Shown: piece by piece, positions 1 through 32,000 of the stretch
How positions within the stretch are numbered: position 1 is the stretch's first letter
Layout: each line of letters opens with the position of its first letter
Assembly: GCA_016700015.1 (NCBI GenBank)
Contig: CP064995.1
Location: 270,001-302,000 of the forward strand
Source of the DNA: Candidatus Saccharimonadota bacterium
GTDB lineage: Bacteria; Patescibacteriota; Saccharimonadia; Saccharimonadales; Saccharimonadaceae
Length of the DNA stretch: 32,000 bases
Direction: 5' to 3'
Position numbers and translations under genes: made by a program
The notes under the pieces: model-generated
Seen by the model: only the letters and a program-made list of their open reading frames with translations
What the model was told of the DNA's origin: nothing
The model's database searches: none

Positions 1-106
1 GGTTGTTGAGGCACTTGATAAGAAATATGCAGATTTCCATGATTCATCAGCCGAAGTTGCATCGCGTGATCAGCTGGTCAATAAAAAGACGGTACGAAGA
101 GGGTAG
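1..106 (+). CDS. 3' end of an upstream CDS cut by the window edge (product unknown)
   Basis: Frame 2 is open from the window edge to TAG at 104-106 (...[34 protein letters not shown]). It is too short for the ORF track and I recognise no homology. Confidence 0.3.
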
Positions 107-120
107 CGTATAATAAAAAG

Positions 121-2091
121 GTGAATCAATTTCGCCTTTATTCCAAGTACCAGCCTACTGGCGATCAGCCCACAGCGATTGCTCAGCTTGTTGAAGGTCT
201 CGCGAATGGCGAACATGAGCAGACGCTACTTGGTGTGACGGGCAGCGGAAAAACATTCACAATGGCAAATATTATTGCAAATCGCAATGTTCCGACGCTG
301 ATACTTGCCCATAACAAAACACTCGCTGCACAATTGTTCGGTGAATTTAAATCATTTTTTCCAGACAACGAAGTCCACTATTTTGTCAGCTATTTTGATT
401 ACTACCAGCCCGAAGCCTACATTGCCAGCAGTGATACCTACATTGAAAAAGACTCGGCGATCAACGAAGAAATTGACCGATTGCGTCATGCTGCGACCAG
501 TGCCTTGCTAACGCGAAGAGACGTTATTATTGTGGCCAGCGTCAGCTGCATCTATGGTATTGGTTCACCCGATGATTATGCCGACATGTCGATAACAGTT
601 CGTCGCGGTGAACGCCGTGTTCGGGACAAATTTATTCGCCAGCTTACAGACATTCAATATCATCGTAATGACATCGATTTCGCTCGTGGTACGTTTAGGG
701 TACGCGGCGATGTTGTTGACGTATTTCCGGCTGGTCGTGACACGGCGTATCGACTTGAGTTTTACGGCGATGATATTGATCGTATTACAACTATCGACCC
801 GCTAACTGGCGAAATTCTTGACGAGCCTGAAGAGTGTAAAATCTTTCCGAGTAGTCACTATGTGACGCCGCGCGACAAAGTAGCACGAGCAATTGAAGGA
901 ATTCGTAAAGAATTCGAAGAACGAATGGCGTGGTTTGAGCAGCACGACAAGCTGCTGGAGGCGCAGCGGCTTGCACAGCGCACGAAATTTGACCTTGAGA
1001 TGCTCGAAGAGACAGGTTTTGTGAAAGGAATTGAGAACTACAGTCGCTACCTGACTAACCGTGAACCTGGTGAACAGCCAGCAACACTCCTTGATTATTT
1101 CCCGGATGATTTTTTGTTATTTGTTGATGAAAGCCACGTCACACTGCCGCAAGTTCGTGGCATGTACAATGGTGATCGCGCGCGCAAGGAAGTACTGGTT
1201 GACTACGGGTTTCGGCTGCCAAGTGCACTTGATAATCGTCCGCTAAGGTTTGATGAGTTTGAAAAACACGTGAATCAAGTGGTTTATGTGTCGGCCACAC
1301 CGAGTGATTACGAGCTGCAGCATAGCCCGCCTCCTGCACAGCAAATTATCCGTCCAACTGGTTTGCTTGACCCGGCGATTACTGTCAAGCCGATTCATGG
1401 TCAAATCGATGATCTGATTGCGGAGATTAGAGATCGAACAGCCAAACACCAGCGTGTACTCGTGACCACACTCACCAAGCGCATGGCGGAAGACCTTAGC
1501 GCCCACCTTATCGATCTGGGCATGAAAACAGCCTATATTCATAGCGACATCGATACGCTCGAACGTGGTGACATCCTACGCGATCTACGTATGGGTACCT
1601 ACGACGTACTCGTCGGTATTAATCTATTACGCGAAGGGCTCGACCTTCCGGAAGTCAGCCTAGTGGCGATTTTAGACGCTGATAAAGAAGGATTTTTGCG
1701 GAGCGAAGGCGCGCTCATACAGACGATCGGCCGTGCGGCCAGGCATGTTGAGGGTGGTGTAATTATGTATGCTGACCAGGTAACGGGCAGTATGCAGCGT
1801 GCAATTGACGAAACCAACCGTCGTCGAAGTATACAGCAAGCCTACAATGAATCGCACGGTATTACGCCGCGCGGCGTCGACAAAGCAATCGATGAAGGCT
1901 TGCGATCAATTATCCCTCAAAAAGAAGACGTGAAAGAAAAATTAAATCTCAACAAGATACCGAAGGATGAGTATGCGGCGCTCGTGAAAGACCTAAAGGG
2001 GCAAATGGACTTGGCAAGTGCCAATCTCGAATTCGAGCGTGCTGCCGAACTTCGCGATTTGATCGCTGAAATAAAGGTAAAAATGAAATGA
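121..2091 (+). CDS. uvrB: Excinuclease ABC subunit B (UvrB)
   Basis: 656 aa. N-terminus [11 protein letters not shown], Walker A GVTGSGKT, helicase motifs ([22 protein letters not shown]) and a C-terminal UVR domain ([12 protein letters not shown]). GTG start at 121. Confidence 0.95.
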
Positions 2092-2915
2092 ACCATCTTT
2101 CCGTGGTGACGTGGAATGCAGAAGGAATGTTTGTAGATGGCACAAAAACGAAACGAGCAAACCCTCATGATGCGCTACGTGTCATTCGGGAGCTCGATGC
2201 TGATATCATTGTTATCCCCGAATTTGGCAATCTCGCGGGATTACGTGATGAAATTCGTACGACCATCCAATCACTAGGCTATCAGATCGCTTCTTCGATG
2301 TATCATGATGCCAGAGTGCCGGACCTCGGTTTTGTTATCTTGAGCAGGCTACCGATTATTGCCGAACACACCCACTCACTTGCGGTGACGGGGCGAACAT
2401 TCCTTGAACTTGTGTGCAAAGACCCGCAGAACAACCATCTAAGGATAATCGGCGTGCACCTCGATGATCGCGGCGAGGCAATCCGCATGAAGCAGGTAGG
2501 TGGTGTTGTGAGCGTTATCAACCAAGATAACACCATCCCGACGCTCCTCGTCGGCGATATGAATGCGATGCATGAAACATCGCAGTTTGCCGCATTTGTG
2601 CGATCGAAGCTGGCTCGGAGTATTGTCAGGCGAGTTAAGCACGAGCAAATTGCTCGGGTTGCATCGGCCGTTCAGGATATGGCGATGGGAACAACGATTG
2701 CCTATTTATTGAAAGAAACAACACTGCATGATCTCGACACAAAGAACAGGCGGACGATCAGCGGTAAACAGCGTGGTCTTGAGTGGATTCCAGCAGTGCG
2801 TCTTGCTAAAATTGACTGGATATTTGGATCAAAACAGTTTCGTACGCTCAGCTACCGCATCATGCGTGATGTTGGGTCAGACCACCGGCCAGTACTTGCA
2901 AAAATACAATATTGA
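2088..2915 (+). CDS. Endonuclease/exonuclease/phosphatase (EEP) family protein
   Basis: 275 aa. VVTWNAEG at the N-terminus, GDMNA in the middle and SDHRPV at the C-terminus are the EEP fold signatures. The ATG overlaps the uvrB stop (ATGA), suggesting translational coupling. Confidence 0.85.
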
Positions 2916-2922
2916 CACAGTA

Positions 2923-2951
2923 TTGCATAAAATAAAATTCTCTTGTATCAT
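2923..2951 (+). promoter_or_regulatory. Putative sigma70-type promoter for the 3015 ORF
   Basis: TTGCAT (2923-2928), a 17-nt spacer, then TATCAT (2946-2951). A GGTGA SD-like motif lies 7 nt before GTG 3015. Confidence 0.4.
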
Positions 2952-3014
2952 ATGCAATAATCCCACATTGTCTATGTGGATAGCACCTACTATGCGAGAG
3001 GATGGTGATGGCAT

Positions 3015-3689
3015 GTGTCAGCCGAAGAGCTCGCGCAGCTGGAAGCAGATGTAAAGGCTGCCGAGTGGCGCATGCTTGATGCGCGCTGGCGTGTTAGGAG
3101 AGCCCGAGATGGTATCAGTGAATTACGTGTGCGGCTGAGGGAGCTGAATACAGAAGAGCAAGAGCTCCAGGCTTTGCACAATCAGCTGGATAACCACAGG
3201 TTGTCGGCGCATCGATCACGTCGCTGGAGCAAAGCTGCTCAGAAAAAGCGACGTCGTGATGCGATTGGCGACAAAAAGGCCATCGTTCGCAACGAGCGTC
3301 GTACTATAGAAGCACATATTGAGCGCATCAATGCGCAGGCCGAGGGTCTGAAGCAAGAACTTCACCTGGCTCATTTGGAGCGCACCCATGCCCAGAGACG
3401 GCACTTGTGGCTCAGGGCACTTGCAGGTGTCGAAGATGCCGACGGAAGAGCCGCTAAGCTTTTATATATGCGAACTGCCAAGCTAGGAGCACTCGCGCCC
3501 GAAGCGGTGTGGGTGTATACAGTTGGCGGCCCGCAGAATGTCACCGAAGTTCACTTGTTCTACGGTGGCGGTATATCACCGCTTGGCCCCACCCCGTCAC
3601 CAGACGGAGCCGGCCACGGACATCATATTCTCCGACGAAATAAGGACGGTAAACTCTCCCTCGACTACAAACGGTTACCAAGCCGATAG
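3015..3689 (+). CDS. Hypothetical Arg-rich coiled-coil protein
   Basis: 224-aa ORF with a GTG start. The N-terminal ~140 aa are heptad-like and R/K/E/Q-rich. The C-terminal ~80 aa look globular (VWVYTVGG...LFYGGGISPLGP). No family recognised. GC is patchy and above backbone (65% and 50% in two sampled lines). Confidence 0.6.
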   Translation: MSAEELAQLEADVKAAEWRMLDARWRVRRARDGISELRVRLRELNTEEQELQALHNQLDNHRLSAHRSRRWSKAAQKKRRRDAIGDKKAIVRNERRTIEAHIERINAQAEGLKQELHLAHLERTHAQRRHLWLRALAGVEDADGRAAKLLYMRTAKLGALAPEAVWVYTVGGPQNVTEVHLFYGGGISPLGPTPSPDGAGHGHHILRRNKDGKLSLDYKRLPSR

Positions 3690-3697
3690 GTAGGCTG

Positions 3698-3743
3698 GCC
3701 CCATGCCCTCGTGTTAATAACACGGAGGGGGTGGGGCTTTATT
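3698..3743 (+). terminator. Intrinsic terminator hairpin between convergent genes
   Basis: GGCCCCATGCCCTCGTGTT / AACACGGAGGGGGTGGGGC forms an imperfect long stem, followed by TTTATT on the + strand. It abuts the stop of the minus-strand GH13 gene. Confidence 0.5.
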
Positions 3744-5505
3744 CTTGAGAAAATATATAGACACAGTAGCCAGGAATGGGCAGTGTCACATTACCTACGT
3801 CGTCGGTCACAACTGTTTCAATGTGCTCGCCTTCGAAATCGGCACTATAGCCCGTCCATGAACTATTGAAGCGCACATTCCACACGCCATTTTTGGGTAA
3901 ATGCAGCGTGTAAGAATCAAAACCATCACGATTAAAATTCGCAATCACTATCGTGTCGTCACCACTCCCTCCGGTGCTCCATCGGTGATAGCCAATAATA
4001 TTGTTGTGTTCGTCGCGGTGGAATAGTGATACAGACCCGCCCAGGAGCCCAGAGCTCGTGCCCGTAAGGTCCCGTCGCAAGTGTATGAGGTCTCGATGGG
4101 CAGCAACGATGCCGCTGAATTTTTCGGTCTTTTGCCAGTCAAGCATTTGCCAATCATTGAATGCGCCTTCCTGCATAAATTCTTGGCCTTGTAGCAGCAT
4201 AGGAATGCCAGGTGAGGTAAGGGTGATGGCGCTGGCGAGCAATAGGCGCTTCCGCGCGAGCACACTGCCTGGGTGCTTGGGAGTGATTGCTGCCGTGATC
4301 CTGGTTGAACCATTGGCGGCTGTATCGTGCGAGTCACTAAAAATAATCTTTTCGAAAGCATTGCCGTTGTAGTAGTGGTAAAGTTCATGCGTAAAGTCGA
4401 CAGGCTCGCCAGTACCAAGGCCGATGAGTTGCCGTATGGCATGGGGAAACACAATGCCCCATTGGGCGTCAAAGCCGCAGCCGTCGTACTCGCGCGGCTT
4501 GGTGAGGTATTCATTGGTTGAGACATCTTCGGCAATCATAATAGCACCAGGACGAACTTTATGGGCGATGGAAGTGATTTCTTGCATTAGGCTCCAGGCG
4601 TCGCCGATATCATGCGGTGGGTCATCGTTGTAGCCTTTGGTATTGCGCATATACGCCGTGCTATCGAGCCGTAGTCCATCAACACGGAACTCACTGAACC
4701 ACATAACAACATTGTCGAGCAGGAACTGCCGAACTTCTGCACGGCCGTAGTCCGGCCTGGCGCCCCATGGCGTATCGCCGCGCTCATCATTATAAAAATA
4801 TATACCGCCGCGGTCATTTTCGTACCAGCCATCATAGCGCCATAGGTCGCTACTCATAAAATGGTTATAGACAACATCGATAATCACACCGATACCGCGC
4901 TGGTGACAAGCTTTCACAAATTCCATTAGCCCGTGCCGGCCGCCATATGCTGTCTCAATCGAAAAGATATCGCTGGTATTGTATCCCCAGCCATTACTAA
5001 ATGTCATGCTCGTGACGGGCATAAGTTCCACCATATTAATGCCGAGATCGCGTAAATAATCGAGCTTTTCAATAGCATCATAGAACGTACCCTGGGTTGC
5101 TTCATCTTTACGATTAAATGTTCCTATGTGAAGTTCATAAAGAACCTGTTGCTCTTTTGGCACGGGCATAAACACATCATCACCCCACTCAAAGTCGGTT
5201 GCGGCAATTACCGACACGCCATTTTCTGACGACGTGAGCATGCGTCCGCGCGGGTCATTGCGCTGCAGTAGTTCGTGCCCGGTGTCAATCAGGAATTTGT
5301 AATTCTGGCCAGCCTCTGCGGTTTTAACGAATACCGACCAATAGCCGTCATTTTCGTTCAACATATCATGCACGTTACTGCCGTCGTACACGCCCAAAAA
5401 CGGCACCATCAGCTTGACATTTGTCGCAAACGGCGCCCAAACGCGAAATTCAGCTCCATCGGCGTGAAGCGTCACTCCCAGCTTTTTCTTAACCTGATGG
5501 CTCAT
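3739..5505 (-). CDS. GH13 alpha-amylase-family enzyme with an N-terminal E-set/CBM48-like domain (GlgB/TreZ-like glucan branching or debranching type)
   Basis: GH13 conserved regions are present: GVIIDVVYNH, FRVDGLRLDSTAY, IAEDVS, FSDSHD. The N-terminus is FRVWAP. I prefer ATG 5505 (MSHQVKKK) over the ORF-track GTG 5571, because TTGCGT-16-CATAAT sits 9 nt upstream of 5505 and 5571 would leave only 38 bp to gatC. Confidence 0.85.
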   Translation of the reverse strand: MSHQVKKKLGVTLHADGAEFRVWAPFATNVKLMVPFLGVYDGSNVHDMLNENDGYWSVFVKTAEAGQNYKFLIDTGHELLQRNDPRGRMLTSSENGVSVIAATDFEWGDDVFMPVPKEQQVLYELHIGTFNRKDEATQGTFYDAIEKLDYLRDLGINMVELMPVTSMTFSNGWGYNTSDIFSIETAYGGRHGLMEFVKACHQRGIGVIIDVVYNHFMSSDLWRYDGWYENDRGGIYFYNDERGDTPWGARPDYGRAEVRQFLLDNVVMWFSEFRVDGLRLDSTAYMRNTKGYNDDPPHDIGDAWSLMQEITSIAHKVRPGAIMIAEDVSTNEYLTKPREYDGCGFDAQWGIVFPHAIRQLIGLGTGEPVDFTHELYHYYNGNAFEKIIFSDSHDTAANGSTRITAAITPKHPGSVLARKRLLLASAITLTSPGIPMLLQGQEFMQEGAFNDWQMLDWQKTEKFSGIVAAHRDLIHLRRDLTGTSSGLLGGSVSLFHRDEHNNIIGYHRWSTGGSGDDTIVIANFNRDGFDSYTLHLPKNGVWNVRFNSSWTGYSADFEGEHIETVVTDDVGNVTLPIPGYCVYIFSQE

Positions 5506-5609
5506 CTGGCTTCTATTATGAAGCATGAGCAGTATTACGCAAGTCCCGCTTGATAAGGTTGTATGGAGCACTGTATTTCTGTACTGAAATAAGCTATAAT
5601 ATTTAGTTA

Positions 5610-5903
5610 ATGAGCACGATTACTAGCGACGATGTGCGCCACTTGGCGCAGCTCTCAAACTTGCAGCTTAGTGACGAAGAAGTTGCGGACTTGCAGGTCG
5701 ATCTTGGCAATATTTTGAACTACATTAACCAACTGAGTCAGCTCGACACAACAGGGGTTGAACCGACCTACCAGGTGACTGGGCTTGAAAATGTATGGCG
5801 TGAAGACAAAGTCGCCCAAGGTAACGTGCCACGCGAGCAGTTACTTGCACTCGCTCCTGACCAGCAAGATGGCAGTGTGAAAGTTCCGCAGGTGCTTTCA
5901 TGA
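5610..5903 (+). CDS. gatC: Asp/Glu-tRNA amidotransferase subunit C
   Basis: 97 aa. VRHLAQLSNLQLSDEE...L..IL.Y...L is typical GatC. It overlaps the gatA start (ATGA). Confidence 0.9.
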   Translation: MSTITSDDVRHLAQLSNLQLSDEEVADLQVDLGNILNYINQLSQLDTTGVEPTYQVTGLENVWREDKVAQGNVPREQLLALAPDQQDGSVKVPQVLS

Positions 5904-7306
5904 GCATCGCCGCTATCGTACAGCGTGTTAAAGCCGGCCAATCATCGGCTCGGGCTGAAGTTGAAGCGGCGTTGGCACGCGCGAAAGAAAATAGTGATTA
6001 CCATGCGCTACTCGCGCTTACCGAAAAACGCGCCCTTGAACGAGCCGATGAAATTGATGCAGCACTACAGGCTGGCAAACATGCGGGCAAACTCGCTGGC
6101 GTACCATTTGTCGTCAAAGACAACTACTTAGCCTTCGGCGCGCCAACAACTGCAGCCAGCAAAATCCTCGAAAACTTTATGAGTCCCGTGCAGGCAACTG
6201 TTGTTGAAAAGCTAGAGGCTGAAGGGGCGATTTGTATTGGCAAATCTAATCTTGATGCTTTCGCTCACGGCGGCAGCACTGAAAATTCCGCGTATGGTGT
6301 CACAAAAAATGCAGTCGACATGAGTAAAGTGGCTGGTGGTAGTAGCGGCGGTTCGGCAGTTGTAACAGCGCTCAATATTGTACCGTTTGCACTTGGCAGC
6401 GATACGGGGGGCAGTATTCGACAGCCAGCTAGTTTTAATGGAATATATGGCATGAAGCCAACCTATGGTATGAGCAGCCGCTACGGTGTGGTGGCGATGG
6501 CGAGCAGTACGGACGTTATGGGATGCTTTACGACATGTGCCGAAGATGCTGCATTGGTGCTGAGTATCATGGCGGGACGTGACGACAAAGATATGACGAC
6601 GCTGCCTGACTATTTTTTACCAATAACTAATGTACCATCCCGACTAAAAATTGGCGTTGTGAAAGAAACCATGGGCGACGATGTCGACGAAGAAGTCCGA
6701 CAAGTTACCACAGACTATATTAGTCGTCTCAAAGCAGCTGGTCACGAAGTCGAAGAAGTCAGTATGCCGCTCGCTCCTATGGCGCTCGCTATGTATTACA
6801 TCATCGTGCCGGCTGAAGTGTGCAGTAACTTGGCGCGCTACGACGGCGTGCGCTACGGTCGACGTGCAGAAGGCGTAAAAACACTTGCCGAATTGTATGG
6901 GCGCTCACGCGACGAAGGCTTTGTTACCGAGAACAAGCGCCGCATTATGATCGGAAGTTACGTGCTCAGTAGCGGCTACTTCGATGCCTATTACTTGCAG
7001 GCGCAAAAAGCCCGCACACTGCTCATCGAGTCGTTCAATGAACTATTTAAAACATATGATTTTCTTATTACGCCTACAGCGCCTACACCAGCTTTTGGTA
7101 TTGGCGAAAATACCAGTGACCCGATAAAAATGTACCTTTCCGACGTGATGACAGTACCAGCCAGCCTAGCTGGCATCCCGGCTCTGAGCGTTCCGGCTGG
7201 AGTTAGTAAAGACGGGCTTCCGATCGGCGTACAACTAATCGCACCCATGAAAGCCGACGCCGCACTTCTGGCACTAGCCGCTAGCATGGAGGAAATTCAT
7301 GGATAA
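5900..7306 (+). CDS. gatA: Asp/Glu-tRNA amidotransferase subunit A
   Basis: 468 aa with the amidase signature GGSSGGSAVVTA...GSDTGGSIRQPA. Confidence 0.95.
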   Translation: MSIAAIVQRVKAGQSSARAEVEAALARAKENSDYHALLALTEKRALERADEIDAALQAGKHAGKLAGVPFVVKDNYLAFGAPTTAASKILENFMSPVQATVVEKLEAEGAICIGKSNLDAFAHGGSTENSAYGVTKNAVDMSKVAGGSSGGSAVVTALNIVPFALGSDTGGSIRQPASFNGIYGMKPTYGMSSRYGVVAMASSTDVMGCFTTCAEDAALVLSIMAGRDDKDMTTLPDYFLPITNVPSRLKIGVVKETMGDDVDEEVRQVTTDYISRLKAAGHEVEEVSMPLAPMALAMYYIIVPAEVCSNLARYDGVRYGRRAEGVKTLAELYGRSRDEGFVTENKRRIMIGSYVLSSGYFDAYYLQAQKARTLLIESFNELFKTYDFLITPTAPTPAFGIGENTSDPIKMYLSDVMTVPASLAGIPALSVPAGVSKDGLPIGVQLIAPMKADAALLALAASMEEIHG

Positions 7307-7721
7307 TACCGCACTATTATTGCTCCTTGCTGCCGTACTGCTGGTTGCTGTTATTGGGGTTGTAGTACTAGTGTTTTCGGCAAAAAATGGGCCGAAACTT
7401 CAGGTGGCGAAATATCAGACGAAATGGCTCGCAATTGAAAATAGTATTGACCGCGAAACGCCAGCGACACATCAATTGGCAATACTCCAAGCCGATAAGC
7501 TACTCGACCAAGCACTTCGTGAGCGCCGTTTCAAGGGCACGACGATGGGCGAGCGCATGAAGTCGGCTAATAGTGTATGGAAGAATGCAAACCATGTGTG
7601 GAACGCCCACAAAATCCGCAATCAACTAGCTCATGAACCAGATGCTCACGTGACCTACGACATAACACTCCGTGCGCTCAGTGCCTATAAACAAGCGCTG
7701 AAGGATATGGGGGCAATATGA
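7299..7721 (+). CDS. Hypothetical single-pass membrane protein embedded in the gat operon
   Basis: 140 aa with an N-terminal TM helix (LLLLLAAVLLVAVIGVVVLVF). The start overlaps the gatA stop by 8 nt and the stop overlaps the gatB start (ATGA). Confidence 0.75.
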   Translation: MDNTALLLLLAAVLLVAVIGVVVLVFSAKNGPKLQVAKYQTKWLAIENSIDRETPATHQLAILQADKLLDQALRERRFKGTTMGERMKSANSVWKNANHVWNAHKIRNQLAHEPDAHVTYDITLRALSAYKQALKDMGAI

Positions 7722-9175
7722 CCGACGACGTACTAGCAACGTACGAAATGACCATTGGCATAGAATGCCATGTTCAGCTTGCGACCGCATCGAAACTATT
7801 TAGTCCTGCCGATAATGACGCACGTGATAAAGAACCAAATACCTGTGTCCACCCAATTGATTATGGGCTTCCCGGTATGTTGCCTATCCTCAACCGAGGA
7901 GCTATCGATCTTGCCATCAAAGCTGGCAAAGCCATGAATGCCGAAATTGCGCGGGTAAGTCGTTTTGACCGCAAGCACTATTTTTACCCCGATCTACCAA
8001 ACGGCTATCAGATTACCCAAATGTATCAACCGACTATTTTGGCAGGGTTTGTTGATGCTCCGCTCGAAGATTGCGGTAGCGTCCATGTGCGGATTCACCA
8101 TGCACACATCGAAGCCGATGCTGGTAAGCTGAGTCACTATAATGGCTATAGCTTAGTTGACCTTAATCGAGCCGGTACGCCACTGATTGAGATTGTGAGC
8201 GAGCCCGACATGCACACAGCCGCCGAAGCCAAAGCCTATGCGACGGAGCTGTACCGCCTCATGACATATGCGGGTGTGACACACGGTGATTTATACCATG
8301 GCAATATGCGTTTTGACGTCAATATTAGCGTGGCACCAAAAGGTAGTCGTGAGCTTGGCAAGCGTGCCGAAGTAAAAAATCTCAACAGTTTCCGTAGCGT
8401 CGAGCGCGCTGCAGAATACGAATTTCGCCGCCAGGTTGAGCTACTCGAAAAGGGTGAGCGTGTCGTACAAGAAACGCGTGGCTGGAATGATGCCAGGCAG
8501 ATCACGACAAGTCAGCGCAGCAAGGAAGATGCCCAGGATTATCGCTATATGCCCGACGCTGATATCCCTCCGATTGTACTGACAGATGAGGAAATAGCAC
8601 GTATTCAGGCTTATATTCCCACGTTGCCCCCCGTGTACCGTGACAAATGGGCTAGCCTTGAAGTCGATAAATCAGTCGTTACTTCGCTGCTAGCCAATCA
8701 AAACTACGCTCGCATTGTCACAGAAATACAAGAAAAAGCCGGCGACGCTGTCGCCAGACGCGTGGCGCACTGGTTCGCTAGTGCGCTCGGACAAATTGAC
8801 GCAGAAGACGCGACACCTGTCGACGTAAGTTCTCCCTATGTGTCCGTCGACGATCTGATCGAGCTTGCAACAATGACAGACGACGATCAATTGAGCAGCA
8901 CAGCTGCACGTGAAGTATTTACAGAACTGTTGACAGGTGCCGAAAACCCACGAGCGATTGCTGAAGCCAAAAACCTGCTACAGGTGAGCGACGAAAATGC
9001 TGTCGCGGCGATTGTCGATGAGGTGCTGCAAGACCCATCTTCGACCGCAAGTATCGCCGATATTAAAGCTGGTAAAGACAAAGCTATCGGCTATCTCGTA
9101 GGACAAGTGATGAAGAAATCACAGGGTAAGGCCAATCCGGCCCTGGCGCAAAAGCTAATTCGGGACAAAATATAG
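7718..9175 (+). CDS. gatB: Asp/Glu-tRNA amidotransferase subunit B
   Basis: 485 aa. GIECHVQL, KHYFYPDLP.GYQITQ, and a C-terminal GatB/YqeY domain (GYLVGQVMKKSQGKANP). Confidence 0.95.
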   Translation: MTDDVLATYEMTIGIECHVQLATASKLFSPADNDARDKEPNTCVHPIDYGLPGMLPILNRGAIDLAIKAGKAMNAEIARVSRFDRKHYFYPDLPNGYQITQMYQPTILAGFVDAPLEDCGSVHVRIHHAHIEADAGKLSHYNGYSLVDLNRAGTPLIEIVSEPDMHTAAEAKAYATELYRLMTYAGVTHGDLYHGNMRFDVNISVAPKGSRELGKRAEVKNLNSFRSVERAAEYEFRRQVELLEKGERVVQETRGWNDARQITTSQRSKEDAQDYRYMPDADIPPIVLTDEEIARIQAYIPTLPPVYRDKWASLEVDKSVVTSLLANQNYARIVTEIQEKAGDAVARRVAHWFASALGQIDAEDATPVDVSSPYVSVDDLIELATMTDDDQLSSTAAREVFTELLTGAENPRAIAEAKNLLQVSDENAVAAIVDEVLQDPSSTASIADIKAGKDKAIGYLVGQVMKKSQGKANPALAQKLIRDKI

Positions 9176-9183
9176 GAGTAGTC

Positions 9184-10089
9184 ATGCAACGACCAACTAA
9201 AGCAATCATCGCAGCAGCAGGTTTCGGCACGAGATTCTTGCCACAGACTAAGGCTATGCCTAAAGAAATGATGCCGATTATTGATAAGCCGATTATTCAA
9301 TATGTCGTAGAGGAGCTGGTCGAAGCGGGTATTAAAGATATTATTATCGTTGGAAGTAGTAATAAGCGTGCAATTGAAGATCACTTCGACCTGCCAAATG
9401 AGGACCTGCTCACCAACCTTCGGGCTGGCGGAGAGAAAAAGGAACCACTCATTACCATGGTAAATGAGCTGGCTGGGCTTGCTAACTTCATTTACATACG
9501 CCAAAAGGGTCCATACGGCAACGCGACGCCTATGCACTGCGCTGCGCACCTCATAGGTGCAGATGAGTCGTTCATTTATGCATTTGCCGACGATTTCATC
9601 AAAGCAACACCAACACGATTTAGCCAGATGATCGACGCACATATGGAGCTAGGCACTCCAATATTGACTTGCAAGGCAGTGCTTTCTGATGACGAATACG
9701 ATCGATACGGTATAGTTGCGGGAGAGACAATCAATGATGGAGTGATCAGAATGTCGACTATCGTTGAGCGCCCAGGAAAAGAGAATGCTCCCTCTGCCCT
9801 CGCATCAGTCAGCAGCTACTTGTTTACTGGCAAGATATTTGACTATATCGAGCGAGCGAACGCTGCGCATGACGGTAACGATGAGCTTAAGCTGCAACCA
9901 ATCGTCCAGCAAATGATTGATGACGGCTATACTCACCACGCGATAGAAATAAAAAATGGGCACTACTATGATACTGGTGACAAGCTGGAGTATATAAAAA
10001 CAGTTTTAGACTTTGGGCTTGAGCATCCAGAGCTCGGACCATCGCTCCGTACATATATCAATAGCAAAACTATGCATCAAAGTGAATAA
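9184..10089 (+). CDS. galU: UTP--glucose-1-phosphate uridylyltransferase
   Basis: 301 aa. AIIAAAGFGTRFLPQTKAMPKEMMPIIDKPIIQY is the GalU signature. An AGGAG SD lies upstream. Confidence 0.9.
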   Translation: MQRPTKAIIAAAGFGTRFLPQTKAMPKEMMPIIDKPIIQYVVEELVEAGIKDIIIVGSSNKRAIEDHFDLPNEDLLTNLRAGGEKKEPLITMVNELAGLANFIYIRQKGPYGNATPMHCAAHLIGADESFIYAFADDFIKATPTRFSQMIDAHMELGTPILTCKAVLSDDEYDRYGIVAGETINDGVIRMSTIVERPGKENAPSALASVSSYLFTGKIFDYIERANAAHDGNDELKLQPIVQQMIDDGYTHHAIEIKNGHYYDTGDKLEYIKTVLDFGLEHPELGPSLRTYINSKTMHQSE

Positions 10090-10172
10090 TTTCACATGAC
10101 TTGCCGTGTAAAGATGTATACTAGTAATGAGCCGCGAGTAACGGCGGCAAACATAAACGGAGTGTAATAGCT

Positions 10173-10412
10173 ATGGAATGGGCAATGGTCCTCGTCATTA
10201 TTCTGTCGGTATTTTTGGCATTGTTTTTAGCTTTGGCGATCGTGCTGGTGGTGTTGTTAATTAAAATCACTCGGCAGATCAAATCTGTCACTTCCGCCGC
10301 TGAGCGGACTGCACTCAAGTTTGAGAGTGCGGCTAGTAACGCTGCGGCATTTTCGTCGCCACTGGCGATCGCGAAACTGTTCAAGTCATTTGTAAGCAAT
10401 CGTAAAAAATAA
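10173..10412 (+). CDS. Small membrane protein, DUF948/YtxG-like
   Basis: 79 aa with an N-terminal TM then a helical tail. It sits directly upstream of a YtxH-like gene, the same order as the Bacillus ytxG-ytxH pair. Confidence 0.6.
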   Translation: MEWAMVLVIILSVFLALFLALAIVLVVLLIKITRQIKSVTSAAERTALKFESAASNAAAFSSPLAIAKLFKSFVSNRKK

Positions 10413-10428
10413 GAGAAGGAGACACTAT

Positions 10429-10716
10429 ATGACAAAAGGTAAATTTGCACTTGGCGCGCTACTCGGTGCCGCTGCCGGTGTGGTTGCAGGTTTTTTGACT
10501 GCTCCAAAATCGGGCAAAGAAACACGCGCTGACCTAAAAGCGAAAGCTGATGAGCTGAAGGCTGAAGGTGAAAAGAAGGCTACCGAAGCGAAAAAGCAAG
10601 GTGAAAAGCTCTATTCTGAGGGTAAGAAAACAGTCGATGACTACCGTGGTCGTGCCGAGCGAGCCGTGAATGCCGCTAAAGACGAATTCTCTAGTAGCGA
10701 TACTAAGAAAAAGTAG
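10429..10716 (+). CDS. YtxH-domain general-stress-type protein
   Basis: 95 aa. GALLGAAAGVVAGFLTAPKSGKETRADLK followed by a K/E-rich helix is typical YtxH. A GAAGGAGA SD lies upstream. Confidence 0.8.
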   Translation: MTKGKFALGALLGAAAGVVAGFLTAPKSGKETRADLKAKADELKAEGEKKATEAKKQGEKLYSEGKKTVDDYRGRAERAVNAAKDEFSSSDTKKK

Positions 10717-10735
10717 CGATTATCGTATTTACTTG

Positions 10736-10765
10736 AACCCCGCTTCAAGGCGGGGTTTTTGATTT
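10736..10765 (+). terminator. Rho-independent terminator
   Basis: AACCCCGC-ttcaag-GCGGGGTT stem followed by a T-run. Confidence 0.7.
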
Positions 10766-10791
10766 TAGCGTAAACGTCGTATACTGACTGT

Positions 10792-11079
10792 ATGATCAAA
10801 TTTTGGCAAAAACTAAAAAAACAGGTTCGTGACGGTAATGAAAAAGGTGCCCGCGAAGCAGTACTTGAAGATTTGTTCAACGACTTCAACCGCAATCGCT
10901 TTACGATCTATAAGTTCAATTTCATGCGCGGGATATTTTTCGGCTTTGGGTCGGTGCTTGGCGGGACAGTAGTGATTGCGGCATTTGTGGCATTACTCAA
11001 CATTACCGGACATCTCGTGCCTAGCATTGCAGATTTTTTGAGACAAATTATTGATGTCATGGACCGTGCTAAACGATAA
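10792..11079 (+). CDS. Small membrane protein (possibly DUF5665-like)
   Basis: 95 aa. Charged N-terminus then a GFGSVLGGTVVIAAFVALL TM segment. TATACT lies 6 nt before the ATG. Confidence 0.65.
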   Translation: MIKFWQKLKKQVRDGNEKGAREAVLEDLFNDFNRNRFTIYKFNFMRGIFFGFGSVLGGTVVIAAFVALLNITGHLVPSIADFLRQIIDVMDRAKR

Positions 11080-11084
11080 AAGTA

Positions 11085-11124
11085 GCCGATAGCTCGCTCA
11101 TGATCTAATGAGCAAGCTATCGGC
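11085..11124. terminator. Hairpin between convergent genes
   Basis: 17-bp stem GCCGATAGCTCGCTCAT / ATGAGCAAGCTATCGGC with one mismatch and a 6-nt loop. The T-run (TTTT) is on the minus-strand side. Confidence 0.5.
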
Positions 11125-11141
11125 TGCGATGTTCTACCGGA

Positions 11142-11570
11142 TCATCGTTTGCTGGCCGGTCCTGGTGTCACGAACGTCACTTCGCTGCGTTCGACGAAGA
11201 AGCCACTGCTGTGCAGGTATTTCGTGTATACAATGATATCGCCAGGGCTAGCAGACTGGCACGCCGCTTGCGTAGGCTTGCAGGTGACTATCATACCATC
11301 ACTGAGCTTTAGTGTCGTTAGTGAAACGGTATCCGACTTGGTTGTTTCTGTTGCAGACACGATAGCGAGCTGGTTTGCATCAACGCGGTTACCATTCAAC
11401 GACGATGCAGTTATAGTTGCGCCGATCGCACACATGACCATTGATATCAGAGCTAATATTGGGCCTAGCAACTTACGCACGCCCAGGATGTGTTTGAATG
11501 TATACGACATTACGAAGATGCCCGTGGCGAGCGCGGACATACCGATGAGAAAGTACGGGAGCATTGACAA
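11142..11570 (-). CDS. Hypothetical membrane protein (2 TM plus an extracytoplasmic domain)
   Basis: 142 aa with two N-terminal hydrophobic helices. A GGAGG SD lies 6 nt upstream of the ATG. TTGACT-17-TAAAAA lies further upstream. Confidence 0.7.
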   Translation of the reverse strand: MSMLPYFLIGMSALATGIFVMSYTFKHILGVRKLLGPILALISMVMCAIGATITASSLNGNRVDANQLAIVSATETTKSDTVSLTTLKLSDGMIVTCKPTQAACQSASPGDIIVYTKYLHSSGFFVERSEVTFVTPGPASKR

Positions 11571-11700
11571 CCTCCAGGTGTAGATCTACGTGGGCTATCC
11601 ACTATTTGTTTTTATCATAAATATGAATTTTAGTCAACTACACGGCGTAGATTTTACTACACATGTTGCATGAGGGGCGGGGTATAATTGAGTAGAGAAT

Positions 11701-14700
11701 ATGGAGAGTAAAACAGGGAAAGCAAACGGCAGCAGTTCTTCGCTCATACCGAGTGATTTTGTTCATTTACACAACCATACACACCATTCACTGCTCGATG
11801 GCCTCACAAAGATTCCAGCACTCGTAGAGAAAGTCAAAGAATACGGCATGACCGCAACTGCTGTCACCGACCACGGTACTATGAGCGGCATTTTGGAATT
11901 TTATAAGGCGGCAGTTGATGGCGAAATCAAGCCAATCCTCGGCATTGAGGCCTATATTGCGGCACGTGGACGCACCGACCGTGATCCGGCAAAAGATAAG
12001 GCACGGTATCACCTAACACTACTTGCTCAGAACGACGAAGGCTATCGCAACTTGATGCAGCTAACGACACTCGCGAATCTCGAGGGTATGTACTACAAGC
12101 CCCGCATGGATCATGAAATTCTTGAGCGGTATTCGGAAGGCGTCGTGGTGCTCAGTGGATGCGCTAGTGGAGAGATCGGCGAGAATTTAAAAACCGATAA
12201 TTATGAAGAGGCAAAGCGTATAGCCCAGTGGTATAAGAGTGTATTTAACGATCGCTATTACCTGGAGCTCCAAGACCATGGGCACCCCGATGCTCCGTAC
12301 ACGTGGCCGGTGCAAACAAAAATAAATGAAGGCTTGATGCGTCTTAGCGAAGAGCTCGACATCCCCATGGTTGTTACGTGTGATGGCCATTATTTAACGC
12401 ACGACGATCAAGAAGCGCACGAGATTTTACTGTGCGTCGGCACTGGTTCATACCTGAGTGATGACAAGCGCATGAGTTTGAAAGAGTTTGAACTACACGT
12501 CACCGATCCGCGTGATATTATTGCGCGCTGGGGGACGAGTCACCCCGATGCAATCATGAATACCAAGAAAATTGCCGATAGCTGCAAGGTTAATATTGAG
12601 CTAGGTAAAATCCTCATTCCAAAGTTTCCGGTGCCCGAAGGTGAAACCGAGGAATCGTATCTTGACAGGCTGGTGTATACGGGGCTTGCGGTACGTTACT
12701 ACGACAAGTCTCCCGAAGAAGCAGCTGCCATGTCGATAGCAGCTGTTAAAAAACTGCTATCAGCAGAAATAAATGAGCGGGTTGAAATGGAGTTTGAAGT
12801 CGTCAACCGCATGGGCTACAATGGCTATTTCCTCATCGTGCAGGACTTTATAAACTGGGGCAAAAGTCAAGGAATCATTTTTGGTCCTGGGCGCGGCTCG
12901 GCAGCAGGTAGTATTATCGCTTACGCCGTCAACATCACCGACCTTGACCCACTGAAATACGACCTACTTTTCGAACGCTTCCTCAATCCAGACCGAATTA
13001 GTATGCCCGACATCGATATTGATATCCAAGATACGCGTCGTGATGAAGTGATTCAGTATTGTGCCGACAAGTATGGTGACGCGCGAGTGGCCAATATCGT
13101 GACATTTGGTAAAATGGCGGCCCGCGCGGCAGTGCGCGACGTGGCCCGCGTGCTCGAAGTGCCTTACGCTGAGGCTGACCGGTTGAGCAAAATGATTCCG
13201 CCACCAGTGCAGGGCCGGCATATTCCACTAAGCAAGAGCGTCCAGGATGACAAGGATTTGAAGCATGAGTACGAAACCAACCCTACGGCTAAGGAGGTGT
13301 TTGACTACGCGATTCGACTCGAGGGAACAATCCGCAGCCACGGAGTACATGCAGCTGGAGTGGTGATCGCTCCCGATGACATAGTGAAGTATGTGCCGCT
13401 CGAAATGGCCCAAAAAGGTGTGGTCGCGACGCAGTATCCCATGGGTCCTGTCGAAGAGCTAGGCCTACTAAAAATGGACTTTCTGGGCCTTAGTAACCTG
13501 ACGATCATCAAAAATACGCTGCGCATCATCAAAAAGGTCTATGGTGAGACGATTGAACTAAGTAAAATTCCGCTCGACGACACTGCGACGTACGAGTTGT
13601 TTCAGCGTGGCGATACGACTGGCGTGTTCCAGCTTGAATCAGCTGGTATGAAGCGCTATCTGCGTGAGCTAAAGCCGAGTGTGTTCGACGATATTATCGC
13701 TATGGTGGCACTCTATCGTCCCGGCCCAATGCAGTTTATCGATAGCTTTATTAAGCGCAAGCATGGTGAAGAAAAGATCAGCTACCTCGACCCAGGGCTT
13801 GAGAGCTCACTCAAAAACACCTACGGTATTTTGGTATACCAGGAACAATTCATGCAGATTAGCAAAGAATGGTGCGGGTTTACGGGCGGTCAGGCTGATA
13901 CGCTGCGTAAAGCTGTCGGCAAAAAGAAAATGGATCTCATGCTCAAAATTCGCCCCGACTTTGTGCAAGGCGCCATAGCCCATGGCAACGCTAGCAAAGA
14001 AGTCGCTGAAACATTTTGGGACCAGCTGGTGGAGTTTGCGAACTACTGTTTCAACAAAGCCCATGCGGCTTGCTATGGCCTGATAGCCTACTGGACGGCG
14101 TATTTAAAGGCGCACTACCCCGACGCGTTTATGGCGGCGCTAATGACGAGTGACCAAGACGATATTGATCGGCTAGCCATCGAGATTATCGAATGTAAAC
14201 ACATGGGGCTGAAGGTGCTCAACCCCGACGTCAATCAGTCATATGTAGAGTTTGCGGTCGTACCTGGCCAGCAGCAAATTCGATTCGGAATGGCAGCGGT
14301 CAAGGGAGTGGGTGTGGCGGCAGTCGAAGAAATCATTCGCGCTCGTGAGGAAGCACCATTTGCCAGTGTCGAAGATTTTGCGAAGCGAGTGAGCACGAGC
14401 AAGGTCAATAAAAAAGCTTGGGAAGCGCTCATTAAATCTGGTGCGTTTGACACGCTTGGTGATCGCAGCGACCTACTATTCAACCTGGAAGACATACTGG
14501 CATTTGCCAGCAAAATGCAAAAGGAAGCCCTGAGCGGCCAGATGGATATGTTTGGCAGTTTGGGCGGCGGTCAATCGCTCATGCCTTCAATCGAGCTGAA
14601 AAAGGCACCAGTGAAATATACCGACAAAGAGCAGCTTATGTGGGAACGAGAGTTGCTCGGGCTGTATATCAGCGCGCACCCACTCGATAACTATGATGCA

Positions 14701-15387
14701 TTTTTTGAGGAGCAAACTATCCCACTTCATAGCGTTAGTCCTGATATTGACGGCCAAGTTGTGACAATAGGTGGGCTGGTGACGAGCATCCGTAGTATTG
14801 TCACAAAAAGTGGCAGTAAGATGGCATTCTTACAGCTGGAAGACAAGACGAGCGAAGCCGAGGTGATTGTATTTCCGAAATTATATGAGCAGCTGGGTGA
14901 TAATCTGCGGCAGGATGTAGTGCTAAAAGTAAGTGGCAAGGTAAGTGCCCGCGACCGTGACGGCAATGTTGGGAGTGAGGCGAAAATGATTGCCGATGAG
15001 ATTAGTATCGTGACCGACAAAGAACTCAACGATTACGAAAGCCATGGCCGCAAAATGGTAGCCCCAGTCGGTAAGATAAAGGTCGTAGGCTATCGGCGTA
15101 AGGCGGCGAAGCCTGGGCAGTTGCATGCGAAAATGCCAGAGCCAGTCGAGCCGCAAAAGTTAGAGCTAAGAACAGTTTACGTGCATATTCCTGACCCAAA
15201 TAATCATGATGCACTGCTCGCTCTTAAGCGAGCGTGCAGCGCTAATCCTGGCCAGTCTGACATTATTATGGTGCTGGGCCCCGACAAAGCTTCCGCTATC
15301 CGGCTGCCATTCCGGGTTGACCTCGAGGGAACGCTGCTGCAGACGCTCACTACACTTCTGGGTGAGGGAAGTGTAGTGATTAAGTGA
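11701..15387 (+). CDS. dnaE: DNA polymerase III alpha subunit
   Basis: 1228 aa. N-terminal PHP domain (FVHLHNHTHHSLLDG), the pol III alpha core (GPGRGSAAGS, PDIDIDI) and an OB fold. Confidence 0.95.
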   Translation: MESKTGKANGSSSSLIPSDFVHLHNHTHHSLLDGLTKIPALVEKVKEYGMTATAVTDHGTMSGILEFYKAAVDGEIKPILGIEAYIAARGRTDRDPAKDKARYHLTLLAQNDEGYRNLMQLTTLANLEGMYYKPRMDHEILERYSEGVVVLSGCASGEIGENLKTDNYEEAKRIAQWYKSVFNDRYYLELQDHGHPDAPYTWPVQTKINEGLMRLSEELDIPMVVTCDGHYLTHDDQEAHEILLCVGTGSYLSDDKRMSLKEFELHVTDPRDIIARWGTSHPDAIMNTKKIADSCKVNIELGKILIPKFPVPEGETEESYLDRLVYTGLAVRYYDKSPEEAAAMSIAAVKKLLSAEINERVEMEFEVVNRMGYNGYFLIVQDFINWGKSQGIIFGPGRGSAAGSIIAYAVNITDLDPLKYDLLFERFLNPDRISMPDIDIDIQDTRRDEVIQYCADKYGDARVANIVTFGKMAARAAVRDVARVLEVPYAEADRLSKMIPPPVQGRHIPLSKSVQDDKDLKHEYETNPTAKEVFDYAIRLEGTIRSHGVHAAGVVIAPDDIVKYVPLEMAQKGVVATQYPMGPVEELGLLKMDFLGLSNLTIIKNTLRIIKKVYGETIELSKIPLDDTATYELFQRGDTTGVFQLESAGMKRYLRELKPSVFDDIIAMVALYRPGPMQFIDSFIKRKHGEEKISYLDPGLESSLKNTYGILVYQEQFMQISKEWCGFTGGQADTLRKAVGKKKMDLMLKIRPDFVQGAIAHGNASKEVAETFWDQLVEFANYCFNKAHAACYGLIAYWTAYLKAHYPDAFMAALMTSDQDDIDRLAIEIIECKHMGLKVLNPDVNQSYVEFAVVPGQQQIRFGMAAVKGVGVAAVEEIIRAREEAPFASVEDFAKRVSTSKVNKKAWEALIKSGAFDTLGDRSDLLFNLEDILAFASKMQKEALSGQMDMFGSLGGGQSLMPSIELKKAPVKYTDKEQLMWERELLGLYISAHPLDNYDAFFEEQTIPLHSVSPDIDGQVVTIGGLVTSIRSIVTKSGSKMAFLQLEDKTSEAEVIVFPKLYEQLGDNLRQDVVLKVSGKVSARDRDGNVGSEAKMIADEISIVTDKELNDYESHGRKMVAPVGKIKVVGYRRKAAKPGQLHAKMPEPVEPQKLELRTVYVHIPDPNNHDALLALKRACSANPGQSDIIMVLGPDKASAIRLPFRVDLEGTLLQTLTTLLGEGSVVIK

Positions 15388-15396
15388 TCACGAACA

Positions 15397-15435
15397 TAGT
15401 GTATACTTGACACTAAGCTAGCTGTCGCGTATACT
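15397..15435 (+). promoter_or_regulatory. Consensus promoter with an operator-like palindrome (cassette copy 1)
   Basis: TTGACA 15407-15412, a 17-nt spacer, then TATACT 15430-15435. The inverted repeat TAGTGT (15397-15402) N7 ACACTA (15410-15415) overlaps the -35. AAGGAGG SD at 15444-15450. Confidence 0.6.
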
Positions 15436-15454
15436 TGCGGGACAAGGAGGTTAT

Positions 15455-16057
15455 ATGGAACGACCAAAAGTAGCAAAGCATGAGACGCAGCGAGTAACCC
15501 CAGAGATTACCTCACTATATAGTGGTTGCATTTCTCTGGCTGACACACTGCTTGAGCTAAAAGACCCGAAGGCAGCGAGGACATTCCAAGAAGTGCTGGT
15601 GCCTCGTAGGCCGCAAGAAGTTCTTGAACGGCTACAGGCGATTAGGGCAGGCGAGTTACTCGCCGGACTTGATGATGAAATTGATATCACACCAATGATC
15701 GACGACGATCTTGATATGTTTGGTGTGTCAAAGCGCGATGCTATCCTTCAGCGTGTTGGTATTGTTGCATGGAATTGGGACAGCGGTATGTTGGATGATG
15801 CTGATAAGATACGAAAGATTGATATAGAATTTCACTATGTCCATCCGGTAGCCGAAGACGGTGTGACCGAGACGATCAGCCTGCATGTGTGGTGTGGTGA
15901 AGTCACACTGATGCGTGGCAGTTTTGTTAGGAAGTACGGCGAAGATGAGTTCGAAGACAACGAGGAACACGTCCTAGTCGGCCAAACCGACCAGGATATT
16001 ATTGATTTTGTTGAGCTTGCTATGTGGGCGGTTGGCGATAACCCAACGGCTGCCTAA
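15455..16057 (+). CDS. Hypothetical strongly acidic protein, paralog A
   Basis: 200 aa. It has its own promoter and SD, no TM or signal peptide, and no family I recognise. It is collinear with the next ORF. Confidence 0.75.
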   Translation: MERPKVAKHETQRVTPEITSLYSGCISLADTLLELKDPKAARTFQEVLVPRRPQEVLERLQAIRAGELLAGLDDEIDITPMIDDDLDMFGVSKRDAILQRVGIVAWNWDSGMLDDADKIRKIDIEFHYVHPVAEDGVTETISLHVWCGEVTLMRGSFVRKYGEDEFEDNEEHVLVGQTDQDIIDFVELAMWAVGDNPTAA

Positions 16058-16086
16058 GTTGAAAGGCGGTGGGTAAATAATAAACA

Positions 16087-16125
16087 TAGTGTATAATTGA
16101 CACTAATAAATATACAGGGTATACT
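16087..16125 (+). promoter_or_regulatory. Consensus promoter with an operator-like palindrome (cassette copy 2)
   Basis: TTGACA 16097-16102, a 17-nt spacer, then TATACT 16120-16125. TAGTGT 16087-16092 N7 ACACTA 16100-16105. AAAGGAG SD at 16133-16139. Positions 16083-16106 match 15393-15416 at 23 of 24 nt. Confidence 0.6.
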
Positions 16126-16144
16126 GACCACCAAAGGAGTATAT

Positions 16145-17065
16145 ATGGAAAGACCACATGCCAAAGTTGAGAAAATAGATGATGAGCTGGATCACGAGCT
16201 CACTCAGGTGCATGCAGACTTCATTGCTCTTGCTGATGAGCTACTAGCGCATAAGAAGGTGGATGACCCATTTAGCTGTATAGGCATCGTAGTGCAGCAT
16301 AGTCCCAAACGTGTACTTGAGCGCCTGATCGCCACAAGGATAGGTAGCCTGGTACGTGCAGATGATACACAATTGGCAATTCCCGAGGCTGGAGAGCATT
16401 ATCCACAGCTCGATCTGCGCAAGCAAAACGGGAAGCTTGTAGCTGTGTCGGTTCTGGTGTGGGGGTGGGATCATGAGAAGACCCGATTTGTTGATGATAG
16501 TCCTGCCTACCCGAACGGATATAGGGACTACCCTGGTGAGATTGATAAAACGAGGCAGCTCGATATCAACTTTTCATACGATATCGGAGGTGTCGATGTG
16601 ACAGAAAGTGTGAGTCTCTATGGCTCTACCTGCTCACCCAGCAATGTGGAGGCGATGAGCCACATATGGGCATCGGTATATGCAGAGACTGGCTATGAAG
16701 GGCATGGTAGTGAAGCCATAGACGAGCCGAGTGATGCTGATTTATATGAATTTTTGGAGCTCGTAGCGAGTATCGTAGGTGATATACCGGAATCTTTCGG
16801 GGAGATGAAAGCAAGACAGCTCGCCGAGCTTCGTCAGGAATTTGAAGGGACGGAATATTACGATACAATCCTACGGGCCATCACAGTGATACGGCCTACT
16901 CAAGCCCTGTATGAAATTACCAAGCGAGAGCGTGATGGCATAGGCACAATCGCGCGAGCGCTCAAATCAGGCGATAAGCAGTTGCAACAGCTGGCATACG
17001 AACGGCTGGTTGAGATTATCGAATGGTTCGAGGAATCTCGAGCTCGGGCTACACTTGGTGGGTAA
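16145..17065 (+). CDS. Hypothetical acidic protein, paralog B (with an extra C-terminal tail)
   Basis: 306 aa from ATG 16145 (MERPHAK...). The ORF-track start at 16097 is the TTG of the -35 hexamer and is therefore an artefact. Confidence 0.75.
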   Translation: MERPHAKVEKIDDELDHELTQVHADFIALADELLAHKKVDDPFSCIGIVVQHSPKRVLERLIATRIGSLVRADDTQLAIPEAGEHYPQLDLRKQNGKLVAVSVLVWGWDHEKTRFVDDSPAYPNGYRDYPGEIDKTRQLDINFSYDIGGVDVTESVSLYGSTCSPSNVEAMSHIWASVYAETGYEGHGSEAIDEPSDADLYEFLELVASIVGDIPESFGEMKARQLAELRQEFEGTEYYDTILRAITVIRPTQALYEITKRERDGIGTIARALKSGDKQLQQLAYERLVEIIEWFEESRARATLGG

Positions 17066-17564
17066 GCTGATAGAGGGCAATTCCTGCGGCGACACTCACA
17101 TTGAATGACTCTTTTTGGCCCTGCATCGGAATTTCGATGACATCGTGGCACTGTGCTAGTAAGCTGGGAGTGATGCCATGTACTTCTTCGCCAATCAGCA
17201 GCGCAATCTTTTCGGGTGGTTGATAGTCACGAAGCATAATGGAGTTTTCGGATTGCTCGAGTGCCACGATCGTATATCCCGCCAGTTCTGGGCACGCTAG
17301 GTCTAGTGTGTCGTAGTGAACAAAGGGTACCAGCGTCTCAGCACCCAGTGCGGTTTTGTGAATCTGACGTGTTAGTTTCTCTACAATATGCGGCAGCCGT
17401 CCATCTAAAGGGTACGACCCTTGAGATTGAATGGGTAGCATGGGGTAGGGGGTATAGCCGCTAAGGATTATTTTTTTTACCCCAAACCCCTCGCATGTAC
17501 GAAAAATCGATCCGACATTGTGGGTGCTACGAATATTATGAACAATGACGACAATCTCTGGCAT
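17049..17564 (-). CDS. SpoU/TrmH-family RNA 2'-O-methyltransferase
   Basis: 171 aa. HNIRSTHNVGSIFRTCEGFG and C-terminal IPM.G...S.NVSVAAGIALY are SPOUT motifs. The 3' end overlaps paralog B by 17 nt. Confidence 0.85.
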   Translation of the reverse strand: MPEIVVIVHNIRSTHNVGSIFRTCEGFGVKKIILSGYTPYPMLPIQSQGSYPLDGRLPHIVEKLTRQIHKTALGAETLVPFVHYDTLDLACPELAGYTIVALEQSENSIMLRDYQPPEKIALLIGEEVHGITPSLLAQCHDVIEIPMQGQKESFNVSVAAGIALYQLTHQV

Positions 17565-17617
17565 GCACTCATTTTACCACTATAAAAACCACAAGCAGTT
17601 TGTTACACTAGTAAGTA

Positions 17618-19240
17618 ATGAACGAAGAAGAAGTCCAACAGCGTCGTCGCGAGCAAGACGAAAATGCCACTAGGCAGCGTGCGGCCATACTTGGGCTGCA
17701 ATACATTGATACGCGTGAGTTGGAGCAAAAACTAGCACTCGCAAGCGACGTATTGCCGATTGAAGTGATGCACCGCGATCGGATCGTGCCGCTGGTAAAG
17801 GGCGATGAGCAGACTTTGTGGCAGTTCGGTGTCACTGCGCAGACACCGCAGTCGACAATGCAAAGAATGACGAGTGAGTATAACCAGGCTGGTAAGGGCA
17901 TTCAGTTTATGCTGATAAGTTTGAGTGGTTATAAAGCCCTCATGAATCGCTACGATCCACCCAAACAAGTAGTGTATCAAGACATCGCCATCGCCAAAGA
18001 TGGTGACAGCGACACAATAAGCCAGGTGAGTCAGACGCTGAATTCGGTGAGCAGTGAAGAGATATTTGATTTTATTATTGACCAGGCAGACAAGCTTGGA
18101 GCTAGCGACATTCACATCGAAAACGAGCGCGACAACATCCGCGTGCGTATGCGTGTCGATGGTGCCCTGCACCCAGTAGCTCACCTTGATCGTGATCGCT
18201 ACCGAGTCATTATGGGCGAACTTGCTAGCCGTGCTGGTATTAGCAGTGCGGCGGTAGAAAGCCAGTCGGGCCATATGCAGCGCGAGATTACGCGTGACGG
18301 CAGCACCCACCTATTGAATCTACGTGTCGAAACAGTCCCTACTATGTACGGGCAAGATGCAGTACTGCGCCTGTTTAATTTCGACGAAAGCCTGCTCAAT
18401 CTTGATTTACTAGGTATTCCCGATAAACAACGCAAAGAGATCAATGAAATCATTAGCCATCCGCGCGGATTGGTGCTAATGGTTGGTCCAACCGGCAGCG
18501 GTAAATCCACAACACTCTATAGTATGCTCAATGCGCTCAATACACCTGACCGCAAGCTGATTACACTCGAAGACCCCATCGAATACGGCCTGACGGGCAT
18601 TTCACAGATACCTATCAACACCACTGGCGGGCAGAGCTTTGCTGATGGGTTGCGTAGTGTACTACGCCTTGACCCCGACGTGGTGATGGTTGGCGAGATC
18701 CGTGATACCGACACCGCACGAACGGCGATCCAGGCATCGATTACTGGTCACCTGGTACTAAGCAGCTTCCACGCCAACAGCACTAGCGCGGCCTTTAGTC
18801 GTATGATCGATATGATTGGTGTGAACCCGATATTTAGTAGTGCTGTGCGCATGGTAATTGCACAGCGTTTAGTGCGACGGCTTGTCGATGAAACCAAGCA
18901 GGAGTACGAACCCGACCAGGCAACACGCGACTACGTGAAGCGTATACTCGACGGTATACCTGACGATATCGATCATCCTAATCTTGACAGCTTCAAGCTA
19001 TGGAAACCTGTTGCCAGTGACGACGCGCCATTTGGCTACAAGGGTCGCGTGGTGATTATGGAACAAATGATTGTGACTGAAGAAATTCAGAAGTTTATTC
19101 GCGGTGACATAGACGATGTGCACCCGGAGGCGATCGAAAAAGTCGCTAAGAGTGAAGGTATGCTCACGCTCGAACAAGTAGGGGTGCTAGCGGCACTTCG
19201 TGGCGAAACGACACTCGACGAAGTCGCGAGAGTTATTTAA
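17618..19240 (+). CDS. pilB: Type II/IV secretion / type IV pilus assembly ATPase (GspE/PilB family)
   Basis: 540 aa. Walker A GPTGSGKSTT, Asp box, Walker B (DPDVVMVGEIRD), His box (TGHLVLSSFHAN) and an N-terminal GSPII_E_N-like region. Confidence 0.9.
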   Translation: MNEEEVQQRRREQDENATRQRAAILGLQYIDTRELEQKLALASDVLPIEVMHRDRIVPLVKGDEQTLWQFGVTAQTPQSTMQRMTSEYNQAGKGIQFMLISLSGYKALMNRYDPPKQVVYQDIAIAKDGDSDTISQVSQTLNSVSSEEIFDFIIDQADKLGASDIHIENERDNIRVRMRVDGALHPVAHLDRDRYRVIMGELASRAGISSAAVESQSGHMQREITRDGSTHLLNLRVETVPTMYGQDAVLRLFNFDESLLNLDLLGIPDKQRKEINEIISHPRGLVLMVGPTGSGKSTTLYSMLNALNTPDRKLITLEDPIEYGLTGISQIPINTTGGQSFADGLRSVLRLDPDVVMVGEIRDTDTARTAIQASITGHLVLSSFHANSTSAAFSRMIDMIGVNPIFSSAVRMVIAQRLVRRLVDETKQEYEPDQATRDYVKRILDGIPDDIDHPNLDSFKLWKPVASDDAPFGYKGRVVIMEQMIVTEEIQKFIRGDIDDVHPEAIEKVAKSEGMLTLEQVGVLAALRGETTLDEVARVI

Positions 19241-19313
19241 TTCCGCTTGACAAATATAGTAAAATTTGATACAAATATACAAGATAGCAATCTCCCGACA
19301 TTAAGGAGTAAAG

Positions 19314-19703
19314 ATGATTGCGTTGTTCATTGTGCTGGCATCAGTTGTCGGCCTCGTTGCGTACACCGCCATCGGCGCCTACGCCATGGGCTGGGTCAAG
19401 CCCTACGCCAGGCTGATGTGCGATGACATCGGATGTCGTGGTGGTTATGGTTGCATGCACCATTACATCCCGCCCTGGACCGTTGTCGTCTGGTGGGTCA
19501 TGGTGCCCGCCGTTATCGCCCAGCTCGTGGCAACCGATCGATGGCAGCGCTTCCGTCGCCTCGCTCGCGAGGAGCGCGCCGAGGCTCGATTGGAAGATGC
19601 GCGCCAGGCGCGGGACCGCACCGAGCGGCTCATCGCCCAGCTCGACGCCAGTCGCGCCGAGGCTCAGGCGTCCCTGCGGCGCATCCAGGACGTCGCCGCC
19701 TAG
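19314..19703 (+). CDS. Hypothetical membrane protein on a high-GC islet
   Basis: 129 aa. Two TM segments flank a Cys-rich loop (CDDIGCRGGYGC), followed by an R/E/A-rich coiled coil. A TAAGGAG SD lies 6 nt upstream. The third codon position is strongly G/C in this frame. Confidence 0.65.
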   Translation: MIALFIVLASVVGLVAYTAIGAYAMGWVKPYARLMCDDIGCRGGYGCMHHYIPPWTVVVWWVMVPAVIAQLVATDRWQRFRRLAREERAEARLEDARQARDRTERLIAQLDASRAEAQASLRRIQDVAA

Positions 19704-19711
19704 CACCACAA

Positions 19712-19763
19712 GGCCCCCGACTCGATACGAACAGTATCGGGCCAGGGGGCCTGCTTTATTTTA
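19712..19763 (+). terminator. GC-rich hairpin terminator
   Basis: GGCCCCC...CGATAC-gaaca-GTATCG...GGGGGCC followed by TGCTTTATTTT. Confidence 0.5.
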
Positions 19764-19768
19764 CTTAA

Positions 19769-20902
19769 CTAGCAGATAACATTAGCAATTGCCGGTACCA
19801 GTCGCTCATCAAATACACTTGGGATTACTTCATCTGCAGTAGGGTGCTCGACAAGGCTGGCGATTGCCTCGGCGGCGGCTAGCTTGTGCTGATCGGTGAT
19901 TTGCTTCACGCCATTGTCGAGTGCACCGCGGAAGATACCGGGAAAAGCGATGGCATTATTTACTTGGTTAGGAAAGTCGCTCCGACCAGTAGCTACCACT
20001 GCCGCGCCGGCGGCCTTGGCGACACTTGGCATGATTTCAGGGGTGGGGTTTGCGAGTGCAAAGATAATTGGTTGGTCGGCCATCTTTTGCACCATTTCTT
20101 CGGTCAGCAGGCCTGGCTTACTTACCCCGATGAAGATATCCGCCCCAGTGATTGCATCGTCGAGTGAGCCGCTGTGGCTGCGGTCGATAAAATCGAGCAG
20201 CGCTTTCTTCTCGTCATTAAGATCAGTACGACTATCACCAACAATGCCTCTGCTGTCGACGGCGATGATGTTTTTAGCTCCATAGAGATTGAGAAGCTTC
20301 ATGATTGCCGTACCTGCAGCACCTGCACCGATTGTGACAATCTTGCAATCTGCGAGAGTTTTGCCGGTAACTTCCATGGCGTTGATGAGCCCTGCGAGTA
20401 CTACGACCGCCGTGCCGTGCTGATCGTCGTGAAATACTGGCACACCACACACGGCCTTTAGCCGCTCTTCCACCTCAAAGCATTTTGGTGCGGCGATATC
20501 TTCGAGGTTGATGGCGCCAAAGCTTGGGGCAATTGCCTTTATCGTCGCCACGATTTCGTCGGGCGTGTGCACGTCGAGGATGATCGGTACACTGTCAATG
20601 TCGGCAAATGTCTTGAATAGCATAGCTTTGCCCTCCATCACGGGCATACTGGCTCTCGGGCCCACGTCCCCAAGGCCTAGCACTGCCGAGCCGTCACTAA
20701 TAACCGCAACCAGATTGTTGGTCCAGGTGTAGGTAGCTAGCTGCGATGGATCGGCCGCGATTGCACGGCTCACTTCGGCCACGCCTGGCGTATAGTAGCT
20801 ACTGAGTTTCGCTCGGTCAAGCGGGCTTTCGTCGCGGAGTCTGGTGGTGATTTTGCCTTTATATTTGGCATGTAGTTCGAGGGCGAGTTGATTATAGTCC
20901 AT
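19769..20902 (-). CDS. NAD(P)-dependent malic enzyme (short form)
   Basis: 377 aa. LSSYYTPGVAEV, VAVISDGSAVLGLGDVGP, FHDDQHGTA and the Rossmann motif GAGAAG. Confidence 0.9.
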   Translation of the reverse strand: MDYNQLALELHAKYKGKITTRLRDESPLDRAKLSSYYTPGVAEVSRAIAADPSQLATYTWTNNLVAVISDGSAVLGLGDVGPRASMPVMEGKAMLFKTFADIDSVPIILDVHTPDEIVATIKAIAPSFGAINLEDIAAPKCFEVEERLKAVCGVPVFHDDQHGTAVVVLAGLINAMEVTGKTLADCKIVTIGAGAAGTAIMKLLNLYGAKNIIAVDSRGIVGDSRTDLNDEKKALLDFIDRSHSGSLDDAITGADIFIGVSKPGLLTEEMVQKMADQPIIFALANPTPEIMPSVAKAAGAAVVATGRSDFPNQVNNAIAFPGIFRGALDNGVKQITDQHKLAAAEAIASLVEHPTADEVIPSVFDERLVPAIANVIC

Positions 20903-20940
20903 ATCGCCATTATACGCGAACAGGTGCTATAATAGATGGT

Positions 20941-21195
20941 ATGAACGATGACCAGTTTACGAAATTGTTTAATTATATCGTGTCTGTCGACAAGAAACTC
21001 GACGGCGTTATAGAAAACATGGCGACTAAAGACGATATTCGCCGGCTCGAATCTGTCATCGATGGTTATGCTGCGAAACTCGATACGTATGCTCAGGAAA
21101 TGGCAGCAATGGATCACAAAATCCACAGGCTTGAGCGCTATATTCAGGTACTTGCCGACAAAGCCGGGGTCGATCTCGACGCAATTCACGTCTAA
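20941..21195 (+). CDS. Hypothetical small coiled-coil protein
   Basis: 84-aa helical ORF. An extended -10 (TGcTATAAT) lies 7 nt upstream of the ATG. Confidence 0.6.
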   Translation: MNDDQFTKLFNYIVSVDKKLDGVIENMATKDDIRRLESVIDGYAAKLDTYAQEMAAMDHKIHRLERYIQVLADKAGVDLDAIHV

Positions 21196-21268
21196 CCCTT
21201 TTCATACGCGCCAAACTATGCTATAGTTGATAGTCGAATTGTAATAATAAGTAATAAGTGAGTAACAG

Positions 21269-21793
21269 ATGAGTTTTGCATTGATCCAAAAAGTGAACGA
21301 CGAGCAGAAGAAAAAGCAAGTCGTCGATGTACGCAGCGGTGACACCGTGCGCGTACACCAGAAAATCAAAGAAGGCAACAAAATGCGCATTCAGATTTTT
21401 GAAGGCGTGGTCATTCGTACCGATAACAAAAGCCAACAGACGAGCCGCATCACGGTGCGCAAGGTTGCTAGTGGTGTAGGCGTAGAAAAGAGCTTCTTGC
21501 TCCATAGTCCGCTTGTCGAAAAAGTAGAGATTGTTCGCCGCAGCAAAGTTCGCCGCAACTTCCTAAGCTACCTGCGCCAGCGCAGTGGTAAGGGCGCACG
21601 CCTGACGGCCGTGCAGTTTGACCGTGAAGCCGTAAATGCTATCAAAGATGACCACGCTGAAGAAGACGAAAAGCTCATGAAAGAGCAAAAAGCTGCTGAA
21701 GCTGCTGCCAAGCAAGCTGAAAAAGAAGCCGAAGAAGCCGATCTGGCCGCTAAGCAGGCTGAAGTCGAAGCCCGTCACGCCGAAAACACTTAG
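21269..21793 (+). CDS. rplS: 50S ribosomal protein L19 with a ~62-aa charged C-terminal extension
   Basis: The L19 core runs from DVRSGDTVRV to RRNFLSYLRQRSGKGARL, ending near aa 112. An A/E/K-rich tail follows. Confidence 0.9.
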   Translation: MSFALIQKVNDEQKKKQVVDVRSGDTVRVHQKIKEGNKMRIQIFEGVVIRTDNKSQQTSRITVRKVASGVGVEKSFLLHSPLVEKVEIVRRSKVRRNFLSYLRQRSGKGARLTAVQFDREAVNAIKDDHAEEDEKLMKEQKAAEAAAKQAEKEAEEADLAAKQAEVEARHAENT

Positions 21794-21810
21794 TATCCAA
21801 CTTAGATGCA

Positions 21811-21842
21811 AAAATAGCTCTCTAGCCAGGGAGCTATTTTGC
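21811..21842 (+). terminator. Rho-independent terminator of rplS
   Basis: AAAATAGCTC ... GAGCTATTTT stem running into a T-run. Confidence 0.6.
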
Positions 21843-21855
21843 TGCAAATTGAAAC

Positions 21856-21896
21856 GCGGGCGCTCCAAGGATACGGTGTATCCGAGGAGCGCCCGC
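21856..21896 (-). terminator. GC-rich hairpin terminator of the lipoprotein gene
   Basis: GCGGGCGCTCC / GGAGCGCCCGC outer stem with an inner GGATAC-ggt-GTATCC stem. On the minus strand it is followed by GTTTCAATTTG. Confidence 0.55.
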
Positions 21897-21903
21897 ATGG
21901 GCA

Positions 21904-22749
21904 CTACTTCTTTCCGGCCGGCTTCGGCGCCGCCGGCTTGGGTGCCGCTGGCTTGGGTGCGGCCGGCTTACCGACGGTGCCCGGGTTCGCGGCAGAGCCC
22001 GACCCGCCAAACGGCGTGGCCGGCTTGACGCCGTTTGCCTTGGCGTAGGTCGACGCCGACTTGGCGGAATCGACCTTGATGACGCCGCCCTTGCCAATGG
22101 TGGCAGTGGCATCATTCGTGGCCTTCGGCATCGGCATCGTGCGGTAGCCTGCCTTGGGGCTCTTCTGTGCCGTGGCGAAGTCGACGGGCGCCGTGGACGT
22201 CCCGTAGTACACCTTCGTCACGGTGTAGCTTTTGTACGCCGGCTGGCGCAGCCACTGGCCGCCGCCCACCTGCGTATACGGAACGTAGGCCCGTCCGTAG
22301 GAATCGATGCCGACCAGGCTACTGAGAGCCATGTACTGTAGTGGCGACAGGTCACCGCTCAGCATACCATACGTGAGCATGGCGTTGCCGCTCCGATAGC
22401 CCATGACACGGGCCATCATCCAGTAATATAGGAAGTTGGCGTCTTCGTCCTTCTTGACGAAGTGCTGTCCACCACCGACGTCGATGACGCAGACCGTGTC
22501 GTCGCCGGTGGCGTCGCTATACGTCTTGACCTCGTCGCCGTTCTTGGCGGCGTACTCGGCCAGCTGGGTAACCTCAGCCGGTTTCAACTCAGTGTAGCAT
22601 TCGGTCGCATCCTGCTGGTCCAGCGACCAGCCGGGCTGCGACGACGTGCTGTTGTTGCCGCTACACGCGGCGGTGCCGGCCATCAGGCCGAGCGCGGCGA
22701 GCACAGTGATGAAAACGCGGGGGAATCGGAACCTGGACAATGTGACCAC
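21904..22749 (-). CDS. High-GC putative lipoprotein with a C-terminal (PAAPK)3 repeat
   Basis: 281 aa. Signal peptide plus lipobox LMAGTAAC. GC3 is strongly biased in this frame. The start is GTG 22749, or TTG 22740 which has better SD spacing. No family recognised. Confidence 0.75.
   Translation of the reverse strand: MVTLSRFRFPRVFITVLAALGLMAGTAACSGNNSTSSQPGWSLDQQDATECYTELKPAEVTQLAEYAAKNGDEVKTYSDATGDDTVCVIDVGGGQHFVKKDEDANFLYYWMMARVMGYRSGNAMLTYGMLSGDLSPLQYMALSSLVGIDSYGRAYVPYTQVGGGQWLRQPAYKSYTVTKVYYGTSTAPVDFATAQKSPKAGYRTMPMPKATNDATATIGKGGVIKVDSAKSASTYAKANGVKPATPFGGSGSAANPGTVGKPAAPKPAAPKPAAPKPAGKK
21920..21969. repeat. 15-bp tandem repeat, about 3.3 copies
   Basis: GGCTTSGGYGCSGCY units start at 21920, 21935, 21950 and 21965 (the last partial). 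They encode PAAPKPAAPKPAAPKPA on the minus strand. Confidence 0.8.
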
Positions 22750-22810
22750 CCTCTCTGGGGAGTAGTGCGAGGAGCGGGGGAAGGTGCGGCTGCACTATCC
22801 CTTCCTCTAC

Positions 22811-22839
22811 ATTATAGCATAAATACCATAAAAATGCAA
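22811..22839 (-). promoter_or_regulatory. AT-rich sigma70-type promoter for the lipoprotein gene
   Basis: On the minus strand: TTGCAT (22839-22834), a 17-nt spacer, then TATAAT (22816-22811). The leader is about 55 nt. Confidence 0.5.
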
Positions 22840-22859
22840 TATACTCAATAAAATAAATT

Positions 22860-22884
22860 GGGGTAGCGGGTGCTCCGCTACCCC
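22860..22884 (-). terminator. Rho-independent terminator of the 90-aa ORF
   Basis: Perfect 10-bp stem GGGGTAGCGG / CCGCTACCCC with a 5-nt loop. On the minus strand it is followed by AATTTATTTTATT. Confidence 0.65.
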
Positions 22885-22892
22885 GTATGCGA

Positions 22893-23165
22893 CTACGCGT
22901 CCTGAATGCCAGCCGGCACAAATGCACTGTCCTGGACACCTGGCAATTGGTTCTCCTCAACAATCAAGTTGAGGGTAGTCAGGAGAAGCTTATCGGAGTC
23001 GGCCAGACCGTACCCTGTGTAAATTGCTTCACCGAGCCGCTGTTTCATGTTGTCCACGAATGAGTCGAGCGTACCAGACATCCAGATACCCTGGACGCTG
23101 AGACGAGCGGGCGCTTCCCAAGCGTCGCTCATGGCTTCGACGACCAAAATCACTAGCTTGCTCAT
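22893..23165 (-). CDS. Hypothetical 90-aa protein (weak HicB/UPF0150-like impression only)
   Basis: I prefer ATG 23165 (MSKLVILVVEAMSDAWEA...), which has a GAGGAG SD 4 nt upstream. The ORF-track N-terminal extension to 23327 runs into the IS element. Confidence 0.55.
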   Translation of the reverse strand: MSKLVILVVEAMSDAWEAPARLSVQGIWMSGTLDSFVDNMKQRLGEAIYTGYGLADSDKLLLTTLNLIVEENQLPGVQDSAFVPAGIQDA

Positions 23166-23200
23166 GATGCTCCTCGCGGGTAGGCCTCCATTCCGTTTTG

Positions 23201-24225
23201 AATCAGGACACCCGATGCTAGACAATACACACCATGAAGAAAGCATCAAAGGTAACGGATGCCGAGCGAAGCGAGATAGACATCCTCCATACCAAAGGCT
23301 ATTCTGCACGGGCCATCGCCCGTGCATTGGGGCGCAGTCCCAATACCATTGCGACCGAGCTGCAACGCAATAGCCTCAAGGATGGGAGATACGTCGCTAC
23401 CCACGCCAAACACAAAGCCTATGTACGGCGTAAGTATGCTCGCTACCAAGGCAAGAAGATTCAAGACAATGACGAGCTTCGCTCGTTCATCGTCCTGAAA
23501 CTCTCTGAGCACTGGAATCCAGACGAGATAGCCGGCTATCTCAGAGCCAACTCAGCGCTTGGTATCTATGCCAGCAAGACGGCCATCTATGAATGGTTGC
23601 GCAGTGCCTGGGGACAACAGTACTGCCCGTTGCTGTACTCGAAGCGTTACCGCAAGAAACCACGCAGACAACTCAGGGCGGGTCACGTCATGATTCCCGA
23701 CCGCACTTCCGTCACAGAGCGACCGCTGGTCGCTCTAGACCGAGCCGAGACCGGTCACTGTGAATACGACAGCGTCGTGAGCAGCAAGCACCCAGGGAGC
23801 GCCTCTGCACTCGCTGTCCTTACCGAACGGTCTTCACGACTGGTACGAGCGAAGCTCGTACCTAACCTGAAGCCAGAGCCGTACGCACACACCATCTCGC
23901 GACTCGCGAGTGGGCTGGGGGTTCGCAGTATGACGACCGATAACGGCATCGAGAACAGGCGCCACGCACTCGTCACTAATAAGACGGGCGCGCCCGTCTT
24001 CTTTACTGACCCCTATTCCTCTTGGCAAAAAGGCAGTGTCGAGAATGCCAACAAGATGCTGCGTCGCTACTTCCCGAAGGGCACCGACTTTGCTACAGTG
24101 ACACAAACGGATGTTGACAATGCGCTAGCACGCATTAACAACAAGCCGAGGAAGATCCTCGGCTACAAAAGTTCATTACAAGTTGCAAAAGAGAAAGGAT
24201 TAATTCTAGAGGGAGTGTCCTGATT
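23201..24225 (+). mobile_element. Compact IS30-family insertion sequence (about 1025 bp)
   Basis: Terminal inverted repeats AATCAGGACAC at 23201-23211 and its reverse complement at 24215-24225, extending imperfectly inward. They enclose one IS30-type transposase ORF. I found no clear target-site duplication. Confidence 0.7.
23234..24223 (+). CDS. IS30-family DDE transposase
   Basis: 329 aa. N-terminal HTH (GYSARAIARALGRSPNTIATELQRN). DDE candidates are GHCEYDSV, TTDNGIEN and SVENANKMLRRYFPKG. The stop codon lies inside the right IR. Confidence 0.9.
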   Translation: MKKASKVTDAERSEIDILHTKGYSARAIARALGRSPNTIATELQRNSLKDGRYVATHAKHKAYVRRKYARYQGKKIQDNDELRSFIVLKLSEHWNPDEIAGYLRANSALGIYASKTAIYEWLRSAWGQQYCPLLYSKRYRKKPRRQLRAGHVMIPDRTSVTERPLVALDRAETGHCEYDSVVSSKHPGSASALAVLTERSSRLVRAKLVPNLKPEPYAHTISRLASGLGVRSMTTDNGIENRRHALVTNKTGAPVFFTDPYSSWQKGSVENANKMLRRYFPKGTDFATVTQTDVDNALARINNKPRKILGYKSSLQVAKEKGLILEGVS

Positions 24226-24304
24226 GGGGGGTGAATTTAGGTAGGTACAAGTCAACTATATTATACCACGATACGAAAAATATACAATGGTATACACTGG
24301 TGAT

Positions 24305-25249
24305 ATGATACTTGGCATAGACGAAGTTGGGCGTGGGCCGTGGGCGGGACCTTTGGTGGTTGGGGCGGTGGTATTGGGTGGCGCTGAGATAGACGGGCTG
24401 GCCGACAGCAAGAAGCTCACGAAAAAGCGGCGCTATGAGTTGAATATACTCATACGTGAACAGGCTGCTGTAGTGGCGCTGGGGTGGGTGAGTGCCATAG
24501 AGCTCGATGAAATTGGTATGAGTGAAGCGCTTCGGCTTGCTACCAGGCGGGCGGTTGAGCAAATTAAAACACCGTATCACGAAATCATTATCGACGGTAC
24601 AGTAAACCTACTGGAAGGCACGGGGAAGGCAGCCTATGTGACAACCCTGCCAAAGGCAGATGCCCTCGTGCCGAGTGTGTCTGCGGCAAGCATTGTGGCC
24701 AAGGTGGCACGTGACACCTATATGGCCGAGCAGGATGCGATTTATCCGGGCTATGGCTTTGCGAAGAATGCTGGCTATGGCGTGGCGGCGCACCGACAGG
24801 CTATCGAAAAACTTGGCGTGACACCGCTTCACCGACTCAGCTTTGCACCGCTTATGCACTATCGCCAAACTACGGCCGATACGCAGGGTATCGTACCTGC
24901 TCGTATAACTAAAACAACCAAAAGTATTGGCAACGCCAGCGAAACGGTCGTCTGCAACTACCTAGAAAGTCATAACTACGAGATTGTTGCGCGTAACTGG
25001 CGCACCAAATGGTGTGAAATCGATATTGTCGCCCATAAACACGGCACATTATATTTCGTAGAGGTGAAACATCGCAAAAATGACAAAGCAGGGGACGGAC
25101 TGGCAGCGATTACGCCCAAAAAACTAAAGCAAATGACATTTGCTGCCAAACTGTATGCCGTGGCACATAGTGGCTCCAATCTGCAGCTGGCCGTCGCCAG
25201 TACGGCCGGTGAGCCACCGCAACTAGTTGAGTTTTTGAAACTTACATAG
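24305..25249 (+). CDS. rnhB: Ribonuclease HII fused to a YraN/UPF0102-family endonuclease domain
   Basis: N-terminal GIDEVGRGPWAGPLVVGAV...DSKKL...GYGF is RNase HII. C-terminal SETVVCNYLESHNYEIVARNWRTKWCEIDIVA...LYFVEVKHR is YraN-like. It is one uninterrupted ORF. The ORF track starts at 24287, but ATG 24305 has a -10 (TGgTATACAct) just upstream. Confidence 0.85.
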   Translation: MILGIDEVGRGPWAGPLVVGAVVLGGAEIDGLADSKKLTKKRRYELNILIREQAAVVALGWVSAIELDEIGMSEALRLATRRAVEQIKTPYHEIIIDGTVNLLEGTGKAAYVTTLPKADALVPSVSAASIVAKVARDTYMAEQDAIYPGYGFAKNAGYGVAAHRQAIEKLGVTPLHRLSFAPLMHYRQTTADTQGIVPARITKTTKSIGNASETVVCNYLESHNYEIVARNWRTKWCEIDIVAHKHGTLYFVEVKHRKNDKAGDGLAAITPKKLKQMTFAAKLYAVAHSGSNLQLAVASTAGEPPQLVEFLKLT

Positions 25250-27754
25250 TGCGTCAATGACCACTGGTCGATCGCGGTCGATCAGTTCGACACGCGCCGT
25301 AAGATCGCGGATTCCCATAGTGATTGCGCGCTGCAGTGCGACATCTTTCATTGGGCTGAAAAACGCAATGTACTCGCTAAGCTGCTGGCGGGTGACGAGC
25401 GCGCCGGCGCTATACTGCGGGAACCTGTCGTAGCTTTTTTCGTCGGCGAAGTTTTTTATAATCCATGGCCATTGGCTACGCATCCACTGCCACGCGGTCT
25501 CGCGACTATGTCGGTTGCGTAGGAGGGAAATATACCAGCTTAGGGTATCTTGCAAGCGGATGGTTTTAGTATGAGTGAGCAGACCGATAAGCCGTGTGAG
25601 TGTAGCACTATCTTTCGATGAAGTGAGCGCACTGCAAATATCTTGCTGTAGCTCGGGGTTTATCGTCGTTGTATAAAGTTTGACGAGTGAGTCGATATCG
25701 GCAGGGCTGTGGTCGTGCCGTACCACAGTACCAATAACAAGCGAACGAAGTTCAGGGTCGATAGCATCGATAGGCGTAGAACGGTAGAGTGTGATGGCAT
25801 GTTTTATAGCCTCGGCGTCTTCGCTGTAGAGCATACAACCGATAATTGTCGACCGGAGTTTGGTTGTGTTACTGGGTTCATCGGCAGTCATGTCCCAGCC
25901 TAATTGCTCGTAAAGCGGACGGGCAAGCATGCCGACAAAGTGCCGTAAGGCTTGCTCGGCTTGTTCGTCGGTCTCAACGAACTTCTTGAGCTCACCAATT
26001 GCCATTGACATAATATCCCACAAGTAGGCATCAGTTTCGTGGCGGTAAACATCAAGCAGTGGAATGAGTGTTGCGCTGCCAACAATGCCAGCTCGCGCAA
26101 GAAGTGTTTGCTCGTGGAGTAGCTGGATTTTACCGACTGGCGACAAGGTGCCGGCTCGTACTGCCGCGAGCAACTGGTCAAGGAGTGGCTGAGAATACTG
26201 GGTGATATAGTGCGTACTGTCCTCGGTGTTAAGCCGCAGTAGACCATCGGGCTTGTAAGGAATACTTACTGCTGCATCGGCAAAGATGGCGGGTAGCGCC
26301 GACGTGCTGGCGCCGAGCGGAATTGGCCACAGTCGTGATGAGGGTTCGTGTTCACCAATGAAAAACTGCGACTGCTGCAAAGTAAGGCTGCCGTGACTAG
26401 TCGACACCTTGACAACAGGGTAGCCTGGCTGCGACAGCCAGGTGTGCATGAGGTCGACGACTGGTTTGCTGCTCGTCCTCTCAAATGTCACCCATAGATC
26501 ATCTGCCGACGTGTTGTTATAGCGATGGTCGGTAAAATACGCAGTTAGCCCGGAACGAAATGCATCGTCACCAATATAATCATGTACCATACGGATGAGC
26601 CGACTTCCCTTAGCATAGACAATCGCACCGTCAAATATCGTGCCAATTTCGTCTGGGTGGTTGATGTGGATCTGGACTGACTGTACGCCATCAATCGCAT
26701 CGCGTCTGAGGGCAATCACACTTTCGTAGGTAGAAAAATCAAGCCAAGGCTGCCAGTCGGGGTGGGCTGCCTCGAGTGCAATATATTCCATGATATTCGC
26801 AAAACTTTCGTTGAGCCATAAGTCATTCCACCACTGCATGGTAACTAAATTACCAAACCATTGGTGACTGATTTCGTGGGCAATCGTTTTAGCAATATGT
26901 TGCTTTGTTTCGATACTCGTCTGTGCGGGAGGAGCCAGCAAATAATCTTGACGATAGGTAACAAGCCCCCAGTTTTCCATCGCAGCCGCACCACCGCCAA
27001 AGTCGGGAATTGCCAAGTGATCACATTTGGGTAGCGGATAGTTAACCCCAAAGTACGATTCATAAAAGTCGAGATGGGTGATTGCTTCCTGAAGTGCAAA
27101 TTCTAAAGCTGTAAGTGGCTGTGCGCTCGTTGCCCATACCGATACGTCGATACCACGCGCTGAAGTGCCGTGGAGTGCATGAAGTTCGCCGATTGCAAAC
27201 GCCAGTAGATAGGTGCTCATACGTGGCGACGTGGCGAAGCGGGTTGTTGTTTGGTCACCAGTTGTTTGCTCGCTGATTTTTGGCATATTGCCCAGCACCA
27301 CCAGGCCTGTGTCGGTAGTGATGGCCACATCGAACGTGGCTTTTGCCGCTGGTTCATCGACACAAGGCAATACTTCGCGCGCCGCGTGGCTTTCAAGCTG
27401 TGTGGCGTACATGTGTTTGTCGATACCATCGTGTATGTAGGGTGAATAATACATGCCATGGGCGTGTTCGGTGGCGCTAAAATGGTAATCAATCTCAATG
27501 GTGTGATTACCCTTACCGTACGTGCCGTCAAGCCTCAGGCTATCGTCGTCACCGAAGATAAAGGTAACTGGTATACCGTCAACAGTTACCGTGTCAATAC
27601 TCAGCGCTTTGCTATGAAGTTCTATGGCGCCACTGACCGATTTGCCCTGAATTTTGACACGAGCTGTAACCTGGTGTGTGCGAGGGTCGACGCTAAGTGA
27701 CAGATTGTAATGAGCGGGAATAAATTCAGTGAGAAGGCGTTTGACAGATTGCAT
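25223..27754 (-). CDS. pepN: Aminopeptidase N (M1 family)
   Basis: 843 aa. AAMEN exopeptidase motif, zinc site HEISHQWFGNLVTMQWWNDLWLNESFA, and a C-terminal ERAP1-like helical domain. Confidence 0.92.
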   Translation of the reverse strand: MQSVKRLLTEFIPAHYNLSLSVDPRTHQVTARVKIQGKSVSGAIELHSKALSIDTVTVDGIPVTFIFGDDDSLRLDGTYGKGNHTIEIDYHFSATEHAHGMYYSPYIHDGIDKHMYATQLESHAAREVLPCVDEPAAKATFDVAITTDTGLVVLGNMPKISEQTTGDQTTTRFATSPRMSTYLLAFAIGELHALHGTSARGIDVSVWATSAQPLTALEFALQEAITHLDFYESYFGVNYPLPKCDHLAIPDFGGGAAAMENWGLVTYRQDYLLAPPAQTSIETKQHIAKTIAHEISHQWFGNLVTMQWWNDLWLNESFANIMEYIALEAAHPDWQPWLDFSTYESVIALRRDAIDGVQSVQIHINHPDEIGTIFDGAIVYAKGSRLIRMVHDYIGDDAFRSGLTAYFTDHRYNNTSADDLWVTFERTSSKPVVDLMHTWLSQPGYPVVKVSTSHGSLTLQQSQFFIGEHEPSSRLWPIPLGASTSALPAIFADAAVSIPYKPDGLLRLNTEDSTHYITQYSQPLLDQLLAAVRAGTLSPVGKIQLLHEQTLLARAGIVGSATLIPLLDVYRHETDAYLWDIMSMAIGELKKFVETDEQAEQALRHFVGMLARPLYEQLGWDMTADEPSNTTKLRSTIIGCMLYSEDAEAIKHAITLYRSTPIDAIDPELRSLVIGTVVRHDHSPADIDSLVKLYTTTINPELQQDICSALTSSKDSATLTRLIGLLTHTKTIRLQDTLSWYISLLRNRHSRETAWQWMRSQWPWIIKNFADEKSYDRFPQYSAGALVTRQQLSEYIAFFSPMKDVALQRAITMGIRDLTARVELIDRDRPVVIDALCKFQKLN

Positions 27755-27773
27755 ATGGTATATTGTATCAGAG

Positions 27774-28526
27774 ATGAACTACGAATCTAAAGTCACGTCC
27801 GTGGTGGGGCATGACAGGTTGCGCCGTCGGCGCGTGCTTGGCTCGTGCTTGGTAGTCCTTGCGGTTGGGATGTTTTTCTATCAAAATCAACAGCCTGCTA
27901 TAGCGCCAGACATATCAAAACCACCATCGGTGACTACAGGTCAGTCACAGTCTACAGCGGGCTTGCCGCTGGCTGCAACTGTGCTCGAAACACTGGCCGT
28001 CAAAGGACGGGCCCCAAAAACCGGTTATGTACGCGAAAAATTCGGTGATGGCTGGTTGCTCAATGGCAATTGCGACACGCGCAACATTATATTAAACCGC
28101 GACCTTGGCAATGTGGTGTTAGGCCAGGGCTGCAAGGTCATGAGTGGCGTGCTGGCCGACCCCTACACTGGATCTGTCGTTATATTCAGTCGCGGTGCCG
28201 ACACCAGTGACGATGTGCAGATCGACCACGTGGTAGCTCTCAGTAATGCCTGGCAGACGGGTGCGCAGCTGCTCGAACCAAACAGGCTGGTAGAGTTTGC
28301 GAATGACCCGCTCGAGCTGTTGGCAGTAGACGGTAAAGCCAACCAAGCCAAGGGTGATGGCGATGCTGCCACCTGGCTACCAAGCAACAAAGCCTTCCGT
28401 TGTCAGTACGTCGCGCGGCAAATCGCCGTCAAGGCCAAGTATAATTTGTGGGTGACGCCACCTGAAAAGTCAGCGATGCAACAGGTGCTTAGCAACTGCC
28501 CATTACAAACTGTGCCTGCATCGTAG
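27774..28526 (+). CDS. Membrane-anchored or secreted DUF1524-type HNH nuclease
   Basis: 250 aa from ATG 27774. N-terminal TM (VLGSCLVVLAVGMFFY). KTGYVREKFGDGW, CDTRN, VQIDHVVALSNAW, LLAVDGKANQAKGD and WLP match the DUF1524 C-terminal nuclease pattern. The ORF-track start at 27729 would overlap the pepN start. Confidence 0.75.
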   Translation: MNYESKVTSVVGHDRLRRRRVLGSCLVVLAVGMFFYQNQQPAIAPDISKPPSVTTGQSQSTAGLPLAATVLETLAVKGRAPKTGYVREKFGDGWLLNGNCDTRNIILNRDLGNVVLGQGCKVMSGVLADPYTGSVVIFSRGADTSDDVQIDHVVALSNAWQTGAQLLEPNRLVEFANDPLELLAVDGKANQAKGDGDAATWLPSNKAFRCQYVARQIAVKAKYNLWVTPPEKSAMQQVLSNCPLQTVPAS

Positions 28527-28565
28527 TCTGAAACTTTGCAGGGATACTATGGGCGTATAGTGAAA

Positions 28566-28585
28566 ACCTCCTCTCGAGAGGAGGT
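28566..28585. terminator. Palindromic hairpin between convergent genes
   Basis: Perfect 18-bp palindrome CCTCCTCTCGAGAGGAGG at 28567-28584. A T-run (GTTTTC) is present on the minus-strand side. Confidence 0.5.
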
Positions 28586-28598
28586 GTGTGGAGTTGCG

Positions 28599-28832
28599 CT
28601 AACCAAGCTCAGGCTCTATCGCCCGAATAGTGAAGCCGATAGCGCGGCGGACTGCCAATTCGGCGCTGTCTCTGCCCTCTGAGCTCGGGAGGGATACCAT
28701 CAGAATGGTCACTCCTTCGAACTCGCGCAAGCCCACCTTGACTTCGGGTAGCGCGAGTTCCACGACTCGATCGAATGCCAGGTTGGCTTCCGGCATCTTG
28801 GGGAAGATGTAGATGAGGTCAACGTTCGCCAT
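28599..28832 (-). CDS. Hypothetical 77-aa protein on a high-GC islet
   Basis: I prefer ATG 28832 (MANVDLIYIF...), which has a GGAG SD 7 nt upstream. Sampled lines are 60-63% GC. No family recognised. Confidence 0.55.
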   Translation of the reverse strand: MANVDLIYIFPKMPEANLAFDRVVELALPEVKVGLREFEGVTILMVSLPSSEGRDSAELAVRRAIGFTIRAIEPELG

Positions 28833-28889
28833 GGCTATACTCCAAACGTTCGTGCGGGGATAAACCGCAAGGGTTGAATTATCATTACT

Positions 28890-28918
28890 ATTATAACAAA
28901 TTTCAATAAAAGAGTCAA
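28890..28918 (-). promoter_or_regulatory. Strong sigma70-type promoter for the 77-aa ORF
   Basis: On the minus strand: TTGACT (28918-28913), a 17-nt spacer, then TGtTATAAT (the -10 at 28895-28890). The leader is about 55 nt. Confidence 0.55.
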
Positions 28919-28955
28919 TAGACACATCTGTTAAAAGAGGTGTATAATACGATTC

Positions 28956-29627
28956 ATGTGGTTTCGCAAAAAGCAAATTCATGTCTACGAGCTGTTGGTC
29001 GGGCTGTTTGTGATGACATTGATCGTCAGCAATATTGCGAGCGTCAAGATGATACAGGTCGGTCCACTAGTGTTCGACGCCGGTACAGTGTTATTTCCGC
29101 TCGCCTATATCATCGGCGACATTGTGACTGAAGTTTATGGCTACCGCAAAATGCGCTCGCTGTTGTATGTCGGTGTGGGCACGTTGCTGCTGACTAGCCT
29201 GACATTCTGGCTAGTGGGCGCGCTGCCAGCGCAGGCCGAGTGGCCCAACCAATCGTCGTACGACGCAATTCTAGGCGTGGTCTGGCGAATTGTCGGTGCA
29301 AGTATCGTTGCCATTCTTATTGGTGAACTGATGAATTCCTATGTGCTGGCGACGCTGAAGATCAGGACAAAGGGCAAAAAGCTGTGGCATAGGCTCGTTG
29401 GTAGTTCGGCTGTTGGCAGTCTTGTTGACACGACAGTATTTAGCTTACTAGCCTTTGCGGGCACAGTGTCTGGTAGTGCAATGTTGCAGCTCATCGCGAC
29501 GGTATTTCTGATCAAAATCAGCACCGAAATTATCGTTTCGCCACTGACAATGCGTATCATCCACCACATCAAGCGGCATGAGAAACTGGATGCGTATGAG
29601 GTACCTGCGACGCACCTACTAAACTAA
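28956..29627 (+). CDS. yhhQ: Queuosine-precursor transporter (YhhQ / VUT / DUF165 family)
   Basis: 223 aa, polytopic. LIVSNIASVKMIQVGPLVFDAGTVLFPLAYIIGDIVTEVYGY is the family signature. Confidence 0.85.
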   Translation: MWFRKKQIHVYELLVGLFVMTLIVSNIASVKMIQVGPLVFDAGTVLFPLAYIIGDIVTEVYGYRKMRSLLYVGVGTLLLTSLTFWLVGALPAQAEWPNQSSYDAILGVVWRIVGASIVAILIGELMNSYVLATLKIRTKGKKLWHRLVGSSAVGSLVDTTVFSLLAFAGTVSGSAMLQLIATVFLIKISTEIIVSPLTMRIIHHIKRHEKLDAYEVPATHLLN

Positions 29628-29644
29628 AAAAATGGTAATTTAAG

Positions 29645-29686
29645 AGCTCCTCTTCCATGGTTGAATTTCGCCATGGAAGAGGAGCT
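29645..29686. terminator. Long perfect hairpin between convergent genes
   Basis: 16-bp perfect stem AGCTCCTCTTCCATGG (29645-29660) / CCATGGAAGAGGAGCT (29671-29686) with a 10-nt loop. Confidence 0.6.
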
Positions 29687-29698
29687 GTTGTGTAGGTA

Positions 29699-30301
29699 CT
29701 AACCCTTGAGGTCGAATCCCAGCGCTTCAAGCACCTTGCGCTTCTCGGAGAGCGCACCGCCCAGGAGGTAGGCGCGCTGCTCTGGCGGCAGGCCATTGAT
29801 GAATGCCTGAACCATTTCCCGTACCTCGTCGCCAATGTCGACCAGCAGGGTGTTGAGCCGCTCGCCGAGTGCGGCTTGTTCAGCATTCTTGCGCTTATGC
29901 TCCTGCTGTGCGGCACGACTTGTGCTGATCTGCTCAGCCGAGGCTTCCTCTGCTGGGAAAGCGAGGTTGTTGCTATACGTGCCGATACAGAGCAACCGGC
30001 GGCCAGGGCCAAGCTCGGTGATCAATTCGGATGGCGTACAGACAGTAGTGTCTATCACGGCCAGGTATGAAGCTGCGCCCATCGGGCGATGCTTGAATAA
30101 GTCGTAGGACGCGGGGCGCACCACATACCGACCATCAGATTGCAAAGCAACCTGTTCCGTAAGGGCAGCCAAAAAAGGCTCCCATGCGCGACGGCGAGAG
30201 ATAAAGGCAGACAAATCCCTGGGGACCTCCCAGCCGGCGACGATAGCCGCGGCGTACCCAATAGCAAACGTATTGGCAAATGCAAACGAGCTTCCGTTCA
30301 T
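29699..30301 (-). CDS. Hypothetical 200-aa protein on a high-GC islet
   Basis: I prefer ATG 30301 (MNGSSFAF...). The promoter -10 abuts the ORF-track ATG at 30340, so that codon is probably not transcribed. A sampled line is 62% GC. No family recognised. Confidence 0.6.
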   Translation of the reverse strand: MNGSSFAFANTFAIGYAAAIVAGWEVPRDLSAFISRRRAWEPFLAALTEQVALQSDGRYVVRPASYDLFKHRPMGAASYLAVIDTTVCTPSELITELGPGRRLLCIGTYSNNLAFPAEEASAEQISTSRAAQQEHKRKNAEQAALGERLNTLLVDIGDEVREMVQAFINGLPPEQRAYLLGGALSEKRKVLEALGFDLKG

Positions 30302-30340
30302 TTCGAATCCCTTTCTCGGGTTCCAACAGATTATGTACAT

Positions 30341-30369
30341 ATTTTAATACTTTTTATTTATACTGTCAA
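30341..30369 (-). promoter_or_regulatory. Consensus promoter for the 200-aa ORF
   Basis: On the minus strand: TTGACA (30369-30364), a 17-nt spacer, then TAAAAT (30346-30341). Confidence 0.5.
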
Positions 30370-30429
30370 TAATTTAAACAAGGAAAGCACTTATTGGCAA
30401 CGTACTAGCCCCTACGGCAGTGGCCATTG

Positions 30430-30458
30430 TTGACAGTGCATGATATGTAGCGTACAGT
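30430..30458 (+). promoter_or_regulatory. Consensus promoter for the 81-aa ORF
   Basis: TTGACA 30430-30435, a 17-nt spacer, then TACAGT 30453-30458. A GGAAGGTG SD lies ahead of ATG 30491. Confidence 0.5.
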
Positions 30459-30490
30459 ATGGTTATTCAATCGACAGGAAGGTGATTGGA

Positions 30491-30736
30491 ATGGCCGAGT
30501 TCTTTCAACTTGTGCGAACCGTGCCCGACTTCAGCACTGGAAGCGCTAAGGTGGTAAGTAGCGGTCCAGTTGTGCTCGCGGTTGGAACCCGGGAATACTG
30601 TGAGCGGGAGCGGAGGATCTACGAGGCAGCAGATCGGGCGACTGCTGAGACGTTCTCTGGTACTATCACTGGAATCAGTGGTACGCTTGCACAGTATGAG
30701 ATCTGCCCGATTCCGGTTCAGACCGAGCCGAAATAG
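30491..30736 (+). CDS. Hypothetical 81-aa protein
   Basis: ATG 30491 (MAEFFQLVRT...) has an SD. A sampled line is 58% GC. No family recognised. The ORF-track start at 30440 lies inside the promoter. Confidence 0.5.
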   Translation: MAEFFQLVRTVPDFSTGSAKVVSSGPVVLAVGTREYCERERRIYEAADRATAETFSGTITGISGTLAQYEICPIPVQTEPK

Positions 30737-30755
30737 TAAGTAAGCGACGAACACA

Positions 30756-30777
30756 GCCCGCTCAGCAATGAGCGGGC
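30756..30777 (+). terminator. Rho-independent terminator
   Basis: GCCCGCTCA-gcaa-TGAGCGGGC followed by ATTTTATT. Confidence 0.65.
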
Positions 30778-30783
30778 ATTTTA

Positions 30784-32000
<1,217 letters not shown>

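What the first reader, a model, noticed from the sequence alone, without database searches (positions are those of the whole stretch)
15393..17065. Tandem pair of very acidic paralogous ORFans, each independently promoted
ORFs 15455-16057 (200 aa) and 16145-17065 (306 aa) both start with MERP. By eye they share collinear motifs: (S/A)LAD.LL; P..VLERL.A.R.G; V.W.WD; D.(I/T)R..DI.F.Y; VTE.(I/V)SL; F(V/L)EL....VGD.P. The second has an extra C-terminal tail of about 90 aa. By my count paralog A has about 41 D/E against about 20 K/R. Neither has a signal peptide, a TM segment or a motif I can assign to a known family. Each gene carries its own TTGACA-17-TATACT promoter and a strong SD, while most neighbouring housekeeping genes appear leaderless. 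Diverged tandem paralogs that are highly expressed, cytoplasmic and strongly acidic fit families such as DNA mimics, anti-restriction proteins, immunity proteins or host-interaction factors. That functional reading is speculation. This pair is my best candidate for undescribed biology in the native-composition part of the window.
Basis: partly seen in the sequence, partly recalled or inferred. Interest (0 to 1): 0.75.

Follow-up and report, generated by a model that had tools for sequence, protein, structure and literature searches.

The report
Saccharibacteria-specific unknown protein, duplicated in tandem
Two neighbouring genes in a Saccharibacteria genome encode diverged copies of an uncharacterised acidic protein found almost only in this phylum; one copy has lost the family's most conserved motif, and the function of both is still unknown.

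Summary
ORF A (15455-16057, 200 aa) and ORF B (16145-17065, 306 aa) are true paralogues (BLASTP E=1e-18, 29% identity). Each follows a 74-nt repeat carrying TTGACA-17-TATACT, AAGGAG and ATGGAA. They are the most acidic proteins in the window (pI 4.4 and 4.7).

They are not strict ORFans. B belongs to a family with at least 176 clusters at 50% identity, almost all in Saccharibacteria. Its signature is a Y-A-E-T-G-Y-E-G-H loop. In many species it sits at a fixed site: dnaE | gene | convergent spoU | pilB.

No Pfam, NCBIfam, PHROG, PADLOC or PDB-sequence match exists. Confident AlphaFold models (pLDDT 91 and 82) have no Foldseek neighbour in PDB or BFVD.

The tandem pair occurs only in this lineage. 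A has lost the signature loop, a hairpin and the C-terminal helical tail, yet it is under purifying selection (dN/dS 0.14).

In about 15 relatives the family gene is divergently paired with a winged-helix plus Nudix-like protein, in several genomic contexts. This suggests a regulated, possibly nucleotide-linked, function.

The DNA-mimic, anti-restriction and immunity readings find no support. The function is unresolved and the interest moderate.

The parts
15393..15454 (+). Upstream control region of A. It holds the conserved block AACATAGTGTATACTTGACACTAA, which contains the inverted repeat AGTGT-N7-ACACT overlapping the -35 TTGACA (15407-15412). It also holds the -10 TATACT (15430-15435) and the Shine-Dalgarno AAGGAGG.
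15455..16057 (+). Paralogue A, 200 aa, pI 4.44. It comprises the core domain only. The signature loop is degenerate (YGEDEFEDN instead of YAETGYEGH). It lacks the ~21-aa hairpin with the K-x-R-Y motif and lacks the C-terminal helical tail.
   Evidence: dN/dS 0.14 against L007; AF2 pLDDT 82
16083..16144 (+). Upstream control region of B. It carries the same block (AACATAGTGTATAATTGACACTAA), -35 TTGACA at 16097-16102, -10 TATACT at 16120-16125 and the Shine-Dalgarno AAGGAG.
16145..17065 (+). Paralogue B, 306 aa, pI 4.71. It is the canonical family member: core domain 1-217 with WGWD..K.R and YAETGYEGH (residues 179-187), plus a helical C-terminal tail 218-305. It is the syntenic orthologue of the single-copy gene in other Saccharibacteria. 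Its 3' end overlaps the convergent spoU-like gene by 17 nt.
   Evidence: AF2 pLDDT 90.8; dN/dS 0.20
11701..15387 (+). dnaE (DNA polymerase III alpha), the conserved upstream flank of the locus.
17049..17564 (-). SpoU/TrmH-type methyltransferase gene, the conserved convergent downstream flank. It is followed by the pilB/T2SSE ATPase gene at 17618-19240 (+).

Best explanation
B is the resident member of an uncharacterised cytoplasmic acidic alpha+beta protein family centred on Saccharibacteria.

Shown:
- The family has a ~200-aa core and an optional ~90-aa helical tail.
- Its most conserved feature is a surface loop, Y-x-E-x-G-Y-E-G-H. It also has conserved W-G-W-D..K-x-R and R-Q-L-D-I-x-F-x-Y strands.
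- The gene occupies a fixed slot between dnaE and a convergent spoU-pilB pair.
- In many relatives it is divergently paired with a winged-helix protein carrying a catalytically degenerate Nudix domain. The two share a conserved intergenic element.
- In the window's lineage that neighbour is absent from the locus. Instead there is a second family copy, A, preceded by the same promoter block.
- A keeps the predicted fold and is under purifying selection. It has lost the signature loop residues (G, Y, G, H), the K-x-R hairpin and the tail.

Inferred:
- The family is a small-molecule-binding or enzymatic domain, possibly handling a nucleotide-derived compound.
- In relatives its expression is set by the Nudix-like sensor-regulator.
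- In this genome both copies are driven by strong sigma-70 promoters. They are co-regulated through the palindrome AGTGT-N7-ACACT that overlaps each -35.
- A acts as a non-catalytic partner or modulator of B, in the manner of a pseudoenzyme.
For: Paralogy and shared promoter block. The -35/-10 spacer is only 4 of 13 identical between A and B, while the flanking blocks are 23 of 24 identical. The blocks are therefore conserved by selection rather than by recent duplication.

Family size and signature. A strict pattern YA[ED]xGY[EDS] is present in 106 of 157 long members, and most of the rest vary only at the second position.

Synteny dnaE-gene-spoU-pilB.

The tandem pair occurs only in the window and in L007/L032.

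A has lost the motif, hairpin and tail.

Purifying selection: A dN/dS 0.14 and B 0.20, against 0.01-0.05 for four neighbouring genes with usable estimates (pilB's synonymous sites are saturated, so it gives none).

Confident models share one secondary-structure order, alpha, beta, alpha, alpha, five long antiparallel strands, alpha.

Regulator adjacency occurs in about 15 distinct loci, both in the dnaE/spoU context and in at least four other flank contexts.

Conserved intergenic element GGTAAAA-N4-TYGACTAG.

The Nudix box is degenerate in the adjacent proteins. It is intact in the neighbour of a distant family member.

One protein (P0095) fuses a canonical domain to a second, motif-less domain. 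This shows the same canonical-plus-degenerate combination arising independently.
Against: There is no functional evidence of any kind. No ligand, activity, expression or interaction data are available.

No structural neighbour was found, so 'ligand-binding or enzyme' rests only on conservation of a polar and aromatic loop and on the gene neighbourhood.

The regulator is absent from this window and from L004, L007, L008, L010, L012, L029 and L036. The link is therefore borrowed from relatives.

Distant core-only members have unrelated, non-recurring neighbours.

The palindrome could simply be an extended -35 or UP element.

The NJ tree places A with P0063-type orthologues (bootstrap 70) rather than with its own genome's B. 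In-situ duplication is therefore not certain.
Confidence: 0.4

Rival explanations
1. DNA mimic, anti-restriction or anti-defence proteins. On this reading the acidic surfaces imitate DNA and block host or competitor nucleases, or block host defences against the epibiont.
For: Both proteins are acidic (net -21 and -24), cytoplasmic and predicted to be highly expressed. The family evolves faster than its neighbours: 41-56% identity where DnaE and PilB are 66-86% identical. dN/dS is also higher than for the neighbours.
Against: The gene sits at a chromosomal, syntenic site among housekeeping genes in many species. The motif-based scan found no relatives in viral contigs. There is no PADLOC or PHROG hit. 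Acidity is moderate and is general to the family and the genome. The most conserved element is a Tyr/Glu/His loop, not an acidic array. In relatives the gene is paired with a sensor-type regulator.
Confidence: 0.07
2. Immunity proteins of a polymorphic toxin or effector system, held as a tandem array of diverged immunity paralogues.
For: The genes are tandem, diverged, acidic, small alpha+beta proteins that evolve rapidly.
Against: No toxin or effector gene is adjacent in any of about 35 loci. The gene is single-copy in nearly all genomes. Its position is fixed next to dnaE and spoU. An invariant polar loop is atypical for immunity proteins.
Confidence: 0.05
3. A replisome or DNA-metabolism accessory factor that works with DnaE. 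The gene lies directly downstream of dnaE, sometimes 6-14 nt away, in genomes where several Pol III accessory subunits have not been identified.
For: The gene is co-directional and immediately downstream of dnaE in L012 (6-nt gap), L008, L029 and L036. A MutT/Nudix-like neighbour is present in relatives.
Against: The whole block dnaE...pilB...L19...RNase HII is syntenic, so adjacency carries little functional signal. Members with 350-360 aa and distant members lie far from dnaE. Other genes are often inserted between dnaE and the family gene. The window copies have their own promoters.
Confidence: 0.1
4. A is a decaying or functionless duplicate, and the pair has no joint function. B alone carries the family's unknown role.
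For: A lost the signature loop, the hairpin and the tail. It occurs only in one shallow lineage. It sits on a very long branch.
Against: The ORF is intact in two genomes whose synonymous sites are about 40% diverged. dN/dS is 0.14. The promoter block and Shine-Dalgarno sequence are retained under selection. The AF2 model of the same fold is confident.
Confidence: 0.15

Closest known systems
Helix-grip (START / Bet v 1 / SRPBCC) ligand-binding domains
   Same: The order of secondary-structure elements in both AF2 models fits: beta, alpha, alpha, a run of antiparallel strands, then a long C-terminal helix. SRPBCC-type chains appear among the weak Foldseek hits: COXG 2ns9_B, Lam4 StART 6bym_B, KshA 4qdc and GxtA 7sze_B. 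My functional guess is small-molecule binding.
   Different: No hit is significant (E >= 0.4, TM <= 0.25). The strands are about twice as long, at up to 22 residues. There is an extra N-terminal helix and a helical tail. No Pfam SRPBCC family matches even at E <= 10. The resemblance is a lead only.
Triphosphate tunnel metalloenzyme / CYTH fold (for example the vaccinia D1 and Pct1 RNA triphosphatases)
   Same: Both models recurrently give these as their top but non-significant Foldseek hits in PDB and BFVD. Long antiparallel strands carry conserved Glu, Arg and Lys residues. A nucleotide link is suggested by the Nudix-like neighbour.
   Different: E is 0.05-1.6 and TM about 0.17. The models have five long strands rather than an eight-strand tunnel. 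There is no ExExK motif and no Pfam CYTH hit.
NrtR-type Nudix-related transcriptional regulators and their divergently transcribed target genes
   Same: In relatives the family gene is divergently paired with a protein that combines a winged helix with a Nudix domain whose catalytic REUxEE box is degenerate, as in NrtR (my knowledge of NrtR). The pair shares a conserved intergenic element.
   Different: The domain order is reversed, with the wHTH N-terminal. Both domains score below the Pfam thresholds. DNA binding and the effector are untested. The regulator is not present in this window.
Acidic DNA-mimic and anti-restriction proteins (Ocr and ArdA type)
   Same: They are acidic, cytoplasmic and promoter-proximal, and predicted to be highly expressed.
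   Different: There is no sequence or fold match. The gene is not on mobile or viral DNA. Its locus is a conserved chromosomal one. Its charge density is much lower than I recall for Ocr and ArdA (from memory, not tested).

Membership tests
Any Pfam / NCBIfam / PHROG / PADLOC family | Profile HMM match at or near the curated threshold | tested here: not met
   For A and B the best hits are E=0.15 (Phage_TAC_7) and 0.32, well below the cut-offs. NCBIfam, PHROGs and PADLOC give nothing. Scanning 23 family members individually gives no recurrent family.
Any protein of solved structure | Sequence-profile or Foldseek match to a PDB chain | tested here: not met
SRPBCC / helix-grip superfamily | Beta-alpha-alpha-beta(6)-alpha topology wrapping a ligand cavity, with a significant structural superposition | tested here: inconclusive
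   The secondary-structure order is compatible. The Foldseek matches are non-significant. The cavity could not be inspected because no coordinates were accessible.
DNA mimic / anti-restriction proteins | Encoded on phage, plasmid or other mobile DNA, typically in early or leading regions | tested here: not met
   The locus is a syntenic chromosomal one in about 25 Saccharibacteria loci. The motif-based scan of IMG/VR found no relatives. The local base composition is native.
DNA mimic / anti-restriction proteins | Surface array of carboxylates that mimics the DNA backbone, and binding to a DNA-binding enzyme | not testable with these tools
   Only bulk charge is known: A net -21 over 200 aa, B net -24 over 306 aa.
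Polymorphic-toxin immunity proteins | Located immediately downstream of a cognate toxin domain gene | tested here: not met
   The upstream neighbour is dnaE, a wHTH-Nudix-like gene or a small ORF. No toxin-like gene appears in any locus.
NrtR-like regulon member (target of a Nudix-related regulator) | Adjacent or divergent Nudix-wHTH regulator, with a conserved operator in the shared promoter region | tested here: inconclusive
   This feature is met in about 15 related loci. It is not met in this window: tblastn finds no regulator in the 32 kb. Binding is untested.

The most novel reading that the evidence does not exclude
The family is a previously undescribed fold and enzyme class specific to Saccharibacteria and a few other uncultured lineages. 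Its Y-x-E-x-G-Y-E-G-H loop forms an active site for a nucleotide-derived metabolite, and that metabolite is sensed by the paired wHTH-dead-Nudix regulator. In the Saccharimonas-like lineage of this window the regulator was replaced by a motif-less paralogue, A, which now controls B post-translationally as a pseudoenzyme partner. Both copies are co-regulated through the AGTGT-N7-ACACT operator.
Probability: 0.12. Interest if true: 0.7.

Novelty: new variant of a known kind. Interest (0 to 1): 0.42.

Why it matters
Saccharibacteria are obligate epibionts with tiny genomes, so a conserved, apparently highly expressed gene of unknown function at a fixed core locus is likely to matter for their biology.

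This work defines the family: its signature loop, core and tail architecture, distribution and synteny. It gives confident structural models. It also identifies a recurrent partner, a wHTH protein with a dead Nudix domain, which yields a testable regulatory and metabolic hypothesis.

The window's lineage offers a natural experiment, with a canonical copy next to a motif-less copy under one type of promoter.

Nothing here yet overturns current understanding. This is one of many uncharacterised CPR protein families.

Tried and rejected
- Pfam, NCBIfam, PHROGs and PADLOC on A and B, and Pfam on 23 family members, gave nothing usable.
- PDB sequence-profile searches with two alignments gave nothing.
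- Foldseek of both models against PDB, and of B against BFVD, gave only non-significant hits.
- I tested whether the upstream neighbours in relatives are hidden family copies. These were the 326-aa ORF in L004 and the 95-aa ORF in L001. They are not.
- I tested whether the ~55-aa N-terminal insertion of the 350-aa subtype derives from the small 84-95-aa upstream ORF. It does not.
- I looked for a recurrent neighbour among distant core-only members. None was found: the neighbours include DUF192, an IS200-like gene, peptidase M50, a Laminin_G_3 protein and a type I R-M system, with no pattern.
- The viral-contig scan found no relatives.
- Rfam found no RNA family in the window.
- A literature search with Saccharibacteria, dnaE and acidic-protein terms returned nothing relevant.
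- The 12-bp hairpin at the 3' end of dnaE shows no compensatory changes in L007 and is absent in L008. It is probably incidental.
- Cluster look-ups for distant members gave no organism names.
Full report
**What is in the window**

The window comes from a Candidatus Saccharibacteria genome. B is 100% identical to NCBI IPM09_01580 and A to IPM09_01575, both on a 1.01-Mb contig. ORF A (15455-16057, 200 aa) and ORF B (16145-17065, 306 aa) lie on the + strand. They sit directly after dnaE (11701-15387) and before a convergent SpoU-type methyltransferase gene (17049-17564), which overlaps B by 17 nt. The pilB/T2SSE gene follows at 17618-19240.

**Check of the observation**

- A and B are homologous. 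BLASTP gives E=1e-18 and 29% identity, collinear over all of A and residues 1-217 of B.
B has 56 against 32, pI 4.71. These are the lowest pI values among 25 window ORFs, although the proteome here is generally acidic.
- No hydrophobic segment approaches TM strength.
- Each gene is preceded by TTGACA-17-TATACT. These are the only two matches of 11 out of 12 positions in 11-20 kb. Each also has an AAGGAG Shine-Dalgarno sequence.
- The two upstream regions form a 74-nt direct repeat, 73% identical, with 690-nt spacing. Its first 24 nt are 23 of 24 identical, and that block occurs nowhere else in the window.
- Between -35 and -10 only 4 of 13 positions agree. The repeat is therefore old, and the conserved blocks are held by selection.
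- The block contains the inverted repeat AGTGT-N7-ACACT overlapping the -35. A five-way alignment with two related genomes keeps GTGT.TA.T.GACACT.A invariant, while the centre and the first bases of the -35 vary. That pattern fits an operator for a dimeric regulator. This is an inference.
- Several neighbouring genes have a -10-like box only 6-7 nt before the start codon (dnaE's lies 12 nt before it).

**The family**

B has 27 word-based homologues of 216-384 aa, none with a Pfam domain. A has only itself and an 85%-identical orthologue.

A profile of 29 sequences, searched against 1.8 billion representative proteins, found 176 clusters at E <= 1e-3 and 133 at E <= 1e-10. The members fall into three size classes:
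- about 190-225 aa, core only;
- about 300-320 aa, core plus a helical tail, as in B;
- about 350-390 aa, with an extra ~55-aa insertion after the conserved MERP N-terminus.

The signature is Y-A-E-(T/M)-G-Y-(E/D)-G-H. Y179, G183 and Y184 of B are invariant even among members at 20-25% identity. Other conserved motifs are W-G-W-D..K-x-R-Y, P-x-L-D-x-x-K, R-Q-L-D-I-x-F-x-Y and E-S-x-S-L-Y. The family as a whole is acidic, with a median pI of 4.68.

A motif-based scan of one genome per GTDB species found 16 loci. Nearly all are labelled Saccharibacteria or Saccharimonadales. A few core-only members sit on contigs labelled Nomurabacteria or Dormiibacterota, or on high-GC contigs. A scan of metagenome contigs added 18 loci. 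A scan of viral contigs found none.

**No known relatives**

Pfam, NCBIfam, PHROGs and PADLOC give nothing for A or B. They give nothing recurrent for 23 family members either. Profile searches against PDB sequences give nothing.

The AlphaFold2 models are confident:
- B: pLDDT 90.8, pTM 0.86.
- A: pLDDT 82.3, pTM 0.80.

The two models share one order of elements: an N-terminal helix, a short strand, two short helices, five long antiparallel strands of up to 22 residues, and a long helix. B then adds a helical bundle at 218-305. The signature loop lies between the fourth and fifth long strands.

**Genomic anatomy across relatives**

In about 25 loci the gene sits in the same slot: dnaE - (0-3 variable genes) - family gene - convergent spoU - pilB - (malic enzyme) - L19 - RNase HII.

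The family gene diverges faster than its flanks:

| Locus | Family gene | DnaE | SpoU | PilB |
|---|---|---|---|---|
| L001 | 41% | 69% | 70% | 66% |
| L008 | 54% | 85% | not compared | 86% |

(All values.)

Between the window and its closest relative L007, dN/dS is 0.20 for B and 0.14 for A. Four neighbouring genes give 0.01-0.05; pilB's synonymous sites are too saturated for an estimate. Both A and B have lower synonymous divergence than the four flanking genes downstream of the pair, and somewhat lower than the dnaE 3' end. Both are therefore real genes under purifying selection, constrained less tightly than the housekeeping genes around them.

Only the window and L007/L032 carry two family copies. 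Every other locus has one.

**What A is**

Against the family alignment, A differs in four ways:
- It replaces YAETGYEGH with YGEDEFEDN.
- It lacks the ~21-residue hairpin that carries K-x-R-Y.
- It replaces QLAI.SDG.YYP.LD with an acidic stretch.
- It ends right after the core.

Some single-copy orthologues at the same locus also lack the hairpin but keep the signature and the tail: P0063, P0054, P0061, P0064 and P0073.

In an NJ tree A groups with P0063 (bootstrap 70) rather than with B of its own genome, but A sits on a very long branch. Its origin is therefore unresolved. It may be an old in-situ duplication followed by acceleration. It may instead be an acquired orthologue whose promoter region has since come to match B's.

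One metagenomic protein, P0095, fuses a canonical domain to a second domain that aligns collinearly with the family (hhalign E=3e-5) but also lacks the signature. The canonical-plus-degenerate combination has thus arisen at least twice.

**A recurrent partner in relatives**

In about 15 distinct loci a ~215-225-aa gene lies divergently upstream of the family gene. These loci are L001, L009, L013-L017, L026-L028, L030, L034, L038-L041 and L045.

The product has an N-terminal winged helix, with sub-threshold hits to DUF7347, HTH_45 and Sso10a. It has a C-terminal Nudix-like domain scoring 17-19.5 bits against a cut-off of 21.1. In the adjacent proteins the Nudix box glutamates are lost (R-[ILV]-x-x-K-T). 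In the homologue lying 2.4 kb from a distant family member (L023) the box is intact (RELMEETGL).

The pair is kept both inside the dnaE/spoU slot and in at least four unrelated flank contexts. This is the strongest functional signal available. The shared intergenic region carries a conserved element, GGTAAAA-N4-T(C/T)GACTAG. Its 3' half resembles the T(T/C)GACACTAAG of the window's block; a common origin is an inference.

The regulator family is large, with more than 3000 hits. It is absent from this window and from the loci of L004, L007, L008, L010, L012, L029 and L036. In the window, A occupies the slot where relatives carry the regulator.

**Interpretation**

Shown: this is a real, conserved, fast-evolving, cytoplasmic acidic protein family with no known relatives. 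It has a lineage-specific second copy that has lost the signature yet remains under selection. Both copies share conserved promoter blocks.

Inferred, with a confidence of about 0.4: B is a ligand-binding or enzymatic protein, possibly acting on a nucleotide-derived compound. In relatives its expression is controlled by a sensor-regulator with a dead Nudix domain. In this lineage both copies are strongly expressed and co-regulated, and A serves as a non-catalytic partner of B.

The reasons are the core chromosomal synteny, the absence from viral DNA, the absence of defence-family hits, the absence of any toxin neighbour, and only moderate acidity. A replisome-accessory role rests only on adjacency within a block that is syntenic as a whole.

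**Verdict**

Novelty is that of an undescribed protein family, possibly with a new fold, rather than a demonstrated new mechanism. Interest is moderate.

Noticed in passing
window 15455-15466 and 16145-16156; the first 12 nt of the family gene in L001, L004 and L007-L017: The first 12 nt of the ORF are almost invariant at the DNA level. ATGGAACGACCA appears in 11 of 15 gene starts, and the other four differ at one or two bases. These orthologues are only ~40% identical as proteins. CGA makes up only 14% of Arg codons and CCA 32% of Pro codons in the window's genes. This suggests an RNA- or DNA-level constraint at the start of the gene, beyond the MERP peptide.
   Followed up: partly
L001 4966-5622 (-), L009 4016-4669 (-), L013 5096-5752 (-), L016, L017, L026-L028, L030, L034, L038-L041, L045: A ~218-aa protein with a winged helix and a Nudix-like domain (degenerate Nudix box) lies divergently adjacent to the family gene in many relatives. 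The conserved element GGTAAAA-N4-TYGACTAG lies in the shared intergenic region. The gene is absent from this window.
   Followed up: yes
L001 5703-5990, L027 3726-3980, L015 about 5700-5990: A small conserved ORF of 84-95 aa, ending in a QF(V/L)WDPMS motif, lies between the regulator and the family gene in some relatives. It has no family match and is unrelated to the N-terminal insertion of the 350-aa subtype.
   Followed up: partly
window 15347-15379: A perfect 12-bp inverted repeat with a 9-nt loop lies inside the last codons of dnaE, just before its stop codon. It is 11 of 12 paired in L007 without compensatory changes, and absent in L008. It is probably incidental.
   Followed up: partly
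C-termini of P0013, P0021, P0051, P0061, P0063, P0075, P0077, P0081: A subset of the long family members ends in a short conserved P-W-R-D motif at the extreme C-terminus, reminiscent of a docking peptide. B in the window lacks it.
   Followed up: no
slot between dnaE and the family gene: L004 4915-5895, L001 4627-5990, window 15455-16057: The slot between dnaE and the family gene is variable. Different genomes carry there a 326-aa protein with a weak HD/PDEase hit, a regulator plus small ORFs, nothing, or paralogue A.
   Followed up: partly
window 19000-20000 and 22000-24000: GC content rises to 0.55-0.60, against about 0.48-0.51 around the finding. The 129-aa ORF at 19314-19703 is overlapped by several long alternative-frame ORFs. 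I did not examine this region.
   Followed up: no
window 121, 19769-20902 (-), 25223-27754 (-), 28956: Several genes have a TATAAT-like hexamer 6-7 nt upstream of the start codon and no Shine-Dalgarno sequence. This is consistent with frequent leaderless transcripts in this genome.
   Followed up: partly

Follow-up and report, generated by a model that had tools for sequence, protein, structure and literature searches.

The window (the whole stretch of DNA that was analysed, 32,000 nucleotides) contains a gap of 1156 bp, at 29628-30783, between two convergent genes linked to queuosine. On the left is yhhQ, which belongs to the preQ0/preQ1 transporter family (PMC5372724, PMC11130926) and is 94% identical to its counterpart in species B, a sister species, and 79% identical to that of L014. 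On the right is tgt, whose 5' end lies beyond the window and is cut by the window end; the full-length protein has 414 aa in L001, where queA is found 3 kb past tgt. The closest matches of TGT are Saccharimonas/Saccharibacteria metagenome-assembled genomes, and the window derives from a chromosome of Candidatus Saccharimonas (TM7). An earlier note had described the gap as a self-contained, horizontally acquired pair of divergent genes with a shared control region. The flanking genes, the gap, both ORFs, the back-to-back promoters and the two hairpins are all present at the positions claimed for them, and the features are as follows.

28956-29627, + strand: yhhQ / QPTR (COG1738, Vut_1), left flank; Pfam PF02592, 5.5e-44
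29642-29689, no strand assigned: hairpin with a 17-19 bp stem (inverted repeat I1), between convergent yhhQ and ORF200
29699-30301, - strand: ORF200, 200 aa, member of a rare unnamed family found mostly on Saccharibacteria-like contigs
30341-30369, - strand: putative ORF200 promoter, TTGACA-17-TAAAAT, from a promoter scan (11/12 matches)
30430-30458, + strand: promoter-like site upstream of ORF81, TTGACA-17-TACAGT, from a promoter scan (10/12 matches)
30491-30736, + strand: ORF81, a species-specific candidate ORF of 81 codons with Shine-Dalgarno, promoter and terminator signals
30756-30777, no strand assigned: terminator hairpin with a 9-bp GC-rich stem, between convergent ORF81 and tgt, from a terminator scan
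30784-32000, - strand: tgt, bacterial tRNA-guanine transglycosylase, right flank; Pfam PF01702 (TGT), 1.9e-126

The 189-bp region between the divergent ORFs is AT-rich, as had been claimed, with a GC content of 38%. For the ORFs themselves, GC contents of 62% and 58% had been given; the actual values are 58.5% for ORF200 and 56.1% for ORF81, against 52.2 +/- 4.6% for the genes of the window, and two other window genes reach 64-66%. GC is therefore mildly raised, as the earlier note held, but the figures it gave do not stand, and at z values of 1.38 and 0.85 neither ORF is a compositional outlier. No riboswitch or sRNA was found by Rfam in 28400-31000.

Strong hairpins do lie on both sides of the pair, where they had been placed at 29645-29686 and 30756-30777. 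On the + strand the left hairpin folds with -37.5 kcal/mol (z -8.1); on the - strand the value is -32.9 kcal/mol (z -7.8) and a T7 run comes after the stem. It is likely a bidirectional intrinsic terminator common to yhhQ and ORF200. Species B carries a hairpin of different sequence at the same yhhQ/ORF200 position. The right hairpin (-19.5 kcal/mol, z -5.1) has its T-tract on the ORF81 strand. Its stem, GCCCGCTC, is lost in species B and also adjoins tgt in L014; because the same stem stands beside tgt there, it is older than the split from the L014 species. Both hairpins are probably ordinary terminators, shielding yhhQ and tgt from convergent transcription.

The claimed back-to-back, consensus-type promoters were recovered as well. 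That of ORF200 precedes a ~33-nt leader that carries the Shine-Dalgarno sequence AAGGGA, and promoter and leader together are ~80% identical in species B, compared with 65% over the whole aligned region. On the ORF81 side, species B roughly keeps the -35 element (TTGACT), and the downstream ORF is missing. From their sequences, we infer that both predicted promoters are actually used. A layout of divergent promoters and terminator recurs in the neighboring orf77/yhhQ intergenic region, which makes such a layout generic for this genome.

An uninterrupted yhhQ-tgt junction was expected in relatives if the gap holds an insert, and this is what we found. The two genes converge at a distance of ~5-130 bp in L033, L041, L022, L016-L026 and L044, as well as in Rhodococcus. 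Since the junction is tight in these more distant Saccharibacteria and in Rhodococcus, the 1.15-kb spacer is, on the evidence of gene order, a derived insertion. In species B the slot is occupied by an ORF200 orthologue of like orientation, 42% identical and with promoter and leader conserved, and this synteny indicates vertical descent of ORF200 in species B. Where ORF81 would sit, species B has an intergenic region of 188 bp and no ORF81. The TGT proteins of the two species are 85% identical, and the much lower identity of ORF200 argues that its acquisition was not recent. The part of the earlier reading that concerns insertion is thus upheld by the tight junctions elsewhere, but a recent or compositionally distinct islet is contradicted by the diverged orthologue and the unremarkable z values. 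Hallmarks of an islet were looked for in the gap, with no clear GC deviation, no integrase and only chance-level repeats found; the inverted repeat 30313-30327 / 30581-30595 and a 9-nt direct repeat at the ends of ORF200 were set aside as being at chance level.

L014, which is equally related by TGT, has no ORF200 and has unrelated DNA in the yhhQ/tgt slot. The history could consequently be one of gain in the ancestor of species A and B, of loss in species C, or of repeated turnover. Most Saccharibacteria carrying the yhhQ-tgt pair are without ORF200.

ORF200 had been taken for an ORFan, and this is refuted. An index-free HMMER search recovered ~26 cluster representatives at E < 1e-3 among 1.84 billion, the best homologues being P0003 (8e-37) and P0004 (6e-17). 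A family profile built without ORF200 matches it over its full length (100.9 bits, E 7.5e-24). Its codon score, 0.129, is the top of the six frames, and the start at ATG 30301 is backed by the N-terminal alignment with P0003 (MNGSSF / MNRSSF); the alternative ATG at 30340 lies only 1 nt past the end of the -10 hexamer, which also favors ATG 30301. At the level of sequence comparison, ORF200 is a genuine gene, a member of this family, and syntenic with the species B orthologue. One family member carries the NCBI label Verrucomicrobiae, so the family may extend beyond Saccharibacteria.

The GC content of family genes is 53-64%, that of the remainder of their contigs 46-59%. Of 13 copies examined, 12 exceed their contig by 5-14 points; the exception is the second paralogue of L116, which is level with its contig. 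Tandem paralogues occur in L116 and L100, and no neighbor gene recurs among the eight other family loci examined, which lie, for example, near HIT/rlmH, near a Pyr_redox_2 gene with Fic and an integrase, or near Amidase_2. In one sub-branch, co-varying inverted repeats of 12-30 nt flank the CDS, and there are tRNA genes nearby. These features, together with an arrangement that is monocistronic throughout, each gene having a promoter and a terminator to itself, would suit mobile, self-contained cassettes that insert between genes, possibly from higher-GC donors such as actinobacterial hosts, with the window copy as one such insertion. We nevertheless regard mobility of this kind as improbable. 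The window copy and the species B copy have no bracketing inverted repeats, the duplexes between 5' leader and 3' flank (-8.3 and -10.5 kcal/mol, respectively) being no better than non-cognate pairs; the gap contains no integrase or transposase; phage, plasmid and viral collections gave no match; and none of the 18 family-bearing contigs retrieved is in the actinobacterial GC range (17 are at 46-52% GC and L116 is at 59%). The repeats of the sub-branch could equivalently be read as pairing between 5' and 3' UTRs. A related proposal, that the family is a new, fast-diversifying and self-contained gene cassette of mostly Saccharibacteria-like genomes, with the window copy as a divergent member that came to lie between the queuosine-salvage genes and ORF81 as its newly born, species-specific partner, also seems to us unlikely. 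Were it true, such a cassette family might serve the episymbiotic way of life or conflicts with mobile elements.

ORF200 consists of a globular domain of ~120 aa at the N terminus, a central helix ~45 residues long and a short helical C terminus. The family holds to this plan throughout alignment A1, with a length of ~190-220 aa and an N-terminal domain, long helix and C-terminal helices. The alignment contains no invariant charged or catalytic-type residue and no Cys cluster, and its invariant or near-invariant positions are mostly hydrophobic or structural. Because no catalytic-type residue is invariant, and given the three-part architecture, the product is presumably cytoplasmic and non-enzymatic and may oligomerize via its long helix. 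This reading of function draws on weak features, as the single-sequence AF2 model is poor (pLDDT 48.8) and confident only for helix 125-169 (pLDDT 72-78).

The location of ORF200, which separates yhhQ from tgt in two species and has queA at a distance of 3 kb, raises the idea that it is an unrecognized accessory factor of queuosine precursor salvage that has been retained there because it works with its neighbors. Queuosine-salvage genes have been identified through their physical clustering with bacterial TGT, and QPTR-bTGT fusions are known (PMC11130926). We consider such a role very unlikely: the eight other family loci examined are all at different sites, none with a Q-pathway gene called in the vicinity; most Saccharibacteria with the flanking pair do without the gene, as noted above; the family lacks the invariant catalytic-type residues and the Cys cluster; and ORF200 has its own promoter and forms no operon with either neighbor.

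That no known family could be recognized for either ORF is borne out. Neither had a significant match in Pfam, NCBIfam, PADLOC, PHROGs, PDB sequences, phages or plasmids, and PADLOC-DB 2.0 gave no match for ORF200, ORF81 or orf77. A scan of viral contigs found nothing, and a metagenome scan returned only one already-known locus. Several weak matches were rejected. P0005 (3534 aa) was matched at E 1.4e-11, but 14 identical Ig-like repeats account for this score: one repeat alone reaches 9.7 bits, and with the family profile the value is -1.9 bits. We treated as noise TraI_2 (E 0.22), phrog_18275 for ORF81 (E 0.013), PDB chain 9f5x_Y (P9; E 0.46), coiled-coil PDB matches to the central helix of ORF200, an NDK-like stretch in TXNDC6 (E 0.89), a Legionella HAMP histidine kinase (E 0.04), and scattered Pfam, NCBIfam and PHROG matches in single family members.

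ORF81 does deserve the name of ORFan, as a search of 5.8 billion proteins returned only self-hits and nothing significant came up in PDB sequences, among phages and plasmids or at related loci. In L014 an 80-aa ORF occupies the equivalent position and shows no similarity to it, and neither the ORF81 region nor the L014 gap nor the intergenic region of species B contains a decayed remnant of the ORF200 family. The coding status of ORF81 is less clear. An ORF of at least 81 aa appears in 16.5% of dinucleotide-preserving shuffles of the 482-bp spacer, so its length is not beyond chance. Its codon score, 0.063 per codon, is below those of all 18 reference genes of the window (0.098-0.27), the antisense frame is equally open (95 aa), and the single-sequence AF2 model has a pLDDT of ~50 (49.8). 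In species B the region is deleted, with ORF200 and tgt unaffected. All of this fits a non-coding region, in which the promoter at 30430-30458 either drives a short non-coding or spurious transcript to the tgt-proximal hairpin or is inactive. On the other side, ORF81 has a good Shine-Dalgarno sequence, GGAAGGTG, well spaced at 6 nt upstream of the ATG; its frame is the best of six; the terminator T-tract is on its strand; and the region matches no Rfam family and has an RNA fold z of only -1.9. We judge the non-coding reading to be a serious one that falls somewhat short of even odds; it concerns ORF81 only and is compatible with the explanation that we prefer. Alternatively, ORF81 could encode a genuine small protein whose interaction with ORF200 is confined to this species.

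The proposal that the two ORFs form a functional pair (regulator/effector, toxin-antitoxin-like or small defence) does not survive these comparisons, as the pair was not found together elsewhere. Co-occurrence had been set beforehand as the check: species B has ORF200 without ORF81, and the eight other family loci have no ORF81-like neighbor. Across the genomes compared, then, co-occurrence of ORF200 and ORF81 is lacking. Models for toxins, antitoxins and defence in Pfam, NCBIfam and PADLOC gave nothing beyond noise at E <= 1 for either ORF and matched in no more than one of 24 family members; the type II superfamilies considered were RelE/ParE, MazF, PIN, HipA, Fic/Doc and GNAT for one part and RHH, HTH, AbrB and Phd for the other. 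A single family member of the 24 matches MTase_II in PADLOC (E 0.0032), a match common to no other member. It might still be argued that this is a true two-gene module specific to the species and co-regulated from the 189-bp control region, for the consensus-like promoters diverge only 60 bp apart, hairpins lie on both sides, both ORFs have a Shine-Dalgarno sequence, and the block is identical between strains whose left flank differs by 2.4-3.5%. The last point is silent on the pair, because the SNP-free block extends over 4 kb, from ORF200 through tgt and two further genes, between flanks that diverge by 2.4-3.5%; for lack of SNPs across the ORF200-tgt block, dN/dS within the species gives no information either. 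Against such a module also stand the absence of an ORF81 homologue, its length within chance, and the divergent arrangement, in which the genes are not co-transcribed as in classical type II systems. We consider a species-specific module of this kind highly improbable.

Taken together, the spacer is probably lineage-specific accessory DNA that holds two independent transcription units and not a module. The ancestry that we infer from the sequences would begin in a sub-clade of Candidatus Saccharimonas, with an insertion between yhhQ and tgt, which until then had converged at close range. ORF200 would be monocistronic, with its own sigma-70-type promoter, short leader and Shine-Dalgarno sequence, and would end at the hairpin common with yhhQ; its family would be small and fast-evolving, located at different chromosomal loci and sometimes present as tandem paralogues. 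ORF81 would be a young orphan gene or else a short transcription unit that is non-coding or spurious; in neither case would it be a conserved partner for ORF200.

A previously unnamed, lineage-restricted protein family is now defined, with an alignment and a profile, and the co-varying 5'/3' inverted-repeat architecture around some of its members deserves its own study. The yhhQ-tgt junction and the neighboring GmrSD_C-yhhQ slot emerge as turnover hot spots in one Saccharimonas clade. More generally, a tidy divergent pair with promoters and hairpins is no evidence for a toxin-antitoxin or defence module, since here the pair is unconserved and one partner may not be a gene.

In relation to known systems, the locus resembles the QPTR(YhhQ)-bTGT queuosine-salvage cluster in that its flanks are bona fide members of the cluster and are neighbors, as in many bacteria; it differs in the 1.15 kb of unrelated accessory DNA that separates the two genes and in that no preQ1 riboswitch was detected upstream of yhhQ. 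With type II toxin-antitoxin systems it has in common two small adjacent genes, compactness and an AT-rich control region. Those systems, however, are same-strand operons whose genes usually overlap or abut, whereas ORF200 and ORF81 lie on the - and + strands, 189 bp apart, with separate promoters; moreover, the pair is unconserved, shows no toxin or antitoxin fold or family, and includes one member that may not be a gene. ORF81 is like taxonomically restricted (orphan or de novo) small ORFs in having no homologue, in occupying a slot that varies across three sister species and in its marginal coding signal, and is unlike a random ORF in the unusual completeness of its expression signals (promoter, Shine-Dalgarno and terminator).

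The closest likeness of ORF200 is to the unnamed family itself (HRC28116.1, "hypothetical protein [Candidatus Saccharimonas sp.]", and HYG84347.1). Within it, ORF200, P0003 and P0004 make up a divergent sub-branch at 25-42% identity. This sub-branch has neither the conserved leader with two hairpins nor the 5'/3' inverted repeats that mark the main branch, whose leader motif, TCTTTCCAAAGTGG, is absent from the window, and it has a shorter C-terminal region without the main-branch ending "LTLEE.A.....G..IE.L". ORF200 nonetheless matches the family in its equal length and three-part architecture, in being monocistronic with a GC content over the contig background, and in the motifs T-I/V-R-x-A-D/S..LF, YL-x-V, TP..VTEL and G-P/T-Y-x-N that the two have in common.

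The arrangement described in the earlier note, two ORFs with an AT-rich spacer, two promoters and two hairpins between yhhQ and tgt, was recovered in full, on a chromosomal stretch from a Candidatus Saccharimonas (Saccharibacteria/TM7) genome that also carries uvrB, gatA/gatB, dnaE, pilB-like, malic enzyme and M1 peptidase genes, among others:

28956-29627: yhhQ/QPTR (Pfam Vut_1, 5.5e-44)
29699-30301, minus strand: ORF200, a 200-aa ORF within the 1156-bp yhhQ-tgt gap
189-bp ORF200/ORF81 spacer: 38% GC, with promoters TTGACA-17-TAAAAT and TTGACA-17-TACAGT
30491-30736, plus strand: ORF81, an 81-aa ORF within the same gap
bounding the gap: two strong hairpins (fold z -8.1 and -5.1)
from 30784, minus strand: tgt (Pfam TGT, 1.9e-126)

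The hairpins are best read as ordinary bidirectional terminators, and the same layout of divergent promoters plus terminator is repeated between yhhQ and orf77, a 77-aa ORF upstream of it. The yhhQ ATG (28956) lies just 7 nt past a -10 hexamer, TATAAT (28943-28948; region 28919-28958), which suggests that the mRNA is leaderless or nearly so. A search for a preQ1 riboswitch ahead of yhhQ found none.

ORF200 had been taken for an ORFan, a view that did not survive an index-free search. A word-indexed search returned the self-match alone; with index-free HMMER, 26 of 1.84 billion cluster representatives scored E < 1e-3. P0003 (8e-37), the orthologue in sister species B, and P0004 (6e-17) came first, and most of the others, about 20, are 190-220 aa long. 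The family aligns over its full length, with common motifs (T-I/V-R-x-A-D, LF, YLV-C, TP...VTEL, GPY-x-NG) ahead of a long helix and, at the C-terminus, a short helical region, and a profile of its main branch, made without ORF200, P0003 and P0004, matched ORF200 at 100.9 bits (E 7.5e-24). P0005 (3534 aa) was rejected as a member, since 14 identical Ig-like repeats produced its score as an artefact. Source names are "hypothetical protein" only (e.g., from Candidatus Saccharimonas sp.); a single member, on a 1.05-Mb contig, carries the label Verrucomicrobiae. Searches of Pfam, NCBIfam, PADLOC, PHROG and PDB sequences gave no match common to more than one member.

The annotated ORF200 frame is the best of six (codon score 0.129 per codon), and promoter and leader are ~80% conserved between the window species and species B despite just 42% protein identity, which argues for expression. 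From sequence comparison, ORF200 is best read as a genuine gene with its own transcription that belongs to a rare, unnamed, lineage-restricted family. Invariant or near-invariant positions are hydrophobic or structural residues only, and helix 125-169 is the sole confidently modeled element; from family sequence features and this helix, we infer that the protein is cytoplasmic, is not an enzyme, and probably forms oligomers.

For ORF81, 5.8 billion proteins yielded no homologue, and neither did PDB sequences, phages, plasmids, or the fetched loci; the region matched no Rfam family. ORFs of at least 81 aa arose in 16.5% of spacer shuffles, all 18 reference genes exceed its codon score (0.063), the complementary strand also has an open frame of 95 aa, and the AF2 model has a pLDDT of 50. 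In its favor, ORF81 has a Shine-Dalgarno sequence at good spacing, follows a promoter-like site, and is followed by a terminator with the T-tract on the ORF81 strand. The best reading is a species-specific ORF of doubtful coding status, which may not be a gene. By comparison, it is not a decayed ORF200 paralogue. A 15-nt inverted repeat (93% complementary) joins the ORF200 leader (30313-30327) and the ORF81 body (30581-30595); we treated it as coincidence, since ~0.1 is expected by chance and the sequence sense is the same in both mRNAs.

The proposed raised GC holds only in part. Both ORFs (58.5% for ORF200, 56.1% for ORF81) exceed the window gene mean (52.2 ± 4.6%), but z is just 1.38 and 0.85, and two other window genes reach 64-66%. 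Within the window, composition deviates most at 21904-24223, where a 281-aa ORF (64% GC, GC3 0.83, no Pfam match) adjoins an HTH_38-domain ORF, and at 19314-19703, a 129-aa ORF (66% GC). HTH_38 is a domain of IS30-type transposases. Across the ORF200 family, gene GC is 5-14 percentage points over the rest of the contig in 12 of the 13 copies examined (L095, L100, L103-L106, L109, L113, L115, L116, and window 29699-30301), the exception being the second L116 paralogue, level with its contig; amino-acid composition, codon bias, or a shared foreign origin could account for this.

The idea of a self-contained two-gene module did not hold up. Relatives of ORF200 occur without ORF81 in species B and at 8 other loci, and a preset co-occurrence test found the pair in no other genome examined; by these comparisons ORF81 is not a conserved partner. 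A toxin-antitoxin or defense module, which the paired layout would fit, is very improbable. The 8 other loci have no recurrent neighbor of any kind, and a queuosine-related role for ORF200, for which its place between yhhQ and tgt speaks, is likewise a long shot.

Tandem paralogues occur in L116 (7326-7964 and 8203-8862, 38-40% identical) and L100, where an N-domain-only copy (1960-2307) precedes a full copy (2482-3114). Leaders of main-branch genes carry the motif TCTTTCCAAAGTGG or variants of it that co-vary (L100:2429-2442, L105:1195-1208, L106:9952-9965; also L113 and L116), and the reverse complement recurs directly 3' of the CDS. Complementarity in this sub-branch links the leader with the ~35 nt that follow the stop codon. 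Energies of the cognate duplexes range from -21 to -39 kcal/mol, with co-variation of the two paired sequences from gene to gene, and a second hairpin in the leader shows co-variation as well (GTGGA/TCCAC, ATGGAC/GTCCAT, CTAGG/CCTAG). This could reflect UTR-UTR pairing or cassette-like inverted repeats. The window copy lacks the complementarity, and phage, plasmid, and viral-contig collections held no ORF200 homologues; a cassette-like, mobile family is unlikely, if less so than the two roles weighed above.

A second strain of the window species, L002, differs by 2.4-3.5% over yhhQ and the genes for M1 peptidase and the GmrSD_C-domain protein. From 29615 on, it matches the window sequence exactly across ORF200, ORF81, tgt, and another two genes (~4 kb; ~5500-9500 of L001), suggesting recent recombination or a local sweep. 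The block extends past both ORFs, so it carries no pair-specific signal, and its lack of polymorphism leaves no variation for a selection test.

The slot is filled in each of three sister species, each time differently: ORF200 and ORF81 in the window species; in B (L094-L099; TGT 85%, YhhQ 94%, GmrSD_C 73%, M1 peptidase 52% identical), solely P0003 and a 188-bp intergenic region; in C (L014; TGT 85%, YhhQ 78%), an unrelated stretch of 386 bp that contains an 80-aa ORF, likewise unrelated. The window species and C share the stem of the tgt-proximal hairpin (GCCCGCTC), which is hence ancestral and was lost in B. The spacer is best read as accessory DNA in a turnover-prone slot. The slot between the GmrSD_C gene and yhhQ (28527-28955) varies too: the window has a 77-aa ORF (28599-28832, minus strand; good codon score, 0.184; no homologues), L002 an unrelated 44-aa ORF in non-homologous DNA, and B a 111-aa ORF.

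The claim that the spacer is inserted was borne out. In recovered tgt loci, yhhQ and tgt converge and nearly touch, with gaps of a few bp (L033), ~45 bp (L041, L022, L015-L021), or 27-130 bp (L023-L026, L044). Several Rhodococcus genomes have the same convergent, near-abutting pair. On this comparative evidence the yhhQ-tgt spacer is a derived insertion. The abutting arrangement is common to Saccharibacteria and Rhodococcus/Actinomycetes (L075, L076, L083, L086), the TGTs of the latter being ~55-57% identical to that of the window. The nearest TGTs among species-representative genomes belong to Saccharimonas and Saccharibacteria metagenome-assembled genomes (85%, 82%, and 78% identity). Physical linkage of QPTR with bacterial TGT, even fusion, is known (PMC11130926; PMC5372724).
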